Shown: positions 1-64,000 of the stretch, piece after piece | How the letters are laid out: every line of letters begins with the position of its first letter | Position numbering within the stretch: the stretch's first letter is position 1 | Source of the DNA: an uncultured Methanosarcinales archaeon | GTDB lineage: Archaea > Nanobdellota > Nanobdellia > Woesearchaeales > CAXGTL01 | Direction: 5' to 3' | NCBI GenBank assembly: GCA_964535955.1 | Contig: CAZHVK010000004.1 | Span: 6,222-70,221 of the forward strand | Length of the DNA stretch: 64,000 bases | The notes under the pieces: generated by a model | What the model was told of the DNA's origin: nothing | Database searches by the model: none | What the model saw: only the letters and a program-made list of their open reading frames with translations | Translations under genes and position numbers: made by a program

Positions 1-152
1 TTTAACAATATTCATGAATATACCTCTTTTTTGATTATTTAAGTAATTTTAATGATATTATATATATAAATGTTTTGTATAATACCAAATATCCAAAAAT
101 CACAAAAAACACACCATTACATTTAAATACAACTATAACACAATATATCAAT

Positions 153-2123
153 ATGTCAAACAAATACTATATAACAACTGCAATTGATTATCCAAATGCA
201 GCTCCGCATATGGGCCATGCATTTGAGAAATACATAGCAGATGCTTTAGCTAGGTGGAAAAGATTCTTAGGTAGAAAAGTATTCTTTTTAACAGGCACTG
301 ATGAAAATACACAACATATGCAAAAAGCAGCACAAAAAGCAAAAAGAGACACAAAAGAGTTTGTTGATGAAAATGCAAAGGTTTTCATAGACTTTTGTAA
401 AAAACTTAACATAACAAATGACAATTTTATAAAAACTTCAAATCCTCAGCACAAAAAAGTTTGTCAATCAGTGTTTAAGATAGTATTTAACAAAGGCGAA
501 ATATATAAAGGTCATTATGAAGGGTTTTTTTGCGACAGATGCAACACATATTTGACAAAAAAAGATTTAATAGATGAAAACCTTTGCCCAACACACAAGA
601 TACCTGTGCAAGTATTAACAGAACCAGCATATTTTTTCCAAATGTCAAAATATCAAAAAGATTTAATCAAATTTCTTAAACAAAACAAAGATTATATTTA
701 TCCAGAATTTCGGAGGAACGAGATCTTATCTAGACTCAATGATGGTCTAAGAGATTTATGTGTATCAAGATCAACCATTGATTGGGGAATTACCTTACCA
801 AATGATCCAGAGCATGTAATTTATGTATGGTTTGATGCATTGATAAATTATTTATCAGGAATTGATTATCCTAATGATACATACAAAAAATTTTGGCCAG
901 CAGATGTGCATGTGATTGGTAAAGACATTTCTTGGTTTCATACAGTTATCTGGCCCATCATGTTGATTGCAGCTGGCATTAAGCCAGCAAAACAAGTTTA
1001 TGTTCATGGTTTTATTAATGACGCAAATGGAGAAAAAATGTCTAAGACAAAGGGTAATGTAATAGATCCAGTCAAAATAATCAACAAGTACAATGCAGAT
1101 ACACTAAGATATTATTTATTAAGATCAATTCCAGCAGGACAAGATGGGAATTTTAATGAACAAGATTTAGTGCAAAGGTATAACACAGAACTAGGCAATG
1201 AATTAGGCAACTTAGTAATGAGAATCACAGCTTTGATTAAAAAGAGTTTCAACTTATTAATACCAAAAGCAGATTCAGATGAACTATTTAATACAAAAGA
1301 AATATTAGACCAATTAGATAAGTATATGGACAAATTCGAATTTAACAATGCAATTGATCTGATCTGGAAACTAATAAAAGTAACAAACAAATACATTAAT
1401 GACAAAGAACCATGGAAGATTGTAGACAAACTAGAACTTAGTAAAGTAATTTATACAATCACAGATTCATTAAGATTGATTCATATGCTGTTATATCCAT
1501 TTTTACCAGAAACAGCATTAAAAATAAGACAACAATTAAAATTTCATGAACCTAAGCTACAGAATTTTAAATGGAACTTACTTTCTACAGAGATCATATT
1601 AGAAGCAAAACCTTTGTTTCCAAAGATGGAGTACAAGGAAGATCTCGGTAAAAGGGTTTTTCCACTCTTTTTAAAAGTAGGCAAGATATTAGAAGTGCAG
1701 GACCATCCAGGCGCAGACAAACTTTATGTATTAAAAGTGCAGACAGACAAAGAGATAACACTTGTAGCAGGTATCAAACAATGGTATACAAAAGAACAAT
1801 TACTCGGCAAGAACTTAATAGTAGTTTCTAATCTAAAGCCAGCAAAACTTCGTGGTGTTAAATCAGAAGGCATGTTATTAGCAGCTTTAGAAGATGAGGA
1901 TGGGAAATCAGGCGAAGTTATCACAACAGATGCTAAGGCAGGGTCTGTTGTAGAAATCCCTGGCTATGAAAACAAGAAATCAAGACTTGATTACAAAGAT
2001 TTCCAAAAGATAAAGCTAAATATCAAAGACAACAAACTTTACTATAACAACAAGATTCAGTTAAAGATAGGTAAAAAAGAGATATATACTGAAAAGATAA
2101 AAGATAGTAATCTAGTGGAATGA
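153..2123 (+). CDS. metG: Methionyl-tRNA synthetase with C-terminal EMAP/Trbp111-like tRNA-binding domain
   Basis: Class I motifs HMGH (PHMGHAFEKY) and KMSKT (EKMSKTKGN); C-terminal KVGKILEVQDHPGADKLYVLKV tRNA-binding fold. Track ORF starts at 75, but the conserved N-terminus MSNKYYITTAIDYPNA begins at the ATG at 153. Confidence 0.9.
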   Translation: MSNKYYITTAIDYPNAAPHMGHAFEKYIADALARWKRFLGRKVFFLTGTDENTQHMQKAAQKAKRDTKEFVDENAKVFIDFCKKLNITNDNFIKTSNPQHKKVCQSVFKIVFNKGEIYKGHYEGFFCDRCNTYLTKKDLIDENLCPTHKIPVQVLTEPAYFFQMSKYQKDLIKFLKQNKDYIYPEFRRNEILSRLNDGLRDLCVSRSTIDWGITLPNDPEHVIYVWFDALINYLSGIDYPNDTYKKFWPADVHVIGKDISWFHTVIWPIMLIAAGIKPAKQVYVHGFINDANGEKMSKTKGNVIDPVKIINKYNADTLRYYLLRSIPAGQDGNFNEQDLVQRYNTELGNELGNLVMRITALIKKSFNLLIPKADSDELFNTKEILDQLDKYMDKFEFNNAIDLIWKLIKVTNKYINDKEPWKIVDKLELSKVIYTITDSLRLIHMLLYPFLPETALKIRQQLKFHEPKLQNFKWNLLSTEIILEAKPLFPKMEYKEDLGKRVFPLFLKVGKILEVQDHPGADKLYVLKVQTDKEITLVAGIKQWYTKEQLLGKNLIVVSNLKPAKLRGVKSEGMLLAALEDEDGKSGEVITTDAKAGSVVEIPGYENKKSRLDYKDFQKIKLNIKDNKLYYNNKIQLKIGKKEIYTEKIKDSNLVE

Positions 2124-2214
2124 TTCTTAACAAACAATATATTTTAAAACATATATATCTTAAATACTCCAAAACCCAAACCTTTAAATTAATATAACAA
2201 ATATCTATTAAATA

Positions 2215-2487
2215 ATGAAAAAAACCAAGATAACAACCAAAATAAGGAACAAAATCAAAATAAAGCAAAAAACATTGATCAAATACGGAGCATTTCTTAT
2301 AATCATTAGTTTTTTTTTAACAGCTGTTAGTATTTTTTCAGTAGCTGAAAACCCGACATCACTTGATAGCTGGCTAAAAGGATTATTATTCTATAGCCTA
2401 GGCTGGGCATTATTATTAACAGGTGGTTTTATAACAGGCAAGTATAGTTTTAAATATTTGAATAAATATATGAATAATAAGAGGTGA
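2215..2487 (+). CDS. Small membrane protein (2 predicted TM helices), hypothetical
   Basis: ORF with K-rich N-terminus then two hydrophobic segments; no recognisable family. Confidence 0.4.
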   Translation: MKKTKITTKIRNKIKIKQKTLIKYGAFLIIISFFLTAVSIFSVAENPTSLDSWLKGLLFYSLGWALLLTGGFITGKYSFKYLNKYMNNKR

Positions 2488-2494
2488 AATTAAT

Positions 2495-3184
2495 ATGAAC
2501 CATATAAAAAACATTTTCAATAAAAAAATAGATGATTGGACACATAACAAATTCATAAGGTATAGTCTTGGTGAATTTACAAAAGAATTATTTGTTATAA
2601 AAATTACAGGCAAAAACATAACAGTGCAATCAGGTGCTGAGTATCTTGATTCTATGTGGGATTTGTTTTCTAAGTTAATCAAGTCAGATGTTGAGCTAAA
2701 AGGTGTGATTGTTTCTAAAGCAGATATTGTAAAGGATTTAGAAGATTTTGGAATAGAAATAAAGAAAAAAGTTGGTAAAAAATATACAATTGAGACAAAA
2801 CTAGATGCAAAGAAATTCAAAGAGTTCATTGAAAAGTTTAATCAATATGCTTTATTATTAAAACTAAAGTCAGATGTTTATATATTGAATGTTAAGAAAT
2901 CTTTGCCAAAACCAGGCAAAGTTTTAGAAAAGTTCTTAACTGCAAAATTTGCTAAGGATGATCTAAAGTTTTTAACAGATGAATTTTTATTTGATACTAA
3001 AGTTGATAAATTTAAGAAAGTTGAAATTAAGCATACTTATGTGATTGAAAACATAGATGTACCAAAACAATATGAAAATGATCCTGCAATGGCTCGTTTA
3101 AAAGCAATCAGAATAGGAAAAATTATTAGAGAAATTAATCTCGATGGAAAAATTACAAAATCTGAAATACAAATGAAAGTTTAG
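2495..3184 (+). CDS. Hypothetical protein (229 aa)
   Basis: Intact ORF preceded by RBS GAGGTGA (aagaggtgaaattaatATG); no motif recognised. Confidence 0.55.
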   Translation: MNHIKNIFNKKIDDWTHNKFIRYSLGEFTKELFVIKITGKNITVQSGAEYLDSMWDLFSKLIKSDVELKGVIVSKADIVKDLEDFGIEIKKKVGKKYTIETKLDAKKFKEFIEKFNQYALLLKLKSDVYILNVKKSLPKPGKVLEKFLTAKFAKDDLKFLTDEFLFDTKVDKFKKVEIKHTYVIENIDVPKQYENDPAMARLKAIRIGKIIREINLDGKITKSEIQMKV

Positions 3185-3232
3185 AGCAATAACTCTCTTT
3201 TTAACTCGTAATATTTACAGAATATGTTATAT

Positions 3233-3382
3233 TTATCCAGCTTCTTCCCAGCCCTGCATAAATGCAGCTTCTACAGGGGTAATCTCATCATTATCCAACA
3301 TTTCTTGGACATTATCAAGGAAATCTTCTGTTTTATCTTTACTAATATCTAATTCTATTTCTTTTACAATATCAAATACCAT
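3233..3382 (-). CDS. Small acidic protein (49 aa), hypothetical; not in the ORF track
   Basis: Minus-strand ORF MVFDIVKEIELDISKDKTEDFLDNVQEMLDNDEITPVEAAFMQGWEEAG with a very strong RBS GGGGGTGGA 4 nt upstream of the ATG. Confidence 0.4.
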   Translation of the reverse strand: MVFDIVKEIELDISKDKTEDFLDNVQEMLDNDEITPVEAAFMQGWEEAG

Positions 3383-3521
3383 ATATCCACCCCCAAACTA
3401 TACTAATTAGTAATACAAACATTTAAATATATATACTTTCTCCATATAGTATATATGCATTATATTGTTACTGAGGAGTATATGTCATTTTTATTTATAA
3501 ATATTTGTAAAATCTTGGTTG

Positions 3522-3627
3522 GTGCAACCCGCCAATTTGGCAAGTGAACCAATATTAAATTCGTAAGAAGATAGTAGGTGCCTCAATAATGTTCGCATCA
3601 AATGAGGCAGGTGAACGAGGGTTGCAC
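3522..3627 (+). ncRNA. GC-rich structured element, divergent member of the repeated multi-hairpin family (see 10296, 18925, 49714)
   Basis: 9-bp closing helix gtgcaaccc/gggttgcac enclosing hairpins gcc-aattt-ggc and tgcctca[17 nt]tgaggca, followed by ggtgaacga. GC about 50% against a roughly 30% background. Ends 30 nt before the ATG at 3657. Confidence 0.35.
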
Positions 3628-3656
3628 TAACGCAGTAAAATCTGGGGGGATTGAAT

Positions 3657-4604
3657 ATGGTAGAATTTAGAAAATTAATTGCATTTGGAAAATCATCTTA
3701 TGTAATCAGTTTACCTAAAAAATGGATAGAGAGGAATAAGTTGGACAAGGGTGATACAATCTTTATCGAGGAGAAATCACACTCACTTACATTAAGAACA
3801 AAACAAGAAGAATCAGATGAATCAAAAAAAGAGATTACAATAAATGTAGACAATGTTCCTCTTGATTATATTAAAAGAAAGATTGTTAGTTCATACATAA
3901 ATAATTACAAGAGCATTAAGATTACAGGAAAGACACTAAAAGATAAATACAGTAAAATAAGGGATTATCTTCACGATCTAATGGCTTTAGAAATTCTTGA
4001 ACAAAGTGCTGATGTAATTGTTGCAAAGGATTTTATTAATATGAATCAAGTTTCTTTGTTAGGTTTTATCAGGAAGATAGACAATATTACAAGATTTATG
4101 ATGAATGATTCAAAAACATCTATTATAGACAATAAATATGAAAATATTTATGAAAGAGATAAAGATGTTAATAGAATTGGTTTCTTAATATATAGGACAA
4201 TTAAATTTGCTTTGATTAATCCTTCTATGTGCAAAAAACTAAATGTTGAACCAGTTGATTTATTATATTATTGGGTCATAACAAAGCAGATAGAATTTAT
4301 AGCTGATGAATGCAAAAGAATTGCAAGAGTTATGAGAGATATTCACATAAATAAACAGTTAAAAGATGAAATAATCAAGATTTATGAACAAATCCAGAAA
4401 TTTTATGCAGATATAATGAAGGCATATTATACAAAGAATGAAGAAGAAGCTTATAAGATTGCTGCTAAAAAGAATGGAATTTTAAAAATAGTTGATGATT
4501 TTAATAAAAAATATCAAAATAAGAAGAATATTCCTGTTTTATGCGATAAATTCAAGAATTTGATTGCTAATATACATATAGCAGGAAGAATGATTTACAC
4601 ATAA
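3657..4604 (+). CDS. Putative transcription regulator: N-terminal AbrB/SpoVT swapped-hairpin domain fused to a PhoU-like domain
   Basis: N-terminus GKSSYVISLPKKWIERNKLDKGDTIFIEE resembles the AbrB/SpoVT DNA-binding motif; the remainder is helical, PhoU-like. ATG at 3657 with a GGGGGG RBS (the track's TTG at 3651 is unlikely). Confidence 0.6.
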   Translation: MVEFRKLIAFGKSSYVISLPKKWIERNKLDKGDTIFIEEKSHSLTLRTKQEESDESKKEITINVDNVPLDYIKRKIVSSYINNYKSIKITGKTLKDKYSKIRDYLHDLMALEILEQSADVIVAKDFINMNQVSLLGFIRKIDNITRFMMNDSKTSIIDNKYENIYERDKDVNRIGFLIYRTIKFALINPSMCKKLNVEPVDLLYYWVITKQIEFIADECKRIARVMRDIHINKQLKDEIIKIYEQIQKFYADIMKAYYTKNEEEAYKIAAKKNGILKIVDDFNKKYQNKKNIPVLCDKFKNLIANIHIAGRMIYT

Positions 4605-4769
4605 ATAGAGAATAAAGATTATAATCTTCACTTTAAAATAGTGAAAAAAACCATATCTTTATATATTAGTGTGCGTATTCTATATATGAATTAGGGGTAT
4701 AAGTAGTTGGGAGTATGTTTTAAAGAATAATTGATATAGAAAACATACCTCTGCATAATACTTAAAAAA

Positions 4770-6875
4770 ATGCAACAAGTTAAACAATTTCAATATTCAG
4801 AAGGGCTTGAAGGAATCATTCAAGGTAGTGGATTAAATGATACCATGTCTATTAATTATTATTTATCTCTTTTATTTAAAGGTATTATTAGATTACCATC
4901 AGATACAATAGATACTGTAGAATTTGTAGATACAACTTCTGGTGTTTCTTATGAAACATATATTACTTCTGGCGGACCTGTTAAACAGATTACAGTAAAT
5001 GTTGATGGTGTTCCTTATTTTAGTATTAAGATGTATGTGGTTGATTATGAGACAGTTCATACTACAGATAAAAATTTAGAACACAAAATTAACAAGACTC
5101 TTGGTGATATTGTTAAAGGTAATTCACATCAACAAATGAAAGACTTAGCATCTTCATTTAGAGCAACAACAGAAAATATTGAAAATGAACTTGATTTAGC
5201 TTATAGAGAAACAGCAACTTATCTAAATAGTAATGATGAAGATGTAATTCCTCTTTTAGGTTATGAACTTAATAGAAGAGCAAAAATATATGACACAAAT
5301 AATGGCTCATATGAATCAAAAACTGCATTTTTTGAAATCTTTCCTTATATCTATAAAACAGATTATAAATTAGATTCTATAATGGTTTTCTATGATGAGA
5401 CTATTAAAGAGATAAGTGAAAGAATAAAAACATATGAGCAAGAATATCTTCAAAAGAACGATCAAATAATAAAATTAGTTTTAGATTTTATTAAAGATAA
5501 TGAAGGAATATATGATCATCCAGATTGGATAGCCTTTTCAGATAAAGTACGTAAACAAAAAGGTTTTGATTTTTTAAGTGATGGAGAAATTGGTCTTATT
5601 GCAGAGTTTGTAAAAAAGATATATAGGTTTGAGAATGAAGAATTTGATGAACTTTTAAGAACTAATAATTTTGAAAGATTAAAAAATACAGATAAAGAAA
5701 AAGATTATCATGTAAACCCAATCTCTTTCAAATATGAGGAATATAAAGATAAATTATTAATAGCAAAAAAAAAGAGAAAAGATATTATTGATACAATTCC
5801 TAAACGTGTTGCATCTTTCCAAAAAAAATGGACAGATAATAAAAATAAGATAGAAGATGATCTTAACAATTTCAAAAAAGAATCAATACATATTCTTTCC
5901 AGGTTGATTACATTAAGTAATGATGAAGAAAACGAATTATATGAAGAAAATAAATTATCTTTGACTAATTTTAAAAAACGTAACGCGACTCATGTTGGAA
6001 GGATTTGTAGATATGTTAAATATATTGTTGGTTGGATGATAAAAGACCAATTTTGGGATAATCTTCATAGTTCATATAAATCCCCTCAAGTTAACAATTT
6101 CACACTTTCTAAAAATTTAAGAAAAAAGTTATTACATACAGATAATTTAGTAAAAAGTGTTAAGAAAACTTTGATGGATAGAAAAAATACTGTTGTATCT
6201 CATGAAGATCTAAGACCGCACCATATCTTTGTTCAAACCCAGGCAAAACAATATCAACAGGAACTTACTAAAAAAATTACTGTTTTTGACTTAAATAGTG
6301 TTGAAGAACAAAGAATTGGTCGTGATATTGTTGAAATATTAACAAGCACTTTTATTGATTTAAGTTATAATAAGACAGATGAGCAACTGGAAAAATATTT
6401 AAAAAGATTCTATCTAGGTAAAAAAAGTGACTTATTGACAGAAGATGTAAAGAATAAATATATGAGATCATTTTATTGGTTAAGATTTGTTTCAAGACTT
6501 GGAAAAGCAGGAATTACAGCAAACACAAGAATGAAAAATGTAAAAAATATTTACAGACCAGAAGTTATTAGGGATCCTGATTTAGGTGCTGATTATGATA
6601 GACTTGTTGATATCAATCCTTATCATGACCCAGATTATTTTATAAATTATCAGCTTACTAAATTAGAAGAAGATATTGAAACTGTACTAAATTCTTCAAC
6701 AAGGCCTTCTTATTTCAAAGGAAGATATGGTGATATCTCTGCAATAAGAGAATTTAAAAATATACTCTCTAATATCCGTTTTAAATATAAAGGACATAAC
6801 AATGCTCTTAATTTTTTTAAAAGAAAAGAATCAAAAAAATCTTCTCTTGCAAGTTTAATTAAATATAATTTATAA
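4770..6875 (+). CDS. Large hypothetical protein (701 aa)
   Basis: Long intact ORF, no motif recognised; 2-nt gap to the downstream PHP gene suggests an operon. Confidence 0.55.
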   Translation: MQQVKQFQYSEGLEGIIQGSGLNDTMSINYYLSLLFKGIIRLPSDTIDTVEFVDTTSGVSYETYITSGGPVKQITVNVDGVPYFSIKMYVVDYETVHTTDKNLEHKINKTLGDIVKGNSHQQMKDLASSFRATTENIENELDLAYRETATYLNSNDEDVIPLLGYELNRRAKIYDTNNGSYESKTAFFEIFPYIYKTDYKLDSIMVFYDETIKEISERIKTYEQEYLQKNDQIIKLVLDFIKDNEGIYDHPDWIAFSDKVRKQKGFDFLSDGEIGLIAEFVKKIYRFENEEFDELLRTNNFERLKNTDKEKDYHVNPISFKYEEYKDKLLIAKKKRKDIIDTIPKRVASFQKKWTDNKNKIEDDLNNFKKESIHILSRLITLSNDEENELYEENKLSLTNFKKRNATHVGRICRYVKYIVGWMIKDQFWDNLHSSYKSPQVNNFTLSKNLRKKLLHTDNLVKSVKKTLMDRKNTVVSHEDLRPHHIFVQTQAKQYQQELTKKITVFDLNSVEEQRIGRDIVEILTSTFIDLSYNKTDEQLEKYLKRFYLGKKSDLLTEDVKNKYMRSFYWLRFVSRLGKAGITANTRMKNVKNIYRPEVIRDPDLGADYDRLVDINPYHDPDYFINYQLTKLEEDIETVLNSSTRPSYFKGRYGDISAIREFKNILSNIRFKYKGHNNALNFFKRKESKKSSLASLIKYNL

Positions 6876-6877
6876 AA

Positions 6878-7993
6878 ATGACTAACTTAGAAAAACCCTA
6901 TGATTGCCATGTACATTCTAGCAATAGTGATGGTGAGAAAACTATAGGTAAGATTGCTTCTGAAGCTTATAAAGCTGGCCTTGGAGGATTTATGCTGACA
7001 GATCATGAAACAATTGCTGGTGTTAAAGGATATCTAGGAATTAAAGATTCATTTCCTGTTCCTATGATTGGTGGTCTTGAAGCTGCAACACACATGATGA
7101 TTAAAGGGCATAGAATCACTTTTGAGATTAAAGCAGCTTTTTTTAATCCTAATAATCGTGATTTAGAAGATCTTTTATTATTTCTTCGTTATCATAGAAT
7201 TGTTAGAATAAATGAGATGGTTGATCTTGTTAATAAAGAATGCTGCGATGTTTCTAAAGGACAAAAACCAATAATCTTTAACGAACTTTTATCATCTGAC
7301 CAATGGGCAAAATATTTTAGATGCAGATACAATTTTGAAAGATTTTTTGAATCACAAAAAAGAAGTTTAATTAAGAAATTTAATGGTGAAGAAATATTTC
7401 TTAATTATTTACCACTTGCATCCTTGTTTTCAGTTGGAAGAAACCATCTTGCAAAAAAAATGGTAAAACATGGATTTGTTACAAATACTGATCAAGCTTT
7501 TAAATCTTTATTAAATCCTATTTATCAAGGAGAGGACCATAATTGCTTTACAGATAGATACACAAAACATGTGGAGTATACTACAAACATTATTAGAAAT
7601 GCAGGTGGATTATGTGGCCCTTGTCATCCAGGCACAATACATAAACAATATGAAAGAATAGGAATAACACTTGATGATATTTATTCTGCTTTTTTGCCTT
7701 ATTTTGAAGAGGGAGTTTTTACATTTATTGAGTCTGAATATGAATATTGTGAGACAAATAAACTAGGCATAACTCCAAAAGAAAAAAAAATGTATAATGA
7801 TTATTGGAAACAAAAATGCAAATATCATGGTTGGCTTGAATGTAATGGTAGTGACACTCATGGAAAAAAAAATGGAGTTAAAATAGGAAGATATCATACT
7901 CCTTATGAAACTATTGTAAGACTCAAAGAAATAGCATCAGGACAACATAAATCAAAAAAAGAAGAAAAAATAAGTTTAAATAATCAAAATTAA
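6878..7993 (+). CDS. PHP-domain metal-dependent phosphoesterase
   Basis: N-terminal PHP signature YDCHVHSSNSDGE...MLTDHETI, plus later H/D/E-rich segments and a Cys-rich region (GGLCGPCHPGT). Confidence 0.7.
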   Translation: MTNLEKPYDCHVHSSNSDGEKTIGKIASEAYKAGLGGFMLTDHETIAGVKGYLGIKDSFPVPMIGGLEAATHMMIKGHRITFEIKAAFFNPNNRDLEDLLLFLRYHRIVRINEMVDLVNKECCDVSKGQKPIIFNELLSSDQWAKYFRCRYNFERFFESQKRSLIKKFNGEEIFLNYLPLASLFSVGRNHLAKKMVKHGFVTNTDQAFKSLLNPIYQGEDHNCFTDRYTKHVEYTTNIIRNAGGLCGPCHPGTIHKQYERIGITLDDIYSAFLPYFEEGVFTFIESEYEYCETNKLGITPKEKKMYNDYWKQKCKYHGWLECNGSDTHGKKNGVKIGRYHTPYETIVRLKEIASGQHKSKKEEKISLNNQN

Positions 7994-8140
7994 AGAATAA
8001 AAAATAGAAATAAAGAAATAAAAATAACAAAAAAATAATTCTGAAAAACAAAAAGAAAATAATTAAAAACTAAAATAAATAAAAAACAAAAAAAGAAATA
8101 AAAATAAAATAAAAATTTTAAATAACTTTTAAAAAACTTA
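7994..8140. repeat. About 150-bp near-pure A tract (low-complexity aaataaaaa iterations) between convergent genes
   Basis: Seen directly. On the minus strand it is an oligo-T run downstream of the 8230..8391 gene, consistent with an archaeal oligo-T terminator but unusually long. Confidence 0.6.
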
Positions 8141-8155
8141 AAGATCTTTTGTCAT

Positions 8156-8175
8156 CAACGGTTACGCCCGTTGAC
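8156..8175. terminator. Hairpin tcaacgg-ttacgc-ccgttga between convergent genes
   Basis: 7-bp GC-rich stem with 6-nt loop adjacent to the A/T tract; likely a bidirectional terminator. Confidence 0.35.
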
Positions 8176-8229
8176 ATCAACATTAAGTACTATTACTCAT
8201 TTCATTCGCAATAGTACGAATCACTTTTC

Positions 8230-8391
8230 TTACAAATCTTTTGCCATAACTGTTCTTCTACTATTACCTTCTGCTCTTTTACAAGCTGCTTTTAACATTT
8301 CTTCGCATTTCATGTTTAGAGCCATAGCAACATCACTTGAAACATTAAATCCTTTGCATGCGTCTTTAATTTTTGCTTTTACAATTAACAT
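8230..8391 (-). CDS. Small histone-fold-like protein (53 aa); not in the ORF track
   Basis: Minus-strand ORF MLIVKAKIKDACKGFNVSSDVAMALNMKCEEMLKAACKRAEGNSRRTVMAKDL with RBS AGGTGA 6 nt upstream. C-terminal R-R-T-V-x-x-x-D resembles the R-K-T-I-x-x-x-D end of archaeal histone HMfB. Preferred over the overlapping + strand ORF 8171..8416, which has no RBS. Confidence 0.45.
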   Translation of the reverse strand: MLIVKAKIKDACKGFNVSSDVAMALNMKCEEMLKAACKRAEGNSRRTVMAKDL

Positions 8392-8533
8392 CTATATCAC
8401 CTCTCATAGACTTTAACTATGTTTTTTTGTTTTATATAAACTAAATTAAAAAAAATCGAACTAATATATAAAGCTTTTCAACAAAGTATTTAAATTCAGG
8501 CTTGTGAGGCTTTGAGAGTGACGAATTCCATGC

Positions 8534-10228
8534 TCACTTATGAGTAAACCAGAACTTTATTTTTTGTTCTTTATCAGAAATTTCATCTAGCCTACAAAAA
8601 CCAAACCTTTCAAACTGAATAACATTATCAACAGATAAATCACGAATTCCTTGTTCAGCTATGCCATTAACAACAGAAGTATCAGGCATAAAAATCTCAA
8701 CATCAACATGCTCATAATTCTTAGGCAGCCAGTGTATGATCACACCTTTATTCTTAGCATCTTTAAAATCATGATGGTCAGTTGAAACAAATTCAAACCC
8801 ATCACCTTTCTTTATAAAATTAATACAATCCATTAACCTGTGCACCTTTCCAGGAACCAATCTATCATAATCTTGAGAAGAAATCAAAAACTCATAACCA
8901 GTTAAAAAATCACGACAACCTCGTTCTTTAAAACTAGGATGCAGACACATCTCAACATTTTGTTCAGGAGCATTTCTAATAATAATTTCTTTAGGATTAT
9001 AAATAAAAAAATATCTATTAGCAGACCTATCAAGCAATCTACGGTTAAACACACTAAGATCATCAAATGTTAACTCACTCTCAGTTTTATTTATGCCTGT
9101 GGACAAAACAAAGTCCCATATAGCTTTTGGTTGATAACCACGGCGACGTAGAGCAGCCAATGTTGTAAGTCTAGGATCATCCCAACCCATAAATTCACCA
9201 TCCTCAATACCTTGTCTAATTTTTCTTCCTGATGATGGCACACCTTTTAGATTAAACCTTGCAGCTTCATATGTTTTAGTAATTTTTAATCCTAATTTTT
9301 CCTGAATCCATCTTTGCAGTTCTGTCCTCATCTCAAATTCTTTTGTCCTTATTCTAATATCTATCTGTGAATATGAATCCATTATAGCACTTTGAAAATC
9401 ATAATTAGGCCACACCCTGTACTTTCTGCCTAGCCTAGGATGTTCTTTATCAATTATTCTAAAGATGATAGGATCTCTCATTGTAGAATTCTTATGACTA
9501 AGATCAATCTTAAATCTAAGAACTGCTTTTCCCTCATTATAGGTGGAAAATGTTTTCCAAAACTGAAGATTTTCATCAACACCTCTATCACGACATTTGC
9601 AAGGTTCTGATTTCATCCTATTTTCTTTTATTTTTTCTTGTTCACAAAAACACATATATGCTAAACCATTTTTAATCACTTGTTCTGCTTTTTTATAAAA
9701 CATCTCCATATGATCAGATGCATAGATCAGTTTATCCCATGACGCACCTAACCATTTATAATCATAAAGCATCATATCATAAAACTTTTTTATAACAGTA
9801 GCAGGATTGGTATCTTCAAACCTAAGAATAAATTTACCTTTATGTTTTTTAGCAAGTTCATAATTAACAGCCAGTGACTTTGCATGTCCAAGATGTGTAT
9901 ATTTTTCAGGCCCAGGTGGAAATCCAGTTGTTAAAGGACCTTCTGGTAAATTCAAAAACTCGAATATGTCTCTTTCTTTTTTCTCCTTCTTAACTAACAT
10001 TTCAGGTGCAATCTCTTGTAATTTAGCAATCTGATTATCAGGTTTCATAGAATTAACAGTTTTAACAATCCTATTAACTTCTTTACCAATCTCCTTCATC
10101 TGCTTCTTAAGTTCAGTATGATCACCAAGAAGTTTGCCAATTATAGCTCCAGGACTGGCTTTTCCTTTGAACTTGACAGCATTTTGTAATGCGAATTTCA
10201 ATATTAATTCTTCTATCTCTTTTTTCAT
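8534..10228 (-). CDS. gltX: Glutamyl-tRNA synthetase, archaeal/eukaryal type (non-discriminating GluRS likely)
   Basis: Class I catalytic core with HIGH-type motif YTHLGHAKS and GlxRS-like anticodon-binding beta-barrels. Start is the ATG at 10228 (MKKEIEELILKF, RBS AAAGGTG); the track's N-terminal extension to 10414 runs into the structured repeat element. Confidence 0.85.
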   Translation of the reverse strand: MKKEIEELILKFALQNAVKFKGKASPGAIIGKLLGDHTELKKQMKEIGKEVNRIVKTVNSMKPDNQIAKLQEIAPEMLVKKEKKERDIFEFLNLPEGPLTTGFPPGPEKYTHLGHAKSLAVNYELAKKHKGKFILRFEDTNPATVIKKFYDMMLYDYKWLGASWDKLIYASDHMEMFYKKAEQVIKNGLAYMCFCEQEKIKENRMKSEPCKCRDRGVDENLQFWKTFSTYNEGKAVLRFKIDLSHKNSTMRDPIIFRIIDKEHPRLGRKYRVWPNYDFQSAIMDSYSQIDIRIRTKEFEMRTELQRWIQEKLGLKITKTYEAARFNLKGVPSSGRKIRQGIEDGEFMGWDDPRLTTLAALRRRGYQPKAIWDFVLSTGINKTESELTFDDLSVFNRRLLDRSANRYFFIYNPKEIIIRNAPEQNVEMCLHPSFKERGCRDFLTGYEFLISSQDYDRLVPGKVHRLMDCINFIKKGDGFEFVSTDHHDFKDAKNKGVIIHWLPKNYEHVDVEIFMPDTSVVNGIAEQGIRDLSVDNVIQFERFGFCRLDEISDKEQKIKFWFTHK

Positions 10229-10295
10229 TACAACACCTTTTTTTATGATATTAAGAACAAAGAACCCTTTATATATAAATATTGCTACGGGAAGT

Positions 10296-10457
10296 ATGTG
10301 CATGGCGTCCGTCATAAATGCAGAGCATTTATGATCGTGCTCAGAAATGTTCCATTTCTGACATGTAAGACAAGTGAGCACCCCTCTGATTGTCAAAGGA
10401 TCAGGACTTTCCATACAAAACTATTGCACTTGGAAAGTGCGAACGAGCCATGCACAT
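10296..10457 (+). ncRNA. Structured repeat element copy 1 (162 nt): closing helix plus three hairpins; candidate novel ncRNA or structured MITE
   Basis: atgtgcatgg...ccatgcacat closing helix; hairpins tcataaatgc/gcatttatga, gtgctca[cagaaatg-ttc-catttctg]acatgtaagacaagtgagcac, ctttcca/tggaaag, then tgcgaacga. Near-identical architecture at 18925..19087. Confidence 0.5.
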
Positions 10458-10646
10458 GCTCTAACTCTCTAGAAAACACCTTAAAAACTCTCAAAATATA
10501 CTACCAATAAAGAGTAACATTTATAAAGGATAACCCATTCCCTACATAGTATAGCAAAAGAGGTTCTATGATATTAACATAATATATTTGAACATAATAT
10601 ATTAACACAATCAATAATCAATATAAACAGTGCGGGGTGCAATATA

Positions 10647-11234
10647 ATGTTAGGTATTGAACAAAGTTATGAAACAGACATAAAAAACATATTACAATTC
10701 AGAGATCTTTTTGATCAAAACAATCAAATAAAACTTTATGAATTTAGTGAGATTGTAAATTATTTTTTTGACAGATATGTGCATAAATCTTGGGAAAAGC
10801 AAAAACAAACATTTTTTCAAAGAATACAACAAGGAATATCAGACTTCTCAAAAAGCCTTGATCAAAGAATAGATGATTCACTTAACAAGATGAATTGTCC
10901 AAGAGATTTGATCGAAGAGCTTGATAATAATGCATTCTTAGTTAATCTTGAAGCAAGGGGTTATGAATTTCCAGAAGTTGTACAAGAATTAGAAGATAAA
11001 GGTTACATAAACAAGCAAAGAACAGAATTACTCATTGACCAATATCAAAAATACTTAAGATTCGGTGGTTTTTATGATGAGATGAATGCAACTTTTAACA
11101 TGGTCAACACTGCATTAACAGGTGTAAGTGATGTAGATCTCTCTGGAAACCCATCAGAATCAAGAACTAGTATTAGAAATCCAAGAAACAAAAAAGTAAT
11201 TTCAGTAGATTTTAAAAATAAAAGAAAAAAATAA
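10647..11234 (+). CDS. Hypothetical protein (195 aa)
   Basis: Intact ORF, RBS GGGGTG upstream; no motif recognised. Confidence 0.5.
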   Translation: MLGIEQSYETDIKNILQFRDLFDQNNQIKLYEFSEIVNYFFDRYVHKSWEKQKQTFFQRIQQGISDFSKSLDQRIDDSLNKMNCPRDLIEELDNNAFLVNLEARGYEFPEVVQELEDKGYINKQRTELLIDQYQKYLRFGGFYDEMNATFNMVNTALTGVSDVDLSGNPSESRTSIRNPRNKKVISVDFKNKRKK

Positions 11235-11252
11235 AAAGTTTTTTTCTACTTT

Positions 11253-12140
11253 TTATCTAGGGAAACGACCATATGCTACATCCATATCATTTGCAGCTCT
11301 TGCTAATTTTGCAACACCCATAACACATTTATTTTTGGATATGCTTCCATCTTTTTCTATGACAGGGCACAAATAATTTAAATATTTCCCTTGTTTAACC
11401 AATATAAGCAATGTTTCTTTTATATTCAGAATCTCAAGTCTTGTTTGTTTTAAGAATTCTTCAACTTCTGGTGTTTTAGCCATATTCTTAATTGCTTCTG
11501 GTTTTAATTTTGGTGGTTGTGTTAACTTATTAATCAATATTATAACTGCTTTTACCACTTTTTGTGCATTTTTTACAATACTATAATTATAACCACCTGT
11601 TTTTGCTTTTTTTAGGCCAGCTATTATTTTATCCAATTCATCTAATAAATAAATATTTTCACCAACCTTAGGGCCTGATATATTCAACATTGGAAAAGTA
11701 AGATTATAATCCTTAGACATTTTCAATAAATGTCCTAAAAGCCCTTTTAAATCTTTTAATTTATCAATAGTAGGTCCTGGTCCTGTTGCAGCCCAATCAT
11801 CTTTACCAAATTTGGCAATAGCAACACCGATTATAACAGCCCTATTTTTATACAATTTCATCTCATTTAAAAAATTTCCAGCTTTTGCAAGTGCTTCACG
11901 TTCAGCAGCAATATGAACAATATCTTTTTCAATCAATGCAAGAGCTTTTCTTTTCTCATTCCATGCTGTTGCTGCAGCTGCATAACGAGGCCCTTCACTT
12001 TGTGAACCTTCTACATATTTTTTAAACTTTTGCAGATTAAAATGAAATTTTGCAGAAATATTATATCCAGCTTTTAGATTTTTTACACCAATACCTCTTC
12101 TTTTAACCATTGTTGAAACAAAACTTCCAAACCATCCCAT
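11253..12140 (-). CDS. Hypothetical protein (295 aa), last gene of the minus-strand exosome operon
   Basis: Intact ORF downstream of rrp42; no motif recognised. Confidence 0.5.
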   Translation of the reverse strand: MGWFGSFVSTMVKRRGIGVKNLKAGYNISAKFHFNLQKFKKYVEGSQSEGPRYAAAATAWNEKRKALALIEKDIVHIAAEREALAKAGNFLNEMKLYKNRAVIIGVAIAKFGKDDWAATGPGPTIDKLKDLKGLLGHLLKMSKDYNLTFPMLNISGPKVGENIYLLDELDKIIAGLKKAKTGGYNYSIVKNAQKVVKAVIILINKLTQPPKLKPEAIKNMAKTPEVEEFLKQTRLEILNIKETLLILVKQGKYLNYLCPVIEKDGSISKNKCVMGVAKLARAANDMDVAYGRFPR

Positions 12141-12290
12141 TTTATATCACCTTTTTTTATTGATTTATTTAATAAAAAGACAATAGAAACACAATTCTAT
12201 CGCCTTTTATTCTATTTATGACTGATATATATATAAATATTTCTATAATTCACAACTATTACTATACAATCTCTAAACAATCAATCACAA

Positions 12291-13070
12291 TTACTTTGGT
12301 AAATACTTTCTCAGCTCATCACATTTCTTACTAGCCAGCTCAACCATTTCCATGATTTCCTCAGCACTCAAAGAATGATCTCCACCTTTCTGCATTGCAC
12401 ATATATCATTAGATTCATCAAAAGCAACTGTTAACCTTGCATCATAAACTTCTTCTTCATCAGGCAAAGGGTCAACAACAAAATTATCACCAATCTTCCA
12501 CACAGTGCATGATATTGGTTGATTATTAAGTTTTATTCCTTGTTTTGATTTTTCTTCATAATTAATCTTGTATACTCCATCTGTTTCTTCTAATCCAGGC
12601 AGCTCAGTGTCCATTAATGCAGCTAATGCACCTATTGCACTTGCATCAAACAAATTACCAGCAGCATTAATAGGAACAATATCAATTGCACAGACCCAGA
12701 CTTTTTCTCCAGATTTAATACACATGCTTTTAAAATCAAGACATTTACTTTCTCGAACACCACGATCAATTACACGAGCTAGTTCAATTGCTTCTATTCT
12801 TGGTGGTCCTGATTCAAAATCAGGTGAAGCAAGTGGAATTAATTCTGCACCAACCATTATAGTTCCTTGATCAGGAGAATCAGGATATGGTGACATTATT
12901 TCCATCTTAACACCAACAACAACAATAGTGTCACCTATTGTAACTCTTGCAGAACCTTCTGCACCTTCTGTCACACCTAGTTCTATTTTGATTGGTTTTC
13001 TATATTCATCATTCTTTCTTCCATCTAACCTAATATTTTGTTTTATTAGTTTGATTATGTGGTTTTTCAT
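12291..13070 (-). CDS. rrp42: Exosome complex RNase PH-like subunit Rrp42
   Basis: RNase PH fold, N-terminus IRLDGRKNDEYRKP; position after rrp41 in the conserved archaeal operon. ATG at 13070 with RBS GAGGTGG 5 nt upstream (the track's 13079 is a GTG). Confidence 0.8.
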   Translation of the reverse strand: MKNHIIKLIKQNIRLDGRKNDEYRKPIKIELGVTEGAEGSARVTIGDTIVVVGVKMEIMSPYPDSPDQGTIMVGAELIPLASPDFESGPPRIEAIELARVIDRGVRESKCLDFKSMCIKSGEKVWVCAIDIVPINAAGNLFDASAIGALAALMDTELPGLEETDGVYKINYEEKSKQGIKLNNQPISCTVWKIGDNFVVDPLPDEEEVYDARLTVAFDESNDICAMQKGGDHSLSAEEIMEMVELASKKCDELRKYLPK

Positions 13071-13098
13071 AAAAACCACCTCTGGTTGTTTTTATGAA
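13066..13098 (-). promoter_or_regulatory. Intercistronic hairpin sequestering the RBS and start codon of rrp42
   Basis: mRNA-sense TTCATAAAAACAACCA-GAGG-TGGTTTTTATGAA; the 13-bp arms ttcataaaaac(a)acca / tggtttttatgaa are reverse complements and contain the SD and the ATG. Confidence 0.4.
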
Positions 13099-13134
13099 GC
13101 TTAAAAATCTTTAATTTTTTTTGTTTTGTAATAC

Positions 13135-13860
13135 TCATTTTGCCACCTCATACGCTTGTTTCAATGCCTTTTTCTGTACTTCATAGATTTCCATGCAAAC
13201 TTTTTTAGCCATTTCTAATGACTTTTTAAGTTGTTCTTTTTTAATTCTTCCATCTAATTGTAACAAAGTTACTTTACCAAGATTAGGCATCATTGCAACT
13301 GGTATATCTGTCACATGTTCATTATCAAATTTGTCAACAAATTCTGTATAATGTTCTTCTTTATAATCAAGATCAGCAACAATTGTATTATCAACTTCTC
13401 CAACACCTACTGCTGTAACCAAATCTTTCATTTGAAATCCAGCATGTGCTAAAGCCATTGATGCTGCACATATTCCAGCACATCTTGACCCTGCATCAGA
13501 TTGATCAATTTCAATAAATATATCAACCACTGCATTAGGAAACTCACTTAAATCAAGTGCAGGCAATAATGCTTTTTGTGTTACTAGTCCAATTTCTTTA
13601 GAACGACGATTTCCACCTGGCCTTATTCTGCCACCATTTGTTCCTGAGAATGGTAACATATTATAATTACATCTTAGCATTCCTTTTTCAGGATCTTGTA
13701 AAAATCTAGGATAAAGTTCTCTAGGACCATACACAGCAGCAATTGCTCTTGTTTTTCCTTGTTGAAACATTGCAGAACCAATTGCATTCTTTACAACTCC
13801 AACTTTTGCTTTTATTGGTCTTATTTCATCTAATTTTCTTCCATCTAAACGTTGTTTCAT
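13135..13860 (-). CDS. rrp41: Exosome complex catalytic RNase PH subunit Rrp41
   Basis: Phosphate-binding RLDGRKLDEIRP motif, RNase PH fold. ATG at 13860 with RBS GAGGTGG (the track's 13869 is a GTG). Confidence 0.85.
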   Translation of the reverse strand: MKQRLDGRKLDEIRPIKAKVGVVKNAIGSAMFQQGKTRAIAAVYGPRELYPRFLQDPEKGMLRCNYNMLPFSGTNGGRIRPGGNRRSKEIGLVTQKALLPALDLSEFPNAVVDIFIEIDQSDAGSRCAGICAASMALAHAGFQMKDLVTAVGVGEVDNTIVADLDYKEEHYTEFVDKFDNEHVTDIPVAMMPNLGKVTLLQLDGRIKKEQLKKSLEMAKKVCMEIYEVQKKALKQAYEVAK

Positions 13861-13886
13861 AAAAACCACCTCATGGTTTTTATGAA
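13856..13886 (-). promoter_or_regulatory. Intercistronic hairpin sequestering the RBS and start codon of rrp41 (same motif as at rrp42)
   Basis: TTCATAAAAACCA-TGAGG-TGGTTTTTATGAA: perfect 13-bp inverted repeat around the SD and ATG. Confidence 0.4.
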
Positions 13887-13928
13887 TTTCAAAATTTCAT
13901 TTTGAATTTTCATTTTAAATTCCTCCAT

Positions 13929-14726
13929 TTATCTCCTTTTATTAAATTTATTAAAAGACCTTGTATCTCTTCTCTGAGGTGGTCTATGATCATCTCTTTC
14001 CTCAGGTCTTGGATTAGAAATAATCTCTACTTTTTTTCCAGTCTTTTCTTCTAAAAATACTTTGATTCTATCTGTTAAACCTGCAAAATGTGATTCAGCT
14101 TCAATCTTTTTGATTGTTTCACTTGCTAATAATTCCATCTTAGGATCTTCTGCATTTAACCAAACCAATCCATTTTGTCCAACAATTATCTTACATTCAG
14201 TTGCATTCTTGATCATTGAGATCATTGAAGCATTTTTACCGATTATTCTTGGAACTTTGCAAGGAGTTATACTTAAAATCCTTCCTTCTCCTAGTCTCCT
14301 AAGACCTCTGTCTTTCATTGTAATATCAATCAAGTTTTGTGAAGTTATATTCTTTATTTTTGTAAGCATATAATCTCCTATATTAAAAAACCTAGTTAAA
14401 TCAGCATTCCTTGGTATAAATTGTGAACCTGCTTCTGCAATTGATAACATTGCACTATAAGCAGAATTAGTTTCAACTCTCCATCCACTAAAAGTTATGT
14501 CAAAAACTTTTACAATTATTCTGTCACCAACTTTAGGAATATATTTTCCACCAAGTTTGATTATCTTGATTGCTCTGCCTTCAACTGAAACCAAACCAAG
14601 TCGTGAGGCAATTATATAATCACCTTCTCTATATGTTCTTTGTCCAGGCAAAAAATCAAGACCTTGAGCTAATTTTTCTCCAGGAACAACAATGTCTTTT
14701 TCTTTTACTAATAATTTACTTTCCAT
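13929..14726 (-). CDS. rrp4: Exosome RNA-binding cap subunit Rrp4 (N-terminal domain, S1 and KH domains)
   Basis: S1-like region (GDYIIASRLGLVSVEG...) and KH-like GKNASMISMIKNATECKIIVGQNGLVWL; operon position. Confidence 0.8.
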   Translation of the reverse strand: MESKLLVKEKDIVVPGEKLAQGLDFLPGQRTYREGDYIIASRLGLVSVEGRAIKIIKLGGKYIPKVGDRIIVKVFDITFSGWRVETNSAYSAMLSIAEAGSQFIPRNADLTRFFNIGDYMLTKIKNITSQNLIDITMKDRGLRRLGEGRILSITPCKVPRIIGKNASMISMIKNATECKIIVGQNGLVWLNAEDPKMELLASETIKKIEAESHFAGLTDRIKVFLEEKTGKKVEIISNPRPEERDDHRPPQRRDTRSFNKFNKRR

Positions 14727-14805
14727 TTTCTTTTTTCCTCCAAATTATTTTTTATTATTATTTTCATTTTTCTTATTTTATTTATTCTTGTTTCCTCTTG
14801 TCAAC

Positions 14806-15537
14806 TTACCTCGTTCTAACAATTTTACTCTCAACCTTGCCATGAGTCATATTATTTAATTTTTCAAAAAACTCTTCTGTTAAGCCTGCTGGAATTTCAA
14901 TAATAGATGTTAACGATCCATCATTATTCCAATTCTCTTTTAATATTTTTGCAAAACTCTTAACAATTGAATAGGATTTTGCAGCATATTCAGTAGGAAT
15001 ACGCACTTCTATTTCTCTTATCTCAAACTTAATAGCAAGAATAGGTCTTAACTTTTCTAAGATTTCTTTAATTTGATCTTCAGCTTTTCTATATTCTTGC
15101 ACATGAACTTTAGCTTCTTTAAATGCATTTTCTATCCTTTCAATAGGATGTGGTAATTTTGTTCTTGGATCAATCCCATTTCTATGGATAATGTTTATAA
15201 TTTTTCTTTTTTTATCCTCAACCAATTTAGCACGATACTCAGCTGTTAATTGGATTTCTCCTTGTTTGATAATTATTTTTGCAACTTCATAAGGATCACT
15301 TGTTTCAAACACTGTTTTCATCCTATTTTCAGAAGCCAGCATTCCTTTTTTAGCATCATTAAACACTTTAGGTGCTTTTAATATCTCTCTTATATTGATA
15401 CTTTCATCACCTTGTTTAAATTTAACAGCTAAATCTGGATCAATATCTATTTCAAAGTTTTCACCATCTTTTTTAATTCTTGCAACATTAATATGTATTT
15501 TTTTTGTCAAGTCCAATGTTCCGCCTGCTTGTCCCAT
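14806..15537 (-). CDS. sdo1: SBDS/Sdo1 family ribosome maturation protein
   Basis: About 240-aa protein between psmA and rrp4, as in the conserved archaeal superoperon. ATG at 15537 (MGQAGG) with RBS GGGTGA (the track start at 15546 is a GTG). Confidence 0.65.
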   Translation of the reverse strand: MGQAGGTLDLTKKIHINVARIKKDGENFEIDIDPDLAVKFKQGDESINIREILKAPKVFNDAKKGMLASENRMKTVFETSDPYEVAKIIIKQGEIQLTAEYRAKLVEDKKRKIINIIHRNGIDPRTKLPHPIERIENAFKEAKVHVQEYRKAEDQIKEILEKLRPILAIKFEIREIEVRIPTEYAAKSYSIVKSFAKILKENWNNDGSLTSIIEIPAGLTEEFFEKLNNMTHGKVESKIVRTR

Positions 15538-15564
15538 ATTTATCACCCATATATATTTTTATAT

Positions 15565-16299
15565 TTATTTCTTCTTTTTAGCAGCTTTTACATATTTTTC
15601 TAATTCATTGTTTGCTATTTTTTTAAACTTGTTATCTTTTATAGATATAAATGCGCAATCTAGTCTATCCACATGAAAGTTTTTACCCAATGCTTTGATT
15701 AAAGCTCTAATTGCAAGTTTTATACCTTCATCAATCGTTAGATTTTCATTATACTGTTTTTGAAGTATTTCTTCAACTTCTAATTCAGATTCACCAATTG
15801 CACTTGCTTTATACCTAAAATAAATCCCTGTTGGATCTGTTTCATATAATTTAGGTTTTCCTTCATCAATTCCTGCAACCAAAATTGATACTCCAAAAGG
15901 TCTAAGCCCGCCTGATTGTGTAAAGATCTGTTTAACATTACACATATCCTTAACAATTGATAATACATCTACAGGTGAATCATATGTAACTCTGTGTTGT
16001 TGTGCTTTTAACTGTGCTCTTTCAATCAACACTCTTGCATCTGACAAAATACCTGATGCAGTGGAACCTATATGGTCATCTATCTGCCATATCTTTTCAA
16101 CAGCATCCTTTACAATCAAAGGATCAACTATTCTTTTATCAGTTACTAGTACAACTCCATCTTTACATATCATACCAATTGCAGTAGAACCTTGTCTAAC
16201 TGTTTTTTTAGCATACTCTACTTGTAATAATCTTCCGTCAGGGCTGAACATTACAGCTGCCCTGTCATATCCCATCATCTGATGTTCCATTGGTTGCAT
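15565..16299 (-). CDS. psmA: Proteasome alpha subunit
   Basis: N-terminus GYDRAAVMFSPDGRLLQVEYA is the proteasome alpha signature. ATG at 16299 with RBS GAGGTGG (the track's GTG at 16311 lies inside the RBS). Confidence 0.85.
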   Translation of the reverse strand: MQPMEHQMMGYDRAAVMFSPDGRLLQVEYAKKTVRQGSTAIGMICKDGVVLVTDKRIVDPLIVKDAVEKIWQIDDHIGSTASGILSDARVLIERAQLKAQQHRVTYDSPVDVLSIVKDMCNVKQIFTQSGGLRPFGVSILVAGIDEGKPKLYETDPTGIYFRYKASAIGESELEVEEILQKQYNENLTIDEGIKLAIRALIKALGKNFHVDRLDCAFISIKDNKFKKIANNELEKYVKAAKKKK

Positions 16300-16416
16300 T
16301 TTAAATTCCACCTCATATTTAGTTTATTTGATTTTTGATAATTATTAATTTTAAGATGCAACTTTTTTACGAGCGTAGCGAGGAAATTTAGTTGCATTTT
16401 TATTTCACCTCATATA

Positions 16417-16755
16417 TCACACAAAGTATTTACTCAATTTCTTTATACTTCCACTTGTCACAACACTTTTGACAATCAATTTCTTTCCACCTATTGATTT
16501 CACAAGTGCCAGACCTGCTTTTAATTCATTTACAAACTTATGATTTACTTTGATCATTCCATATGGAAATTTATATTTTTTATCAATAAACATAATACCA
16601 GCCTTACCATAACCTAATTCCCCTAAAAACCTAAGCAATACAGAATTAATATCCTTTTTAACATCTCTATAACTTAATTTATCTTTACTAATGATTTCAA
16701 ATACCACATATCTTTTCTTTTGCTTTAAGCTTGGTAATAATGGCTTACCTTTCAA
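16417..16755 (-). CDS. rnp2: RNase P protein component Pop5 (Rnp2)
   Basis: LLPSLKQKKRYVVFEI...LRFLGELGYGKAG...SGSIKKL matches the archaeal Pop5 pattern (LPPTLRDKKRYIAF...LGELG...VSGTIKRL); sits upstream of psmA as in the conserved operon. Confidence 0.7.
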   Translation of the reverse strand: MKGKPLLPSLKQKKRYVVFEIISKDKLSYRDVKKDINSVLLRFLGELGYGKAGIMFIDKKYKFPYGMIKVNHKFVNELKAGLALVKSIGGKKLIVKSVVTSGSIKKLSKYFV

Positions 16756-16886
16756 TTATAACACCTCTAAATGCCATATTATTAATTTTGTGAGAAAATA
16801 GTATTTTATTGTATCTCATCTTCTCATCTCTCTCGTATTTCAGTGAAAGTGGTTGTTGTTTATAAAAGTATCTATTTGTACAGAAT

Positions 16887-18179
16887 TCATATTTTAACCT
16901 TTCTAACTTCTTCACCTTTCAAATGAAAACAAGTAACACTATTAACCCTAACCCTAACAACATCACCTAATTCATAATCACCTTTTACAACTATAGGCCT
17001 ATATGCATAATTCCTTCCAACAAAAGTAGCCTCACCACCAATATCTTTACCAATATCATCAATTATGATATCTCCAACCCAATTATACCATTTCTCATTT
17101 ACCATTAAACCAATATTCTTAAACAAATCAAATAAATAGGAAGAACGTTTCTTGATATCAGCACCAGAAACCTTTTTCTTCATTCTAGCAGCTTTTGTAC
17201 CACTTCTTTGCCAATACTTAGAAATATTAATAATATCAGGATTCAACCAACGAACCAATCCAATTGTATCATTGAACTGAGACTCTGTTTCAGAAGGAAA
17301 CCCGCATATTATATCAGTTGCTATTGTTATTTCTGGAATTGCTTTTCTAAATGCACTCACAACAAACTTAAAATCATCAACAGCATACTTACGATTCATC
17401 TTAACTAAAACTTCATTATTACCAGATTGAATAGGAATATGCAAAAACTTAAACATCTTTTCGTTTTTGTATATGTCGATAAGAGGGTTTAAATGTTTCA
17501 AAACATGATTAGGGTTAATCATACCAAGCCTTATCTTAAAATCACCATGAATAGCAACTAATTGCCTTAACAATCTCGGTAAAGGAAAATCTATATCATA
17601 ACCATAAGCACCAGTATCTTGCGCAGTTATCCATATTTCTTTTACACCAGACTTAACAGCATGTGTTGCCTGCCTAACAATAGTATCAGGATCATATGAT
17701 ACTAAATGACCTCTAGCCTTTTTAACAATACAATAAGCACATGCACCTAAACAACCAGCACATATAGGAATGATTTCCACTACCTTATTCCTCCGAATCT
17801 TAGGTAAATTCAATCGAGGATTCTTATCATCAGCTATCAAATGCACAATATGATCATTAATAGTTTCTTCAACAACAGAAACAATATTACAAACTTGTTT
17901 AGGTGATATCATTGAATACTTTAAAAGCTGTTTAGGACTAGTCTTTGTAATACATCCTGCAACAATAACCATCTTACCAAGATTATTAACATTGTCTATG
18001 TACTTAAGTGCATTTGTTTCACTTGGGCCTTTAACTACGCATGTATTGACAATAACAACATCACAAGAATCTACAGAATCAACAATCACAAACTCTGCAT
18101 CAGCTAACAAACCAGCCATAACTTCTGAATCAGACCTATTAACACTACATCCAAATGTTTTTATGAATATTTTTGACAT
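16887..18179 (-). CDS. mtaB: tRNA methylthiotransferase (MiaB/MtaB family, radical SAM; e-MtaB type)
   Basis: N-terminal MTTase domain (FGCSVN...NTCVV), radical SAM CAGCLGACAYC (CxxxCxxC), C-terminal TRAM-like domain. Confidence 0.8.
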   Translation of the reverse strand: MSKIFIKTFGCSVNRSDSEVMAGLLADAEFVIVDSVDSCDVVIVNTCVVKGPSETNALKYIDNVNNLGKMVIVAGCITKTSPKQLLKYSMISPKQVCNIVSVVEETINDHIVHLIADDKNPRLNLPKIRRNKVVEIIPICAGCLGACAYCIVKKARGHLVSYDPDTIVRQATHAVKSGVKEIWITAQDTGAYGYDIDFPLPRLLRQLVAIHGDFKIRLGMINPNHVLKHLNPLIDIYKNEKMFKFLHIPIQSGNNEVLVKMNRKYAVDDFKFVVSAFRKAIPEITIATDIICGFPSETESQFNDTIGLVRWLNPDIINISKYWQRSGTKAARMKKKVSGADIKKRSSYLFDLFKNIGLMVNEKWYNWVGDIIIDDIGKDIGGEATFVGRNYAYRPIVVKGDYELGDVVRVRVNSVTCFHLKGEEVRKVKI

Positions 18180-18293
18180 AAATAAGTAAGAAAAGGCAAC
18201 AAAATATAAAACTTACCACAAAAACCCCAACCTTTAAATACCACAAAATCATAAAAACTCATATAGCAAACACTTTTACAGGGGGTGTATGAT

Positions 18294-18617
18294 ATGGATG
18301 AAAACACAGAAAACCAAGAAACATTAAAACTAGGTGGTAATATTGAACTTTCAGGCTTTAGATCATTGAATGGCGGCCAAATGATTATTCTTAAAAAAAT
18401 GGTTGGTAATTATGCAAGAAGATTAGCAGACAGATCATCAAATTTTGAATTACTCCATCTTCATATGAAAACAGTACATGAACGAGAAACATCAGAATTA
18501 TTTGAAATACACGGCAAATTAATAGACAATGGTAAACATTCAATATCTAAGGTAACAGAGCGTAATGTGTTTGTAGCAGTTGATTCTGCATTAAAAAAAC
18601 TAGAAGAGCAAGGATAA
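18294..18617 (+). CDS. Small protein with RaiA/HPF-like (ribosome hibernation factor) resemblance
   Basis: About 108 aa; IILKKMVGNYARRLADR ... VFVAVDSALKKLEEQ resembles the RaiA pattern (ITPAIRQHVADRLAKL ... MYTAINELINKLERQ). ATG at 18294 with RBS GGGGGTG (the track's 18285 is a GTG). Confidence 0.4.
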   Translation: MDENTENQETLKLGGNIELSGFRSLNGGQMIILKKMVGNYARRLADRSSNFELLHLHMKTVHERETSELFEIHGKLIDNGKHSISKVTERNVFVAVDSALKKLEEQG

Positions 18618-18618
18618 T

Positions 18619-18903
18619 ATGGTAGCTGAACTAAATACAACAATTGGATTATTAGAGCCAATTATAGGACCTATCACACAACTTGTTGATATTGTACAAT
18701 ACATTGTTGGTGGTATATTTGGACTTTATCTTATTCTAGTCATACTAAGATGGCATGAATCAAGAAGACTAGCTAATTTAATGAGAGATGTAAAAGCTGA
18801 ACTAAAAGCTTTAAACAAACATTTTGGTGTTAAGGTTAAGAAAACTAAAACACAAAAAGAGATTAGCAAATTAAAAAGATTTTTTAGAAAGAAAAGATCA
18901 TAA
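18619..18903 (+). CDS. Small membrane protein (94 aa), hypothetical
   Basis: One hydrophobic helix then a K/R-rich tail; overlaps the stop of the previous gene. Confidence 0.4.
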   Translation: MVAELNTTIGLLEPIIGPITQLVDIVQYIVGGIFGLYLILVILRWHESRRLANLMRDVKAELKALNKHFGVKVKKTKTQKEISKLKRFFRKKRS

Positions 18904-18924
18904 TTTTTCTTATTTTTATTTAAT

Positions 18925-19087
18925 ATGTGCATGGTGTCCTTCATAAATCGGAGATTTATGATCGTGCTCAGAAATGCTCTGCATTTCTGACATGTAAGAC
19001 CAGTGAGCACATCTCAGATTGTACAACGATCAGGGCTTTCCAAACAAGATAACTAATACATGGAAAGTGCGAACGAACCATGCACAT
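18925..19087 (+). ncRNA. Structured repeat element copy 2 (163 nt), 48 nt upstream of argS on the same strand
   Basis: Same closing helix atgtgcatgg/ccatgcacat and hairpins as copy 1. Loops differ, and one stem carries a compensatory swap (tcataaatc/gatttatga vs tcataaatgc/gcatttatga). Confidence 0.5.
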
Positions 19088-19135
19088 ACCTTTTTTAATA
19101 ACTTTTATAAACACCCAACACTTAACTATCTAAAT

Positions 19136-20839
19136 ATGGACTTTAAACAAAACATTATTGATGAAATAAAGAAAATAACAAAAGCAGAAACAGTAAAAGT
19201 AGAGATCCCTCCAGACAGAAAATTAGGTGACTATGCAATACCTTGTTTCCAATTCTCAAAATCATTAAAAAAAGATCCAAAAAGAATATCACAATATCTA
19301 AAATCAGAATTAAAAAACAAAATAAAAGGAATAAAAGAAATAAAAGTAATTGGTCCATACTTAAACTTCTTTGTTGACAAAACAATTTTAACAGAAAATA
19401 TATTAAAAGAGATTAATAAGGAAAAAGAAAAGTTTGGGATACAAAAAAAAACAAAACCAATAGTATATCTAATGGATGTTTTTCAGCCAAATACCCATAA
19501 AGCATTTCATATAGGACATATTAGAAATGCTGTTTTAGGAGAATCAGTAAGAAAATTATTAATTGCATCTGGTGATAAAGCAATTGCAGTCTCATACATG
19601 GGCGATGTTGGTGCTCATGTTGCAAAATGGATTTGGTACTTTAACAAATTCTATAAAGGAGACATTCCCAAAGAGAATATCAGTAAATGGGCTGGTTCTA
19701 TCTACACAAAAGCTACTCAAGAATCTCAAGATTCTGAAATTTATCAACAAGAAATACATGATGTTCATATAAGACTAGAAAATGGTGAAGAAAAATTAGT
19801 TAAACTATGGGAAAAAACAAGAAAATTGTGTTTAGACGATCTTTGGAAAATTCAAAAACAATTAGGTGTACATTTAGATGGACATATTTTTGAAAGTGAA
19901 GTTGAAAAACCTGGTAAGGAAATAGTAAATGATTTAATTAAAAAAGGAATTGCAGAAGAAAGTGAAGGCGCAATTGGAATTGATCTTAAAAAACAAAAAC
20001 TTGGTTTTTTCTTATTATTAAAAAGCAATGGTGCTAGTTTATATTCTACAAAAGATTTTGGATTAGCAGAATTAAAAAATAAAAAATACAAATTTGATAA
20101 GTCTTTGTATGTAGTTGCAACAGAACAAAACTTTTATTTTCAACAGTTATTTGCAGCACTAAAATTAATAAAACATCCAACTTCTGACAAAAATGTCCAT
20201 CTTAGTTATGGTTTAGTCATGCTTAAAGAAGGCAAAATGTCATCAAGAGCAGGAAACATAGTTCTTTATGAAGATCTAAGAGATCAGATGTTAGATAAAG
20301 CAATGCAGGAAGTAAACAAAAGACACAAAGATTGGGATAAAAAAAGAAGACAAGAATCAGCAAACAAAGTAGCATATTCTGCAATGAAGTTTGTCATGCT
20401 TAAGTATGATAGTATTAAAATCATTTCTTTTGACATAAATGAAGCAATGGATTTTGAAGGAGAAACAGGCCCATACATACAATATTCTCATGCAAGAATC
20501 TGCTCAATACTAAGAAAAGCAATTGGTAAGGAATTGAAACCAAACATAAAGATAGACTTTACTTTACTTAAAGAAGAATCTGAACACAAACTAATAACAA
20601 TATTATCAAACTTCCAAAACATTATCATAGACTCAGCAAACCATTACAAACCATCTATATTATGCAGATATCTGTTAGATCTAGCACAAGCATTTAATGA
20701 GTTTTATCATCAATGTGTTGTAGTAGACAAAGATAATATAGAACTTAGCAAATCAAGATTATTATTAGTTGACAGTGTAAGACAAGTTATTAAGAATGGA
20801 CTACTCCTTCTAGGTATTGAAGCTCCTATTGAAATGTAA
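19136..20839 (+). CDS. argS: Arginyl-tRNA synthetase
   Basis: Class I HIGH-type motif (PNTHKAFHIGHIRNA), KMSK-like MSSRAGN, C-terminal DALR anticodon-binding domain. Start is the ATG at 19136 (MDFKQNIIDEIKK); the track's extension to 19019 overlaps the repeat element. Confidence 0.9.
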   Translation: MDFKQNIIDEIKKITKAETVKVEIPPDRKLGDYAIPCFQFSKSLKKDPKRISQYLKSELKNKIKGIKEIKVIGPYLNFFVDKTILTENILKEINKEKEKFGIQKKTKPIVYLMDVFQPNTHKAFHIGHIRNAVLGESVRKLLIASGDKAIAVSYMGDVGAHVAKWIWYFNKFYKGDIPKENISKWAGSIYTKATQESQDSEIYQQEIHDVHIRLENGEEKLVKLWEKTRKLCLDDLWKIQKQLGVHLDGHIFESEVEKPGKEIVNDLIKKGIAEESEGAIGIDLKKQKLGFFLLLKSNGASLYSTKDFGLAELKNKKYKFDKSLYVVATEQNFYFQQLFAALKLIKHPTSDKNVHLSYGLVMLKEGKMSSRAGNIVLYEDLRDQMLDKAMQEVNKRHKDWDKKRRQESANKVAYSAMKFVMLKYDSIKIISFDINEAMDFEGETGPYIQYSHARICSILRKAIGKELKPNIKIDFTLLKEESEHKLITILSNFQNIIIDSANHYKPSILCRYLLDLAQAFNEFYHQCVVVDKDNIELSKSRLLLVDSVRQVIKNGLLLLGIEAPIEM

Positions 20840-21178
20840 TCAAGCAATCTTCTTATCTACATCACAATTATTTTCCCTAATCATGCTAACCAAGCCTTTA
20901 TAATTATTATTCTTATTTTTATTATATTTATAATCATTCTCAAATTTCACTTTAAAACATTCTTCACAATAATCCTCAGGCACTCCTGAATATAAAGGTG
21001 TACCAGCACCACTATAAGTTACATCAATACCTTCAAAAAACTCTTTATCTTTTAATATTTTATCTAGATCTAAAGGATATATTCTGACTAAAAATTTTAC
21101 ATCATTTATTGTAAGTTTTCCATATACTAATTCCAATGCAATTCCAGTTTCACAAATATGGTCTATAGATTCTGTCAT
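20840..21178 (-). CDS. Hypothetical protein (112 aa), convergent with argS with zero spacing
   Basis: Intact ORF; no motif recognised. Confidence 0.45.
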   Translation of the reverse strand: MTESIDHICETGIALELVYGKLTINDVKFLVRIYPLDLDKILKDKEFFEGIDVTYSGAGTPLYSGVPEDYCEECFKVKFENDYKYNKNKNNNYKGLVSMIRENNCDVDKKIA

Positions 21179-21290
21179 ACTTATTATAGTCTATTTTATG
21201 CTATTTAAATTAGATGTATTTAGAACATATACTCATATGGAAATAAAACATGTATTAGTAGAAAATATTACAAAAAAAGAATAAAAATAC

Positions 21291-23081
21291 CTACCTTGTA
21301 GGTCTATAACTTCTAGGTGATCTTGCTTTTGGTGCTTTATCAGCTTTAATCAATCTTTCTAAACCATTAAAAGCAGCATTTATTTCAGCAACATCTCCAC
21401 CATTTTGTTTATACTTTGACAAAGTATTAACTAATTTATCAATTATTTTGTTTTTGTCTTCTCTATCTTGCTTGTACAAATCCATCAATGTCTTTATTTG
21501 TTGTTCATATGCTCTTTGCATATCTAATTGTGATTGTGGATTATATTTACAACCAGGTTGAACAGCTCCTTGTTCAGGTGCTTGTGGTTCTTCAGGTTGT
21601 GCTTCTGGTTTTGCTTCAGGCTTTGCTTCTGGTGTCATTTCTGGTGTCACTTTTTGTCCATCTACATATACATTATTTACAATTGTTAATTGACTATCTT
21701 CAGCATTACCTTCGCCTGCTCCAACATCTTGGCCACTTCTTTCATAATCACTGATATCTTCAATTGTTTCTTTTACTTCTTGCCTTGAGTCTTCTATCTT
21801 GATTATTTCTTCTTCATGATAACCTAATGCCTCATCAACTTCTTCAAAATATACATCTACAACTTTTTCCACTGTTTTACCTTTTCCTGCTACAGAATCA
21901 TGGTCTTTACCAGTTTCTTTATAACAGCTAGTTGCACAAGATGATAAACCTATTAATGAACCTAGTGCTAATATTAATGCACTTATTTTAATACCTTTAC
22001 AAAATCTAGGATAACGATTTCTGATGTATTTAATTATTCCACCATCATCTCCATTACCACCATTACCATCTTTAATTGGTATTGGCATTTTCTTTTTATC
22101 AGTATATTTCTGTGAATCTTTAGCTTTTTCAACATCTACTGGCATTTTATTAGGCATTGGTGTTTTAACTTTACCTTTTACATCTTCTTTACTATGAGTA
22201 TCACTACCATCCCCACGAATTAATCCATATTCTTTTGCTTTTTGTTTCCAAAAAGAATCACCTGAAGCACCTACTACTTTTTCTATGTATGTTTTTTCTT
22301 TATTATCTTTATCTCTTTTCTTTATTGTTTCTTTAATCTCATCTACTTGTTCTTTGACATCTGGAAATACTTCTGTATCTTTATCTTTTTCTTCTGTCTT
22401 TCCATCTGTTTTTGCTTTTTTAGTACCTTTCATATCAATATTAGCAATTTTCTCTGATAATTCTTCACGTTGAGCTTTTCTTGTGCCAGTGTCTTTTTTA
22501 TCTTTTATATCTTTTTCTTTTTGTTGTTTCTTTCTTTCTTTTCTTTCTTTATCTCTTTGTTTTTGTTTTTCTTCTCTTTGTTTTCTTTCTTTTTCTCTTT
22601 TCTTCTTATTTTCTTCCCTTTTCTTCTTTTCTTGCTCTCTTTTCTTTTTATCTTCTTCAGCTTTCTTCTTATCTTGATCTTGTTTTGCTTTTTCAGCTTC
22701 TTTAGTTTTTGTCTTTTCAGTTTCTTTAGTATCTTTACCTTTTGCTTTTACTTGTTTTTCTGTTTCTAACTTTGCTTTATAGAAATCAACAAAATCACCT
22801 GGTTCTTGTTTTGCTCCTAACAAACCTGTTACATATTTATGATATTCATCATCTAATGATTCTCTAAGATCAAAATATTCTTCAAATGAACATTTTTTAA
22901 TTTCAGAACGATATTTGTTCCATTCTTGAACTCTATCTTCATATTTTTCATCAACTGCATTGTGGTCAATTGGATTTTGGTCAGCAATTTCTTCAAGTTT
23001 TTTTTGATTTTTAACATCTTCAAGTTTTTCTATTAATTCTTCTCCTTGTGATTTAGATTTTGTTTGATTGTTTTCAGTCAT
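21291..23081 (-). CDS. Membrane-anchored KE-rich/PEAK-repeat protein, paralog of the collagen-like protein
   Basis: Lys/Glu low-complexity block (KKREQEKKKREENKKKREKERKQREEKQKQRDKERKERKK), a TM helix (ALILALGSLIGL), then SCATSCYKETGKDH...DSRQEVKETIEDISDYER shared with 23222..24412, and PEAKPEAKPEAQPE repeats. Confidence 0.6.
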   Translation of the reverse strand: MTENNQTKSKSQGEELIEKLEDVKNQKKLEEIADQNPIDHNAVDEKYEDRVQEWNKYRSEIKKCSFEEYFDLRESLDDEYHKYVTGLLGAKQEPGDFVDFYKAKLETEKQVKAKGKDTKETEKTKTKEAEKAKQDQDKKKAEEDKKKREQEKKKREENKKKREKERKQREEKQKQRDKERKERKKQQKEKDIKDKKDTGTRKAQREELSEKIANIDMKGTKKAKTDGKTEEKDKDTEVFPDVKEQVDEIKETIKKRDKDNKEKTYIEKVVGASGDSFWKQKAKEYGLIRGDGSDTHSKEDVKGKVKTPMPNKMPVDVEKAKDSQKYTDKKKMPIPIKDGNGGNGDDGGIIKYIRNRYPRFCKGIKISALILALGSLIGLSSCATSCYKETGKDHDSVAGKGKTVEKVVDVYFEEVDEALGYHEEEIIKIEDSRQEVKETIEDISDYERSGQDVGAGEGNAEDSQLTIVNNVYVDGQKVTPEMTPEAKPEAKPEAQPEEPQAPEQGAVQPGCKYNPQSQLDMQRAYEQQIKTLMDLYKQDREDKNKIIDKLVNTLSKYKQNGGDVAEINAAFNGLERLIKADKAPKARSPRSYRPTR

Positions 23082-23221
23082 AAGACAACCCTCCTATAGT
23101 GGTTTTTTATATATAATAATATATAAAGAGAAATAACTTATTGTTTATAAATGTTTCGGAAAATTAACCATTATTAAGTGATAACACAACCTTAAATTAT
23201 GAATTTACCTAGTACAAGCCT

Positions 23222-24412
23222 TTATTCAGTATAATGGTCTGTTTTTACTTTTTTACCATCTATATATATATTATTGATTACTTTGAGTCTATTTTGTTTA
23301 TTGCCTTTTTTACCTGGTTTTCCATTACCTTTGACTGGTTTGTCATCATCATCTCTTTCATAATCAGCAATATCTTCAATTGTTTTCCTTACTCCTTGTC
23401 TTGAATCACCAATCTTATCTATTTGGTCATTGTGAAAATCTAATGCACCATCTACTGATCTAAAGTATTTCTTAACTTTTCTTTCAACTTTTTTACCTTC
23501 TCTTGCTACATAAGCATGATCTTTGCTAGTTTCTTTATAACAACTGGTTGCATAACATGAAAGTCCTACTAATAATGCTAATGCTAGTAATCCTGTTCCT
23601 ATTTTTGCTGTTTTATACAAACAAGGATATTGATTTTTGATGTATGCAAAGAGTCCTTTGTTATCTTTATCTTTTTTATCATCATCATTAGGTCTATATG
23701 GTCCAATTGGTCCTGGTAGTCCTTGTTCTCCTTGAATTCCTTGTGGCCCTTGTATTCCTTTTTCTCCAGGCTCTCCGTCCTTACCATCTACTCCAGACTT
23801 ACCATCTACTCCTGGCTTTCCATCTACCCCATGCTTTCCATCTACTCCTTGTTTTCCATCTACCCCTGGCTTTCCATCTTCTCCATCTTTTCCATCTACT
23901 CCATGCTTTCCATCTATTCCAGGTTCCCCTTTTTCTCCAGGTACCCCAGGATTTCCATCTACTCCTGGCTTTCCATCTATTCCAGGCTCTCCATCTTTTC
24001 CATCTGCCCCAGACTTTCCATCTATTCCAGGCTCTCCGTCCTTTCCATCTACTCCAGGTTTTCCATCTTTTCCTTTTTTACCTCTTGGTCCTGTTTTTCC
24101 AGGCTCCCCTTGTTCTCCTTGTGCTCCTGGATCTCCTTTAATACCAATTCTATTAATACCATCTTTATACAAACAAACAACAATTGATCCTAATGAATCA
24201 CGAAGTAATTTTCTATCTTGTAATTTTTTTTCTTTAATAACTTCATTAGCAAAATATTCAGGAACATGTGCTCTTTGAAAGATATCTACTTCATCTTGAG
24301 TAAATAAACCACTATACTTTGGTTGTTTTGTTTGTTTTTTAGAATCATCAATCCATTTATCTACTTTATCATCTAATGCTATTTTAAAATATTCTATTGT
24401 ATCTTCAGTCAT
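23222..24412 (-). CDS. Collagen-like triple-helix repeat membrane protein
   Basis: 50 uninterrupted Gly-X-Y triplets (GIKGDPGAQGEQGEPGKTGPRGKKGKDGKPGVDG...GLPGPIGPY), then a TM helix (LLALALLVGL) and a C-terminal SCYATSCYKETSKDH...DSRQGVRKTIEDIADYER module. Confidence 0.65.
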   Translation of the reverse strand: MTEDTIEYFKIALDDKVDKWIDDSKKQTKQPKYSGLFTQDEVDIFQRAHVPEYFANEVIKEKKLQDRKLLRDSLGSIVVCLYKDGINRIGIKGDPGAQGEQGEPGKTGPRGKKGKDGKPGVDGKDGEPGIDGKSGADGKDGEPGIDGKPGVDGNPGVPGEKGEPGIDGKHGVDGKDGEDGKPGVDGKQGVDGKHGVDGKPGVDGKSGVDGKDGEPGEKGIQGPQGIQGEQGLPGPIGPYRPNDDDKKDKDNKGLFAYIKNQYPCLYKTAKIGTGLLALALLVGLSCYATSCYKETSKDHAYVAREGKKVERKVKKYFRSVDGALDFHNDQIDKIGDSRQGVRKTIEDIADYERDDDDKPVKGNGKPGKKGNKQNRLKVINNIYIDGKKVKTDHYTE

Positions 24413-24512
24413 ATTTCATCCCCCTATCATAATTTAATAATAATATTTGAAATAGAAATATATAATTATATATAAATGTTTAGGTAAATTTACTACAAAA
24501 AAATAGTAAAAA

Positions 24513-24758
24513 CTAGTGTAAATAACGTCTCAAACCAACACCATCACAGAACAATACATCTATGCCATCAGCATGCAAAACACCATCTTTGATCTCATAT
24601 GTATCATCAACAGCATCTTGTGCATATTTTGAAACATTGTCTTTCATATAATCTAGAAATTCTCCATAATTATTTCCAATAGTATCTTCTATATGTTTTG
24701 GTTTAATATTAATTAAGTCAATTGAATACATAAAATCCCCCCTTTTTTCAGTTATCAA
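24513..24758 (-). CDS. Small hypothetical protein (about 70-81 aa)
   Basis: Intact ORF; start ambiguous (M1 or M10). Confidence 0.35.
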   Translation of the reverse strand: MITEKRGDFMYSIDLINIKPKHIEDTIGNNYGEFLDYMKDNVSKYAQDAVDDTYEIKDGVLHADGIDVLFCDGVGLRRYLH

Positions 24759-24968
24759 ATATAACTTAAATATATTTGTATATTTCAGTAAACACCCTAT
24801 TTAAAGGTGTGCTGTCACTAATTGGTAGAAAAAGACAAAAGATTTATATATTATTTAAACTTTCTTTATAACTAGTTGGTGACATATTTCAAAATTCATA
24901 AAAATTGGTGATTTCTAGATAAATAAAATAGAAAAATATATAAACTAGTATATCAATTAGTATACTAG

Positions 24969-26519
24969 ATGTGGTTTAAATTCACTATGCCAAAGAATAG
25001 AAAAGGAAAAGTACAAGATATTTACAGTATTAGTCAGTCTAGACTAGATGATATTCTAACAGAACTTAGTAAAGATGAAACAACAGACAATACAAAGACA
25101 AAGATCTGCAAAGATCATTTAGGAGATTTGATTGATTGGAAACATAAAGAAGCAGGAATTTGTCCGATTTATAATGAAGTAAAATTTTCTAAAGATTGTG
25201 ACCAAGAAGCTGTTAGAACATTTTATGCAAAATTAGGCTTAAAACCAGCAAACACATTTTTAGAAGAATTAAGATATGAAATAAATGATTATTCAATTGG
25301 CCATCTTTTGGTTGTTTCTCCTGAAAATTATTTATTATTACATGAAAGTTTGGAGCAGATGGGAAGTGACATAAGCAAGTACACAAATCTTAAAGTAAAA
25401 GGTTCTGGAATCTTTTTTGAATCTCTTGACCCTGGTAAAGAAATCCAAGTAGGAGCTGTAAAATGGAATGTAGGACAATTAGTTAAACATTTTTTAAATA
25501 AATATGCTTCATATTTCATAAACAACCTAAGCCCTGCAAAATTTGAAGACAAATTAGAGTTTGTTTCAGACTTAAATGCAATATTAGATTATCTAATCAC
25601 TACATTAGGTTATAATGATAAGATATTTGTTGATGCAGGTGAACTAGTAAATGTAAAAGACAATTTACTTGAGTCATACCAAAACATGGAAGAAAAACAT
25701 AAACAAGATTTTAAACTGATTGAACTAGGTATATCAAAATATTGTAATGGAGGTCCTATCATACCTAAAAAATATATGATCAAAATAAATGATCCTTGCA
25801 TATTACTTGACAAAATAAGAAAAGAGATGATTTATCTTAGATCAAAAGTATCAGAATCACTTGCATCTAAGAAAAGCGTAAAACCAAAGTCATTAGATGA
25901 AGCTTTGCATGAAAAACTAAGACAAGAAGAAGAAAAAAGTGCAATAAGATTTAATAAAAAACAATCACAAAAGCACAAAACAGCATACAATAATAATATT
26001 TTAACTCAACAACCAGCATATCATACACAAGGAATTGCAAATACAGTTGCAATGGAATTTTTCAGATTACCAAAAGATCAAAGAGAACCCATATTAGATT
26101 TAATAAACAAGCAACTTAAACATGTTTTCAAAGAAAATTATGAAAATCTTGAATTTTATCCTGATCATTATTCAAATATAACAAACTTTACATTAAAATA
26201 CCTTGGAGCATTAGTTGTAACTGCTAATTTTTATAAGAAAAAAAATAATGTAGTAGGAGAAATTAATTATAGAAAATTATTAGAACATGAAATCAATAAA
26301 AATCCTAATATCTTTTTTGGAGATTTTACAAAAACACCAAAAGACCCAAAAGATCTATTAAGATTAGCTTTAACAGGATTAAAACAACATGATAGGTCAG
26401 TTAATTTATCACAAGTACAGGAATCATATAAAACATTAAGCACACCAGCTGCAACAGGTGATGTTGATTCAATGTTAGCAGATTATTACAAAGAAAAACA
26501 ACTTAGTAAACATAGATAA
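24969..26519 (+). CDS. Hypothetical protein (516 aa)
   Basis: Intact ORF preceded by direct repeats and an inverted repeat in its promoter region; no motif recognised. Confidence 0.5.
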   Translation: MWFKFTMPKNRKGKVQDIYSISQSRLDDILTELSKDETTDNTKTKICKDHLGDLIDWKHKEAGICPIYNEVKFSKDCDQEAVRTFYAKLGLKPANTFLEELRYEINDYSIGHLLVVSPENYLLLHESLEQMGSDISKYTNLKVKGSGIFFESLDPGKEIQVGAVKWNVGQLVKHFLNKYASYFINNLSPAKFEDKLEFVSDLNAILDYLITTLGYNDKIFVDAGELVNVKDNLLESYQNMEEKHKQDFKLIELGISKYCNGGPIIPKKYMIKINDPCILLDKIRKEMIYLRSKVSESLASKKSVKPKSLDEALHEKLRQEEEKSAIRFNKKQSQKHKTAYNNNILTQQPAYHTQGIANTVAMEFFRLPKDQREPILDLINKQLKHVFKENYENLEFYPDHYSNITNFTLKYLGALVVTANFYKKKNNVVGEINYRKLLEHEINKNPNIFFGDFTKTPKDPKDLLRLALTGLKQHDRSVNLSQVQESYKTLSTPAATGDVDSMLADYYKEKQLSKHR

Positions 26520-26609
26520 TACTCAAATCAATTAAATACCAATAAAAATAATCAAATAACAATCAAAAAAACTATATTTTTATAAACAAAACAACTTCTA
26601 CCTACAATA

Positions 26610-27671
26610 ATGGCAAAAATTATAGCAATTGACGAAAAAATAATAAATAATCAATTTAATAGACAAATTGCTGAATGTATTGGATTATGGTTAGCAGAAG
26701 GAGATAATAAATGTACGAATGAAATTACATTCACTAATAATTGTTTTGATCTTATTAAACATTTTCATAATACAATAACTAAATTATTTAAAGAATATAA
26801 TTTCAATATAAGAATTTATGTTTATTCAAAAAATAAACTTAAAATAGACCTTCCTATAAAAGATTGCATAACTAAATATTATTCTGATAAACGGGCTAAA
26901 AAACCTTATTTTATTTGGAGAATTTGTTCTGTTAAACTGAACAGGAAATGGAAAAATATTGTTGAAGCATATAAGCCAAATTCAGAATTTTATCCTGAAA
27001 TCTTAAGAGGGTTTTTTGCTGGTGAGGGGAATATCAAGATAGGAAGCCACAATAGTAGAGTAATTAGGATAGCACAAAAAAACAGAGTAAAGTTCATAGA
27101 AAATATATTAGATTCCTTAAAAATAGAATACAAGTTTAAAAAAAATGAGAGAAGTTATTGCATATATCATAAGGATAATTGGGATATTTTTTCTAGATTT
27201 GGATTAGCAGATTTACATCCTATAAAAAAGAACAAATTCTATACTAATTATAATTTCAAAGAAGAACATTATAAACATAATTATCTTAAAAAAGAAGTAT
27301 TTAAAGAATTGGTTAGACCTCATACTACAATTGAATTATCTAAAAAATTTAATCGTTCACCAGCAAGAATCTGTGATATTGTAATAGAGCTTAAAAAAGA
27401 AGGTCTTATCACAAATTTTGGAGTCAAAAGTACTATGTATTGGATAAGAAATGATAAAAATTCTATAATTATATCACAAATTAAAGAGAAATATATAAAT
27501 ATAGTAAAAGAAAAACCATTATTAACATCTGAAATTGCTAAAACATTAAAAGTTGATTGGAAAAATGCATTCAAAAGATTGAAAGAACTTGAGAAATTAA
27601 AATTAGTACAACAAATTAACAAAAATGAATGGGGATATATTAAAACAAGTAAAAGGGTTATCGTAATATGA
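26610..27671 (+). CDS. Free-standing double-motif LAGLIDADG homing-endonuclease-like protein with two C-terminal winged-helix domains
   Basis: Two LAGLIDADG motifs: ECIGLWLAEGD and LRGFFAGEGNIK. C-terminal wHTH-like segments (TIELSKKFNRSPARICDIVIELKKEGLI; TSEIAKTLKVDWKNAFKRLKELEKLKLV). Stop overlaps the rnhB start (ATATGA). Confidence 0.65.
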   Translation: MAKIIAIDEKIINNQFNRQIAECIGLWLAEGDNKCTNEITFTNNCFDLIKHFHNTITKLFKEYNFNIRIYVYSKNKLKIDLPIKDCITKYYSDKRAKKPYFIWRICSVKLNRKWKNIVEAYKPNSEFYPEILRGFFAGEGNIKIGSHNSRVIRIAQKNRVKFIENILDSLKIEYKFKKNERSYCIYHKDNWDIFSRFGLADLHPIKKNKFYTNYNFKEEHYKHNYLKKEVFKELVRPHTTIELSKKFNRSPARICDIVIELKKEGLITNFGVKSTMYWIRNDKNSIIISQIKEKYINIVKEKPLLTSEIAKTLKVDWKNAFKRLKELEKLKLVQQINKNEWGYIKTSKRVIVI

Positions 27672-28324
27672 GCAAGGTCATAGCCATAGATGAGGCTGGT
27701 AAGGGTCCAGTAATAGGTCCACTTGTAATGACAGGTGTGCTTGTTGACGAAAAAGATTTAGACAAACTAAAAGTAATTGGTGTAAAAGATTCTAAACTAA
27801 TTCTTAAACATAAAAGAAAAGCAATGCTTGAACAAATTAAAGAAATAATCATAGATTATAAAACAATAATTGTGACAGCTGAAGAACTAAACCAAAGCAT
27901 GAAAAAGATTAATCTAAATCAGATAGAAGCAATAAAAGCAGCAGAAATCATTAATCATTTTAATAAAATCGATGTAGATACTGCAATCATCGACTGCCCG
28001 TCACCAAACATTGGTGCATACAAATATTATATACAAAAACATTTAGAAAGAGAAATAGACTTAAGACCAGAACACAAAGCAGATCTTAATTATGTATCTG
28101 TAGGAGCAGCTTCAATTATTGCAAAAACAACTAGAGATGATGAAATAGAAAAGCTAAAAAAAGAAGTAGGAACAGACTTTGGCTCTGGTTACACATCAGA
28201 CCCAAAAACACAAGCTTTTCTCAAAGATAATTTTGATAAACATCCAAACTTATTCAGAAAGCGCTGGTCAACATGGAAAAACCTAGACATGGCAAAGAAA
28301 CAAAGTAAGTTAGGAGATTTCTAA
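27668..28324 (+). CDS. rnhB: Ribonuclease HII
   Basis: VIAIDEAGKGPVIGPLV N-terminal catalytic motif, DSK, DCPSP motifs typical of RNase HII. Confidence 0.85.
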   Translation: MSKVIAIDEAGKGPVIGPLVMTGVLVDEKDLDKLKVIGVKDSKLILKHKRKAMLEQIKEIIIDYKTIIVTAEELNQSMKKINLNQIEAIKAAEIINHFNKIDVDTAIIDCPSPNIGAYKYYIQKHLEREIDLRPEHKADLNYVSVGAASIIAKTTRDDEIEKLKKEVGTDFGSGYTSDPKTQAFLKDNFDKHPNLFRKRWSTWKNLDMAKKQSKLGDF

Positions 28325-29322
28325 ACACCAATACTTACTAAAGCAGAAGCATTTGCTTTGATCTTATAAGTACTAAATATTAAATTTGGATTATCAAGTC
28401 TTAGATTTCTTAACTTTGAACACACTTTTTTATTTTCTAAAGTAAAAATCTTTCTGTTTCTTTCTATAAGATTATATACTTGTATATTATTTGATGATCC
28501 TAATACATATTCTTGTCCATAATTAATCACATCATACACCTTAAAACCAAATTTATTTATTAATCTTTTATTAAATTTGTTTCCTGTTAACAAACTAATA
28601 TAATCTATGCTTTTCAGTAATCCAGATTCACCAAATATATGAATTTGATTATCATCATTGAGAGATGAGTGTATTACTGGATCAGAATTAGCTGTCTTGA
28701 TGGCATTTGTCCTTTCTAAAGATTCAAGATTAATAAGATATAAACAACCTGTATTACATTCAACAAAAAGTACTTCATCATTATCAGCAAGAGATAAATT
28801 AGTTATACCAAAAAATTTTCTTCCTTTTTCTCTTTTTTGTCCAGAAAAATATGTCAACATTACTCCTTTCTGTTCATTTTTTTCTCTTAAATCAACATCT
28901 TGGATAAAAATCTGAGTACCATTAGAAAGATAAAATCTTTTGTTTAATTCATCATAACAATAACATTCAATAAATTTTTCCATAATTGTCTCATTTTCGC
29001 CTGATACAGGATCAAATGTTTTAAAACCTCTATTAGATATAATATAATATCTTTTATGAATCTTTTCAACACCTATTACATATTCATTTTCTTGAAAATT
29101 AGAATTATCAACAGCAACCAAACCAGAAAAACTACCATCTCTTGAAAAATATAAGTTTGGTTTTTCTTTTTTAAAATGTGTCATATTAGAATTAGCAGTT
29201 CCTACTAATAATCTCCCTTCTTCAATTATATCAATACTAGTCACAACTTGATTAAATGTCTTAAAATCTGTAACTTGTTTATGTTTTGCTAGTATTTTTT
29301 CTAATTCTGATTGAACATTCAT
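28321..29322 (-). CDS. Hypothetical protein (333 aa), possibly beta-propeller-like
   Basis: Intact ORF; beta-rich composition, no motif recognised. Confidence 0.45.
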   Translation of the reverse strand: MNVQSELEKILAKHKQVTDFKTFNQVVTSIDIIEEGRLLVGTANSNMTHFKKEKPNLYFSRDGSFSGLVAVDNSNFQENEYVIGVEKIHKRYYIISNRGFKTFDPVSGENETIMEKFIECYCYDELNKRFYLSNGTQIFIQDVDLREKNEQKGVMLTYFSGQKREKGRKFFGITNLSLADNDEVLFVECNTGCLYLINLESLERTNAIKTANSDPVIHSSLNDDNQIHIFGESGLLKSIDYISLLTGNKFNKRLINKFGFKVYDVINYGQEYVLGSSNNIQVYNLIERNRKIFTLENKKVCSKLRNLRLDNPNLIFSTYKIKANASALVSIGV

Positions 29323-29379
29323 ATATCAATAAAAGAATCACGGATTATTTATAAGAATTATTATATTGTAAGATACAGG

Positions 29380-30039
29380 TTAATCCTTAGCATCCCATTC
29401 CTTATAAAATTCTTTTAAAAACAACTGCATAAACCTTTGCCTGCGCAAAGCAATCTTTTTACCTGTTTTAGTATTCATCATATCTTTTAATAATAACAAT
29501 TTTTCATAAAAATGATTAATAGTGGGATCCATGTCTTTTCTATATTCATGAGACTTTCTGCCTAATTTTGGTTTAATATCAGGATCATACATTATCTTTC
29601 CTTTGCTTCCACCATAAGCAAATGTTCTTCCCACACCAATAGCTCCAATTGCATCCAATCTGTCAGCATCCTGTATAATCATGAATTCTTTTGATTTTTT
29701 TACTTTTTTTTTATCTAATGATTTTGAAAAAGACATATTAGCAATTATATGCATGATATGTTTTTTATCATTCTCTTTAATTTTCATCTTATCTAACCAA
29801 GAACCAATCATTCTAGGTGCAACTCTTACATCACCCTTATAAAACTTGGGATCACCAACATCATGCAACAAAGCAGCCATATCAATCACAAATCTATCAA
29901 CATTTTTCTCAGAATTAGCAATGTTATGAGCAAGTTTCCAAACACGATAAATATGCCACCAATCATGACCACAACTCTTATCTTTAAATTCTTTTTTAAC
30001 AAAACCAACAGTTTTTTTTATAACCCCTTTTTTATTCAT
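29380..30039 (-). CDS. HD-domain phosphohydrolase
   Basis: H...HD (HDWWHIYRVWKLAH, ALLHDVGD) and DADRLDAIGAIG motifs of the HD superfamily. Confidence 0.75.
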   Translation of the reverse strand: MNKKGVIKKTVGFVKKEFKDKSCGHDWWHIYRVWKLAHNIANSEKNVDRFVIDMAALLHDVGDPKFYKGDVRVAPRMIGSWLDKMKIKENDKKHIMHIIANMSFSKSLDKKKVKKSKEFMIIQDADRLDAIGAIGVGRTFAYGGSKGKIMYDPDIKPKLGRKSHEYRKDMDPTINHFYEKLLLLKDMMNTKTGKKIALRRQRFMQLFLKEFYKEWDAKD

Positions 30040-30043
30040 ATAT

Positions 30044-30706
30044 CTAACCTCCTATATTAAACAAAAAAATCTGCAAAACAAGCAATACAAATCCAAACCC
30101 AGCCATCAATCCATAATACAGTTTGTTCCAATGCAATATCTTGATACCATCAAAATTACCAAATGGAATTAGGTTGAATAAGCCAAGCCAAGTGTTAATC
30201 ATAAAGCCATACATAAATATTTTAGCAATAAATTCATTAGGAATAAAAGCAGCAGACCATATTGAAAATCCCAGAAACACAACAGCCATAACCAGGTTAG
30301 TCAAAGGCCCTGCTAATGAAATCTTTCCATTAACCCTATTATTTACATAACCAGAGATAATCACAGCACCAGGTGCTGCAAACACGATTCCAACAAAATA
30401 TGCAAGCACTAAAGCCATCCACAGCATGCTTCTATTTGCTCTAAATTCAGCAAAACAACCAAACCTTTGTGCAACAATTTTATGCCCGAGCTCATGAAAC
30501 ACAAACCCAGTACCCACTGCCACCAAAGATATTACAAGATTCTGTAAAAATTCCATAGAAAATATAGCACGAGTACCAAGTATAAATGCAAATGCAATAG
30601 ATATAAAGATCCAGGCTCTGATCAAATCATTTATCTCTTTCTCAGATGAAGTATAACCAAATATCTTATACTTTTTTCCAGCATATCTAAATGGGTCTTG
30701 GTGCAT
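30044..30706 (-). CDS. Membrane-embedded zinc metalloprotease, M50 (site-2 protease) family
   Basis: HExxH within a TM helix (FVFHELGHKIVAQRFG) and a second conserved TM motif NLIPFGNFDG (the LDG motif of S2P). Confidence 0.65.
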   Translation of the reverse strand: MHQDPFRYAGKKYKIFGYTSSEKEINDLIRAWIFISIAFAFILGTRAIFSMEFLQNLVISLVAVGTGFVFHELGHKIVAQRFGCFAEFRANRSMLWMALVLAYFVGIVFAAPGAVIISGYVNNRVNGKISLAGPLTNLVMAVVFLGFSIWSAAFIPNEFIAKIFMYGFMINTWLGLFNLIPFGNFDGIKILHWNKLYYGLMAGFGFVLLVLQIFLFNIGG

Positions 30707-30754
30707 GATAATGATTAAAATAATTTAATCATTTATATAATTTGTTAATAAATA

Positions 30755-32101
30755 TCACAAATTAATCTCTTTTTTATGTATCAAAAACAAAGCACAATAT
30801 ACTCTAGCCCAAAAATATGCTCTTGTTATTTTACAGTATTTATGATAATCATCTAAAGCTCCCCAATCTAATTTTTCTTGGGTTGTTTTATCATATTGAA
30901 GATGATAAAAATCATCTATCAAACATCCAATTTCCTTTGGTTGCCAACCATTTTCCATTAGATTTTCTGCAAATTTTATTAATACTTTTGGTTGTAAAGC
31001 TCTTGGACAAGGATATTCAATAAAGTTTTTAGTTTTATCACTTAACTTAGGATCTCTTTGTGCTCTGATAAAGGCTTGCCAATTAGCTAACCTTGGCATT
31101 TCATCAAAATCTTTATGATATCTGTATAAATCAGAAGCTTCATACTCATCCACAAGACTGTTTATTGAGTCATCATCTGCTTCAGGAATTTCTCCTGAAA
31201 AATTTTCAGCATGTTGAACAGCCATTTCTTTGTTCCACATACAATTAAGCAGATAATCCATATCTTCAATAAAAATATCCTTTTTACCTTTACCAAAATA
31301 TACTCCCATTATAATGTCTTGCAATGATTTTGCTGATCCTTGAATATATGTTCTTCTTTTTTTATGTAAACTAAATGGAGCTCTCATTATCCTCATATAA
31401 CCAGGATCACCGCAATCAGTTATATCTTCATTAACACACTTTTCTTCTGAATCACTAATTGTTATTGGTATCTCTTCGTATTTTTCAGCATGTACTAATG
31501 ATTTGAATGCAATATATTCTTTTAACCTACCCATGCCAGAAAAAACCAAACCAGCATCTACACCTGGTGCAGGATTTCTTTTTATATCATGAGGATCAGT
31601 AAAATCATATTTATCTGCTAATTCATCTTCAAGACAACCAATACTAGCAAGCCTGTTAAAAGCCTCAGTGCCTCTTCTTACTCTGAATAAAATATGCCAG
31701 CCTGAAGGAGTTAAATCAATCATGTGCGGAACTCCATGCTTTTTTAATAATTTAGATTCATATGATATTACAGGGAACAAATGATTATTAAAAAAATGTA
31801 ATTGTGAACCCACATTATAATAAAGATAATATGGATCTGCAAGAAATATCTCAGCATCTTTTGCAAATAATGCACTCTCTCCACCATAGCCAAATATTGG
31901 TATGTAAATTTCAAGATTTTGTTCTTGTGTTAAACTAGACAAGTTTTCTATTGATTCTGCTGTTACAAGTAAACCATTAGGATCCCAACCTCTAGCAATT
32001 AATTCTGTACCAGAACCAAGAGCCCAATTACATTTACCAAAAGAATTTCTTAATTTTGGAAAAATAGCTTCCTGATATTCTCTATCATCCACATCTATCA
32101 C
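30755..32101 (-). CDS. Archaeo-eukaryotic primase (AEP) superfamily protein, divergent paralog of 32140..33570
   Basis: Motif II-like PSGWHILFRV and motif III MRAPFSLHKKRRT (compare eukaryotic PRIM1 SPFCVHPKTG); the DxD motif I is not obvious. Confidence 0.5.
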   Translation of the reverse strand: MIDVDDREYQEAIFPKLRNSFGKCNWALGSGTELIARGWDPNGLLVTAESIENLSSLTQEQNLEIYIPIFGYGGESALFAKDAEIFLADPYYLYYNVGSQLHFFNNHLFPVISYESKLLKKHGVPHMIDLTPSGWHILFRVRRGTEAFNRLASIGCLEDELADKYDFTDPHDIKRNPAPGVDAGLVFSGMGRLKEYIAFKSLVHAEKYEEIPITISDSEEKCVNEDITDCGDPGYMRIMRAPFSLHKKRRTYIQGSAKSLQDIIMGVYFGKGKKDIFIEDMDYLLNCMWNKEMAVQHAENFSGEIPEADDDSINSLVDEYEASDLYRYHKDFDEMPRLANWQAFIRAQRDPKLSDKTKNFIEYPCPRALQPKVLIKFAENLMENGWQPKEIGCLIDDFYHLQYDKTTQEKLDWGALDDYHKYCKITRAYFWARVYCALFLIHKKEINL

Positions 32102-32139
32102 CCTTTAAAATTTATTTTTATTTAATTTTCAGCCAATAA

Positions 32140-33570
32140 TCAATATCTTAACTTAGTAAATGAAGGATTACTCATACCTACATAATATTGAACAAAGAAT
32201 GCCCTTACCCAACCAGCAATTCTCTTAACAGGACTTGATTTATAACCACCTAATATCTTAAGATGATCTAATTTTCCTGCTAAATACGCAACAATATCTG
32301 CAGGATGAACATCATGAGACAAAAACTTATCAGTTACAGCTTTTATCACATTAGGATTAAGTTGATCACCTGTGCATGTATTAAGTTTTGCTTCTAAATC
32401 AGGATGCAGCCTAATATGTTTAAGTTCATTATATTTTTTTGAAAACATTTGTTTATAATTACTAAACTCAAACATCTTCATTCCTTGATCAAATATTTGA
32501 TGAGCCTCATGAACATCACTTCCTAAATATGCTCTTACTAAATTTTCAACTCCCCATGACATTACAGGAAGATAAGTTCTAATTGAACCAGCATAATTAG
32601 CAGCATCATGATAATTATTTCTTCTTAATCTAAACAAATCATCTAAACTAATCTCATTACCATTACAAGGAGTAAATCTAGGAATAGCAATATTATAAGG
32701 TGTTTTTGCAGCTGTTTCATGTCCGACTTTCCATGGACTTGTCATATGTTTCTGGTGCAATGAAAATGGCAATCTTATATCTCTCATAAACATTGGATCA
32801 GCAAATGCACTTAGATCAACAGATATTACTACACCACCTTTTGCCCATTGATCACCTATAACAACAGGAAGTCTATTACCATATTTTCTTGCTCTTCGCA
32901 TTGCTTGTATTGACATAAACTCAATTAATTTTGACCAACCATCATTTGCCCATGCTTCATCATCAGTAACAATTCTTCTTCTTCTTGAACCATGTCTTCT
33001 ATATTGATTCTTTATTCTTTCTTCATGACTAACAAAACCTAAGCTTTGTAATAATTCATATGCATTTGAATTTGCATCATCTTTAGGAACTCTAAACCCA
33101 TAATGATAACCTTGTCCAGTTGCAATAACTAATGGAGAAAAACCATAATCTCTATAAACACTCATAAGTGCTTGATGAAATGGCTCCAAGTCCCAGAATA
33201 AACCAACCATATCTTTATAATTTGCTCCAGGATCATTATGATTAACTTTCTCAACATCTAATAAACATATAAGATTATCCTCATCATGCACTGATCTAAA
33301 AACATCAGATTTTTTATCAAGAATTTGGCCTAATTGCCATGGTTCTTTGCATGTAAAACCTTGTTTTACCCTTAACCCATATTCAACCAAATACATAGCA
33401 GTCATTAATTTTCCTAATTCTCTAAGATTTCTAGAATCTTTTAAAGGACCATAACCTTGTGGATATCCAATATCAGATCTTTCAATAATCCATGCAGGAA
33501 CACCACAATATTCTAACATTCTTTTTATAACTTCAGGATGTCTGTAATAATCATGTGCATTATTTGCCAT
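32140..33570 (-). CDS. AEP-family primase small-subunit-like protein (PriS-like)
   Basis: Motif I LLDVEKV (DxE), motif II TGQGYHYGFRV (SGxGxH), motif III IRLPFSLHQKHMT (R.PFS.H.K). Confidence 0.6.
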   Translation of the reverse strand: MANNAHDYYRHPEVIKRMLEYCGVPAWIIERSDIGYPQGYGPLKDSRNLRELGKLMTAMYLVEYGLRVKQGFTCKEPWQLGQILDKKSDVFRSVHDEDNLICLLDVEKVNHNDPGANYKDMVGLFWDLEPFHQALMSVYRDYGFSPLVIATGQGYHYGFRVPKDDANSNAYELLQSLGFVSHEERIKNQYRRHGSRRRRIVTDDEAWANDGWSKLIEFMSIQAMRRARKYGNRLPVVIGDQWAKGGVVISVDLSAFADPMFMRDIRLPFSLHQKHMTSPWKVGHETAAKTPYNIAIPRFTPCNGNEISLDDLFRLRRNNYHDAANYAGSIRTYLPVMSWGVENLVRAYLGSDVHEAHQIFDQGMKMFEFSNYKQMFSKKYNELKHIRLHPDLEAKLNTCTGDQLNPNVIKAVTDKFLSHDVHPADIVAYLAGKLDHLKILGGYKSSPVKRIAGWVRAFFVQYYVGMSNPSFTKLRY

Positions 33571-33805
33571 ATTTTTTACCTCATTAAAAATCTCTATAAA
33601 AATCTATAAAAACCATTTTTAAAAAATCACTAACTTATATATAAGCATTTATATTCTTTATATAATGACTAAAATGATGTAGAAAACTATATAAATCAGC
33701 TAAACATTTATATATATAATAACCTTCAAATATATAATAGTATAATAATCAATAAATTACTAATAAATAATCAATAAATCATTACAATATAATCAAACAC
33801 AAAAA

Positions 33806-35359
33806 ATGGCAGCAACATTATCTACTTATGGATTTAAAGAAGTTGATAAAGATCCTGATAGTCCTGATTTTCCAAAACCAGATAAAAAGTTTAAACTTAT
33901 CTGGGAAAGATTTTTTGCATCAATCGAAGAACCTTATTTCTTTGTTTTATCAACAATGAGGGATGCACTTGGGTGGACAGAGGTTGACAAAATTAAAGAT
34001 ATATTCTCAGCATCAGAAACATCTGCTTTCTATGGTTCAGTTGGTTCAAGATTATCTATTGCTCAAGATAGAGTAATGACATATTCTAAATCAATTGGAA
34101 TGTTTCTTACAGAATTGTTTAAGATGGCTCGGGAGCTAAGAATAATAGAACAAAGAATAGATTTAAATGAAGCCACTAATAGAGGTCAGAGATCAGCAGA
34201 CAAAGCATTAAAAGGTTTATGGGTAGATCTTGTGGATGGTGGTCCCAAAAATCCTAGTTCAATTATTTCTTTATCAAGAGAAGCTGGTTTTAGTGTATTA
34301 ATGGACTTATTTTTTGGAACATATATTCAATCACCAAAGGATCAAAAAGAAATAGGTAGTAAGGTTGATGAAGCTGTTAATAGGTTAAAATTTAATCAAA
34401 CAATGAAATCAGTATTAGCTAGAAAATTAGTAACATATCTTACTTGGAAACAAAGAACATTTGAAGAATTAAAAACTAGAAAACTATTCATGCAAAAACA
34501 TATAAGACAATATTATTTAACAATAAGAATGTATACTACTTGGTTAAGACCATACTTGACTCATGTAAAGAGGTTAGGTATGGATGAATCAAAATTATCT
34601 TCTCCAGACTTGGTTGCAGGTTTTGAAACTTCTATGACAGAACTTGAACTAATGTTTAAAAAACCAACAAAAAAAGGAAATTATTACTCAATTATAAATG
34701 TTCATTTCCTATTTAAAACACAGCCAAAAATGGATTTTCATCAAGATGGTTACCAACACAGAGGACCAATACATGTTGGGAAAGTTTATATCACTTTTAG
34801 AGGATATGTTTGGGATAAAAAACAAATAGAAGAATATAAAAAATTTAGAGCTGAAGAGGATTTTGAATTACTAGGAGCAATAAATGATGAAATAAAAGCT
34901 GCATTAGATAATTTAAGTGATGATATTAAAGATTTTATTTTTAATTTAGGAGAAAAAATATACAAAGAAATTGATGTGTTAATGCATGAGTTAAATATAG
35001 ATTATAATGAGGTTTTGCATTGGGAAAAACTCTACAAAAAAGCAAAAGAAGAAGAGGAATTTAAAGGGACTTTGAAAGAATATATTGAGAAAAACAAAAA
35101 ACATAAAAAAGACAAGATTAAATTGGGAAGTATTTTCGACCCTTTTAAACATCTTGTTAATGGTTTTTCAGAGATGATAACAGGAAAAGAAATATTTAGA
35201 TTTAAAGAAGAAGGTGACAAGAAAAAAGATACCAAGCCTACAAAAGCAGAAGCATGGCAGATGGAAAAAGAGAAAGAAGATGCAAAAAAAGCGATGTTAG
35301 GTCCTTTATGGAATATATTTAAAGTTTTTAAAAAAGCTCATGGTATGTTAGCATGGTAA
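33806..35359 (+). CDS. Hypothetical protein (517 aa), helical/coiled-coil rich
   Basis: Intact ORF divergent from the primase pair; overlaps the next ORF by 7 nt, suggesting an operon. Confidence 0.5.
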   Translation: MAATLSTYGFKEVDKDPDSPDFPKPDKKFKLIWERFFASIEEPYFFVLSTMRDALGWTEVDKIKDIFSASETSAFYGSVGSRLSIAQDRVMTYSKSIGMFLTELFKMARELRIIEQRIDLNEATNRGQRSADKALKGLWVDLVDGGPKNPSSIISLSREAGFSVLMDLFFGTYIQSPKDQKEIGSKVDEAVNRLKFNQTMKSVLARKLVTYLTWKQRTFEELKTRKLFMQKHIRQYYLTIRMYTTWLRPYLTHVKRLGMDESKLSSPDLVAGFETSMTELELMFKKPTKKGNYYSIINVHFLFKTQPKMDFHQDGYQHRGPIHVGKVYITFRGYVWDKKQIEEYKKFRAEEDFELLGAINDEIKAALDNLSDDIKDFIFNLGEKIYKEIDVLMHELNIDYNEVLHWEKLYKKAKEEEEFKGTLKEYIEKNKKHKKDKIKLGSIFDPFKHLVNGFSEMITGKEIFRFKEEGDKKKDTKPTKAEAWQMEKEKEDAKKAMLGPLWNIFKVFKKAHGMLAW

Positions 35360-35928
35360 TTAAAAAAGATATACTTAAAGACATTAATAAATTGTCCCCA
35401 GAAGAAAGACTAAAAAGATTAAAACAATTAGAAGAAGAAATAAAAAAAGAAGAAAAGATAACAGAGGGAATAATTGTTAAAGAAAGGGAAGTTCTAAAAG
35501 AAAAACAGATAACTGATGAAAGACTGGTACAAAATAGAAGAAAAAGAACAAAAGAAAAAAAAGATAAAGAATCAAAAACAATTACTTCTAAAAGCGAAAG
35601 CATCAAAGTAATAGAACCAAAAGTAACAGTATTAGAAGATGTTGTAGAACAAGAAAAAATATCACAACAACAAGAAATAAATATGGAAGAAGTTCAATAT
35701 CATGCAAAATTTATTACAGAAGTAGACCAGGCACTTGATAGAATGGAATACATGTCTAAGGAAAAGCTTGATCAATATTCAACACAAGCAAGAGACATAT
35801 ATGATAAATTAAATGATGCATATGAACACGCAGTAGGTTGGATGAGGGATGACATAAAAGCAGAAAAAGAACGTATGAAAAACATGTTTAAGTGGTGGAA
35901 AGATGAAGGGGATAAGTATTCTTCTTAG
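35353..35928 (+). CDS. KE-rich coiled-coil protein (191 aa)
   Basis: Charged heptad-like composition; co-oriented and overlapping with the upstream ORF. Confidence 0.45.
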   Translation: MVIKKDILKDINKLSPEERLKRLKQLEEEIKKEEKITEGIIVKEREVLKEKQITDERLVQNRRKRTKEKKDKESKTITSKSESIKVIEPKVTVLEDVVEQEKISQQQEINMEEVQYHAKFITEVDQALDRMEYMSKEKLDQYSTQARDIYDKLNDAYEHAVGWMRDDIKAEKERMKNMFKWWKDEGDKYSS

Positions 35929-35982
35929 GCCACCTCTTTTTCCGACATATTTATAAACCAACCCTTTCTTCTTCAGAATAAA

Positions 35983-36411
35983 ATGATAAAACAAGATCAA
36001 ACACAAAATAAAGAAGAACTTCAGCAGAGATATATGCAATTACAGTTGTTAGAACAACAAATTAAACAGGTTCAAAAACAGCTTCAGACAATAACAAGTC
36101 AATTAAATGAATTAGCTTATTCTGTACAATCATTAGAAGAGTTTAAAAATGTTAAGGTAGGATCTGAAATCTTTGTACCAGTTGTTACAGGAATATTTGC
36201 AAAAGCAGAGATTAAAGAGATTGAAAATGTTAACATAAATGTAGGAAGTAATATTGCTGTCAGCAAAAGTCTTGCTGATTCAAAAAAGATACTTGAAGAT
36301 CAGTTTCAAGAACTAGACAATATAAGAGTGAAACTCTCAAATGATTTGCAAAAGATGATTGCACAAGCACAATTATTGCAGCAACAAATAATGATTTCGC
36401 AAAAAACATAA
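35983..36411 (+). CDS. pfdA: Prefoldin alpha subunit
   Basis: Coiled-coil, two beta-hairpin segments (SEIFVPVVTG..., NINVGSNIAV...), coiled-coil; conserved archaeal pfdA-ftsY adjacency. Confidence 0.65.
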   Translation: MIKQDQTQNKEELQQRYMQLQLLEQQIKQVQKQLQTITSQLNELAYSVQSLEEFKNVKVGSEIFVPVVTGIFAKAEIKEIENVNINVGSNIAVSKSLADSKKILEDQFQELDNIRVKLSNDLQKMIAQAQLLQQQIMISQKT

Positions 36412-36469
36412 TCAGGTGAGCATATGTTTCAAAATTTTAATTTTGAAGCTGCGAATGAAACGGAGTGGA

Positions 36470-38260
36470 ATGAGCATGTTTAAATTCCTTAAAGAAAAAT
36501 TAAAAAATGTAGTCAATAAATTCAGTAGAAAGATTGATGAAGAAGGTGTAGAAGAAGTAGAAGAAGTGTCAGAAGTGGAAACTTCTGAGCATGATCAGAT
36601 GTCAGAAAAGCAGGGCTTTTCTGATCACACTCAGAAATCTAAGATTTCCGATGAATCTTCGATTTCTGACAAAGTAGAAGACAAACCAGAACAAATAGAA
36701 GAAATAAAAGAAAAAGAAAAAGAAGAAAAAGAAATAAAAGAAAAAGAAAAAGAAGACAAAAAGCAAGATAAACCTGGTGAAGAAAAAGAAATAAAAGAAA
36801 AACAAGAACAAACACAAGAACCAATTAAAAAAAAGATTTCTGAAGGAAAAACACCTTCCATATATGAACTTGCGCAAAGAAAAAAAGAAAAAAAAGTTCA
36901 GCCTAAAATCGAAGTTGTTACAAAACAAAAACAAGACATTGAAAAAGAACCAGAACAAATACCAAAACCAATACCAGAGATAAGACAGGCAATGCCCAAA
37001 CTTCCCACTCCTAAAAAACCAATTAAACAAAAACAAGAGCCTGAAAAAGTAATTAAAGTAATAAAACCATTTAAAGAGGAACCCAAACAAATACAAGAAT
37101 CTGCAGAAGAAGAAGAAGAGACAAAGCCAACAGCAGACCAGCTTATCAAACAAGTAGAAGAGGAAGATAAACCACCTAAAGAAGACAAGGATTTAACAGC
37201 AGATGAACTTATCAAAGAATCAGCTAAACTAGTATTACCAGAAGATAAGATTTTAACAGCAAAACAAATCCAAGAAAAGTTTGCCAAAGAAAGGGAAACA
37301 AAGAAAAAAGAAAAACAACTAGAACTAGAAAAACAAGTAAAAAAACCAGAGCTAGAGCCAGAACCAGAGGCAAAAGGCTTTTTCGAAAAAATAAAACAAA
37401 AATTTGTCACAAAAAAGATCAATGAAAAACAATTTGATGAAATATTTTGGGACCTTGAAGTTGCTCTGATGGAGAACAATGTTGCTTTAGAAGTTATTGA
37501 AAAAATAAAATTAGACCTTAAACAAAATCTTGTTGATCAGCCAATAAGAAGGGGCAAAATCCCTGTTGTCATTGAAAATTCTCTTAAAAATAGTATTATT
37601 GATTTATTTGATGTTGAAAAATATGATATTATTAACAAAATACAAACATACAAAGAAAAAGAAAAAAAACCTTTTATTATTTGTTTTTTAGGTATAAATG
37701 GTTCTGGAAAAACAACAAGTATTGCCAAATTTGTTCAATTATTAAAAAATAATAACTTAACATGTGTAATCTCTGCAGCAGATACATTTAGAGCAGCTGC
37801 AATACAACAATTAGAAGAACATGGTTCTAAATTAAACACAAAAGTTATAAAACATGATTATGGTGCAGATGCAGCAGCAGTTGCATTTGATTCTGTCAAA
37901 TATGCAGAAGCTCATAATATAGATGTTGTGTTGATAGATACAGCTGGCAGGATGCACAGTAATGTCAATCTCATGGATGAATTAAAAAAAATAATCCGAG
38001 TAAACGAACCAAACCTTAACATTTTTGTAGGAGAATCTATCACAGGCAATGATTGTGTTGATCAGGCAAAGAAGTTTAATCAAGCAGTCGGCATTGATGG
38101 CGTCATACTGACAAAAGCAGATGTTGATGAAAAAGGTGGTGCATCTATTTCAGTAAGTTATGTAACAAAAAAACCAATACTGTTCCTTGGCATAGGTCAA
38201 GGCTATAATGATTTAGAAGAATTTGATAAAGATAAGATCATAAATAATTTATTTGAATAA
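36470..38260 (+). CDS. ftsY: Signal recognition particle receptor FtsY with long acidic/KE-rich A domain
   Basis: NG domain motifs GINGSGKTTSIAKF (G1), DTAGR (G3), TKADVD (G4). Track start at 36416 is a GTG; likely ATG at 36470 or 36476 with RBS GGAGTGG. Confidence 0.85.
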   Translation: MSMFKFLKEKLKNVVNKFSRKIDEEGVEEVEEVSEVETSEHDQMSEKQGFSDHTQKSKISDESSISDKVEDKPEQIEEIKEKEKEEKEIKEKEKEDKKQDKPGEEKEIKEKQEQTQEPIKKKISEGKTPSIYELAQRKKEKKVQPKIEVVTKQKQDIEKEPEQIPKPIPEIRQAMPKLPTPKKPIKQKQEPEKVIKVIKPFKEEPKQIQESAEEEEETKPTADQLIKQVEEEDKPPKEDKDLTADELIKESAKLVLPEDKILTAKQIQEKFAKERETKKKEKQLELEKQVKKPELEPEPEAKGFFEKIKQKFVTKKINEKQFDEIFWDLEVALMENNVALEVIEKIKLDLKQNLVDQPIRRGKIPVVIENSLKNSIIDLFDVEKYDIINKIQTYKEKEKKPFIICFLGINGSGKTTSIAKFVQLLKNNNLTCVISAADTFRAAAIQQLEEHGSKLNTKVIKHDYGADAAAVAFDSVKYAEAHNIDVVLIDTAGRMHSNVNLMDELKKIIRVNEPNLNIFVGESITGNDCVDQAKKFNQAVGIDGVILTKADVDEKGGASISVSYVTKKPILFLGIGQGYNDLEEFDKDKIINNLFE

Positions 38261-38274
38261 AAGAGGTAATTTAA

Positions 38275-38844
38275 ATGAGAAGAAAAAAAACACAAAAATT
38301 CAATCTATTAAAAGAACTTAAAACATCATTCTCTATAATCACTTTAAAAAAAAAAACAATAAACCAAGTCGCAGACAATGGCTCAACATGGTTGGCAGTG
38401 ATTTTATTTGGTTTTTGGAGTTTAGTAGCAGGCATTATTATCCAAGATTATATGTCAGCAATTGGTTGGTTTGTTGAAGCAATATTCTTTACTTGGATCA
38501 TCACATTATTATATTATTTAGGTGGAATGTTATTCAAATCAAAAGCAGAATTCATGGAAATCTATAAACCATGGGGCTATGCACAGCTTGTTGTTGGAAT
38601 CAGTTTCTTAATCAATAAACTCTTTACCACTAATCTTGCATTACTAATATCTTTATTACTCGAAGTATGGTGCATAATCATTGCATACAAGATAATCAAA
38701 ACAGAATCCAGATTAAAGCCATGGAAAGCATTAATAATAGCATTAATACCAATCATAATCTTAATAATAATTGTAATGACAAACTCTTTGACTTTATTAA
38801 GTATTATTTTAGATTCAGGTTTGGTGAATGGGTTGTTGTTTTAA
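38275..38844 (+). CDS. Integral membrane protein (5 TM), hypothetical
   Basis: Hydrophobic helices; RBS AAGAGGTAA upstream. Confidence 0.5.
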   Translation: MRRKKTQKFNLLKELKTSFSIITLKKKTINQVADNGSTWLAVILFGFWSLVAGIIIQDYMSAIGWFVEAIFFTWIITLLYYLGGMLFKSKAEFMEIYKPWGYAQLVVGISFLINKLFTTNLALLISLLLEVWCIIIAYKIIKTESRLKPWKALIIALIPIIILIIIVMTNSLTLLSIILDSGLVNGLLF

Positions 38845-39527
38845 TAAAACTTAACCTTTCCTTCAAACAACACACCTTTCCTTAACTCAACAGGTCTCCA
38901 TTTATCAATAATCAATTTAGCATCTAACCAATTAGCAAGTTCTTTTGGATTACCAATAGTAGCACTGAGTCCAATAATCTGCACATTAGCCAACAGCCTT
39001 CGTAATATTGTAATCAGGATTTCAAGTGTTGGACCACGACCAATATCATTCAACAAATGTATTTCATCAATAACAACAACTCCAACATGTTTAAGCCAAT
39101 GCGCATGATGACGAATCAGGCTATCTAATTTCTCAGAAGTACATATTATTAAATCATAATTCGCAAGATGAGTTTCTTTTTTATCTAAATCACCTATTGA
39201 TAATGCAATATTACATAAATGAGAATATCTTTTCTTAAAATCTTTATACTTTTCTAATGCAAGAGATTTCAATGGAACTATATAAATACATTTTCCCTTG
39301 CTTTCAAGTATGGATTTTATCCCACACATCTCTGCAATTAGAGTTTTACCAGATGCAGTTGGTGTACACACAAGCAAATTCTTACCATCTAACAAACCAT
39401 TTTTTATTGCTTTTTTCTGGCAAGGCCTAAGCTCAGTAATATTACACTTATCCAAAACCTTGTACAACTCAGCAGGAATATGATCTTTGATAGATTTTAG
39501 TTTCATACATCTGGGAAAAGAAAACAA
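38841..39527 (-). pseudogene. Truncated Ski2/Hel308-type helicase: only the first RecA-like domain (228 aa)
   Basis: Motif I CTPTASGKT, Ia, motif II VVVIDEIHLL, motif III LSATIGN, then the ORF ends (..KVKFY*). No helicase domain 2 on this strand before the opposing gene at 38275..38844. Confidence 0.5.
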
Positions 39528-39530
39528 TAT

Positions 39531-42224
39531 TTAAGCTTTGGCATGATTATTTCCATTCCCCTTCAACTTCAGAGCAAACTTACCAATTTCCATCATAACA
39601 AATCCTAAGAAAGACACACCTAATATCTTAAGTATATCAATCCAAGCCAAAGCTGTTGTCCCAAACACTATCTGTGCAGGTCTCCAATAAATAACAATTA
39701 CCTGGACAATCAGTGAAATACACACAGCACCAAACAACCACATGTTTGAAAATGGATTTAATGTCTTAAGTGAAGGTAAAAGTGAACGACTACTCATCAC
39801 AGCAAACATCTGAAACATTACTAGAGTTGAAAAAGCAATTGTTTGTGCTTTAACCAAATCAATATCTTTGTATTGCAAAAATATTAAAAAAGTACCTATG
39901 CCCATTATAATACCAAACAATAATATTGATATCAATACCTTACCAGTAATTGGCTTTTCTTTTGGATCACGTGGCATTCTTTTCATGATACCTTCTTCAG
40001 GTGTTTCCAAGCCAAGACCTAATGCAGGCAAATCATCAGTCAATAAACTCATGAGCAAGATTTGTAATGGTAATAATGGTAATGGTAATTTTAATAATAC
40101 AGCTGTTAACACAGCAGTAACTTCTCCAGCATTACATGATAATAAATACTTAGCAGACTTGATCATCTTATCATATATGTCTCTTCCAACACCAATAGCA
40201 TTTACAATAGACGAAAAATTATCATCAACAAGTGTGGCTTCTGAAACTTCTTTAGAAACATCTGTTCCTGTTATACCCATTGCAATTCCAATGTTTGCTT
40301 TTTTCAAAGCAGGTGCATCATTCACACCATCACCAGTCATTGCAACAATATGTCCTTTTTTTTGCAAAGCATCCACAATACGAGATTTCTGTATTGGTAA
40401 TGCACGAGCAACAATCCTTATGTTTTCAATCCTTTCTTCTAACTCAGCATCTGTTATTTTATCCAGGTCTTCTGCATTAAGAACCAGATCTCCTTTTCTA
40501 AACAACCCAATCCTCTCAGCAATAGCTTTTGCAGTAACAGGATGGTCTCCTGTGATTATCATAACTTTGATTCCAGCTGCCCTGCATTGTTGAATAGATT
40601 TTTTGACTTCTTGTCTAGGAGGGTCAATCATTCCTGCTAATCCAACAAATATAAGTTTGTTCTCAATATTTTCAATTGAATATTTTTTAGTATTACCTAT
40701 ATCTTTGTAAGCAAAACCCAAAACCCTTAATGCTTTGATTGCAAAAGAATGATTCATCTTTAATATCCTTTGTCTATCTTTTTTAGTTAATTTTCTTATT
40801 CTTCCTTTTTCATATATTCTATCACAATCTTTTAAAAGAAGATCAGGTGCACCCTTAACATAAGCCTCAACCTTATTATTTAACTTATTTCTAAAGATAG
40901 TTGTCATTTTTTTTCTATTAGAATCAAAAGGCAGTTCTTCTACCATTGTAAAATGTTTATGTATGTATTCTTCTTTAACTCCTGCTTTTTTTCCAAGAAT
41001 AATTAAAGAACCTTCAGTTGGATCACCAATAATTTCATGCTTGCCTTTATTTATACTATACTTTGCATTATTACATAAGTAACCAATCCTTAATAATAAT
41101 TCCATTTGTTTTGAATTAATTTGTTTATTACCTGCAAAAAAACCTCCAATAGGTTTATAACCAGTTCCTGTTACCTTCATATGTTTATTATCAAAATAGA
41201 TATCAGTTACAGTCATCTCATTCTTTGTTATTGTTCCTGTTTTATCACTGCAGATAATTGTCGCAGACCCAAGACTTTCAGCAGCAGGCAGTTTTCTTAT
41301 CAACATATTATGTTTAGCTAACTTTTTTGTACCCATTGACAAACCAACAGTAACAATCACTGGTAATGAATTCGGAATAGTAGAAACAGTCAATGCTAAT
41401 GCAATTATCAGCATATCTGCAAATGACATTGCTCCTTGTAATAATCCTAACACAAAAACTAGCAAGATTAGCAGGATTGCGATTGCTCCTATCTGTGCAG
41501 CCATTTGTTCAAATTTCATTTGTAATGGAGTTTTAGCTGTTTTAGTTGTTTCTAATGATTTAGCAATCTTGCCAAACTCTGTTTTCATTCCTGTATTTGT
41601 GACAATGCTTAGACCTTTTCCATAAGTAACAATTGTGCTCATAAATGCCATATTTTCTTGATTAGCAATAGAAGTTCCAATTTCATATTTGGTAGTAATC
41701 TTTTTAGAAGGAACAGATTCTCCTGTAAGAGATGCTTCATCAATCTGTAAGCTGTGTGATTCAAATATCCTTGAATCAGCAGGAACAATCTCACCTTCTT
41801 CTAGAACAAGAACATCACCAGGAACAACATTTTTTGCTGGAATCTTCATCTCTTCTCCATTTCTAATCACTTTAGCAGTTGGTGCTGATATTTTTTTCAA
41901 TGCTTCTATTGCTTTCTCAGCCCTGTATTCTTGTACAAAACCAAGTATAGCATTTAATAATACTATTCCATACATTGCTATAGCTTCAATAGTTTCTCCT
42001 AATAATAATGATATCGATCCTGCAAAAATCAATAATGCTATCAATGAATTCTTGAATTGATTTAAAAAAAGTCCTAAAGCACTTATCTTTTTACCTTTTT
42101 TAAGTTCATTATGACCATATCTTTGTATTCTTCTTTTAGATTCTTTACTAGACAAACCAAACTTAGATGTGTTTAATAAATCAAACACCTTTTTTACACT
42201 TGTTGCATAATAATTATATTTCAT
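39531..42224 (-). CDS. P-type cation-transporting ATPase, type IIA (Ca2+ ATPase-like)
   Basis: CSDKTGTITKNEM phosphorylation motif, TGES actuator motif (LTGESVP), MITGD, GDGVNDAPALKKA; 10 TM. Confidence 0.85.
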   Translation of the reverse strand: MKYNYYATSVKKVFDLLNTSKFGLSSKESKRRIQRYGHNELKKGKKISALGLFLNQFKNSLIALLIFAGSISLLLGETIEAIAMYGIVLLNAILGFVQEYRAEKAIEALKKISAPTAKVIRNGEEMKIPAKNVVPGDVLVLEEGEIVPADSRIFESHSLQIDEASLTGESVPSKKITTKYEIGTSIANQENMAFMSTIVTYGKGLSIVTNTGMKTEFGKIAKSLETTKTAKTPLQMKFEQMAAQIGAIAILLILLVFVLGLLQGAMSFADMLIIALALTVSTIPNSLPVIVTVGLSMGTKKLAKHNMLIRKLPAAESLGSATIICSDKTGTITKNEMTVTDIYFDNKHMKVTGTGYKPIGGFFAGNKQINSKQMELLLRIGYLCNNAKYSINKGKHEIIGDPTEGSLIILGKKAGVKEEYIHKHFTMVEELPFDSNRKKMTTIFRNKLNNKVEAYVKGAPDLLLKDCDRIYEKGRIRKLTKKDRQRILKMNHSFAIKALRVLGFAYKDIGNTKKYSIENIENKLIFVGLAGMIDPPRQEVKKSIQQCRAAGIKVMIITGDHPVTAKAIAERIGLFRKGDLVLNAEDLDKITDAELEERIENIRIVARALPIQKSRIVDALQKKGHIVAMTGDGVNDAPALKKANIGIAMGITGTDVSKEVSEATLVDDNFSSIVNAIGVGRDIYDKMIKSAKYLLSCNAGEVTAVLTAVLLKLPLPLLPLQILLMSLLTDDLPALGLGLETPEEGIMKRMPRDPKEKPITGKVLISILLFGIIMGIGTFLIFLQYKDIDLVKAQTIAFSTLVMFQMFAVMSSRSLLPSLKTLNPFSNMWLFGAVCISLIVQVIVIYWRPAQIVFGTTALAWIDILKILGVSFLGFVMMEIGKFALKLKGNGNNHAKA

Positions 42225-42228
42225 TGAT

Positions 42229-43356
42229 TTATCCTCTTAAAACAGCAAGCACTATTTGTATAATAAAAAATACAATGGTTACACCAACCAGCACTTTTCC
42301 TTCAGTTTTTGTTAATATTAATTCCTTAATAAATTTTGATACTAAAAATATTGATATTAAAAACACAACACACCCTATTATAAAACTCATATAACTTATT
42401 CCACTCATATTTATTGGATTTATTAAAGCAGCAATTCCCAATACTAATGAAAAATTAACAATCAAGCTGCCAAATACATTTCCAATGCTTATGTTTTGCA
42501 TTCCTTTTAAAACAGATTTAATTCCTACTGTTAATTCTGGAATAGTTGTTGCTATTCCTAAAAATAATACACCTACAATAACATTAGGAACTTTTAACAA
42601 GTCACTTACTACATTAAGAGATTGTACCAAGATTTTCGTACTTAATAATATTGCAGCTATTGTTCCACCAAAAATAAATATATCTTTCCAAATATATTTT
42701 ATTTCTACATTTTTCTTTAATCTGCCTAAACTTCCTTGTTGTTTTATAAGTATGATCAGATAAAGAATAAAACCTAGAATTAGGATAATTCCATCAATAG
42801 ATGAAAAAACACCATCAATGCCTAGGATCAATGGTAATAATAAGATAGCAATCTCTTCAAAAAATGTTTTTCCAATTATACCTCTTTTTATTTTAATTCC
42901 TCCACTTAACCAAGCAATGATTCCAAGAACAAGAGTAATATTTATTATATTAGCACTTATTACATCACCTAATACATAACCACCTTTGCCTATAGATGAC
43001 GCAAAATAAGCAGTACTTAGTTCTGGAAGACTGGTTGCAATTGCAACCACTATAAAACCTATTACAAAATCATTTATTCCTGTTTGCTTTGAATAATGAG
43101 ATATTGCTTCTATTGCAAATCCAGCAGATTTCATTATAATGTAAATACTAATCAAGAACACAAAAAAGAACACAACCAATGGATGAATTTTAAACATTTC
43201 TTTTTTATCAAGATAACTAAACAAAAGAAGCAATGCTATAAAAAATCCAACAATATACCACGACAGTTCGTGTTTGGAATAGTGTTTGATTGGTGTTCTT
43301 TTGTTTTTAGTTTGTTTTTTATTCTTATTTTTGCTTAGCCTCTTTTTTTTCTTCAC
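42229..43356 (-). CDS. Na+/Ca2+ exchanger (CaCA family)
   Basis: Two alpha-repeat motifs ATSLPELSTAY and ATTIPELTVGI, with GNVFGSLIVN in TM-rich halves. Confidence 0.75.
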   Translation of the reverse strand: MKKKKRLSKNKNKKQTKNKRTPIKHYSKHELSWYIVGFFIALLLLFSYLDKKEMFKIHPLVVFFFVFLISIYIIMKSAGFAIEAISHYSKQTGINDFVIGFIVVAIATSLPELSTAYFASSIGKGGYVLGDVISANIINITLVLGIIAWLSGGIKIKRGIIGKTFFEEIAILLLPLILGIDGVFSSIDGIILILGFILYLIILIKQQGSLGRLKKNVEIKYIWKDIFIFGGTIAAILLSTKILVQSLNVVSDLLKVPNVIVGVLFLGIATTIPELTVGIKSVLKGMQNISIGNVFGSLIVNFSLVLGIAALINPINMSGISYMSFIIGCVVFLISIFLVSKFIKELILTKTEGKVLVGVTIVFFIIQIVLAVLRG

Positions 43357-43380
43357 TTTACACCTCTTTTTTAAAAAAAC

Positions 43381-44673
43381 TCAATACTTCACACTTTGCC
43401 CAATCTTAGGTGCATGAACTCTCTTAATTCCAATTGACCTGGCCCATTCAGCTAGATTCTCTTCAGACTCTGGGTCACCATGATTAAGTATCAACACATC
43501 AGGTTTAACATTTTTAATGTTTCTTTTTAAACCATTCAGACCAGCATGAGCAGAAAAATCATATTTCTTGATTAAACATTTAGGATAAACTTTGTTTCCA
43601 TCTAGATAAATAAAACCTTTTTCCACTAATGTTCTTCCACCAGTACCTTCTGCTTGATAACCTGTTAATAATATAGCATTGTTCTCATCATGCCAAAGAT
43701 ATTTTATATAATCAATTACAGGTCCACCTGAGACCATGCCAGATGTTGTAACAAATATTCCTTGAGACTTGATTGCATCACGTCTTTTATTAAACCCTTT
43801 CATAAACACAATCTTTTTATCAAATCTTCTTAATTTATCAATATTATGTGCAAATCTTCCTTCACGCAGTAATTTAGAATATACCTTTTTAGCCATTCCA
43901 TCTAAATAAATAGGAACATTTGTTTTTAGTTCTGATAATATTAATAATATTTCTTGAGCACGACCAACTGCAAATGCAGGTATTATCACAGAACCCTTAT
44001 TATTGATAACAGATTTGATTGTATTCAAGAAATCATTTTTCTGTTTTTCTCTATCAGGATGATTTCTATCACCATATGTTGATTCACTAATCATTATATC
44101 AATCTTTTCACCATAATTAATGTCAGCTTTTGGCATCAGCATTGTTTCATCAGTATTATAATCTCCTGTATAAAGAATAGTTTTTCCATCAACACGCAAC
44201 AAAATACTTGCACTTCCTGGTATGTGTCCTGCATCAAAAAACTTGAATTCACAATCTTTAAAAACATACTTTTTATTGTAATTAGTATTAATCATCTGAA
44301 ACAAAACATTGGTAACATTTTCTTTATCATATGCAGGATGCTTATCATTCAATATTTCTATTTTTAATGAATCTTTTAACAATAGTTTGCACAAAAACTT
44401 AGTCATACTAGTACAATAAATATCAGCATTCATACCTTTGTAATTGAACAAAGGTAGCGCACCACTATGATCAAGATGAGCATGACTCAAAAGCACTAGA
44501 TTAATATCTTCAACATTATTAATAACCTGTGGATATTCAGAATCTCTTTCAATTCCTTCTCCTTCTAATCCTAGTTTGATTCCAGCATCAAACAAAATTC
44601 TATTATTTTTAGTTTGAACTTCAACACAACTTCTGCCAATCTCTTTTGCAGCTCCATGTAATATTATTTTCAT
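43381..44673 (-). CDS. Metallo-beta-lactamase/beta-CASP family ribonuclease (aCPSF2/RNase J-like)
   Basis: HAHLDHSGALP (HxHxDH) plus beta-CASP region; about 430 aa. ATG at 44673 (MKIILHG) with RBS GAGGAGG. Confidence 0.8.
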   Translation of the reverse strand: MKIILHGAAKEIGRSCVEVQTKNNRILFDAGIKLGLEGEGIERDSEYPQVINNVEDINLVLLSHAHLDHSGALPLFNYKGMNADIYCTSMTKFLCKLLLKDSLKIEILNDKHPAYDKENVTNVLFQMINTNYNKKYVFKDCEFKFFDAGHIPGSASILLRVDGKTILYTGDYNTDETMLMPKADINYGEKIDIMISESTYGDRNHPDREKQKNDFLNTIKSVINNKGSVIIPAFAVGRAQEILLILSELKTNVPIYLDGMAKKVYSKLLREGRFAHNIDKLRRFDKKIVFMKGFNKRRDAIKSQGIFVTTSGMVSGGPVIDYIKYLWHDENNAILLTGYQAEGTGGRTLVEKGFIYLDGNKVYPKCLIKKYDFSAHAGLNGLKRNIKNVKPDVLILNHGDPESEENLAEWARSIGIKRVHAPKIGQSVKY

Positions 44674-44845
44674 GTTTATTTCCTCCTCATATAAAAATAT
44701 AAAAAAAATAAACCAGTGAGATGTTAAGAGCAATTTGCAGCTCCTACCACCCCTCACTGGAAAAGTTTTCCGCCAAACTTTTTGTCCCAGGACTATGACC
44801 TCTTTTTTATGAACCTCTTTTTTGAGTTTATGCCTCTTTTTTCCT

Positions 44846-45052
44846 CTACTTCCTCTTCTTTTTTGTAACCTCTTTTTTCTCTATGATAAGTGGCTCAAAC
44901 TCAATATACCACTTATTAGAATCAGGATCAAACTTGAATACAACATTTTGTTTCTTTGTTTTATCAATAGCAAATAACAAAGGCATTGGGATTGTTGTCT
45001 CATAAGAACTTCCACGCTTGTACAGTTTCCTTTTCAACTCAGTAGTTGCCAT
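44846..45052 (-). CDS. Stand-alone AbrB/SpoVT-like small DNA-binding protein (68 aa)
   Basis: GSSYETTIPMPLL resembles the swapped-hairpin motifs of the two AbrB-PhoU proteins in this window (SSYVISLPKKW, LTIYVPKKW). Confidence 0.45.
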   Translation of the reverse strand: MATTELKRKLYKRGSSYETTIPMPLLFAIDKTKKQNVVFKFDPDSNKWYIEFEPLIIEKKEVTKKKRK

Positions 45053-45361
45053 CTTGTCATCAAAAAATAAAAAAAAAGAGCAACTTTGTCTGCTGCCAGA
45101 AATCTAATTGAATTAAGTGTTTTTTAGGGGGTTGAAATCATTTGCACCAGTCAATATTGCTCCTCTTTAAATATAATATACTTATTAATAGTATTATTTA
45201 ATTACTAACTAATATATAAATCTTTCTATTTATTATTATACTTTGTAAAACACTTACAAAAATACTTATGTACTCTCGTAACTATCCCGTAGTAATCATG
45301 CCAATATTTATAAAGAACAAACAACTCCAATTCATATTATTATACTTGGAGGTTTGATAAT

Positions 45362-45586
45362 ATGGAATGTAATCCCAAAAAATTAACAATAGAAAAGGTC
45401 TTAGAAAGAATCAAAGAAGTACCTGAACTTTTAGGTGAATATTGTAGATTATTACAATCTGGTGATGTACGTGTTGCTGCAGTTGTTCCTGTAAAGAATT
45501 CATATGTTGCTTATTTAGAAGCAGTAAAAGATGGCAGGTATTTAACATCTAAGTCAATTTCAAGATCTATTGTAGAAGGAATATAA
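45362..45586 (+). CDS. Small hypothetical protein (74 aa)
   Basis: Intact ORF with RBS GGAGGT; no motif recognised. Confidence 0.4.
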   Translation: MECNPKKLTIEKVLERIKEVPELLGEYCRLLQSGDVRVAAVVPVKNSYVAYLEAVKDGRYLTSKSISRSIVEGI

Positions 45587-45595
45587 TTTTATTTC

Positions 45596-48076
45596 TTATT
45601 TTCCTCTACTATTCAGATCATCAATAAGGTCTACTTCATCTGGAAATTGATCTATATGTGTGTGTTTAGTAGAATCACCACCTAATAATGCGTCAAGTGG
45701 ATCTTGATCATCAATACCAAACAATTGATTCAATTTAGCTTCTTCATCTTGTGTATCTTGTTTTTTGTCTTGTTGTTCTTTTTTATCCAAACCAAAATAA
45801 TGATCTATCTTTTCTTGTGATGGTATATAATCAATTTCTTCTCCAGGCTCTCCTCCAGAAGCTTGAGCCAATTCTTCATTTATTTGATCAATTTCATCCG
45901 GTGTGTATTCTTCTTGTTTTGTTTCTGGCAAATACATTTCAGCTTCTTGTTCTAAGAGTTTTGTCATGCTTTGTTCTTTTTTATCTTCTATTTTCTTATC
46001 TCTTTGTCTTTGTTCAATTAGTTCTTGTGATAATGATTTATCTTTTATTATTGTTGCTGATTGTCTTTTCTTTATTATTAGACCACCCCTTCTCTTGTTT
46101 TCTCTTTCCTCTTCTTCATGCACTGCTTTACTTGACTCAGCAAACTGTTGAAGCAAACTTTGAAAATCATCATCACCATCATCCTCTTCTTCTCTTGCTA
46201 AAAGATTCCCAAAAGGAGAAGAACCTGGACTAAGACAAATAGAATGCAGATCATCTCCATAATCTTCATCATCACAAAAAACACTACTCAAAAAAATACC
46301 ACAAGGATCCATTTTTCCTGGTTCTGTTAATTGATCATCATCTAAACCAGACCCTCCAGACAACATATTTAAAAATTCATCTTCTTCATCAAGAGTAGGA
46401 AATTGTATTCCCTGCGGTTCATCATCACCACCATCATTCCCTTTAACCAATTTTTTATACTGATGCAGATCTTTTCTTAATGCATCCATTTTGTTCATTA
46501 TCTTCCTACTTAAGTGATTTTTTGCATTAATTTTCTTTAATTCACTTAATTCTTTACTCATCTTGTCTACATAATCAAACAAATTACTTTCTTTTGAAGT
46601 TACTCTAAAGCCAAAATTTTCATCAATAACAACTAATTCTCCTCTGTACAAAAGATTGTTTCCACACTTCACTAGAATACTTTGTCCAGCAAGTTGTTCT
46701 AATTTGAATTCAGAACCAATCTCTAGTTGTGAAGCTTGTTTTGAAGTCATATAAGTATGTCCAATTATTGCTCTTAATTCTGTACAAACTGAATTAATCC
46801 TGTCAACTGGTCTTAATTTATGGTCTCTGTCTCTAAAATTGACTATTTTTACTTTAAAATATTCATCTTCAACACCAAGCCTGCATTTACCAAGATACAG
46901 ACCACCTGCATAAATATCAAACTCTTCACCACACAATGTATCTAGTTCAATTACTGCTCCTGTACTAATCTCTTGAAGATCTTGCACAGGTCTTTCACTT
47001 CTTCCTGCTTCTATTTCTATTTTTAATGCTTGGCTACCAAATATTTCTTTATTTATCTTTGTCTTGGTCTCTCTACCATAAAACTTCTTTAAAAAAGGAT
47101 GTATTGGAAAACTCACATTTACAATTCCTTCTCTACAATCTGCTTTTTTAAAATATTCATTTGTTTTTTGTTTAAAGTATTCAATTTTGTCACTAAAAGT
47201 TAATTGTTTTCCTTCTTCATCGCTTTGCCTAATTCTATGTATACCATCACCTAATTTTTCTAAGAATATTCTTTCAATATGGGCAATAGTATCATAATCT
47301 TCCTTGATTTTATCCCAATTTTCTCTAAACACTTTTACAAACTGACAATTCAGCTCATATTCATCATCATCAAAACCAATTCCAACAAGAACCTTATCAA
47401 TATCATCATAATCATCAATCCCTTCTGCAGTTAATTTATCAAAATAATCAATACCAGAAGAATAATTAGTATGACACTGAAACTCATATGTCAATAATAA
47501 GACCATATCATTAGGATTATGTATCACCATCTTAGGATCTGTAAATAATTCAGACATTGTTACTTTTTCTTCTAATTTTATATTCTTAACCAATGTTTCT
47601 AAAAATGTTTTACATGTTTCTGATAATTTAGAATGCATATTTTCTAATCTTTTTGCACTTGTTTTTTCATCAAATGCATATAATGGTGAAAATGTATTTA
47701 CTAATCCTGCATTGAATTCTAAATAACCAGCATATTCTCCAATCTTAAATTCTTGTAGATAAGTAGGATTATTGATACTTCTTATAAATTCTTCATGTGT
47801 GATCTGATCAACACTTACTATGTCTAATCTAGAGACATAGACATTACTATGCTTATTTCTAAATTCTTTTAACATCTCTTTTTCAAAATATTCTCTACTC
47901 TTATTTGATAAATAATCAGATTGTCTTTTTGTAAAAAAATCAGGTCTTTTATAATCATAGATCTTTATTTTTCTATGTTTTACATCTTCTTTCATTTCTT
48001 CATCAGTCTTAAGATCACCTGTCTCAATTGCACTTAACAAAGCATCTATCTCATCTTGACATAGAATTTCAACCAT
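45596..48076 (-). CDS. FliM/FliY-like switch protein: CheY-binding N-terminal peptide plus two FliN/SpoA domains and a long acidic tail
   Basis: N-terminus MVEILCQDEIDALLSAIETGD matches the bacterial FliM/FliY LSQ(D/E)EIDALL peptide. SpoA domains: AVIELDTLCGEEFDIYAGGLYLGKCRLG and LEQLAGQSILVKCGNNLLYRGELVVIDENFGFRVT (compare T. maritima FliN ARGEVVVVDENFGVRIT). Confidence 0.7.
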   Translation of the reverse strand: MVEILCQDEIDALLSAIETGDLKTDEEMKEDVKHRKIKIYDYKRPDFFTKRQSDYLSNKSREYFEKEMLKEFRNKHSNVYVSRLDIVSVDQITHEEFIRSINNPTYLQEFKIGEYAGYLEFNAGLVNTFSPLYAFDEKTSAKRLENMHSKLSETCKTFLETLVKNIKLEEKVTMSELFTDPKMVIHNPNDMVLLLTYEFQCHTNYSSGIDYFDKLTAEGIDDYDDIDKVLVGIGFDDDEYELNCQFVKVFRENWDKIKEDYDTIAHIERIFLEKLGDGIHRIRQSDEEGKQLTFSDKIEYFKQKTNEYFKKADCREGIVNVSFPIHPFLKKFYGRETKTKINKEIFGSQALKIEIEAGRSERPVQDLQEISTGAVIELDTLCGEEFDIYAGGLYLGKCRLGVEDEYFKVKIVNFRDRDHKLRPVDRINSVCTELRAIIGHTYMTSKQASQLEIGSEFKLEQLAGQSILVKCGNNLLYRGELVVIDENFGFRVTSKESNLFDYVDKMSKELSELKKINAKNHLSRKIMNKMDALRKDLHQYKKLVKGNDGGDDEPQGIQFPTLDEEDEFLNMLSGGSGLDDDQLTEPGKMDPCGIFLSSVFCDDEDYGDDLHSICLSPGSSPFGNLLAREEEDDGDDDFQSLLQQFAESSKAVHEEEERENKRRGGLIIKKRQSATIIKDKSLSQELIEQRQRDKKIEDKKEQSMTKLLEQEAEMYLPETKQEEYTPDEIDQINEELAQASGGEPGEEIDYIPSQEKIDHYFGLDKKEQQDKKQDTQDEEAKLNQLFGIDDQDPLDALLGGDSTKHTHIDQFPDEVDLIDDLNSRGK

Positions 48077-48256
48077 TATTATCCCCTCACCTAAATATTT
48101 AGTATTTGTTTATTATGTTAATATTTTAATATATTAAATTCTTATTGTAATATATAATATTACTATGTTGACATATATAATTATTATATCTCTATATAGA
48201 TGTATATTCTAACCACTTTTAAAAGAATTATTATACTCTAGAATATATATAAAACA

Positions 48257-49663
48257 TCAAACAACCTTTCTCTTCTCAATATAGAAAATAGATAGATAAA
48301 CAGGCACAACTACTAAAACCAAAACAATTGCCATTACAGCAAACAACACCTGCAATGACATCAAACCCATAAAACTACCAAACTCAGCAACCAATGCACC
48401 TAATGGAACAAACACAACATAAGCCAAAACCATTAACAAAGTATAGCCTTGGAAATACCAATGACGCAATTCTGGTTCAATATTATTACTAAGTAATAAA
48501 CCAGTTGTTAAACCTATCATTGATCCACCTATAACAGAACAAACAATTGCCATTGAGATGTTGATTATTCCTGGTTTTAACCACATTGTCAAAGGAAGAA
48601 TAGCAATCAACATTGTACCAAACACAAGCGCAGGTATATTACCATATTGTTTAGATAATGCTTTTGCCATGTAGGTGGAAAAAAGAGAAGTGATTATAGG
48701 AACAGAAAACATTATAGCAACATTTAAAAAACCATTAAATGCTATATTTGTAAAGTATTGATAAATAAAAACACCATAATAGGTTATACCAATTGTTTGA
48801 ATAACACCAGTTATGGCTGTACCAATAGCAAGCATCATAACAACTTTATTCTTAAAAATTTGTCCTGACATTTTTCTTATAGATCTGAGTCTTTGTTTTA
48901 TCAATATAAATATTGATGTTGTTTCAATTTGCATCTTTGTTTCCATCAAATTTAATAAAATAAATACAGATATTAACAAACACAATCCAGCTGCACCAAA
49001 CACAATCAACACAATAATATTATTAGCATAATTAAATGCATTATACTTATTTAAGAAAAATCCGCTTAAGACCAGTCCAATCACAACAAAGAACAAACTA
49101 TATCCTCCAATCTTTGTCAATAATAAACTATCTGTTTTTTCTTCTGATTTTTTTCCAAAAGCAATGCTATAAATTTCGCCAATCAAAACATTGCCTAATG
49201 CTAATAATAATACACAAATGATTATAAGCCAGCTTAACTCATAAAATAAACCAACACCTATCAAACCAAGACAAAGTGCCATCATAATTCCTGTTATAAG
49301 AATCATTGTTTTACTAATCTTTTTTTTTTTAAACAAATCTTGTAAAAACATTGAAAACAACAAACTTAATATAACAGACAGTCCAACAGTAACACCTAAT
49401 ATAAAATACGAACTAGTCAATAAAAACAAAAATATATAGATAAATTGATCATTCCCAAACCCAGATGATAGTTTAAAAAACAATTCCCTTGTAAAAAACT
49501 TTTCAACAATATAAGACTTAGTGCTTATTCCAGTTTGTTTTTTAATAATCTTATCTACATCAGACTCAAGAAATCCTTTAGACAAAACCTCATATTTAAT
49601 TACTTCTGGTTTTGCTTTTTCAGATAACCTCTTTTTTATATACTCTTTAATATCTTCTGGCAT
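48257..49663 (-). CDS. Polytopic membrane transporter (MFS-like, about 12 TM) with cytoplasmic N-terminal extension
   Basis: Hydrophobicity pattern; no specific signature recognised. Confidence 0.55.
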   Translation of the reverse strand: MPEDIKEYIKKRLSEKAKPEVIKYEVLSKGFLESDVDKIIKKQTGISTKSYIVEKFFTRELFFKLSSGFGNDQFIYIFLFLLTSSYFILGVTVGLSVILSLLFSMFLQDLFKKKKISKTMILITGIMMALCLGLIGVGLFYELSWLIIICVLLLALGNVLIGEIYSIAFGKKSEEKTDSLLLTKIGGYSLFFVVIGLVLSGFFLNKYNAFNYANNIIVLIVFGAAGLCLLISVFILLNLMETKMQIETTSIFILIKQRLRSIRKMSGQIFKNKVVMMLAIGTAITGVIQTIGITYYGVFIYQYFTNIAFNGFLNVAIMFSVPIITSLFSTYMAKALSKQYGNIPALVFGTMLIAILPLTMWLKPGIINISMAIVCSVIGGSMIGLTTGLLLSNNIEPELRHWYFQGYTLLMVLAYVVFVPLGALVAEFGSFMGLMSLQVLFAVMAIVLVLVVVPVYLSIFYIEKRKVV

Positions 49664-49713
49664 ATGTTTATTTAATATTATTAGTATATATAAATGTTAC
49701 TATGGTGTGTAGT

Positions 49714-49823
49714 ATGTGTATGGTGTCTGTAAGACTAGTGAGTACCCACATAAATCGTAAGACTACTTGGGCTTTCAATACAATCAGAATAATACATTGA
49801 AAGTACGAACGAACCATACACAT
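49714..49823 (+). ncRNA. Structured repeat element copy 3 (110 nt, 5'-truncated variant)
   Basis: Closing helix atgtgtatgg/ccatacacat (two C-G to T-A compensatory pairs relative to copies 1 and 2); retains gtaagactagtgag, hairpin ctttcaat/attgaaag and gtacgaacgaacc. Confidence 0.4.
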
Positions 49824-49933
49824 ACTGTGTATACATATAATAAATACATGTAGAAACATTTAAATAAAACCTAAAGCCTAAACAAACAATAACAATATAA
49901 AATCATTATAAAACCAACAAAAGGTGATAAACT

Positions 49934-50482
49934 ATGTCAAATCAAGAAACATGTATATATTCAATATTAGCAATTATCTTTGCATTTGTATTATCCCCTC
50001 TAGGATTAGTATTTGGAATAATGGCTTTGGTTAAGATTCATAAAGATCCCAATTTAAAGGGAAAAGTGTTAGCAATCATTGCATTATTTATTGCTGTATG
50101 GGGTTGTTTTGTATGGTTTAGTTTGTTAGGTTCTTTGCTTTATTACGGAGTTCTGGACACAGATGTCTTTATACCTGAAAAATGTATTCTTGGGCCTGCT
50201 GGTAATATTGAATGCACTGAACCAGATTTAACTTCAGACGGAAGTTTATTGATCACATTAAAAAACACAGGTGGAATAGACTTAGAATCAGCAACACTAA
50301 GTATAGATGGTAAAGATTGTTCACCAAAAGACTTTGATTTTAAACACAATGAAGAACAGACATTTAACTGCCATGTTGAACCAGGAGAAACAGATCAAAT
50401 GGGTAAATTCAGCATGTCATTATTGTATGGAAAAGGAATAAAGAAATCAATGAGAGGCGATTTGGTAGCAACTTATAATTGA
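49934..50482 (+). CDS. Membrane protein (2 TM) with C-terminal extracellular domain, hypothetical
   Basis: Two hydrophobic helices then a Cys-containing soluble domain. Confidence 0.5.
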   Translation: MSNQETCIYSILAIIFAFVLSPLGLVFGIMALVKIHKDPNLKGKVLAIIALFIAVWGCFVWFSLLGSLLYYGVLDTDVFIPEKCILGPAGNIECTEPDLTSDGSLLITLKNTGGIDLESATLSIDGKDCSPKDFDFKHNEEQTFNCHVEPGETDQMGKFSMSLLYGKGIKKSMRGDLVATYN

Positions 50483-50527
50483 TTTTGTTTTTTTTATTTT
50501 TATTATTTGTTTTTGTTATGTTTTTTC

Positions 50528-53782
<3,255 letters not shown>

Positions 53783-54082
53783 TCAAACTTTCATCTGCCA
53801 TTTTCAATTAAATAAGTATCTCGCAAAACACAACCCCGTCGAGAATCATATAAATATGGAGTACTCAATCCTTTATAAACTTATCGTTGCTAAAATGCCT
53901 TCACAAGCCCTCTAATGCTGGGATTCAAGCATTTAAGGGGTTTGGAATGGTCTTATTTTGAACATTTAATCCCTATTGAGTGACAAACCAATCAAAACCT
54001 TTAAATACTGATAAAAATCTCCATTCATATAGTAAAAAAGAGGTTCTATAGTAAGTTGTAATATGTAAGGAGGTAAAGTAAA

Positions 54083-54352
54083 ATGACTTCAAGAGGAGGA
54101 TTATATGCAATGGTTTTTGTTACTATGTTAGCTTCAATGTCATCTTGTGCAAGAACTTGTGATATAAAAGATGATGTAAAAAGAGTTCAACATGAACTAA
54201 GAGCTGTCAAAGACTTACAAGTAGCACAAGCATTATCAGGATCAACATTAGAAGTGACTACTTTGAGAGAAGTGGAACAAAGAGGAGAATACAAACCAGA
54301 ACCATTTATTGTAATAGGATCAAAAGGCGGAAAAGAGTATACATATCCTTAA
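54083..54352 (+). CDS. Small secreted/lipoprotein-like protein (89 aa)
   Basis: Signal-peptide-like MVFVTMLASMSSCA then a charged domain; RBS AAGGAGGT upstream. Confidence 0.45.
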   Translation: MTSRGGLYAMVFVTMLASMSSCARTCDIKDDVKRVQHELRAVKDLQVAQALSGSTLEVTTLREVEQRGEYKPEPFIVIGSKGGKEYTYP

Positions 54353-54481
54353 TTTTTTTATTTTGTCAAAAACAAACAAAATCAAAGAAAACTTTATATA
54401 TATTAAACAACCTCTCTATGAATACAAAAAGAGTATTCTAGATAGACATTATTCATAATCAAGACACAGGGGTGTTTTCAA

Positions 54482-56707
54482 TTGAACACAGAATCTATTG
54501 AAATACAAAATAAGAGCAAAGCATTACGAGAATCTCATGGCTTAGAATGGCTTGCTTTTAATCTATCAAAAGAACAACCTGATATAGAACAAAGACTTTC
54601 TCATTTAGACAATGATCCTGAAATAGACATAATAGAAGCATTGGTTGACAGTGGTTATGAACCAATTCTTGAGCCATTTCCAGGAAGCGGAAAGATGAAG
54701 GATTGTTATTTTGTATATCAGGATAAGAATAAAAAGCACAAAAGAGTTGCTGTTATTGATAAACCATTAAAAGATCTTTCTGAAAAATCAAGAAAAAACA
54801 AACAAAAAGGAAATGATGTTGAAAACGAAGGAAATATCTTAAGAAATATTTCAGATCGTAAAGAACATTATATAATTGATTATTATCACAAGATAAAACT
54901 TTCAGATGGCCGTTATATGCATATTATTGAATATTTTCCAGGAGAGCCACTGTTTGATTATGTGAAGAAAAATGGTCCTTTTTCAGCAAAAGGATTTGAA
55001 CAAGTTGCAGACAAACTATTAGTAGCTATAAGTCATGTTTATAATGATGGATATCTGCATAGAGACACTCACACAGGAAATATATTAGTTAGAGAAGATA
55101 AAGATGGATTTGATGCAAGATTAATAGATTTTGGAAATGCATCTGACAAAGAATCTTTAGAACAAAGGCTTTGTAATTCAACAGCAATGTCTTCAATAAT
55201 AGCAATGCCTATTGTTGATCCTTTTACAATCAGTGGTTTAACATCAGAACCAATCAAATATTCTGTTGCATCTGAGCTTTATGCACTAGGTACTGGATTA
55301 TACTATGCTTTAACAGGCAAAGATATTTTTTATTTTAATAAACAAACAGGAGAAGCAAGAGTAAGAAAAACAGATAAAAACTTATTAGATGAAAATGGAT
55401 TGCTTGATATTGAACTTTATGAACAAGAACTTGCTAATGCTTTAGATGATTTACCCAAAGAAGTAAGAAAATATTCAGAAATCTTGTACAAATTATTAAG
55501 TCTAGAAAGCAGGATGGAGAATCCTGAGGAAAATGCTTTTTACAAATCTGTGGATAAGAACAAAGAAAGTATAAACCCTTTTGAAACTCTTATACAGGAA
55601 TATAATGAGATTAAAGATTATGATCCAGATAAATTACAACAAGTATTAGGCAGTGCAATTGATAATACTCATAAATTACAAGATCTTTTAGATCAAAGAA
55701 AACAGATAATCAATAAAGGCAAAGAAAAGAAGTCATTCTTTAGCAGAATCTTAGGTAACAAGTATGCACTTGCAGCAGGAGCAATTGGTTTGATTGGTTT
55801 GCTTGTGTTTGGAAAGGATTATTTAAAGAAAGACAGCCTAGTTTTTGACCACCCGCCTATTGCAGAGGCTTCACAAACAATAACAGAACCAGCAACAGAA
55901 CAGGAAAACAGACCTATAATAGAAGAAAAACAACCAGCACAAGAACAAGAAGAATCAACATTAGAACAAACATTAAATGATCATTATGGTTTACAAGCAA
56001 TGAAACAAAATATTAAAAAACATGCTTATGTTAATACTGGAAAAGGTGATTGGAAATATGTAGATGTTCATAATGGTCTGGATCGTTATCAAGATACAAG
56101 AAATGGCACAATAGTTTTACTTAGTAAGTTTGGTATTGTAGATGATTTTTTCTTTCCAACTGCTGTAAATGAAATAATAACAGATGCTTATATGCATTTG
56201 GATGATCATTCTTGGAGACATGTAGGTAATATACATTTTGAAGAACACGGAAATCTAAACCGTTACCAACATAAGAAAACTGGTAATGTAGTATGTATAA
56301 ATAAACTTGGAATTATAAGAGAATATTTTATTCCAACAGCTGTTGATGAAATAGAATATGATGCTTATATTGATACTAGCAAATCCAGTCATTGGAGATA
56401 TGTAGACAAAATATATTTTGAAGAACATGGCAATTTAGACCGTTATCAAGACAAGGACAATGGTTCTGTAATTTGTATAAATAAACTTGATATTGTAAAA
56501 GAATATTTTATTCCAACAGGTTTTAATGATATAAAATATGATGCTTATATGTGTCTTGACTCTAATGATTGGAAGAATTTGGGTAAGATACAAAGTGAAA
56601 AGCATGGCACTCTAAACCGTTATCAGAATAAAGAAACAGGTACAATAGTCTGTATAAATAGACTTAGCATTTTAAAGGATTTCTTTATACCAACAAGTGT
56701 GAATTAA
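54482..56707 (+). CDS. Hanks-type Ser/Thr protein kinase, TM segment, and four tandem ~58-aa C-terminal repeats
   Basis: Kinase motifs RVAVIDKP (VAIK-like), HRDTHTGNILV (catalytic loop), LIDFGNA (DFG). TM helix ALAAGAIGLIGLLVFG. Repeats contain H-x-G-x-L-x-R-Y-Q and (E/D)(Y/F)F(I/F)PT motifs. TTG start at 54482 with RBS AGGGGTG. Confidence 0.7.
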   Translation: MNTESIEIQNKSKALRESHGLEWLAFNLSKEQPDIEQRLSHLDNDPEIDIIEALVDSGYEPILEPFPGSGKMKDCYFVYQDKNKKHKRVAVIDKPLKDLSEKSRKNKQKGNDVENEGNILRNISDRKEHYIIDYYHKIKLSDGRYMHIIEYFPGEPLFDYVKKNGPFSAKGFEQVADKLLVAISHVYNDGYLHRDTHTGNILVREDKDGFDARLIDFGNASDKESLEQRLCNSTAMSSIIAMPIVDPFTISGLTSEPIKYSVASELYALGTGLYYALTGKDIFYFNKQTGEARVRKTDKNLLDENGLLDIELYEQELANALDDLPKEVRKYSEILYKLLSLESRMENPEENAFYKSVDKNKESINPFETLIQEYNEIKDYDPDKLQQVLGSAIDNTHKLQDLLDQRKQIINKGKEKKSFFSRILGNKYALAAGAIGLIGLLVFGKDYLKKDSLVFDHPPIAEASQTITEPATEQENRPIIEEKQPAQEQEESTLEQTLNDHYGLQAMKQNIKKHAYVNTGKGDWKYVDVHNGLDRYQDTRNGTIVLLSKFGIVDDFFFPTAVNEIITDAYMHLDDHSWRHVGNIHFEEHGNLNRYQHKKTGNVVCINKLGIIREYFIPTAVDEIEYDAYIDTSKSSHWRYVDKIYFEEHGNLDRYQDKDNGSVICINKLDIVKEYFIPTGFNDIKYDAYMCLDSNDWKNLGKIQSEKHGTLNRYQNKETGTIVCINRLSILKDFFIPTSVN

Positions 56708-57621
56708 CTCTTTATAATACCAATCAAACTACCACTGCAGTGATAAAACATTCTTATAACATTTATCAAATAATGAATTACTTGTTTTTCATTATCTTTT
56801 TTAGAATCCAGACATTTCATGCCTAACTTGAATGCAAATTTATTCTCAATACTGTGTATGTCCTGCACAATGTTTGTGTCTTTTGTAACATATAATTTAT
56901 GCAATTTGTCTAATTCTTCTTTTGCAGCACTTAAAAACTTTTTAATATCTTTGTTCATATTTATTTTCCTGTCATGAACATGATTATTAAGAAACCCAAG
57001 ATTTCTTCCTGCAAGTGTGATATGTGACAAAAACAACCAATAAATAGGTGCTAGTTTGGTAGAAAATAAACCTTTTGAAATACACCTTCTCAGGAAATTA
57101 GCATATTTATGAACACTCCTAACAAGTTCTTCTACTTCTCTGAATTCTTGTTTATTTCTTTTTATGATGTTTTTTTCTAAGATTCTCATTATCTCTTTTA
57201 AAATAAAAAACTCTTTATTGATTATGTTATTAAAATTATCAATGCTTGGTTCTGTTATTGATTCTATAACATATTCCTTATCAGAACGGGATCTTACATC
57301 AAAACCAATGATTGCTGTTTCAACAATCTTTTTCACTGTCTTTATTACATTTTTATTTTCAAACCTGATCGTGATCTTGTCATATCCTTGTCTATAAAGG
57401 TTTGCAATAAACCTGCTGATCAAGCTTTTCTCAGCAATTGGTATGTCTATCACTATTTCTTGTTTTTGTTTCTTTTTTTTTGAATCTATTATTAATTTAT
57501 TATGTTCTTCATCAACCTCTACTTCATCTCCTGCTTTTAAACCAATCTTATCAATCCACTTCTTTGGAACATAGATTGTTAAGCCTCCTCCTCCGCCTTG
57601 TCTTATTAATTTTCTTTTCAT
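56704..57621 (-). CDS. AbrB/SpoVT-PhoU-like regulator (paralog of 3657..4604)
   Basis: N-terminus GLTIYVPKKWIDKIGLKAGDEVEVDEE parallels SYVISLPKKWIERNKLDKGDTIFIEE; helical C-terminal domain. Confidence 0.6.
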   Translation of the reverse strand: MKRKLIRQGGGGGLTIYVPKKWIDKIGLKAGDEVEVDEEHNKLIIDSKKKKQKQEIVIDIPIAEKSLISRFIANLYRQGYDKITIRFENKNVIKTVKKIVETAIIGFDVRSRSDKEYVIESITEPSIDNFNNIINKEFFILKEIMRILEKNIIKRNKQEFREVEELVRSVHKYANFLRRCISKGLFSTKLAPIYWLFLSHITLAGRNLGFLNNHVHDRKINMNKDIKKFLSAAKEELDKLHKLYVTKDTNIVQDIHSIENKFAFKLGMKCLDSKKDNEKQVIHYLINVIRMFYHCSGSLIGIIKS

Positions 57622-57794
57622 ATTCTATGTGGTAAGTAACACTCATTTATATATTTTTCGATTTTCATATCTATCATATCTTTCATATCACAAAGATATT
57701 AATACTCCCTTTACCTTCCTTTTTACTAGATAGATGTGATCAATCACCCCTAAAAAAAAGAGTTCTTGATAGATTATTATTAGGAGGAACAAAA

Positions 57795-57998
57795 ATGAAA
57801 CCAAAACCAACAGGTATGAAAAAGATTGTGATGTGTGCAATAGGAGCATATGCATTAACTAGATTTATGTGTCCTTATTTTGAGATTTTTCCTAATTTTG
57901 ATTATGATAAAAAAACAAAAGTATACCAAACAAAACAAGCACAGGACACGGTTGATAAGCCATTATGTGGCATTACAACTGAATATGACAGAGGCTAA
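57795..57998 (+). CDS. Small Cys-containing protein (67 aa), hypothetical
   Basis: ORF with RBS GGAGGAAC upstream. Confidence 0.35.
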   Translation: MKPKPTGMKKIVMCAIGAYALTRFMCPYFEIFPNFDYDKKTKVYQTKQAQDTVDKPLCGITTEYDRG

Positions 57999-58042
57999 AA
58001 AATGAATAATCAAGAAAAGATAACCAAGGAGGCTGAAACAAA

Positions 58043-58927
58043 ATGAGCTTAACAAAAATATTAACAACAACATTATTAGTAGGTGGTATGATGTTTAATT
58101 ACATAGTCAGACCAGCACTAGCTAAAAACCAACCAGTACAAATTGCTGTAATTGATTATAATTCAGAACTAGAAAAATTAGATGAATTATATGGCAAAGC
58201 AAGAACACATGGTGAAAGGGATAAAATAAGTGAATTAATAACAAAATACAAGAGCATTAAATTACTAAGCATTGGTCTTGATGAATTAGAAAGATCAATT
58301 GGTGATGTTGAAAAACTAGAAAATGAATTAAGTGATATTGTTAGTGGAAATGATACTGACAACAACAACCAAGGCAATTATACAGACAATACAGTTCCAG
58401 AGCCTAAGGAAGTGTATGATAATTATGTAGATGATATTCTAAACCCAGAAATAGAACAATCAGAAGAACTAGATATATTTCCAGAAGAGACAGAACAAGA
58501 AACACAATATGATACACAACCAGAAGAAGAACAAGAAACACAACAAGAGCTCAAAGAATATCCATTAGGTGTTCTTATTTTAGAAGATGTATATTTAGAT
58601 AAAATAATGAATATACCAGACCAGCCAAAAGCAGTAAACCCTGCTCATAATTTTTGTTTACAAAGAGATGTTGCAGACATGATTATAACAACATATGCAT
58701 GTGAACTTGAGCATGGAAGACATGTAGAAAAACAAGGAGATACAATCAAGGTAAAGATTTCAGGAAATGTTTCTGGTGAATATTGTCTAAAAGCAAGAGA
58801 CAATCTGATTAAAGCGCTAGAATCAAGATACACAACAGAAGAAGTACAGGAACTTGCAAAGACAAACCCAGGTATTAGTATTTTGTTTCCTATAATATCT
58901 CCGTACATACCATTAGAAGGTGAATAA
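58043..58927 (+). CDS. Secreted acidic protein (294 aa)
   Basis: Signal peptide ILTTTLLVGGMMFNYIVRPALA then D/E/Q/T-rich regions; RBS AGGAGG. Confidence 0.5.
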   Translation: MSLTKILTTTLLVGGMMFNYIVRPALAKNQPVQIAVIDYNSELEKLDELYGKARTHGERDKISELITKYKSIKLLSIGLDELERSIGDVEKLENELSDIVSGNDTDNNNQGNYTDNTVPEPKEVYDNYVDDILNPEIEQSEELDIFPEETEQETQYDTQPEEEQETQQELKEYPLGVLILEDVYLDKIMNIPDQPKAVNPAHNFCLQRDVADMIITTYACELEHGRHVEKQGDTIKVKISGNVSGEYCLKARDNLIKALESRYTTEEVQELAKTNPGISILFPIISPYIPLEGE

Positions 58928-59597
58928 AATGGAAAACTTAGAAGAAAGAATGAAAAAACATAACAAACCACTTCACGAAGGTGATAATACTGGTAGGACA
59001 TTATTAGTCTTATGTGCAGGCATAGCAGCAATCGGATCTTGGTGGGTCTATGGGTTTGTATTAGATGATAAAGATGTTCCTTATGAAAGAGAAATAAAAC
59101 AGATTGTTAGAGAATACAAATCAGACAAACAACAAGAATCTCCTTTATTTCCAGAATCACAACCAATTGATTCTGAAGGTGTATATGAAGGAGATATCTC
59201 AGGTGGATCAGGAATTCCTCAGTCTGTTTATGACAAAGAAAAAACTGATTATGAAAACCAAGGAGCTCTTTTCTTGAATGAAACAACAGGTGAACTTATC
59301 AGAGTAAATGAGAAAGGCTTTATTGTTTCATATGACAAACCAGAAGCAGTTAATGAATTAATGATTGGTGGTTATATCAGTGACCACAAGCTATTAAACG
59401 AATGGGAAGAAAAGACACAAGACGAACAACAAGATATTTATTTTTTCCAGAACCTTACAGATGGTACAATAATCTCAGTAAACAAACATTACAGAATACA
59501 ATCAATAGAAGAACCTCTAAATTCAGACACTTTAGAAAAAGGTGTTTACATCAATGATAACACACTATTGAATGAATGGGAACATATTGAAGAATAA
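58920..59597 (+). CDS. Single-pass membrane protein with internal duplicated motif (225 aa)
   Basis: TM helix LLVLCAGIAAIGSWWVYGFVL; duplicated ..D(H/N)(K/T)LLNEWE.. motif. Confidence 0.5.
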   Translation: MNKMENLEERMKKHNKPLHEGDNTGRTLLVLCAGIAAIGSWWVYGFVLDDKDVPYEREIKQIVREYKSDKQQESPLFPESQPIDSEGVYEGDISGGSGIPQSVYDKEKTDYENQGALFLNETTGELIRVNEKGFIVSYDKPEAVNELMIGGYISDHKLLNEWEEKTQDEQQDIYFFQNLTDGTIISVNKHYRIQSIEEPLNSDTLEKGVYINDNTLLNEWEHIEE

Positions 59598-59609
59598 AGG
59601 TGAAACAAA

Positions 59610-60401
59610 ATGAATAAAAATATAAAAAATCTCGGAAAAACAGTATTAGGCTTGACAACTTTAGCAGCTTTATTATATGTTAATCCTATAAATGCAAAAG
59701 AAAACTCAGCTAATAAAAATCCAAGACCTAGGAAATGTATAAGTTATTCTTCTGTCGGTGGAACTAAAGAAAAAGCATTTAAAATTAATAATGCACAGGG
59801 AGAACCAGTTCTTCATAAAGGCTCATTACTTGTACATCTTGTTAAAAATTCAATGCTTTTTGTCGTGATTGATGGTTGTAAATATGAAATCCATGAGACA
59901 AGTGGAAATGATAAACCAGATTCAGCAAAAGTTTTGCAAGACAAGAAACATTATGCAACACAAGGACAATTGGCAACAGAAAATAAATATGGTGATTTTT
60001 ATAGGAGGATAAGAGATGGCGTTATTAAAGAATATGCTGATAATTTGATCAGAATCCTGAATAATGAGGAAGAACCAGAACACCTTACAATTGATAATAC
60101 TAGTTATAATTATTTTAGTGCAGAAGACGAAGAGATCATAAATATTTTTGCCACTGATAAAAATGGAACAAGATATAGTTTTTGTGCAAATCTCTCTGAC
60201 AAAAGTGTTCGAGATTTTAAAGTTGACAATAAAATAGACAGGATAAGTATAGACATACAAAATAACTATTCAAAAGATGTTCAAGGATTACTTGTAGGAA
60301 TAATTGATTCTGCTATTGGTTATAAAGAAAAAGAAAAAGAATCACAATCTCAGAGACATGATCAAATACAGCAAGAGATCCTAGAACAATTCGGATATTA
60401 G
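59610..60401 (+). CDS. Secreted protein (263 aa)
   Basis: Signal peptide LGLTTLAALLYVNPINA; RBS AAGGTGA. Confidence 0.5.
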   Translation: MNKNIKNLGKTVLGLTTLAALLYVNPINAKENSANKNPRPRKCISYSSVGGTKEKAFKINNAQGEPVLHKGSLLVHLVKNSMLFVVIDGCKYEIHETSGNDKPDSAKVLQDKKHYATQGQLATENKYGDFYRRIRDGVIKEYADNLIRILNNEEEPEHLTIDNTSYNYFSAEDEEIINIFATDKNGTRYSFCANLSDKSVRDFKVDNKIDRISIDIQNNYSKDVQGLLVGIIDSAIGYKEKEKESQSQRHDQIQQEILEQFGY

Positions 60402-60412
60402 GTGAATAAAAA

Positions 60413-60670
60413 ATGTCAGACAACACTCCAGAAAAATACATTGCAGTAATGAAGCCGTACATCAGCAAAGTAAAACAATATTTTTCAAAGGTTTTTACTG
60501 ATAATGGAGGTAAGATTCCTTTTAAAGGTTTATCAAGAGACCTTTATGATCAATTTAATATTTTGCCAATCAAAATAATACCTTCAGAAAATAAAAGACA
60601 AATATCAATACGCAGGGAAATGAAAATTCCATTATATCCTGTGATACAAGACTTTGTCTATCCAATATAA
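60413..60670 (+). CDS. Small hypothetical protein (85 aa)
   Basis: ORF with RBS TAGGTGA. Confidence 0.4.
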   Translation: MSDNTPEKYIAVMKPYISKVKQYFSKVFTDNGGKIPFKGLSRDLYDQFNILPIKIIPSENKRQISIRREMKIPLYPVIQDFVYPI

Positions 60671-60683
60671 GAGGAAATAAAAA

Positions 60684-62780
60684 ATGAAATACAGAAAAAC
60701 ATTAGGAACTGCAATTTCATTGCTAGCTGCACCTTTTTTATATTTTGCACAGCCAGCAAAAGCAGATACTTTTGATAAAGTAGTTTCAAAAAGCAATAAA
60801 GAATTCCAACAAAGTTTACAAAAAAGTAACAAAGAGTTTGATGAAAGATTGCAACAAAGTAACAAAGATTTTGAACAAGGATTGCAAAAGAGTGAACAAG
60901 AATTCCAAAAAAAATTAGAACAAAGTGACAAACAATACCAAGAACAATTACAAAAAAGTGAAAAAGAATTTGATGAACATTTAGAAAAAAGTAATAAAGA
61001 ATTTGAACAAGCTTTAAAAAAAAGCAATCTAAGATTTAAACAAGGACTTGAAAATACAAGAAAAAGGTTTGATGAAAAAATATATAATTTTCATAAAGAA
61101 TCGCAAGATGAGATCTCTGACTTAGAAAAAAAAATAAACACAAAACCTTTACCAGAAACATTTTATTATAATAACAATAGATATACACGTGTTCCACTAA
61201 AAAGATTAACAAAACCAGTAAGAAAAAAGACCACAATAAGAACAAGACCAAATAACAGAACAAATTCAACAAAAAACAGAAACACAACAACAAGAACTAA
61301 TAGATACAATCTACAACAGCAATTCAAGAAATTCAAACAATCATTAGACACAATCCTTGACAATGATGTAAAACCTTTATTTTCTACAGAAGAAGCATAT
61401 TCTTATTTCACACAACCAAGAGTCGGTGAAAAGAACAAAGTAGAGTTTGCAAAACAAGTGCACGATAAGTACAGCAAGGTATGGGCAAACAAGATGCACC
61501 AAGGTTTTCCATTGTTCAGTGCAGAGGATATCATACAATTATATAATCTAGGTAATGTTGATGACTTTTTTGCACACACAGACAAATTACTTGAATACAG
61601 ACCAGAACAAAACCAAGGAAATCCTTTTTTTCATGATGGTGAACAAATAATAAGATCTTATTTGAATAAAATGCCAGAAGAATTTATTGATGGTTGGATG
61701 AAAGTGATGGATAGATTGAATTTTGACTGTAAATTCTTAAACACAGCATGGGAATCAGGATTACATGCAGACAGTTACCTTGTAACAAAAGCATTAGCAT
61801 TAGGAGATGATAATGGCAGTCCTCTTTATAACAGGTATAATAAAGATGCACAAAGTTTGTTAGAACTGCATCAATTAGGTGCAAAAGCTGATATATTTGA
61901 TTTTTTTTCCCAGTTTAAGAGTGATAAAGGTTATTTTTTATTCAGACCACAGAGGATAAAAGAGATTGTAAAAAAAGGTTTTGACCTTGATGATGATTAT
62001 ATAAAACAATTACTAGAACTAGAACAAAGAAACAAAGAAAAACTTACAATAGGAGACATAGAAAGCGCAGCAGTAATCAAGAGCATGAATAATCCAAACT
62101 ATGTTTCATCATTATACAAGATCTTTAAAGAACAAGGAATTGATTACAAACTAAGTCTAGCAAAGATCAAAAGATATTGTCAATTAAACTTACCATTAAG
62201 AGACATCTTCTTTTATGACACAAGAAAACCAAATGCAGTGATTGTATTACCAACATCAGATCATAATGAGGCTTTTTATGGAGAATCTGGCAGAGATTTT
62301 ATCAAGTCTTTATTAAGACAATATGATGCACAGATAATAATTGCAGACACAGAACAAGATGTATATACTGGGTTAGACTATGTTCCAGATGTTTTGCTGA
62401 CAACCATCTCAGGCCATGGAACTCAAAAAACATTGTCATTAGGAGAAGCAGACCTAAGAATATATACAGGATCTGGTGACGAGACAAGGACTATTGACAC
62501 TTCTGATGTAGAATTATTATCTTATCTAAAAAAAACACACCCTAGGTCAGTTGTTTTATTAAGATCATGCCTAAATGGCAAAGGAAGACAGTATGAAGAA
62601 AACCTTGCTAATTTTACAGCAAAGTCAGGAAGAAAAGTCATCTCAGGAGATGATATTGCTAACAGAACAGAGATCACTTCATTATTTCCTTTTGACGCAG
62701 AAGTTTATCATCACGACAAAGAAACAGGAAGATACAGAAGAATTACATATAAGCCAGAGATTGGAGGAAAAATACAATGA
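60684..62780 (+). CDS. Secreted repeat protein with C-terminal His/Cys (clan CD, caspase/CHAT-like) putative peptidase domain
   Basis: Signal peptide LLAAPFLYFAQPAKA; about 8 x 11-aa SNKEF(Q/E)QxLQK repeats; basic N/T/R-rich linker; C-terminal TISGHGTQ ... VLLRSCLNGKG consistent with a His-Gly / Cys catalytic dyad arrangement. Confidence 0.55.
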   Translation: MKYRKTLGTAISLLAAPFLYFAQPAKADTFDKVVSKSNKEFQQSLQKSNKEFDERLQQSNKDFEQGLQKSEQEFQKKLEQSDKQYQEQLQKSEKEFDEHLEKSNKEFEQALKKSNLRFKQGLENTRKRFDEKIYNFHKESQDEISDLEKKINTKPLPETFYYNNNRYTRVPLKRLTKPVRKKTTIRTRPNNRTNSTKNRNTTTRTNRYNLQQQFKKFKQSLDTILDNDVKPLFSTEEAYSYFTQPRVGEKNKVEFAKQVHDKYSKVWANKMHQGFPLFSAEDIIQLYNLGNVDDFFAHTDKLLEYRPEQNQGNPFFHDGEQIIRSYLNKMPEEFIDGWMKVMDRLNFDCKFLNTAWESGLHADSYLVTKALALGDDNGSPLYNRYNKDAQSLLELHQLGAKADIFDFFSQFKSDKGYFLFRPQRIKEIVKKGFDLDDDYIKQLLELEQRNKEKLTIGDIESAAVIKSMNNPNYVSSLYKIFKEQGIDYKLSLAKIKRYCQLNLPLRDIFFYDTRKPNAVIVLPTSDHNEAFYGESGRDFIKSLLRQYDAQIIIADTEQDVYTGLDYVPDVLLTTISGHGTQKTLSLGEADLRIYTGSGDETRTIDTSDVELLSYLKKTHPRSVVLLRSCLNGKGRQYEENLANFTAKSGRKVISGDDIANRTEITSLFPFDAEVYHHDKETGRYRRITYKPEIGGKIQ

Positions 62781-63187
62781 ATAAAACAATAGGAAAAAGA
62801 CCAGAATCAATTGATAATAAAGTAGATAATCAAGTTGATGACAAATTAGATGATAACAAGACAAAAGCTTACAATGCTTTGCAAAAGATAAATGATTCTT
62901 ATGACTCAATAAGAAAATCATTAGGAACATCTAATTTAATCATTGGTGCACTTTGTCTAGGTTATGTTGTTTTAGGAGCAATGAACCTTATAGCTCAAAA
63001 ACAAGAATTCCCAATTGTAAACACAGTTCAAGAAGGTTACATACCAACAGACAGGATAGAGATTGAAGTCAAAGACCTAGATGACAGAGATGAACTTCCA
63101 GAGTCTTATATCATTGTCAATGGAAGAAGGTATCATTTGAGTTATAAAGGAAATAAGTATGAAAATATTGATTTGTTGAAGTATTAG
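62777..63187 (+). CDS. Single-pass membrane protein (136 aa)
   Basis: TM LIIGALCLGYVVLGAM; start overlaps the previous stop (ATGA). Confidence 0.45.
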   Translation: MNKTIGKRPESIDNKVDNQVDDKLDDNKTKAYNALQKINDSYDSIRKSLGTSNLIIGALCLGYVVLGAMNLIAQKQEFPIVNTVQEGYIPTDRIEIEVKDLDDRDELPESYIIVNGRRYHLSYKGNKYENIDLLKY

Positions 63188-63197
63188 GTGGGAATAA

Positions 63198-63641
63198 GTG
63201 ACACTTGACAGATTACTCAAAACAAAGCAAAGAATAAGACAAAAACATAATCAAGAACCTTTTGAAAGAGAAACAGATGAAACTTATTCTATAGTTTACC
63301 AAACACAGATGTGCTGGTATGCTGGTATGGGACATCATACAGGCACAAGGCCAAGGATAAGATATGATATAAACAAACAAACAGGATTTGTAACAGTAAC
63401 ACACTATAGACAAACAGATAATTATGTCTTACCATCACCTGAGACAGCAATGCTCATGCCTTTTGAACCTCATAAAAGAAAAGTATATTCTACAAGAGAA
63501 TTTTATGAATATCTAGAAACAGGTGATCATACACTTGGAACAAGAGTATCAATACCTAGAAAAGAAACTGTAAAAGGCCAGATTCTAAATAGAAAAAAAC
63601 TATTAGCAGAATTAATAAAAAAACACAGGTTAAAAGAATGA
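63198..63641 (+). CDS. Hypothetical protein (147 aa)
   Basis: Intact ORF in the same co-oriented cluster; RBS TAGGTGGG. Confidence 0.45.
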   Translation: MTLDRLLKTKQRIRQKHNQEPFERETDETYSIVYQTQMCWYAGMGHHTGTRPRIRYDINKQTGFVTVTHYRQTDNYVLPSPETAMLMPFEPHKRKVYSTREFYEYLETGDHTLGTRVSIPRKETVKGQILNRKKLLAELIKKHRLKE

Positions 63642-64000
63642 CAAACTTCCTAACATCACAACAAACTTTAGAACAGATTTGTGATATTGAACCGTCTAAA
63701 GATCTAGGAAATGGTATTATGAAATCTGTACTAGGTTTACCTAGTGTAACTATTTCTACAATTGCATCAAAACACCTTATTTATGAAATAATATACACTA
63801 TAAGAAGAAATCCTATAATTTCTTCTTTATCTGATAAGATTGGTGAATGTACTATAAATGGTATTGGTTTTGTTTTACTTGGAGCAGTATTTCTAGGGGG
63901 TGTATATTGTTTATTAGATGCCACTTCATCTTTTTCATCAACAATGAAAAAAGAATCAAGTTCTGTGTATTATGTTAATCAAGGATATTCAAACAAAAAC
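63638..64000 (+). CDS. Membrane protein, partial (continues past the window end)
   Basis: ATG overlapping the previous stop (ATGA); hydrophobic segments; truncated by the window edge. Confidence 0.35.
   Translation, partial: MTNFLTSQQTLEQICDIEPSKDLGNGIMKSVLGLPSVTISTIASKHLIYEIIYTIRRNPIISSLSDKIGECTINGIGFVLLGAVFLGGVYCLLDATSSFSSTMKKESSSVYYVNQGYSNKN

Follow-up and report, generated by a model that had tools for sequence, protein, structure and literature searches.

A divergent copy of a structured, apparently insertion-prone element family upstream of an AbrB-PhoU gene in a DPANN archaeon

The locus considered here lies in a stretch of archaeal DNA of 64,000 nucleotides (GCA_964535955.1 CAZHVK010000004.1:6222-70221), which was analysed as a whole and is referred to as the window. 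An intergenic region separates a 49-aa gene on the minus strand from an AbrB/MazE-PhoU gene on the plus strand, and it holds, 5' of the latter gene, an element of 114 nt that is called the focal element below. Table 1 lists its parts, the signals around it and the related copies. The PhoU-like and ArgRS homologs carry Woesearchaeota or Nanoarchaeota labels from their sources, and the host is therefore taken to be a DPANN archaeon of the Woesearchaeota/Nanoarchaeota type. The genomes of DPANN archaea are very small and have little DNA to spare, and to our knowledge almost nothing is known about their non-coding RNAs.

Upstream of the element, the intergenic region also contains an A/T-rich block at 3421-3470 of the form CATTTAAATATATATAC..TCC.TATAGTATATATRCA, with the inverted arms TATATATAC/GTATATATR. 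This block is found as well in four related loci (L030 at 9903-9950, L013, L033 and L035) and is nearly invariant in the five genomes, while the identity of the PhoU proteins is only 42-49%. It probably serves as a bidirectional promoter combined with an operator for the AbrB-type regulator.

Elsewhere in the window, the minus strand carries an 826-aa ORF (45596-48076) with FliM and FliN C-ring domains (Pfam E 1e-25), which are bacterial flagellar switch domains and unexpected in a DPANN archaeon. Also on the minus strand is a GyrB gene (50528-53779) that contains an intein of ~420 aa, in which there is a weak trace of HNH; the GyrB of a relative (L036) also carries an intein. In addition, ORFs at 23694-24109, 56035-56727 and 60757-61085 include long in-frame tandem repeats, whose periods are 18 nt, ~177 nt and 33 nt respectively, so that their products should be repetitive, low-complexity proteins.

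Table 1. Positions of the focal element, its parts, the neighbouring signals and the other family members, in window coordinates except for L005, which is given in the coordinates of its own locus
Feature	Position	Strand	Remarks
TATA-like box TTTATAAATA	3495..3504	+	~23 nt upstream of P1; aligns with the TATA-like box of L030
9-bp direct repeat GTAAAATCT, upstream copy	3507..3515	+	flanks the focal element; candidate target-site duplication
Focal element, divergent member of the structured family	3518..3631	+	R1 59.3 bits, R2 107.7 bits, MFE z = -6.1
P1 5' strand (GUUGGUGCAACCC)	3518..3530	+	pairs with 3619-3631; one G.U pair
P2 hairpin GCCA-AUU-UGGC	3531..3541	+	GUCU-GUA-AGAC in other members; compensatory U-A to C-G change
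Junction motif AGUGA	3543..3547	+	invariant; once per member (5/5), same structural position
P3 5' strand (ACC)	3548..3550	+	pairs with 3610-3612 (GGU)
Variable P4 region including the UUC-GUAA-GAA hairpin	3551..3578	+	MFE fold
P5 hairpin, 7-bp stem UGCCUCA/UGAGGCA, 17-nt loop	3579..3609	+	strands 3579-3585 and 3603-3609; model match, MFE fold
Junction motif GAACGA	3613..3618	+	invariant; directly adjoins the P1 3' strand
P1 3' strand (GGGUUGCACUAAC)	3619..3631	+	pairs with 3518-3530; model match, MFE fold
9-bp direct repeat GTAAAATCT, downstream copy	3635..3643	+	flanks the focal element
Shine-Dalgarno-like GGGGGG and ATG (3657)	3644..3659	+	AbrB/MazE-PhoU gene 3657-4604
Family copy c1	10294..10459	+	166 nt; 56-nt two-hairpin insertion in the P2 loop; 107.6 bits
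Family copy c2	18923..19089	+	167 nt; same insertion as c1; 111.3 bits
Family copy c3	49712..49825	+	114-nt core form; 128.4 bits
Outside member L005	3213-3327	-	MAG CAZYAB01; R1 60.2 bits

A sequence-only reading had described the region as a GC-rich structured island and a probable divergent member of a repeat family. The island is clear, since 3522-3627 has a G+C content of 44.3% against 29.7% for the whole window, while the value falls short of the roughly 50% that had been given. The closing helix gtgcaaccc/gggttgcac is there and, at 13 bp, is longer than described (3518-3530 with 3619-3631); the tgcctca/tgaggca hairpin is found at 3579-3585 and 3603-3609, followed by GGU-GAACGA (3610-3618) and then by the closing strand. 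The distance of 30 nt to the downstream gene holds when counted from 3627 to the ATG at 3657, and 25 nt lie between the boundary at 3631 and the ATG. On the whole, the observation is confirmed as real. The 114 nt have an MFE of -41.9 kcal/mol, compared with -23.5 ± 3.0 for 200 dinucleotide shuffles, none of which folds as well (0/200; z = -6.1). In this fold P1 and P2 are contiguous with no nucleotide between them, the distance from AGUGA to GAACGA is 65 nt, and the P5 loop (3586-3602) holds a small UUCG-capped stem. Counting the outer TG...CA along with the 13 bp of the P1 arms, the ends are inverted over 15 of 16 nt. The element is present in all strain-level variants of this species, with a single-base difference that falls at the innermost P1 pair.

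The seed motif GTGNGAACGA leads to three related elements on the plus strand of the window, namely c1, c2 and c3. We built a covariance model, R1, from the aligned c1-c3 only, with the 56-nt P2-loop insertion of c1 and c2 taken out, and scanned the whole window with the filters off. R1 matches the focal element in full length (model positions 1-113) at 59.3 bits and E ~1.7e-12, with all 27 modelled pairs canonical, while the next-best unrelated match in the window scores 11 bits. In total five members are known, four in the window and one, L005, in a related MAG; a further model, R2, is made from all five (focal, c1, c2, c3 and L005). The likeness in 3' architecture noticed before is real and is part of a full-length match. 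The end-to-end match at 59.3 bits passes the check that the sequence-only reading had proposed, a search with a family model; it comes from a model to which the focal copy made no contribution, which supports the reading of it as a family member. The description as divergent is also accurate, because the focal copy shares 56-59% identity with the other members, the family copies overall being 56-83% identical. The members are ~110-170 nt long and GC enriched (37-45%) in a genome of 30% GC.

The defining property of the family is a conserved three-way-junction fold, in which P1 encloses the P2 hairpin and an arm of P3, P4 and P5. All members show the same order, that is, P1, P2, one nucleotide, AGUGA, P3, P4, P5, P3', GAACGA and P1', with GAACGA adjoining P1 and with 63-66 nt between AGUGA and GAACGA in 5/5 members. 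The sequences of the helices vary around this constant scaffold. The 13 bp of P1 occur in three unrelated sequences among the five members, with 11 of the 13 pairs changed on both sides; the P2 hairpin is GUCU-GUA-AGAC in most members and GCCA-AUU-UGGC in the focal copy; P3 appears as GCA/UGC, GUA/UAC, ACC/GGU and GCC/GGC, all three pairs changing on both sides; and in P5, a stem of 7-8 bp, 6 of 7 pairs do so. The P5 loop keeps a length of 16-18 nt with no conservation of sequence, while the P4 loop begins with GU(A/C)A, and in the alignment the motif YGUMAA recurs in all members. In the structural alignment of the five members 97.8% of the cells form standard pairs and 22 of the 27 pairs change on both sides, although the alignment was fitted to the model and these pairing and covariation figures are somewhat inflated. 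None of 500 column shuffles matches any of the observed pairing measures, and sliding the partners by 1-3 columns lowers the pairing to 24-44%. Moreover, inspection of the sequences alone shows three or four unrelated versions of each of P1, P3 and P5, all perfectly complementary. The two junction motifs could themselves pair (A.G, G-C, U-A, G.A, A.G) and so extend P3. As for the strand, P1 contains G.U pairs on the plus strand in both c1 and the focal copy; the folding energy gives no strand call, the focal copy favouring plus and c3 and L005 slightly favouring the antisense strand.

The insertion in c1 and c2 (10310-10365 and 18939-18994) consists of two near-duplicate 9-bp hairpins in the P2 loop. 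The hairpins, TCAtAAATG..CATTTaTGA and TCAgAAATG..CATTTcTGA, differ by a compensatory pair, which points to modular growth of the element by hairpin duplication.

Comparison of the PhoU locus with related genomes bears on the origin of the focal copy. L030 keeps the upstream order of the window (MetRS, two common small genes, the 49-aa minus-strand gene and the PhoU-like gene), and it belongs to the same MAG as L005, which carries a family member elsewhere. In L013 and L035 all that is kept of this order is the small minus-strand gene beside PhoU, and L033 is the same intergenic region in another assembly, in which the small minus-strand gene is not called. The 49-aa(-)/PhoU(+) intergenic regions of all four align with that of the window on both sides and are without ~128 nt, which exist only in the window, between the TATA-like box (3495-3504) and the GGGGGG Shine-Dalgarno. 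Conserved in the alignment are the promoter/operator block (~3421-3470, nearly invariant), the Shine-Dalgarno and the ATG. The sequence-only reading had named missing conservation in related genomes among the things that would refute it, and taken literally this is the case, the orthologous PhoU-upstream regions of four relatives being without the element. This absence points to an insertion here and not to a conserved PhoU-specific leader, and membership in the family is not thereby refuted. Such a presence/absence difference in conserved synteny offers clean and direct comparative evidence for regarding the focal copy as an insertion.

The flanks suggest the same. The 9-mer GTAAAATCT occurs three times in the window, both strands counted, and two of the three flank the focal element; the empirical P for a direct repeat of at least 9 bp in the 20-nt flanks is 0.0056, as estimated with exact repeats around 114-nt segments sampled at 7-nt steps through the window. 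The termini immediately within the repeats read TG...CA. The 9-bp repeat is apparently a target duplication that arose from the insertion of the focal copy.

The other members stand before quite different genes. Downstream of the five are a PhoU-like gene, an ORFan (c1) and genes for ArgRS (c2), a DUF4190 protein (c3) and a DUF11-like protein (L005), which are unrelated to each other, and four of the five members sit between divergently transcribed genes. In c1, c3 and the focal copy P1 is preceded at ~23-28 nt by an A/T-rich TATA-like box. Immediately after c2 comes a run of T6 and then a separate TATA box for the ArgRS gene; this box is conserved in the relative L155, whose ArgRS is 72% identical, and the site of c2 is occupied there by unrelated sequence. 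The syntenic L030 lacks the segment that holds c1, and its exosome operon ends with GluRS. Beside c1, between the exosome operon and GluRS, 10647-12140 holds a 195-aa ORFan, found only in this species, and a 295-aa gene without a family match; this stretch, c1 included, is an inserted segment specific to the lineage. A search for a protein linked to the family finds neighbours that are unrelated or ORFans, and no matches in Pfam, PHROG or NCBIfam. As to flanking repeats, the focal copy has 9 bp (P 0.0056), c2 and c3 have 6-7 bp (P ~0.13), L005 has 5 bp and c1 has none. The ORFs scanned around the copies contain no transposase, integrase or reverse transcriptase domain, and no solo ends of the element are seen in the window. 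In our best reading, the family is dispersed and insertion-prone in the manner of MITEs, its copies lying in promoter-bearing intergenic regions without positional conservation.

The distribution of the family is narrow. The pattern GTAAGACNAGTGAG-N(50-75)-CGAACGA, derived from c1-c3, gives six matches in 185,579 species-representative genomes, of which only L005 is real. The same exact pattern has 16 matches in the JGI metagenome collection and the 5' motif has 110 in IMG/VR viral contigs, none of them real. All these patterns, being derived from c1-c3, would miss variants like the focal copy. R1 and R2 find no new member over ~230 kb of DPANN loci, which were collected through PhoU-like, ArgRS and window-edge proteins and include the regions just outside the window as well as the PhoU and ArgRS ortholog loci. 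The copy density is therefore four in ~75 kb here, at least one in the relative and none detected elsewhere in the searched sets, and as far as could be searched the family seems limited to the host archaeon and one related MAG. That MAG, CAZYAB01 (GCA_964645705.1; loci L005 and L030), is labelled 'uncultured Methanosarcinales archaeon' in its record; with ~30% GC and a gene order in common with the Woesearchaeota-type window, this taxonomic label looks wrong. The contig of L155 (1-100) opens with GCACAT, which are the final bases of the P1 3' strand in the family; ~95 nt of unrelated, moderately GC-rich sequence come next, then the conserved ArgRS TATA box, and it is possible that an element is truncated there at the contig edge.

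Taking these results together, we hold with middling confidence that the family is a lineage-restricted, insertion-prone (MITE-like) structured RNA module, co-transcribed at the PhoU locus as the 5' leader of an mRNA. The focal copy would have been inserted upstream of the AbrB-PhoU gene, separating its Shine-Dalgarno from a TATA-like box already present, and the box, a putative promoter by the archaeal promoter consensus, would drive plus-strand transcription of the element from ~23 nt upstream. Between the focal element and the ATG there is neither a T-run nor a separate promoter-like sequence, so the PhoU gene is most likely transcribed through the element, which would then form the 5'-terminal, autonomously folding leader of the PhoU-like mRNA. 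In the predicted fold of 3516-3700 the element folds in the same way and stays closed while the SD and AUG are open, and such an autonomous fold with unpaired SD/AUG makes a switch mechanism unlikely. Selection on the fold presumably acts at the level of RNA, the element being a stable module that binds protein or serves as a scaffold. Its effect at the PhoU locus would be that of a stable structure at the 5' terminus of the mRNA, affecting stability; alternatively, the module may be processed out as a stable small RNA or RNP. A 5'-terminal stabilising structure or a processed sRNA/RNP is more plausible than a ligand-responsive switch.

Some points weigh against the mobile leader module that we prefer. 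We infer expression, RNA ends and the transcribed strand from sequence. The members are five, from two genomes, and their pair counts come from a model-fitted alignment. A convincing flanking repeat is found at the focal copy only, and a single transposase would be expected to leave target duplications of fixed length, which is not seen among the copies. Nor is there a transposase, integrase or reverse transcriptase near any copy, and recently active MITEs are nearly identical, unlike copies of 56-83% identity. The P1 arms differ fully between subfamilies, which fits poorly with a single transposase that recognises terminal inverted repeats.

It is possible, though on the doubtful side, that the members are instead independently transcribed genes for trans-acting sRNAs, which were duplicated and moved by rearrangement, the focal copy merely sharing the PhoU promoter. 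Strong covariation and invariant junction strands, as signs of long-term selection on an RNA fold, agree with this, and so do the TATA-like boxes ~23-28 nt before P1 in c1, c3 and the focal copy, the T6 run and separate ArgRS promoter directly behind c2, and the age of the copies (56-83% identity) with no transposase nearby. TATA-like strings are, however, common in intergenic DNA of 20% GC. At the focal copy, moreover, the presence/absence difference in perfectly conserved local synteny, together with the 9-bp flanking repeat, resembles insertion and not rearrangement; and because neither a T-run nor a separate promoter follows this copy, it cannot form a self-contained gene at this site.

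The insertion-like features could also belong to a MITE or palindrome acting purely at the DNA level, with P1 as terminal inverted repeats, hairpins that serve transposition (for example as single-stranded DNA) and no RNA role. Terminal inverted arms, the 9-bp flanking repeat and the TG...CA ends of the focal copy, the lack of coding capacity, the dispersal in intergenic DNA, the presence/absence difference from relatives and the similar folding energy on both strands, as for a DNA palindrome, are all as such an element would have them. Yet we consider it unlikely, because P1 keeps its pairing and not its sequence, and a transposase would require ends of conserved sequence. Invariance is confined to the unpaired junction strands with their fixed spacing, P1 of c1 and of the focal copy has G.U pairs on the plus strand, and the copies are few and old with no cognate transposase seen.

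A bolder extension of the mobile leader module, to which we give a slim chance, is a class of mobile structured RNAs new to DPANN archaea. Here the three-way junction with AGUGA and GAACGA would be the active core of a ribozyme or RNP, P1 and the P5 loop would be programmable, and insertion near transcription starts would be self-driven, either RNA-dependent or protein-assisted, so that host promoters drive the element.

Membership in a known class by divergence, whether an L7Ae/K-turn RNP RNA (C/D, H/ACA), a small self-cleaving ribozyme, a tRNA- or 5S-like RNA or attC, appears very improbable. The three-way junction, with UGA before and GAA after P3, copies the tandem G.A extension of hammerhead stem II and of K-turns, and a variable P5 loop of 16-18 nt on a constant scaffold is reminiscent of guide RNAs. 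Against these likenesses, Rfam 15 at gathering thresholds has no hit in the whole window (5S rRNA, RNase P, SRP, T-box, Hgc/SscA and small ribozymes included), and at E < 10 the four members searched (focal, c1, c3 and L005) have only chance matches with no family recurring. In the focal region these are two, both upstream of the element, and of the hammerhead, C/D and H/ACA models only a eukaryotic H/ACA snoRNA model gives a weak match, to the antisense strand of L005, at half its gathering score. ARAGORN reports no tRNA or tmRNA gene in the window and the T-loop GTTCRA is in no member; with 5S absent from the Rfam hits as well, the earlier statement that the structure is neither tRNA nor 5S rRNA stands. 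Box C/D sRNAs were rejected on the lack of RUGAUGA in any member and of CUGA in the focal copy and c3. For the type III hammerhead, CUGANGA is in no member, and contiguous P1 and P2 leave no unpaired cleavage-site nucleotide; for the integron attC, no member has an exact R'' RYYYAAC or R' GTTRRRY box, and the neighbours are housekeeping genes; for guide RNAs, no complement to any P5 loop is found within the window. The weakest alternative, a cis-regulatory leader (riboswitch, protein-binding operator or attenuator) specific to the AbrB-PhoU gene, has in its favour the position 25 nt upstream of the ATG, on the coding strand and behind the sole TATA-like box, as well as a highly ordered fold with a conserved junction, but it retains next to no probability, being largely refuted by the four orthologous PhoU-upstream regions without the element, with paralogs that precede unrelated genes, a 13-bp P1 that seems too stable for a switching helix, no alternative SD/AUG pairing and no terminator.

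The family thus combines 22 of 27 covarying pairs, counted from five sequences, with an invariant junction and no Rfam family. If the fold acts as RNA, it would be a new archaeal RNA class; if it is mobile, the PhoU locus would be a compact case of a host gene gaining a structured 5' leader by insertion. With R1, R2 and the explicit descriptor at hand, a wider survey is straightforward.

We finally compare the element with known systems; a literature search on structured or small RNAs of DPANN/Woesearchaeota and on archaeal MITE RNAs found nothing relevant. In the element GA stands before the 5' strand of P3 and GAA-C-GA after its 3' strand, which recalls K-turns and k-junctions; the extra C departs from the standard motif, and the element does not have the 3-nt bulge directly followed by GA that is standard in K-turns. 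It resembles the type III hammerhead in three helices around a junction and in having ...UGA 5' and GAA... 3' of P3, as with the tandem sheared G.A near hammerhead stem II and in K-turns; it differs in having N-AGUGA for CUGANGA and GAACGA for GAAA, and no hammerhead, C/D or H/ACA model of Rfam reaches its gathering threshold. Riboswitches and other aptamer leaders share the place in a 5' leader, the P1-closed junction with conserved unpaired nucleotides and the variable stems, whereas the element is not conserved before orthologs, has paralogs before unrelated genes and no expression platform, and its 13-bp P1 is very stable.

Two further systems come closer. GC-content screens by Klein, Misulovin and Eddy in 2002 reportedly revealed ncRNA islands of the HgcA-G and SscA type in AT-rich archaea. 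The element is likewise GC-enriched, structured and intergenic, with an upstream TATA-like box, and it differs in that no Rfam model of those families matches it, that it is multi-copy in one genome and that it shows an insertion difference from syntenic relatives. Structured repeats of MITE type are known in bacteria, such as Correia/NEMIS of Neisseria, BOX and RUP of pneumococci, and ERIC/REP. Compared with these, the element differs in that its terminal arms covary and are not sequence-conserved, in that conservation lies inside it, in a three-way junction whose two invariant single-strand motifs keep a fixed spacing, and in being low-copy and old, in a DPANN host, with inconsistent target-duplication length and no cognate transposase seen. 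It is like them in being small (~100-170 nt), non-coding and dispersed in promoter-proximal intergenic DNA, with inverted arms at the termini by which a transcript would fold into a long hairpin, probable co-transcription with a neighbouring gene and, at the focal copy, an apparent flanking target duplication; the two extra hairpins of c1 and c2 are modular length variants comparable to boxB modules. By analogy, the Correia, BOX and RUP repeats and the GC-rich ncRNA islands of archaea may be regarded as its closest functional counterparts.

Follow-up and report, generated by a model that had tools for sequence, protein, structure and literature searches.

Small insertion elements of a few DPANN archaea share a branched fold kept by compensatory changes

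A stretch of 64,000 nt from contig CAZHVK010000004.1 of a Woesearchaeota-like genome (the window) carries a repeated, self-complementary segment, which raises the question of whether such a segment is a small-RNA gene, a cis-acting leader, a ribozyme or a mobile element. An earlier note, made from the letters of this DNA alone, had proposed a new multi-hairpin family and named a structured MITE last among its candidates. Here we describe the copies, their fold, their flanks and their relatives, and weigh these readings against each other.

Results

Four copies in the window and 17 elsewhere

The fold of the family has five parts: a closing helix P1, a hairpin P2, a helix P3 with tandem G.A pairs, a GNRA-capped P4 and a hairpin P5. 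A covariance-model search with filters off put the number of copies in the window at exactly four, each on the + strand:

10293-10460, +, c1, a whole element made of the basic unit and a nested module (copy 1 of the earlier note)
18924-19088, +, c2, with the architecture of c1 including the module; downstream come a T6 run and, beyond it, the argS promoter
49713-49824, +, c3, the basic ~110-nt form, with the top covariance-model score in the window (112 bits)
3516-3634, +, c4, a divergent form with P1 and P2 like those of copy L005, and P3 and P5 rebuilt with compensating changes

The repeat sequences were verified at the coordinates that had been given for them, and the divergent fourth copy reported near 3522 does belong to the family (c4, 3516-3634). 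The copy at 49714, previously called truncated, is not: c3 has the basic ~110-nt form common to 17 of the 21 copies analysed, and c1 and c2 are the unusual ones, consisting of the basic unit plus a ~54-nt two-hairpin module in the P2 loop. The motif ATGTGYATGG occurs six times in the window against 0.3 expected and is confined to the four copies. Compared with shuffled sequence, c1 and c2 fold far better (z = -6.75 and -5.63, respectively). The minimum free energy fold of c4 (z = -6.1) is that of the family model, with the GNRA-capped hairpin visible.

Seventeen further copies were recovered from four other DPANN metagenome-assembled genomes by a pattern scan, which gave 15 loci in four genomes, and by covariance model R1, which added more copies. 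The sample is thus small, at 21 non-redundant copies from five genomes including that of the window. Elements measure 107-226 bp around a basic unit of ~110 nt. They have no coding capacity: reading frames are not conserved, being shifted by a 1-nt indel in the P2 loop. Gene calls artificially extended by elements include a 626-aa ORF over c1 and a 603-aa ArgRS call in L024.

A branched fold with an invariant three-way junction

P1 and the 4-bp hairpin P2 meet P3 at a three-way junction, and P3, with two G.A pairs of the sheared type, carries P4 and P5. In c1 the parts are as follows:

10296-10306, +, 5' arm of P1, ATGTGCATGGC, the left terminal inverted repeat, paired with 10447-10457
10307-10371, +, P2, GTC (10307-10309) with GAC (10369-10371), the loop remnant GTAA (10365-10368) being interrupted by the module
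10374-10380, +, 5' strand of P3, GU-GA-GCA, with G10376 and A10377 in tandem G.A pairs with G10441 and A10442
10382-10405, +, P4 hairpin region, tip UU-GUCA-AA
10407-10437, +, P5, CTTTCCA (10407-10413) with TGGAAAG (10431-10437), loop variable
10438-10446, +, 3' strand of P3, UGC-GA-AC, and the invariant junction GA
10447-10457, +, 3' arm of P1, GCCATGCACAT, the right terminal inverted repeat

P2 of c1 was assigned by comparison with c3 (GUCU-GUA-AGAC) and 17 other copies. The closing helix first described, ATGTGCATGG/CCATGCACAT, was found in c1 and c2, where its actual length is 11-14 bp; in c1 it extends to 14 bp (AGTATGTGCATGGC/GCCATGCACATGCT, with one U.G pair), and its position 11 covaries (C-G in c1, U-A in c2). 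Across the family P1 is 10-16 bp long, is perfect or near-perfect in 18 of 21 copies and shows double changes in all 10 of its columns.

The hairpins TCATAAATGC/GCATTTATGA, CAGAAATG/CATTTCTG and CTTTCCA/TGGAAAG are all present as originally drawn. The further helix GTGCTCA/TGAGCAC can indeed pair, but it uses the module linker and the 5' strand of P3 and so excludes the family-conserved P3, GU-GA-GCAC / GUGC-GA-AC, in which alignment pairs 29/98 and 30/97 covary and the GA/GA dinucleotides are invariant. The conserved stretches once taken to be single-stranded are mostly the two strands of P3 and the junction nucleotides; GAACGA is invariant across all copies. At the P4 tip most copies read UC-GUAA-GA or UU-GUAA-AA, and the tip pair covaries (U-A in 10, C-G in 5, G-C in 2). 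All seven pairs of P5 are swapped compensatorily in c4 (UGCCUCA/UGAGGCA). The earlier doubt about a likeness to RNase P CR-I was well placed, since the GGAAAG concerned is the 3' strand of P5 and is replaced entirely in c4, with compensating changes.

The tandem G.A/A.G pairs beside a three-way junction, with P1 and P2 directly contiguous, recall k-turns, k-junctions and loop-E motifs. In the k-junction the additional helix lies on the strand without the bulge and stacks against the C helix (PMC10573300). Unlike there, two Watson-Crick pairs (G-C, U-A) can form here between the junction and the G.A pairs; the would-be loop is 4 nt, and ACGA (4 nt) separates A1n from the third helix. An assignment of the G.A motif to the k-turns or k-junctions would be a structural guess.

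Variable stems around an invariant junction might also indicate a self-cleaving or otherwise catalytic RNA carried on a mobile repeat, with the junction as its putative active site. Hammerhead and twister motifs are often carried by mobile repeats. The multicopy, context-free distribution would suit this reading, as would the order UGA-[helix]-GAA, which matches domain 2 of the hammerhead core exactly. The hammerhead core is CUGAUGA ... GAAA at a three-way junction, with an unpaired cleavage-site nucleotide. Here the junction reads C-N-A-G-U-G-A ... G-A-A-C-G-A, so that against C-U-G-A-U-G-A the essential G5 and A6 are swapped; no nucleotide is unpaired between P1 and P2, where the cleavage site would lie; and no Rfam hammerhead or other ribozyme model matched, even at E up to 10. 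A hammerhead was rejected, and a putative catalytic role seems very unlikely.

Compensatory changes and the strand probably under selection

RNAalifold predicted 27 pairs, 17 of them with compensatory changes. In a curated alignment of 19 sequences, pairing holds in 96.2% of cells, and double changes occur at 16 of 29 pairs; none of 500 shuffles was as good, and slid controls reach 22-48% pairing. P3 and P5 are rebuilt compensatorily in c4 and L007b. The helices thus retain pairing through compensatory changes, as had been claimed, and the copies do not differ by uncompensated mutations only, a pattern that the earlier note had named as evidence against its reading.

Templated correction of quasi-palindromes at the DNA level can also give compensatory-looking changes in inverted repeats, without any RNA function. 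A purely DNA-level MITE could have arisen in this way, with a transposase encoded elsewhere, a transcript without a role, and paired changes due to arm-templated correction or to a few master copies. Folding energy does not separate the strands: the two fold equally well, with similar z-scores, as this explanation would have it. Arm-to-arm correction does not, however, explain the invariant unpaired junction, the tandem G.A pairs or the GNRA loop, and the last two exist on the + strand only. There are 8 G.U pairs against 4 A.C pairs, all four A.C pairs lying in one degenerate copy. An extension of P1 in c3 with five G.U pairs was withdrawn as strand evidence, being an imperfect (TG)n-like direct repeat. 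Selection would act on a folded single strand, most likely RNA.

A nested two-hairpin module

The module of c1 lies inside the loop of P2:

10311-10364, +, module, with hairpin A at 10312-10334, linker TCGTGC at 10335-10340 and hairpin B at 10341-10361

The ~54-nt module occupies the same place in c2 and is absent from c3, c4 and most relatives. It recurs in P4 of a copy in L034 (L034:1975-2200) and within a second element type ("type-2") in L003. In hairpin A the two window copies differ, as had been noticed; the difference, read at first as a G-C to C-G swap, may just as well reflect a stem with one pair fewer, since c2 is 2 nt shorter there. Both the c1-like and the c2-like forms recur in other genomes. 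An archaeal bulge-helix-bulge intron was rejected, as no 3-4-3 motif could be drawn by eye at either junction. In L034 an internally deleted remnant adjoins the nested-insertion copy.

Direct repeats flank the elements

The target-site duplications that the earlier note had named as a sign of a structured MITE were found. In the window they are clearest at c4:

3507-3515, +, left copy of the 9-nt target-site duplication of c4, GTAAAATCT
3635-3643, +, right copy of the same duplication, GTAAAATCT
49705-49712 and 49825-49832, imperfect direct repeats flanking c3, GTGTGTAG and CTGTGTAT

Exact direct repeats of at least 8 nt abut the P1 ends in 9 of 21 copies, compared with 1.4% of random window positions and 2.4% of composition-matched mismatched flank pairs (P about 6e-10). 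When one mismatch was allowed, 9-mers flanked 11 of 21 copies versus 10% in the control. The duplications are 8-10 nt long (one reads as 14), A/T-rich and A-rich, and lie directly outside P1; those of c2 and c3 are imperfect, and no recognisable duplication remains at the flanks of c1. The sites occupied are non-orthologous, and their neighbouring genes are unrelated. One orthologous site, its flanks 77-78% identical, is filled in two genomes by elements of different types, set between the same A-run repeats; a clean empty site was not encountered. Because about half of the copies have direct target duplications outside P1, we conclude that the copies arrived by insertion.

The duplications accompany at least five P1 sequences (c4 and L005; L003, L012, L002, L034b and L014; L006; L009; L004). 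A TA duplication of the IS630/Tc1 type was rejected: the TA flanking class A copies belongs to P1, and the other classes have none.

Like MITEs, the elements are short (below ~500 bp), non-coding and multicopy, with terminal inverted repeats and target-site duplications. The narrow 8-10 bp range of the duplications and the internally deleted and nested derivatives point the same way. In MITEs, however, the terminal repeats are conserved across the family and shared with an autonomous insertion sequence and its transposase. Here the P1 motif was found in the elements alone, with no autonomous element or partner insertion sequence of the same ends at 44 loci, and the 27 window proteins scanned include no transposase, reverse transcriptase or integrase. 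Conservation is moreover highest in the interior and lowest in the terminal repeats, opposite to what known MITEs show, and the sub-terminal blocks GCCUGUUAAGGCCAGUGAG (left) and GAAAGUGCGAACGA (right) are not inverted copies, unlike sites for one transposase. At least five unrelated P1 sequences with fresh duplications, end blocks that are not inverted copies and the lack of a conserved terminal dinucleotide make the family a poor fit to a classical DDE-type MITE. A purely DNA-level MITE is therefore unlikely in our view, if still a serious candidate. The copying machinery would instead probably recognise a folded core with ends defined by a helix, not a terminal sequence that is fixed, through an intermediate that may be RNA, as for SINEs, or single-stranded DNA.

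Insertion close to TATA boxes and beside unrelated genes

A TATA-like box precedes c1:

10268-10279, +, TATA-like box TTTATATATAAA, 14-17 nt upstream of c1

Copies sit 12-20 nt downstream of TATA boxes, in sense orientation. A TATA-like box starting at -28 to -16 is present in ~10 of 21 copies, compared with 8.7% of random intergenic positions; in 9-10 of 11 cases the box stops 3-7 nt short of the duplication. The TATA centre lies ~18-24 nt from P1, so that transcription would begin a few nucleotides inside P1. In L002 the TATA box is 27 nt from the start codon of a divergent neighbour and may belong to that gene. Copies would be transcribed from the host promoter behind which they landed, or by read-through.

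TATA enrichment would also suit ordinary trans-acting small-RNA genes that spread by duplication and code for a stable RNP RNA, its G.A motif perhaps bound by an L7Ae-like protein; the RNA might be processed out of any host transcript, as archaeal C/D box sRNAs are. Strong covariation, an invariant core, T-runs after some copies (c2 and one type-2 copy), P1 sequence classes common to different genomes and a distant variant of the same architecture in GCA_018263355 are consistent with such genes. The duplications, however, fall between TATA box and element, which places the promoter outside the duplicated unit and weakens the case for an RNA gene with its own promoter; remnants and nested insertions also speak against it. 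A canonical copy is absent from eight related genomes sampled over ~108 kb, one of which (L025) has just a distant variant, and the RNA is thus not a conserved housekeeping component. We consider small-RNA genes rather improbable, with the proviso that this reading and that of a mobile element are not fully exclusive, as a mobile element can be domesticated.

The four window copies lie upstream of + strand genes, as had been reported, at distances of 29, 190, 49 and 112 nt. A downstream gene on the same strand follows all four of them and 14 of 18 scorable copies; c4 and L015 end 29 and 11 nt before start codons. Together with the aptamer-like architecture and variable P1, this could suggest a riboswitch or other cis-regulatory 5' leader controlling the downstream gene, a reading now close to refuted. 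Such leaders occupy the 5' UTRs of genes that share a pathway or ligand, and the genes here share no theme: they encode a PhoU/AbrB regulator, ArgRS and a DUF4190 membrane protein (these three confirmed by Pfam) and, as named by eye from translations, MTA phosphorylase-like, signal peptidase-like, prefoldin-like and other proteins. An all-against-all BLASTP of 119 flanking ORFs gave no recurrent partner protein. Four copies face a convergent gene, with a spacer of just 5-7 nt to the gene end in L005 and L006. The cis-acting leader considered in the earlier note is thus unlikely, as the flanking genes are unrelated. A specific argS leader, prompted by the position of c2 and of the L025 variant upstream of argS, was rejected: in seven further relatives the argS spacers, of 19-78 nt, are too short for an element and contain none, and c2 is separated from argS by the T6 run and a separate TATA box.

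Distribution and comparison with known RNA families

The family has so far been found in the genome of the window and the four other DPANN genomes. A scan of metagenomes yielded nothing beyond duplicates of one Tara Oceans population and two chance GC-rich matches, and viral contigs gave no match that would indicate a viral origin.

No Rfam 15 family matched the window, L003, L034, L007 or L025 at the gathering threshold, and at E up to 10 c1, c3, c4 and the type-2 element gave chance-level matches only. The family is thus real and absent from Rfam, as had been supposed. No tRNA or tmRNA was found in the window. Several named classes were rejected. The conserved core has neither the C box RUGAUGA nor the D box CUGA of archaeal C/D box sRNAs, in which the two boxes form a k-turn and guide sequences lie between them. 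5S rRNA is about 120 nt long, with helix I joined to two unbranched arms at a three-way junction and conserved sequences in loops C and E; here the second arm is a 12-nt hairpin, the third arm branches and P1 varies within one genome, and there was no RF00001 match at E up to 10. Integron attC sites, imperfect hairpins arrayed at cassette ends near an integrase, are excluded by ends unlike the R''/R' core sites (RYYYAAC...GTTRRRY), by copies lying 7-30 kb apart among housekeeping genes and by the lack of an integrase in the window. The family is an undescribed one of small insertion elements in a few DPANN archaea.

Discussion

The best reading of the element is a hybrid, mobile and with a folded single strand under selection, neither a fixed small-RNA gene nor a decaying repeat. 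Our confidence is about evenly balanced that copy 1 belongs to a lineage-restricted, non-coding, non-autonomous, MITE-like mobile family whose single-strand fold, probably as RNA, is under selection.

In the Bacillus cereus group, bcr1 is a repeat of ~155 bp that is mobile and transcribed and has direct repeats on its flanks; compensatory changes keep its RNA structure (PMC3184786). The DPANN family resembles bcr1, ERIC/IRU, Correia/NEMIS, RUP and BOX in being ~100-170 bp long, non-coding, multicopy and intergenic, with a distribution not conserved between relatives, and in its short direct-repeat flanks; those repeats are co-transcribed with their neighbours. They are bacterial, whereas the present family is archaeal. 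The direct repeats of bcr1 are 5 bp long rather than 8-10, and its fold is a cruciform-like pair of stem-loops rather than a branched structure with an invariant three-way junction, tandem G.A pairs and a GNRA cap. The DPANN elements further differ from bcr1-type repeats in terminal repeats that vary freely by copy and in sites at a fixed short distance from TATA boxes.

Among archaeal MITEs, SM1-SM4 of Sulfolobus are non-autonomous, with terminal inverted repeats and target-site duplications. The DPANN family shares these features and an abundance in some DPANN genomes with archaeal MITEs (PMC11602168). A census of 8220 archaeal genomes placed a Woesearchaea genome among the MITE-densest archaea (PMC11602168), and such MITE-rich genomes would favour a DNA-level MITE. 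The terminal repeats of known archaeal MITEs also occur in an identifiable insertion sequence, and it is the interior that varies; in the DPANN family there is no known partner and the conservation is inverted.

In SINEs such as Alu, it is the folded RNA that is copied, and for this reason compensatory changes preserve the structure; duplications vary slightly in length, with A-rich targets. The analogy with the DPANN family is one of working and not of membership: both are small, structured, RNA-derived or RNA-like, non-coding elements, and the A-rich duplications of 8-10 nt (one of 14) are SINE-like features. Unlike SINEs, the DPANN elements lack an internal promoter and a 3' tail, poly(A) or otherwise; none of the copies is truncated at the 5' end, and no partner reverse transcriptase is known, none being found among the 27 window proteins scanned. 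To our knowledge, RNA-mediated transposition of the SINE type has no precedent in archaea. A prokaryotic counterpart of SINEs, in which a structured RNA is reverse-transcribed in trans, or another fold-recognised intermediate is used, and inserts beside TATA boxes bound by TBP/TFB, seems quite improbable to us. Were it true, insertion by TATA boxes would guarantee transcription of each new copy from a host promoter, and the proposed targeting would be analogous to that of Ty3, which integrates at RNA polymerase III start sites.

Structured non-coding elements known from DPANN archaea are few, and the MITEs of archaea have been viewed as simple derivatives of insertion sequences. The MITE-like family described here combines a branched RNA-motif fold kept by compensation, terminal repeats that may have any sequence as long as they pair, and insertion at a fixed short distance downstream of TATA boxes. 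With its covariance model, annotators can mask repeats of ~110 nt that fragment assemblies and lengthen gene calls artificially at the N terminus. If the mobilising machinery reads the fold, the family would represent a transposition mechanism not yet described in archaea, and would serve as a natural probe of promoter architecture in as yet unculturable organisms.

Copies of the element in the window

Searched with every filter disabled, a covariance model built from related sequences gives four copies for the 64 kb and no more, all on the + strand:

10293-10460, +, copy c1, the basic unit with a nested two-hairpin module
18924-19088, +, copy c2, likewise with the nested module
49713-49824, +, copy c3
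3516-3634, +, copy c4

The model scores are 112 bits for c3, 76 for c4, 68 for c2 and 53 for c1. The sequences of the copies are present as first described; c1 (10296-10457) and c2 (18925-19087) show ~85% identity and fold much more stably than shuffled sequence (z-scores -6.75 and -5.63, respectively). The closing-helix motif ATGTGYATGG occurs six times in the window (0.3 expected) and is confined to the four copies. Copy c3, which the earlier note took for a truncated one, is the basic form: nearly all copies measure 107-121 nt as it does, c1 and c2 being the exceptions in length. No tRNA was found in the window by ARAGORN, and the Rfam 15 search that had been proposed returned no family, either for the whole window at gathering thresholds or for c1, c3 and c4 at E up to 10.

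Distribution in related genomes

One genome per GTDB species was scanned with the pattern AGTGAGYAC-N35-65-GAAAGTRCGAACGA, which yielded 15 loci in four metagenome-assembled genomes:

CAZYAB01, five loci, labelled Methanosarcinales
CAYWFN01, five loci, labelled Methanosarcinales
CAXGTL01, four loci, Woesearchaeota, from Tara Oceans
JAYENX01, one locus, Nanoarchaeota

The window's own genome is absent from these four; the proteins most similar to its ArgRS come from Woesearchaeota and Nanoarchaeota. In CAZYAB01 (loci L001, L002, L004, L010, L013) and CAYWFN01 (L005, L009, L011, L012, L015) the DPANN-type element lies on AT-rich contigs. The title 'uncultured Methanosarcinales archaeon' of both genomes may be a wrong taxonomic label.

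The covariance-model search of relatives suggested in the earlier note did uncover further copies, namely a second one within locus L007 and, in L034, a 226-nt copy and a deleted remnant; the sample comprises only 21 non-redundant copies. Eight other Woesearchaeota relatives (ArgRS 53-54% identical), covered over ~108 kb, yielded no canonical copy, and the viral contigs searched yielded none, so the family is confined to a narrow lineage. In the closest relative (L024, ArgRS 72% identical) the contig opens with GCACAT, ~140 nt ahead of where argS probably starts, a faint hint that the assembly may have broken within a copy.

Fold and covariation

The aligned copies have one architecture in common.

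Architecture common to the aligned copies
P1: closing helix, 10-16 bp
P2: 4-bp hairpin adjoining P1 without a spacer; GCCU-GUUA-AGGC, GCCA-GUUU-GGC or GUCU-GUA-AGAC
Junction between P2 and P3: two nucleotides, N and A
P3: GU-GA-GCAC with GUGC-GA-AC, the facing GA dinucleotides making tandem G.A pairs
Unpaired C inside P3: invariant
P4: hairpin inside P3 with a GNRA-type loop at its tip, UC-GUAA-GA or UU-GUAA-AA
P5: hairpin CUUUCNAU/AUNGAAAG inside P3, variable 15-19-nt loop; its 3' strand continues directly into P3
Return junction: invariant GA, leading to P1

RNAalifold recovers the same structure, with compensatory changes in 17 of 27 pairs. In a curated alignment of 19 sequences, 96.2% of cells are paired under this structure and 16 of 29 pairs have changed on both sides; none of 500 shuffles matched these values, and sliding the partners by 1-3 columns lowers pairing to 22-48%. 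Covariation is seen in all ten P1 columns. In c4, whose minimum-energy fold is exactly the model, the seven P5 pairs have all been replaced compensatorily, as have three pairs of P3, and in P3 of copy L007b a G-C pair has become A-U. The central claim of the earlier note, that stems are kept while sequences change, holds with support far above the two copies on which it stood, and the data support selection on a folded single strand. Folding energies give no strand discrimination; the + strand is weakly favoured by the tandem G.A pairs and GNRA loop, which exist on that strand only, and by an excess of G.U over A.C pairs (8 versus 4, all four A.C pairs in one degenerate copy).

Compared with c3, c1 and c2 carry ~54 extra nucleotides within the P2 loop (10311-10364 in c1), made up of two similar hairpins, UCANAAAUG...CAUUUNUGA, and the linker UCGUGC. 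The long copy L034:1975-2200 carries the same module in its P4 region, and a different, ~120-nt 'type 2' element in L003 also contains it; in ~400 kb of sequence searched it was seen inside these elements only. It is a nested insertion or movable expansion outside the core. Its linker GUGCUCA (10337-10343) can pair without a mismatch with UGAGCAC (10375-10381), the 5' strand of P3: the helix previously drawn between these segments stands as a complementarity but excludes the conserved P3. In copy L034b the linker UACUCA (L034:2100-2110) lies opposite UGAGUA (~2004-2012), one compensatory change. This alternative pairing may represent a structural switch or be coincidental.

Evidence for insertion

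We searched for direct repeats just outside P1. Exact repeats of at least 8 nt flank 9 of the 21 copies.

Exact flanking direct repeats, by copy
c4: GTAAAATCT
L003: GAAAATTAA
L005: TTCTAAAAAA
L012: CCAAAAACTA
L002: ACCAAAAC
L034b: CTATGTTTTG
L014: CATAACAA
L006: TTAAAAAA
L009: TAAAATAAAA

Such repeats occur at 1.4% of random position pairs in the window and in 2.4% of comparisons between the left flank of one copy and the right flank of another, a control that preserves base composition (binomial P ~6e-10). With one mismatch allowed in 9 nt, the count is 11/21 against 10% in the control. The repeat flanking c3 is imperfect (GTGTGTAG / CTGTGTAT), and at c1 no repeat is left. Since the repeats vary between copies, they are target-site duplications, a feature for which a check had been proposed, and not attachment sites. 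Insertion sites are non-orthologous from genome to genome, and the genes beside the copies belong to no recurrent family; both fit mobility.

Two further observations fit mobility. A remnant at L034:1866-1910 keeps both arms and P2 and has lost P3-P5 (P1-P2-CAGUAAGC-P1'); it sits 65 nt upstream of the 226-nt copy, which has several nested insertions. At one orthologous site (L004 in CAZYAB01, L008 in CAXGTL01; flanks 77-78% identical) one genome has an element of the main family (type 1) and the other a type-2-like one, both bounded by CT(G/A)AAAAAA and C(T/C)AAAAAAA; two separate hits on a hot spot, or else a replacement, would explain this. No empty insertion site was found for the 21 copies. 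The element is a mobile insertion, neither a fixed gene nor a leader; of the earlier interpretation, selection on the folded strand stands, but the fixed gene or leader does not.

A riboswitch or cis-acting leader, one of the original candidates, is made very unlikely by the mixed set of downstream genes, which have no common theme: a PhoU/AbrB-type regulator, ArgRS and a DUF4190 membrane protein (all three Pfam-confirmed) and, named by eye, MTA-phosphorylase-like, signal-peptidase-like, prefoldin-like and several HTH proteins. A link to argS was likewise rejected, seven further argS upstream regions being just 19-78 nt long. A hammerhead was rejected on its junction (CNAGUGA, where CUGAUGA is required) and the absent cleavage-site nucleotide; a C/D box sRNA because the conserved core has neither box, a 5S rRNA because the second arm is a 12-nt hairpin and the third arm branches, and an attC site because the ends lack its core sites. 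For the P5 hairpin (49772-49803; CUUUCAAU...AUUGAAAG), Rfam showed weak matches below threshold to CRISPR direct repeats, since AUUGAAAG is the common 8-nt crRNA handle; many copies read AUGGAAAG or AUAGAAAG there, and we judged the resemblance to be chance.

A partner enzyme did not turn up nearby: among the 27 window proteins scanned there is no integrase, transposase or reverse transcriptase. The window carries housekeeping DNA, encoding exosome subunits, SBDS, proteasome alpha, Rpp14, GlnRS/GluRS-type and ArgRS synthetases, FtsY, RNase HII and gyrase B. Other features include:

45596-48076, -, 826-aa protein with FliM and FliN C-terminal (bacterial flagellar switch) domains, unexpected for an archaeal genome
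23222-24412, -, 396-aa protein with collagen triple-helix repeats from a 9/18-nt tandem array (23694-24109), near which JGI contigs of the same population show apparent breaks
26610-27671, +, 353-aa protein combining a LAGLIDADG-like domain with TrmB/MarR-type winged-helix domains
50528-53779, -, gyrase B gene with an intein (Pfam Intein_splicing; 1083-aa product, precomputed annotation of L043)

Insertion sites and host promoters

Of the 11 copies with duplications, 9-10 have a TATA-like box whose end lies 3-7 nt upstream of the duplication. Over the whole set, ~10 of 21 copies have a TATA-like match with its start 16-28 nt before P1, compared with 8.7% of random intergenic positions in either orientation. 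The order is TATA box, duplication, element; as the duplication lies between the two, the box belongs to the host and is not cargo of the element. Copies without a box so placed mostly lie 5-22 nt after a same-strand stop codon (c2, L001, L009, L013); L005 and L006 lie between convergent genes, with 5-7 nt of room, and L015 and c4 11-29 nt ahead of a start codon. Judged by sequence context, nearly every copy thus sits where transcription in the sense orientation would be expected. The TATA centre is 18-24 nt from P1, so transcription would start a few nucleotides inside P1. At L002 the box is also correctly placed for the divergent neighbour gene. The elements are likely to be transcribed off the adjacent host promoter.

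Repeats of this kind can distort start-codon annotation, mechanical ORFs and gene calls running into or across them. A 626-aa ORF on the - strand of the window (8534-10414) overlaps c1, with the likely GlnRS/GluRS-type start at 10228, and the ArgRS call at L024:38-1849 is 36 aa longer than that of the window.

Relatives of the element

Upstream of argS in GCA_018263355 (L025:9805-9944) lies a distant variant missed by the covariance model. It has P1 GUACCUCC/GGAGGUAC, no P2, a P3 with three consecutive tandem G.A motifs (AG-GUGAAC-GAGG / CCGA-GUGAAC-AG), a P4 tip nearly identical to that of c4 (AUCGUAAGAAGUAGAUAGG) and a P5-like hairpin. The type-2 element is a second multi-copy element in the Tara Woesearchaeota genome:

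L003:6395-6515, -, type-2 element, ~120 nt
L003:2085-2310, -, type-2 element
L008:1517-1620, +, type-2 element

It has P1 AGCUUUGUAG/CUACAAAGCU, an inner helix UGCUGCC/GGCAGCA, a TATA box upstream and a T-run downstream, and the module in one copy; the copy at 6395-6515 shows the TATA-spacer-duplication setting of type 1. Rfam gave no match to it. Its 3' hairpin, GCGAAC-GUUA-GUGAGU, carries the same tandem G.A helix, closed by GUUA, beside the 3' arm. This helix is the sole feature common to type 1, type 2 and the L025 variant, which makes it a candidate recognition site.

With P1 and P2 contiguous and P3 opened by G.A pairs, the junction may be a k-junction-like motif (PMC10573300), although its spacing is unlike known examples. 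Among described elements, structured bacterial repeats come closest, bcr1 being an example: it is mobile, flanked by 5-bp direct repeats and transcribed, with an RNA structure kept by compensatory changes (PMC3184786). A 2024 census placed one Woesearchaea genome among the MITE-densest archaea (PMC11602168).

An unusual MITE-like element

We file the element as structured and MITE-like. In known MITEs the terminal repeats, which the transposase binds, are conserved and the interior drifts; here conservation is reversed and the ends vary. P1 takes at least five unrelated sequences (12-17 nt per arm), each with fresh duplications; the outermost dinucleotides show no conservation; the invariant blocks inside the arms differ between left and right and are not mutually inverted copies; and the arms of each copy stay complementary all the same. 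A transposase reading terminal sequence fits these four features poorly. A DNA-only alternative invokes templated correction between quasi-palindrome arms together with descent from a few master copies, and we assign it roughly half as much weight as the favoured, folded-strand reading. Common to the four features is that the ends of the mobile unit coincide with helix ends regardless of sequence, as is expected of a folded single-strand substrate. Under the folded-strand reading, that substrate would be either an RNA trimmed to its terminal helix and then copied into DNA or a single-stranded DNA intermediate. Terminal helices of free sequence, a branched conserved core, nested modules and TATA-proximal insertion make an unusual set, and in combination these properties leave space for a new mobilisation mechanism.

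Follow-up and report, generated by a model that had tools for sequence, protein, structure and literature searches.

An unusually built, lineage-specific collagen-like protein with a putative tether function in a Woesearchaeota-type archaeon

Described collagen-like systems and the archaeal protein

The Gly-X-Y repeat is not itself new: it is known in bacteria and viruses and has been catalogued, though it is rare, in archaea. Characterized prokaryotic collagen-like proteins are mostly fibers of cell surfaces or virions, as exemplified by Scl1/2, Lcl, BclA, and phage tail fibers. In 2015, Pfam held 14 archaeal collagen entries versus 2,554 bacterial ones (PMC4565658), in line with the archaeal rarity of collagen repeats that an earlier note on this DNA had asserted.

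Here, we describe a collagen-like gene in a 64-kb window, by which we mean the whole stretch of DNA analyzed, from a Woesearchaeota-type (DPANN) archaeon of oxygen-deficient marine water. Like bacterial collagen-like proteins that match PF01391, its product contains uninterrupted Gly-X-Y triplets, is highly charged, and has no obvious prolyl hydroxylase encoded nearby; its differences are that it comes from an archaeal host, carries Pro mainly at the Y position, favors DGK over KGD/KGE, and has flanks without detectable homologs. Its layout recalls that of Scl1/Scl2 and Lcl, in which a noncollagenous N-terminal head is followed by a collagen rod and then by a C-terminal region that anchors the protein to the cell. 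However, the archaeal protein has neither a signal peptide nor an LPXTG motif, and its predicted anchor is a transmembrane (TM) helix plus ~105 further residues. The best NCBIfam matches, to Scl1/SclA (NF038330; 87.6 versus a cutoff of 400) and Scl2/SclB (NF038329; 82 versus 325), were limited to the repeat and fell far below the cutoffs, and the match to Legionella Lcl (NF046116; 56.4 versus 500) was likewise limited to the repeat.

Several phage tail fiber families, such as phrog_5073, phrog_6320, and phrog_1806, share with the archaeal protein a similar GXY composition and cytoplasmic synthesis without a signal peptide. They differ in that the matches to them are confined to the repeat, viral context and matches for the flanks are missing, and a TM anchor is present. 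In a further contrast, to BclA, a C1q/TNF-like C-terminal domain was not found in the archaeal protein, the end of which is instead modeled as a long helix followed by a disordered tail.

Animal type II transmembrane collagens and receptors (e.g., collagens XIII, XVII, XXIII, and XXV, as well as SR-A and MARCO) offer another comparison. In these proteins, the collagen and the coiled coil both lie C-terminal to the TM helix and are extracellular. Like them, the archaeal protein is predicted to be single pass and to lack a signal peptide, and it has a predicted TM helix together with a putative juxtamembrane coiled coil and a putative collagen triple helix. The membrane-adjacent coiled coil of the animal proteins is the likely nucleus of trimerization, and here, a heptad helix directly follows the TM segment. 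The order of parts is different, however: the collagen block (residues 90 to 239) comes before the TM helix and the coiled coil after it, which would put the membrane between the two, and there is no sequence homology.

Specific to its lineage and of putative function, the collagen-like protein is unusual first in its architecture: a signal peptide is absent, the collagen precedes the only TM helix, and a coiled coil is predicted to lie across the membrane. A second oddity is a tandem paralog in which a charged helical segment stands where the collagen would be. Our literature search found no paper tying collagen-like proteins to DPANN lineages.

The collagen block and its flanks

The collagen-like gene is complete (Table 1). 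Its open reading frame (ORF) begins with ATG and cannot be lengthened upstream, and a Shine-Dalgarno-like motif, GGGGGATGA, ends 5 nt 5' of the start. The GC content of the host genome is 30%. The same 396-aa sequence, without a difference, is recorded for a protein (P0008) from a 148,635-bp NCBI contig. In at least five samples, short-read assemblies break within the Gly-X-Y repeat; the nonrepeat parts of the gene in these assemblies are identical to the window, except at one anomalous contig end (L013). Repeat variants across samples retain every Gly. In a variant from JGI, the two terminal fragments meet end to end and again add up to 396 aa; the 4 substitutions in it all fall at X/Y positions. 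The earlier note had raised the prospect of a frameshifted gene, but the ORF is intact and the repeat variants from other samples are all in frame.

The block consists of 50 perfect Gly-X-Y triplets. The count given in the earlier note therefore stood, while its coordinates (residues 91 to 240, positions 23693 to 24142) were off by 1 residue, or 3 nt. No other run of at least four in-frame GXY triplets occurs in the six frames of the window. Because Gly accounts for 5.8% of the residues in the long ORFs of the window, 50 in-phase glycines (~0.058^50) cannot be due to chance. A Pfam search, which the note had suggested, matched Collagen (PF01391) well above the gathering threshold (88.8 versus 27.2 bits; E = 1.9e-25) in three stretches that span residues 90 to 239. 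The triplet run and the Pfam match bear out a genuine collagen-like coding sequence. Also, the two plus-strand ORFs that overlap the block are by-products of the repeat, as previously proposed, rather than genes, since their translations are of low complexity and rich in L/F/H/S, and since it is the sense frame that matches Pfam and is conserved with the paralog.

The X and Y positions of the block are 17% Pro and 50% charged. Pro is found mostly at Y (13 at Y versus 4 at X), and Asp dominates the Y position. Among the 49 Y-G-X triplets, 13 are DGK, and KGE and KGD occur once each. KGE/KGD salt-bridge triplets stabilize many collagens (PMC11923368); their scarcity here, along with Pro at so small a share of X/Y, was counted against the putative triple helix of the main model set out below. 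At the DNA level, the block is composed of diverged, nested units of 9/18/27/54/63 nt with 68 to 84% matches. If triple-helical, the block would be ~43 nm long (150 residues × ~0.29 nm).

For the N-terminal domain, AlphaFold2 (AF2) run on the single sequence gave an all-helical model of low confidence (pLDDT 57). The domain has no Pfam match at E <= 10, and a database search with it returned a fragment of the same protein as the sole match. On the other side of the block, the charged linker is conserved in the paralog from residue 254 on. The TM helix that the earlier note had placed after the collagen block was recovered as a hydrophobic segment, with a best 19-residue Kyte-Doolittle mean of 1.83 (residues 271 to 289); it is the only segment in the protein that reaches 1.6, and AF2 places it within a single long helix.

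Following the TM segment, hydropathy power at a period of 3.5 is 108 in the collagen-like protein and 61 in the paralog, versus values no higher than 22 at periods of 2, 3, 4, and 5. AF2 models this stretch as a helix (pLDDT 75 to 84), and an alignment of the two paralogs reveals that many of its residues are invariant. Judging from its sequence, the heptad helix is probably a coiled coil that trimerizes. The tail begins with an acidic, Gly/Lys-rich disordered stretch and ends with a conserved, beta-hairpin-like motif (L.V.NN.Y.DG.KV), and the AF2 model of it shows low pLDDT and then two short strands. Pfam gave no match at E <= 10 for the last 144 residues. For the anchor module, which comprises the TM helix and the C-terminal part, the AF2 model has an overall pLDDT of 59; the low confidence of the AF2 models (pLDDT 57 to 59) was counted against the main model. 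Candidates from Pfam (E <= 10) and PDB sequence matches of the flanks, which were ATP synthase b, apolipoprotein, DUF948, and FlaC, are long-helix proteins, and these matches were insignificant.

In the adjacent paralog, a charged, Lys/Glu-rich N-terminal region of 345 aa (81 Lys; 48% K/E/D) occupies the place of the collagen block, and the 3' part of the gene encodes a Pro/Glu-rich linker and then a helical C-terminal extension. The linker on the C-terminal side, PEAKPEAKPEAQPEEP, is of a type that resembles envelope-spanning spacers, such as that of TonB. No Pfam, NCBIfam, or PHROG match was found for the paralog. Between the two genes, dN/dS is 0.56, and 21 of 69 identical residues are specified by different codons. 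The conserved C-terminal domain of roughly 100 aa claimed earlier holds in part: ~105 aa are shared with the adjacent paralog, but no homolog was found elsewhere.

Table 1. Coordinates of the collagen-like gene, its parts, and adjoining features in the window
Feature	Coordinates	Strand	Basis
Collagen-like gene, complete, 396 aa, predicted bitopic membrane protein	23222..24412	-	ORF list and translation
N-terminal domain, residues 1-89, polar, without signal peptide, four predicted helices	24146..24412	-	
Gly-X-Y block, 50 uninterrupted triplets, residues 90-239	23696..24145	-	Regex count and Pfam PF01391
Juxtamembrane linker, charged, residues 240-270 (RPNDDDKKDKDNKGLFAYIKNQYPCLYKTAK)	23603..23695	-	Translation
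Predicted TM helix, single, residues ~271-293 (IGTGLLALALLVGLSCYATSCY)	23534..23602	-	Kyte-Doolittle; kept in paralog
Post-TM amphipathic helix, residues 294-352, putative coiled-coil trimerization segment	23357..23533	-	Heptad periodicity
C-terminal tail, residues 353-396, ends at stop codon	23222..23356	-	Paralog alignment, AF2
Stop codon of collagen-like gene	23222-23224	-	
Paralog, 596 aa, next gene	21291..23081	-	BLASTP 51% identity over 137 aa, E = 6e-36
TM and coiled-coil module of paralog, residues 347-485	21627-22043	-	
Two antisense ORFs, low complexity	23698-24141, 23723-24187	+	Translations are L/F/H/S-rich repeats

Predicted topology and competing readings

Topology was called by simple rules, namely hydropathy, the positive-inside rule, and the absence of a signal peptide. 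Neither paralog has a signal peptide, as judged by the lack of a hydrophobic N-terminal segment. The N-terminal hydropathy maximum of the collagen-like protein is 0.17, versus 1.8 to 2.0 for three proteins of the window (at 58043, 59610, and 60684) that carry textbook signal peptides. The charges that flank the TM helix favor an N-in orientation, strongly in the paralog (K+R on the N/C sides, 6/2; acidic residues, 0/3) and weakly in the collagen-like protein itself (3/3; acidic residues, 0/2), where the 15 residues preceding the TM helix include 3 K/R and 0 D/E. Moreover, the part ahead of the TM helix is very polar, extending over 270 residues in the collagen-like protein and 365 in the paralog. 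The missing signal peptide, the N-in charges, and the polar pre-TM region together predict a cytoplasmic collagen block. From these sequence features, the block and the N-terminal head most likely lie on the cytoplasmic face, and export of the N-terminal region of the paralog without a signal appears very unlikely.

This topology does not support the candidate host-attachment structure of the earlier note, a collagen stalk anchored in the membrane, because the block is N-terminal to the only TM helix, a signal peptide is lacking, and the charges point to N-in. At the level of prediction, the repeat falls in the cytoplasm, which is the placement that the note itself had named as speaking against a stalk.

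The reading that we favor, tentatively and with a probability of about 0.45, is a lineage-specific, membrane-anchored rod or tether with a collagen triple helix on the cytoplasmic side. The post-TM heptad helix and the TM helix would gather three chains in register, and the gathered chains would nucleate folding of the collagen block, zipper-like, from its C-terminal end toward the N terminus. The resulting triple-helical rod of ~43 nm would keep the N-terminal head off the membrane. Rod and head would both be cytoplasmic, with only the coiled-coil/hairpin part of ~105 residues outside. The two paralogs may thus be membrane-anchored rigid spacers or tethers that have a common small ectodomain and swappable rods, one of collagen and the other of charged helix. 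Collagen-like proteins can fold in the prokaryotic cytoplasm, as is the case for phage tail fibers and Bacillus BclA, and we know of no membrane-tethered collagen rod that faces the cytoplasm.

A bolder form of this proposal is on the doubtful side: a coiled coil outside the cell would act through the bilayer to nucleate an intracellular, trimeric collagen rod of that length, and this rod would constitute, with the paralog, a class of membrane-anchored spacer not seen before. If true, such an intracellular spacer class might position the nucleoid or the cell-cell contact apparatus of an ultrasmall symbiont. If the predicted topology is correct, a collagen rod at the cytoplasmic face of the membrane would broaden the view of how triple helices are used, and it would provide a handle on how DPANN archaea build their cell envelope and make contacts, which is poorly understood. 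If it is wrong, a candidate surface fiber of an uncultured episymbiont remains. As this is an orphan, strain-level accessory gene, its general impact is limited for now.

Such a surface fiber is unlikely. It would be trimeric and would have the collagen in an N-out/C-in orientation, a C-terminal TM anchor, the 89-aa head as a host adhesin, and a cytoplasmic coiled coil. The precedent of characterized prokaryotic proteins speaks for it, as does the fact that the best NCBIfam and PHROG matches are to such fiber proteins, even if those matches are limited to the repeat. A DPANN-type host, whose group members are often episymbionts, and a location in a variable island, a typical setting for genes of surfaces and interactions, are also consistent with a fiber, and the charge bias around the TM helix of the collagen-like protein itself is weak. 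Against this stand the lack of a signal peptide or hydrophobic N terminus, unlike in other exported proteins of the window, and the charges of the paralog (6 K/R before the TM helix and 2 after it), which indicate N-in. N-glycosylation sequons are absent from the collagen-like protein, too. Furthermore, ~270 polar residues, or 365 in the paralog, would have to cross the membrane N terminus first, for which there is no known route.

It is similarly improbable that the block is a flexible, highly charged linker of low complexity without a stable triple helix, one produced when an 18-nt unit expanded and serving a protein whose function resides in the shared TM and coiled-coil module. The paralog bears a different, charged low-complexity segment in place of the block, which suggests that one sequence can stand in for another here. 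The few KGE/KGD triplets, the Asp-dominated Y position, and the low Pro content fit a linker as well, as do the nested DNA repeats and the differences in block sequence between samples. Yet the fifty triplets contain zero interruptions and zero Gly substitutions, and Gly is untouched in the population variants. That Gly is never altered implies selection for a Gly-every-third pattern, which would be needless for a mere flexible linker, and the divergence of the repeats means that the phase has been held across many substitutions. The putative trimerization helix, at ~55 residues or less from the block, likewise speaks against a linker.

Host, locus, and distribution

Markers in the window corroborate the archaeal host of the earlier note, with an exosome Rrp4/Rrp41/Rrp42-SBDS-proteasome alpha-Rpp14 cluster, prefoldin, and an archaeal-type GluRS. 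Its DPANN-like character is corroborated by ArgRS and MetRS, whose closest named relatives are from Woesearchaeota/Nanoarchaeota. Samples of Cariaco-type oxygen-deficient water (the SAMN10231904 and SAMN11854493/4 series) contain the organism.

The gene pair sits between the genes for ArgRS and RNase HII, in a variable island that spans 20.8 to 27.7 kb of the window and also encodes a LAGLIDADG-domain protein. Of the close relatives, L050 alone had context that could be used for synteny; it is without the pair, and two unrelated genes fill its ArgRS-RNase HII interval. On a Woesearchaeota contig with 54% identity, the neighborhood is not conserved. Another genome, CAZYAB01, is a relative with 75% identity.

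Searches for homologs of the TM and C-terminal module found none among 5.8 billion word-indexed clusters, among 1.84 billion representatives searched with HMMER, or in GTDB species genomes, IMG/VR, and JGI metagenome contigs. The module did not match even itself, because the cluster representatives of both proteins are N-terminal fragments that do not include it, and the failure to find homologs therefore carries somewhat less weight than it would seem to. In the comparison with relatives that the earlier note had advised, the flanking domains had no detectable homologs, and the nearest relative found does not have the genes.

A remnant of a virus or mobile element, such as a tail fiber or virion fiber gene put between ArgRS and RNase HII, is highly improbable: PHROG tail fiber families do match (E down to 1.9e-22), and the island is variable, is missing from the nearest relative, and holds the LAGLIDADG-domain gene, but all PHROG and phage tblastn matches fall within the GXY block (residues ~80 to 266), no PHROG match exists for the flanking domains, the paralog, or four neighboring island genes, an IMG/VR scan yielded no relative of the anchor module, the GC content of the island (0.28 to 0.31) equals the genome background (0.30), and no integrase, capsid, or terminase was found nearby. 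The exact paralog protein is present in 12 contigs from several samples.

Gene integrity, repeat block, and tandem paralog

The 396-residue product of the gene under study (the collagen protein) is a new architectural variation on a known repeat type, an orphan encoded in a variable genomic island beside a tandem paralog. Its ORF was listed with an ATG start that is preceded, 5 nt upstream, by a Shine-Dalgarno-like GGGGGATGA and, farther 5′, by an A/T-rich, TATA-like stretch. Each ORF was taken to open at the first start codon that follows a stop, so this one cannot be extended further at its N terminus. At a window G+C content of 29.7%, its length is well beyond chance. At least five samples (JGI, ENA, and Logan) have yielded short-read assemblies of the locus, all broken within the repeat; their nonrepeat sequence is identical to that of the window, and variation is confined to the middle of the repeat. 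An exception is one contig (L013), which diverges from the window over its final ten residues, at the break point. In JGI sample 3300009374, an N-terminal 170-residue fragment and a C-terminal 228-residue fragment abut at "GKL" and together give 396 residues, as in the window, with four substitutions (H170L, E178V, Q188D, and H194P), all of which fall at X or Y and leave every Gly intact. The complete protein is also recorded from a 148,635-bp NCBI contig.

An earlier note had described 50 unbroken Gly-X-Y triplets. A regular-expression count confirmed a single run of that size, although its boundaries lie one residue (3 nt) away from those first assigned. The Pfam Collagen model (PF01391) gives the block 88.8 bits (cutoff, 27.2; E = 1.9e-25), and the protein can be counted in that repeat family. 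It scores far below all three curated cutoffs for Scl1, Scl2, and Lcl, and it has no signal peptide, LPXTG motif, or C1q-like domain. No other in-frame run of four or more triplets occurs in any frame of the whole window, and a Gly content of 5.8% among long-ORF residues excludes a chance origin for this one. The most frequent residues are K (16), E (10), V (9), and I (6) at X and D (18), P (13), and Q (7) at Y; overall, 50% of X and Y positions are charged and 17% are Pro. The underlying DNA consists of nested units of 9, 18, 27, 54, and 63 nt that match at 68 to 84%, a divergence indicating an old, drifted expansion rather than a recent perfect repeat. The overlapping plus-strand ORFs encode L/F/H/S-rich strings and are, as had been supposed, by-products of the repeat. 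KGE and KGD salt-bridge motifs are overrepresented in collagens across all domains, archaea included (PMC11923368). The block contains one of each, together with 13 DGK triplets, and this scarcity, along with the modest Pro content, leads us to a reservation about the stability of the predicted triple helix.

Features of the window discussed in the text (residue numbers refer to the collagen protein)
Feature	Position	Strand	Description
Collagen gene	23222-24412	-	396 aa, ATG start
Head domain	residues 1-89		polar; four AF2-predicted helices, low confidence (pLDDT 57)
Collagen block	residues 90-239 (23696-24145)	-	50 Gly-X-Y triplets
Charged linker	residues 240-270		
TM helix	residues ~271-293		IGTGLLALALLVGLSCYATSCY; sole segment with 19-residue Kyte-Doolittle mean of at least 1.6 (1.83)
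Post-TM helix	residues 294-352		AF2 pLDDT 75-84
C-terminal tail	last 44 residues		acidic/Gly-Lys-rich stretch, then conserved hairpin-like motif
Antisense ORFs	23698-24141, 23723-24187	+	
Paralog	21291-23081	-	596 aa
ArgRS	19019-20839		
Island	20840-27671		112-aa ORF, paralog, collagen gene, 81-aa ORF, 516-aa orphan, LAGLIDADG/TrmB fusion
LAGLIDADG/TrmB gene	26610-27671	+	353 aa
RNase HII	27668-28324		
Exosome/proteasome superoperon	12291-16311, 16887-18179	-	Rrp42, Rrp41, Rrp4, SBDS, proteasome alpha; then Rpp14, MiaB-like radical-SAM/TRAM enzyme
Four-gene group	58043-62780	+	
Signal-peptide proteins	58043-58927, 59610-60401, 60684-62780	+	294, 263, 698 aa
FliM/FliN-like gene	45596-48076	-	826 aa
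DNA gyrase B	50528-53779	-	1,083-aa precursor
AbrB-type pair	3651-4604; 56704-57621	+; -	317 aa; 305 aa

The gene that follows downstream, likewise on the minus strand, encodes the paralog. It is 51% identical to the collagen protein over 137 residues (E = 6e-36), and the two have in common a juxtamembrane segment, the TM helix, the post-TM helix, and the hairpin. Hydrophobic periodicity in the post-TM helix has a power of 108 at 3.5 residues versus at most 8 at periods of 2, 3, 4, and 5 (61 versus at most 22 for the matching paralog segment), the signature of a putative coiled coil of about eight heptads. The shared modules have a dN/dS of 0.56 at a dS of 0.69, and 21 of their 69 identical residues use differing codons, which fits with both being maintained as protein-coding genes. 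Where the collagen protein has its head domain and repeat, the paralog carries 345 residues that include 81 Lys, 49 Glu, and 35 Asp and an unbroken KKKREQEKKKREENKKKREKERKQREEKQKQRDKERKERKK run, a type of sequence that forms single charged helices or coiled coils; C-terminal to the shared module, a PEAKPEAKPEAQPEEPQAPE linker leads to another helical region. Because the paralog keeps the anchor and swaps the N-terminal part, the conserved unit is the membrane anchor plus putative coiled coil, with an interchangeable N-terminal "rod." The conservation earlier ascribed to the C-terminal region holds only for this adjacent pair. Searches for relatives of the anchor module and of the head domain turned up none in any collection covered (for the anchor module, 5.8 billion clusters, 1.84 billion representatives by HMMER, GTDB species genomes, IMG/VR, and JGI metagenome contigs), with the caveat that the window proteins' own cluster representatives are truncated fragments.

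Predicted topology and proposed assembly

Both paralogs lack an N-terminal hydrophobic segment, as evidenced by 12-residue hydropathy over the first 40 residues, which peaks at 0.17 in the collagen protein and −0.75 in the paralog. Three other window proteins have textbook signal peptides (maxima, 1.8 to 2.0), indicating that the organism uses ordinary Sec signals. The 15 residues before the TM helix contain 3 K/R and no acidic residues and the 15 after it contain 3 K/R and 2 acidic residues; the corresponding paralog flanks contain 6 and 0 and then 2 and 3. Under the positive-inside rule, these charges indicate an N-in, C-out orientation. Moreover, we know of no route for the signal-less, N-terminus-first export of 270 to 365 highly charged residues. 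Together, these three considerations make a signal-anchor (type II) protein most likely, with simple rules predicting a cytoplasmic head and collagen block and an external coiled-coil/hairpin region of ~105 residues. The earlier suggestion of a membrane-anchored collagen stalk for host attachment finds no support in this predicted topology, which puts the collagen block in the cytoplasm. The signal-peptide proteins, which make up three in a run of four same-strand genes, are better surface or secreted candidates than the collagen protein; they have no significant family matches, the 698-residue protein showing a weak, subthreshold match to Apolipoprotein.

The nearest functional analogy is with animal type II transmembrane collagens and collagenous scavenger receptors, in which a TM anchor that lacks a signal peptide is joined to a juxtamembrane coiled coil and a collagen helix. 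In the animal proteins, coiled coil and collagen are both extracellular and C-terminal to the TM helix, whereas here the collagen lies on its N-terminal side.

Collagen triple helices require an adjacent oligomerization domain for three-chain alignment. The sole candidate apparent in this protein is the heptad helix with the TM helix, an element that begins ~30 residues past the last triplet. Three chains may associate through it, after which the Gly-X-Y block would zip from its membrane-proximal, C-terminal end into a rod of ~43 nm (150 residues × ~0.29 nm) bearing three head-domain copies. The paralog would form a comparable anchored rod with charged helix as its material. We propose that such rods could act as rigid spacers or tethers linking the membrane to some partner. 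Were a collagen rod shown to face the cytoplasm, the protein would be of greater interest.

Genomic context and host

Collagen-like proteins are indeed rare in archaea: in 2015, Pfam catalogued 14 archaeal versus 2,554 bacterial entries (PMC4565658), and another survey also covers archaeal examples (PMC11923368). In the literature searched, collagen-like proteins tied to DPANN lineages were not found.

The paralog pair lies among six genes in the 6.8 kb between ArgRS and RNase HII. In the closest relative with usable context (L050; Logan SRR22388041), ArgRS and RNase HII are 70% and 72% identical to those of the window, and the gap between them holds two unrelated genes (327 and 257 aa). This difference within an otherwise syntenic core places the pair in a variable island, the G+C content of which (0.28 to 0.31) equals background. 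Matches to PHROG tail-fiber families (E down to 1.9e-22) and by phage tblastn are confined to the repeat, and none were found for the paralog or the four neighboring island genes tested. The island also contains a gene that joins TrmB/MarR-type winged-helix domains to a LAGLIDADG_3 homing-endonuclease-like domain and shares 4 nt with the start of RNase HII.

That the host is an archaeon is shown by an exosome/proteasome cluster of archaeal type (Rrp4, two RNase PH subunits, SBDS, proteasome alpha, and RNase P Rpp14), prefoldin, a GluRS with archaeal/eukaryotic-type anticodon-binding domains, and TrmB-type regulators. The superoperon and the genes that come after it, for Rpp14 and a MiaB-like radical-SAM/TRAM enzyme, offer a useful taxonomic anchor. 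The DPANN-like affiliation proposed earlier is well supported by the nearest ArgRS and MetRS relatives. For ArgRS, the best named relatives are "Candidatus Woesearchaeota archaeon" and "Nanoarchaeota archaeon" (47 to 54% identity). MetRS is 75% identical to that of the CAZYAB01 MAG (CAZYAB010000002.1), the closest GTDB genome by this protein, which is labeled "uncultured Methanosarcinales archaeon"; its next matches are two Woesearchaeota (51% and 48%). Because all other close relatives are Woesearchaeota or Nanoarchaeota, we suspect that this label is a taxonomic misassignment of a DPANN MAG. One sample carrying the locus, SAMN10231904, comes from a marine oxygen-deficient water column (PMC12220078).

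Other window genes also merit description. An unexpected finding for a Woesearchaeota-like archaeon is a protein with bacterial flagellar/T3SS C-ring switch domains, comprising a FliM-like N terminus and two FliN/SpoA-type C-terminal domains (Pfam FliMN_C, E = 9.8e-26; FliM, E = 1.6e-5; NCBIfam fliN, fliM, and SctQ below cutoffs). DNA gyrase B contains an intein (Intein_splicing, residues 459 to 880; weak HNH_3). Finally, two proteins share an N-terminal MazE/AbrB-type (SpoVT-AbrB) DNA-binding domain, which in one of them is fused to a PhoU domain.

Follow-up and report, generated by a model that had tools for sequence, protein, structure and literature searches.

Archaeo-eukaryotic primases (AEPs) have repeatedly been found to act beyond priming, namely in NHEJ, in BER gap filling, in repriming and in CRISPR-associated synthesis. 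They are defined by three motifs, hhhDhD/E (motif I), sxH (motif II) and hD/E (motif III) (PMC5862659). Within this superfamily LigD-Pol and Prim-PolC are stand-alone, helicase-free enzymes of the repair type which are associated with an ATP-dependent ligase (LigD/LigC), with Ku or with both, and Prim-PolC fills gaps of 1-3 nt in BER after EndoIV processing (PMC5663958). The replicative pair PriS (PRIM1) and PriL is universal in archaea and is no bacterial core gene. CAPP (the CRISPR-associated Prim-Pol) and the mobile-element Prim-Pols (pRN1 ORF904, PolpTN2, the PrimPol-PV1 supergroup) combine the AEP core with a C-terminal helical module. The two genes described here, A and B, are members of the AEP superfamily by motifs and fold, as the first-pass annotation of this DNA had proposed, and represent a cellular AEP family which was previously undescribed.

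Both genes lie in tandem on the minus strand of the window, the 64-kb stretch of DNA from a small archaeal genome that was analysed. Gene A (32140..33570) starts with ATG, has a GAGGT motif 9 nt upstream and encodes 476 aa, comprising an N-terminal helical segment, an AEP-fold core (residues ~60-300) and an all-helical C-terminal domain (~305-476). Gene B (30755..32101) encodes 448 aa from a GTG and shows the same domain order. The likelier start of B is an in-frame GTG at 32092, resulting in 445 aa; GGGTGAT is found 5 nt upstream of it, and public gene calls also give 445 aa. The spacer between the two genes (32102..32139, minus strand) is AT-rich and comprises 38 nt, or 47 nt up to the GTG at 32092. 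Read from the sequence, its shortness and the SD-like GGGTGAT fit a co-transcription of A and B. The AT-rich region upstream of A (33571..33805), which A shares with a divergent 517-aa gene on the plus strand, is presumably the promoter region of A. Both open reading frames and all peptides quoted in the first-pass annotation were found again, and these peptides turned out to be the most conserved parts of the family.

Motif I of A (33250..33264, minus strand) reads L-L-D105-V-E107 (hhhDhE) and is located on a predicted strand of residues 99-110. In the family alignment D105 is invariant and E107 is conserved to at least 90%. Motif II (33103..33120, minus strand) is represented by T151-G-Q-G-Y-H156 (sxH), which is invariant or near-invariant. 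Motif III and the next segment (32749..32817, minus strand) consist of V-D252, with D252 ending the strand 247-252, and of R263..R266-L-P-F-S270-L-H272-Q-K274; here D252, R263, R266, S270 and K274 are invariant in the family alignment. An acidic motif I had been assigned only to the 476-aa protein, and the other copy had been considered to be possibly degenerate and non-catalytic. Neither suggestion can be upheld, as B keeps every catalytic-motif residue. Its stretch FAKD82-A-E84-IF aligns with LLD105-V-E107 of A and hardly varies within the B clade, where D82-A-E84 (31850..31858, minus strand) is conserved to at least 90%. Motif II of B (31694..31711, minus strand) is T131-P-S-G134-W-H136 with T131, G134 and H136 invariant in the B clade, and motif III with the next segment (31358..31426, minus strand) comprises D226 and R237..R240-A-P-F-S-L-H-K-K248, with D226, R237, R240, P242, F243 and K248 invariant in that clade. 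In the 100 family members compared, which come from 80 genomes, all three motifs are invariant or near-invariant; within motif II (G154-Y-H156 in A, G134-W-H136 in B) the G is invariant and the H is invariant or conserved to at least 90%.

The AF2 model of A (pLDDT 92.7, pTM 0.92) places these motifs on the expected strands. All leading PDB and viral fold matches found by Foldseek are AEPs, and the meaningful structural neighbours (LigD-Pol, Prim-PolC, CAPP Prim-Pol, PriS and viral primases) are all remote. LigD-Pol and Prim-PolC (2r9l, 5op0) are the best matches of A with a Foldseek probability of 1.0, Prim-PolC being the second, yet with E-values of ~7e-3 and 12% identity. The best E-value of 6.6e-3 and TM-scores of 0.47-0.57 on the target were counted against the repair reading given below. 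The highest target-normalised TM-scores (0.53-0.57) were obtained for CAPP. Neither A nor B has a Pfam or NCBIfam match at E<=1, and no match to PDB sequences was found with the single sequences or with the family profile. Current profile libraries are blind to this family.

With LigD-Pol and Prim-PolC the A/B family has the three AEP motifs and the R-x-P-x-S...K segment in common, although no sequence similarity is detectable. The family differs from both by an additional C-terminal helical domain of ~170 aa with a 4-Cys cluster, by tandem paralog pairs and by the lack of a ligase or Ku among its conserved neighbours, and from Prim-PolC also by a nuclease partner which is genetically linked or fused and not merely interacting. 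With PriS/PRIM1 and PriL it shares the AEP fold, an R-x-P-F-S/C-x-H-x-K segment in the motif III region and the presence of two genes. However, a PriS identity is contradicted by the lack of a PF01896, NCBIfam or PDB sequence match and by a family that is rare and mostly bacterial, the place of PriL is taken by an AEP paralog, and no PriL-CTD-like fold is present. A and B are therefore not PriS and PriL, and such genes in DPANN genomes should not be annotated as PriS. From CAPP and the mobile Prim-Pols the family differs in its location outside mobile elements and in the lack of a helicase, of a CRISPR or RT fusion and of any detected PriCT similarity. A and B have a chromosomal setting and are not mobile-element genes.

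In most relatives the C-terminal domain ends in a 4-Cys cluster of the form PPC...NC..C..C. This cluster is missing from both A, in which the domain corresponds to residues 305-476 (32143..32658, minus strand), and B. Modelled alone, the C-terminal Cys domain reaches a pLDDT of 85, and a Foldseek search against the PDB gave no structural neighbour (best E=3), so that a kinship to PriL-CTD, PriX or PriCT was rejected. B had also been considered as a PriL- or PriX-like partner, for which a PriL-type 4Fe-4S cluster in the 448-aa protein would speak; the alignment of the B clade contains no conserved Cys, and this idea is not supported. The 4-Cys site of the relatives could bind Zn instead of Fe-S, a point counted against the mechanism proposed below.

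A and B are 25% identical over 232 aa (BLASTP, E=5e-15), and each scores 100-260 bits against the family HMM of the other. Judged by these alignments their similarity is not due to chance and they are true but distant paralogs, in agreement with the first-pass description of a tandem, highly divergent pair. The family was found in ~81 out of 185,579 species genomes, a lower bound set by the search pattern. About 65 out of 80 family loci are bacterial and the family is rare among archaea, a distribution unlike that of PriS/PriL. Comprising 600 or more clusters when grouped at 50% identity, a whole family from uncultured bacteria and archaea would be added to the AEPs. Tandem paralogs are present in ~23 of the 80 loci and fall into two separate second-copy clades; such a recurrent split into two paralogs which both bear an active site is an unusual build for an AEP. 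The order A followed by B is kept in every archaeal pair locus, and the proposed, most likely hetero-oligomer of the two proteins is deduced from this conserved tandem order only, a point counted against the mechanism proposed below. One locus (L037) combines the partner described next with three AEP copies in the cluster TIM-A-A'-B.

The sole conserved partner of the A/B family is an MJ1311-type TIM barrel (PF01261). In 27 of the 80 loci, which cover different phyla and both domains, its gene is the immediate neighbour and points in the same direction. In two proteins (P0076, P0096) it is fused to the family AEP, and a further adjacency occurs at locus L091. The contigs encoding the fusion proteins do not exceed 3 kb, and their context is informative only for the TIM adjacency in L091. 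We found no publication connecting an AEP with a TIM barrel or with Elusimicrobia. The likeness to endonuclease IV (Nfo) and MJ1311 concerns the partner and not A or B themselves: it matches MJ1311 (PDB 3wqo) with E=5.6e-42, and eight of its invariant residues align with H109, E145, D179, H182, H216, D229, H231 and E261 of Nfo (hhalign probability 97.5%). The trinuclear metal site has nine ligand positions, none of which varies among 22 partners and the two fusions; the ninth ligand (H87 to H69) was assigned by eye only. The partner differs from genuine endonuclease IV by its score of 30 bits against the NCBIfam deoxyribonuclease IV profile, far below the cut-off of 244. CbiR, a phosphodiesterase acting on cobamides, and sugar epimerases also belong to the TIM-barrel superfamily, and no TIM-barrel partner is encoded within the 64-kb window; both points are counted against the mechanism which follows.

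We tentatively favour the view that A and B form a hetero-oligomeric, repair-type primase-polymerase of a new AEP family. Because in other microbes the family has an endonuclease-IV-like nuclease as neighbour or fusion partner, DNA repair seems likelier than the start of chromosome replication. A non-replicative role is also more likely in view of a family which is mostly bacterial and rare, and which has no helicase among its conserved neighbours (80 loci). In the proposed scheme the ancestral form would be a single protein of ~470 aa, consisting of the AEP core and the unique C-terminal helical domain, whose 4 Cys would bind a metal or an Fe-S cluster; this protein would work together with the MJ1311-type, endonuclease-IV-like phosphodiesterase and its trinuclear metal site. 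The nuclease would incise or clean up the damaged site and leave a 3'-OH, from which the AEP enzyme would then fill in the short gap by adding NTPs or dNTPs. Prim-PolC, the second-best structural match, offers a precedent for such gap filling after EndoIV. Two-metal chemistry would take place at D105/E107/D252, while H156, R263, R266 and K274 would hold the nucleotide. In the lineage of the window the gene would have been duplicated, and both copies would later have lost the Cys cluster. B keeps its active site and lacks several charged residues which are invariant in A-type proteins, and this points to a role as specialised partner subunit. Genes for a ligase, for Ku or for a glycosylase are missing from the conserved neighbours, for which 5 kb were covered at each of the 80 loci; this counts against the repair reading. 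If that reading is true, a compact excision-repair module of nuclease and polymerase is common to bacteria and archaea, and a testable function is gained for the MJ1311 protein family, which has been solved but not characterised.

It is unlikely, though worth considering, that the family comprises metabolic nucleotidyl-transferases which attach a nucleotide to a small molecule, a sugar or a cofactor or polymerise it there, with the TIM barrel acting as CbiR-like or sugar-phosphate phosphodiesterase or as epimerase. The TIM barrel matches ketose 3-epimerases with 1e-18 to 1e-19, and for the copy at locus L003 CbiR is the top NCBIfam match. However, the partner possesses the full multi-metal ligand set of the EndoIV type and not the four-ligand site of epimerases, and MJ1311, its closest solved relative, is mentioned in the literature solely as a predicted EndoIV homolog. 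Many bacterial loci are situated among glycosyltransferase and sugar genes (GT1, GT9 heptosyltransferase, PGM/PMM, DUF374, glycerate kinase), but such neighbourhoods occur only in a small number of related clades of bacteria and in no archaea. One family member (P0153) is fused to a CBS pair; this fusion and the bacterial sugar-gene loci would suit a small-molecule enzyme and were counted against the repair reading. To our knowledge no AEP acts on a substrate other than nucleic acid. A related version, that the AEP is no polymerase at all and together with its endonuclease-IV-like or CbiR-like phosphodiesterase makes or alters a small molecule with a phosphodiester link, for example a nucleotide-sugar, a cofactor or an envelope component, regulated by CBS domains in some lineages, appears rather more doubtful. 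Such a metabolic module would be the first case of an AEP recruited to metabolism, with A and B as its heteromeric version.

We regard it as similarly doubtful that the proteins are PrimPol-like enzymes for repriming or damage tolerance, which would synthesise primers de novo on the downstream side of a lesion or a stalled fork, the C-terminal Cys domain taking the role of PriL-CTD or PriCT for the initiating NTP. An AEP core followed by a 4-Cys helical domain does recall the logic of PriS plus PriL-CTD and of PolpTN2, PriS and viral primases are among the fold matches, and PriCT is a helical module related to the Fe-S domain of PriL (PMC5862659). This reading is opposed by the C-terminal domain, in which no likeness to PriL-CTD, PriX or helix-bundle domains could be detected, by the loss of the Cys cluster in both A and B, by the lack of an associated helicase and by the best fold matches, since LigD-Pol and Prim-PolC both fill gaps.

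It is improbable that A and B form a replicative primase specific to this lineage, in which a duplicated PriS would have a degenerate partner or PriS would be joined by a PriL/PriX-like subunit derived from it. The tandem two-subunit arrangement in an archaeon and the PriS-like R-x-P-F-S-x-H-x-K segment are in line with it, as is the lack of a canonical priS/priL pair in the window, although 64 kb are far too small to show a genome-wide absence. Against it stand the mostly bacterial distribution of the family and its rarity among archaea, the lack of PriS or PriL profile matches, a B protein with its active site kept and without conserved Cys, and an ancestral partner which is a nuclease and not PriL. 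Least probable of all is a primase-polymerase which came from a mobile element or a defence system and has either been domesticated or stayed mobile: mobile elements encode many of the prokaryotic AEPs (PMC5862659), the phyletic distribution is patchy and a LAGLIDADG gene is found at a distance of 3 kb, but archaeal and bacterial queries found no homolog in 50,697 phage and 72,556 plasmid records, A and B have no match in PHROGs or PADLOC, the GC content is flat across the A/B region, the housekeeping synteny (prefoldin, FtsY, RNase HII) is stable in relatives of 52-84% identity, and the LAGLIDADG gene, taken as a hint in the first-pass annotation, was inserted separately into rnhB, at its 5' end, and is unrelated to A and B.

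The remaining neighbours provide context only. Pfam assigns an M50-like gene (30044-30706, minus strand), immediately downstream of B, and an HD-domain gene (29380-30039, minus strand), both co-directional with B; the M50 adjacency is kept in close relatives only. The window neighbours (the 517-aa, 191-aa, M50, HD and 333-aa genes) were rejected as functional partners, because they recur beside the family only in the closest relatives, which indicates synteny and not a functional signal. Single-copy archaeal loci have only TPR proteins, methyltransferases and hydrolases nearby, without a pattern. In bacteria hisS-aspS follows downstream of A-TIM; a link to tRNA was rejected and probable synteny assumed, since hisS and aspS are commonly paired anyway.

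Two neighbouring minus-strand genes, A (window 32140-33570; 476 aa, with an ATG start and a GAGGT motif 9 nt before it) and B (30755-32101; 448 aa as an ORF), are separated by an AT-rich spacer of only about 40 nt, and their coordinates and lengths match the first-pass annotation exactly. B most likely starts at an in-frame GTG at 32092, 5 nt downstream of GGGTGAT, which gives 445 aa as in the public gene calls. Their description as tandem, divergent paralogs is genuine though the relationship is distant: BLASTP aligns them with 25% identity across 232 aa (E=5e-15), and A scored against B's family HMM and B against A's reach 100-260 bits. The GC content of the A/B region (about 30%) equals that of the remainder of the window, which is ordinary archaeal chromosome encoding aminoacyl-tRNA synthetases, exosome subunits, proteasome alpha, SBDS, prefoldin, FtsY, RNase HII and an intein-containing GyrB. 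In this GyrB (1083 aa, 50528-53779, minus strand) the intein (PF14890) lies between the ATPase/transducer part and the Toprim domain.

Neither A nor B is matched by Pfam-A, NCBIfam, PHROG or PADLOC models, or by PDB sequences even with a 43-sequence family profile. [quoted passage not shown] After motif III comes the segment R263..R266-x-P-F-S-x-H-x-K274 (A numbering). The very confident AlphaFold2 model of A (pLDDT 92.7, pTM 0.92) places the motifs on the expected strands, and the top Foldseek matches in the PDB are all AEPs (LigD polymerase domain, Prim-PolC, CAPP Prim-Pol, human and yeast primase catalytic subunits); this similarity is remote, with a best E of 6.6e-3 and a target-normalised TM of at most 0.57. 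A viral-structure library likewise returned only remote AEP primases for A. We therefore assign both proteins with high confidence to the AEP superfamily, as the first-pass annotation had done, in a family outside current libraries. Neither the AEP survey (PMC5862659) nor literature searches revealed a family with these features, and we regard the family, its architecture and its conserved partner described below as new.

Word-indexed searches yielded 34 relatives for A and 12 for B, none carrying a name other than "hypothetical", and an exhaustive HMM search at least 600 clusters (50% identity) at E≤1e-3, 274 of them at E≤1e-30. At least 81 of the 185,579 species-representative genomes scanned are carriers, mostly uncultured bacteria (PVC group, Elusimicrobia, Hydrogenedentes, Chloroflexi, Lindowbacteria, Schekmanbacteria and others); the remaining ones are Woesearchaeota-like and Thermoplasmatota archaea.

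Clustering the neighbour genes around 80 genome loci of the family revealed one partner shared across phyla and by both domains: a TIM barrel of the xylose-isomerase-like type (PF01261, E=4e-34). It lies right beside the family gene, co-directionally, in 27 loci (a downstream type in 24, a divergent upstream type in three), is also seen at locus L006, and follows a CBS-fused family member. P0076 and P0096, which are unrelated to each other, have it fused to the AEP-like protein. Against MJ1311 (3wqo), which has a solved structure but is uncharacterised, the barrel scores E=5.6e-42, against ketose epimerases about 1e-18 and against endonuclease IV about 1e-14; PMC2770678 lists MJ1311 as the EndoIV homolog predicted for M. 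jannaschii. In hhalign comparison with E. coli endonuclease IV, Nfo (probability 97.5%), eight invariant barrel residues fall on the metal ligands H109, E145, D179, H182, H216, D229, H231 and E261, and by eye a ninth candidate in H-x-P-[YFV] context resembles Nfo H69-D-S-Y72. All nine candidate positions are invariant in 22 downstream partners and both fusions. Taken together, the partner looks like an EndoIV-type phosphodiesterase with a multi-metal site rather than a four-ligand epimerase. At 12-16 bacterial loci (L053, L055, L058, L061-L063, L065, L070, L076 and others) the AEP-like gene and the barrel are followed co-directionally by hisS and aspS, several of these loci carrying GT1 and GT9 heptosyltransferase genes upstream; this order is probably synteny, less probably a sign of a tRNA or envelope link.

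About 23 of the 80 loci carry tandem paralogs, always in identical gene order. A distance tree places the second copies from PVC-group bacteria apart from the archaeal B proteins, each set forming its own clade, so the two-paralog state was fixed in at least two lineages. The 64-kb window itself holds no TIM barrel partner. The archaeal locus L037 (8809-14384), the only locus to join the nuclease partner with an A/B pair, lines up the barrel, A, another A-type copy that may be frameshifted (116-aa and 402-aa pieces) and B; pair and nuclease are thus not alternatives. The suggestion that one gene is a degenerate, non-catalytic copy does not hold, as none of the catalytic-motif residues (D, E, T, G, H, D, R, R, S, H and K) has been lost from B or from any of the second copies at other loci. 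B has substitutions at R92, D96, R298, R316 and K433, charged residues unvarying in A-type proteins, and the substitutes are often conserved inside its own clade. Judged from these alignments, B looks like a specialised subunit rather than a decaying copy.

What the pair does can be proposed tentatively, at somewhat less than an even chance: A and B would assemble as a hetero-oligomer with AEP nucleotidyl-transferase chemistry and work as a repair-type primase-polymerase, the EndoIV-like nuclease creating or cleaning a 3'-OH which the A/B enzyme would extend. Mycobacterial Prim-PolC, the second-best structural match of A, is a direct precedent: it fills gaps of 1-3 nt, preferring rNTPs, following EndoIV end-processing in BER (PMC5663958). 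Transfer of nucleotides to a small molecule, to which the CBS fusion, the sugar and envelope genes around some bacterial loci and the CbiR/epimerase relatives of the barrel would point, appears unlikely. Slightly less likely still is a repriming primase, suggested by the joining of the AEP core to a C-terminal Cys domain. In most family members this helical domain ends in a conserved four-Cys cluster (PPC...NC..C..C). Modelled by itself (pLDDT 85), it finds no similar structure in the PDB (best E=3), so that kinship to PriL-CTD, PriX or a helix bundle is unsupported.

The tandem layout in an archaeon had suggested a replicative PriS with a PriL- or PriX-like partner, which we consider very improbable: B is a second AEP paralog whose clade alignment contains no conserved cysteine, and the four-Cys cluster is lost in A, B and their closest relatives. 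The family's distribution, with mainly bacterial carriers and roughly 0.04% of species genomes encoding a member, is also not that of a core replicative primase. Canonical PriS/PriL genes were not found within the 64-kb window. Least probable of all is a mobile-element or defence Prim-Pol: many prokaryotic AEPs sit on mobile elements, but searches of 50,697 phage and 72,556 plasmid records with an archaeal and a bacterial member as queries drew no homolog, the order prefoldin-FtsY, 517-aa protein, A, B, M50, RNase HII is kept in relatives of 52-84% identity, and the LAGLIDADG gene once taken as a hint of such acquisition is a separate insertion at rnhB.

This 353-aa LAGLIDADG_3/HTH ORF (26610-27671, plus strand) starts with MAKIIAIDE, duplicating the first nine codons of the following RNase HII gene rnhB (MSKVIAIDEAGKGP; 27668-28324, plus strand), which it overlaps by 4 nt, and rnhB of a close relative (L001/L009) has no such neighbour. 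From the sequence, a homing-endonuclease gene seems to have entered the 5' end of rnhB, with the gene start being regenerated. Divergent from A, two genes (33806-35928, plus strand) encode proteins of 517 and 191 aa that recur only at the syntenic locus of the closest relative and that Pfam, NCBIfam, PHROG and PADLOC leave unmatched. A 228-aa ORF (38841-39527, minus strand) corresponds to just one half of a helicase, the N-terminal DEAD/DEAH part; at L015 (9161-9928) a comparable half-helicase of 255 aa lies 46 bp upstream of the A homolog, and the two may reflect a split helicase or synteny only. Unexpected in an otherwise archaeal window is an 826-aa protein (45596-48076, minus strand) with a FliM and two FliN-type (FliMN_C/SpoA) bacterial flagellar-switch domains and a long acidic tail. 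The adjacent minus-strand genes at 21291-23081 and 23222-24412 have in common a paralogous C-terminal module, in which a transmembrane segment is joined to about 100 aa (...YIKNQYP...SCYKET..DHD...IEDI.DYER); in one of the two there is a long collagen-like G-x-y repeat as well. At 54482-56707 (plus strand) a Ser/Thr protein kinase domain and a transmembrane segment are followed by about four C-terminal repeats of about 50 aa (...HGNLNRYQ...FIPT...).
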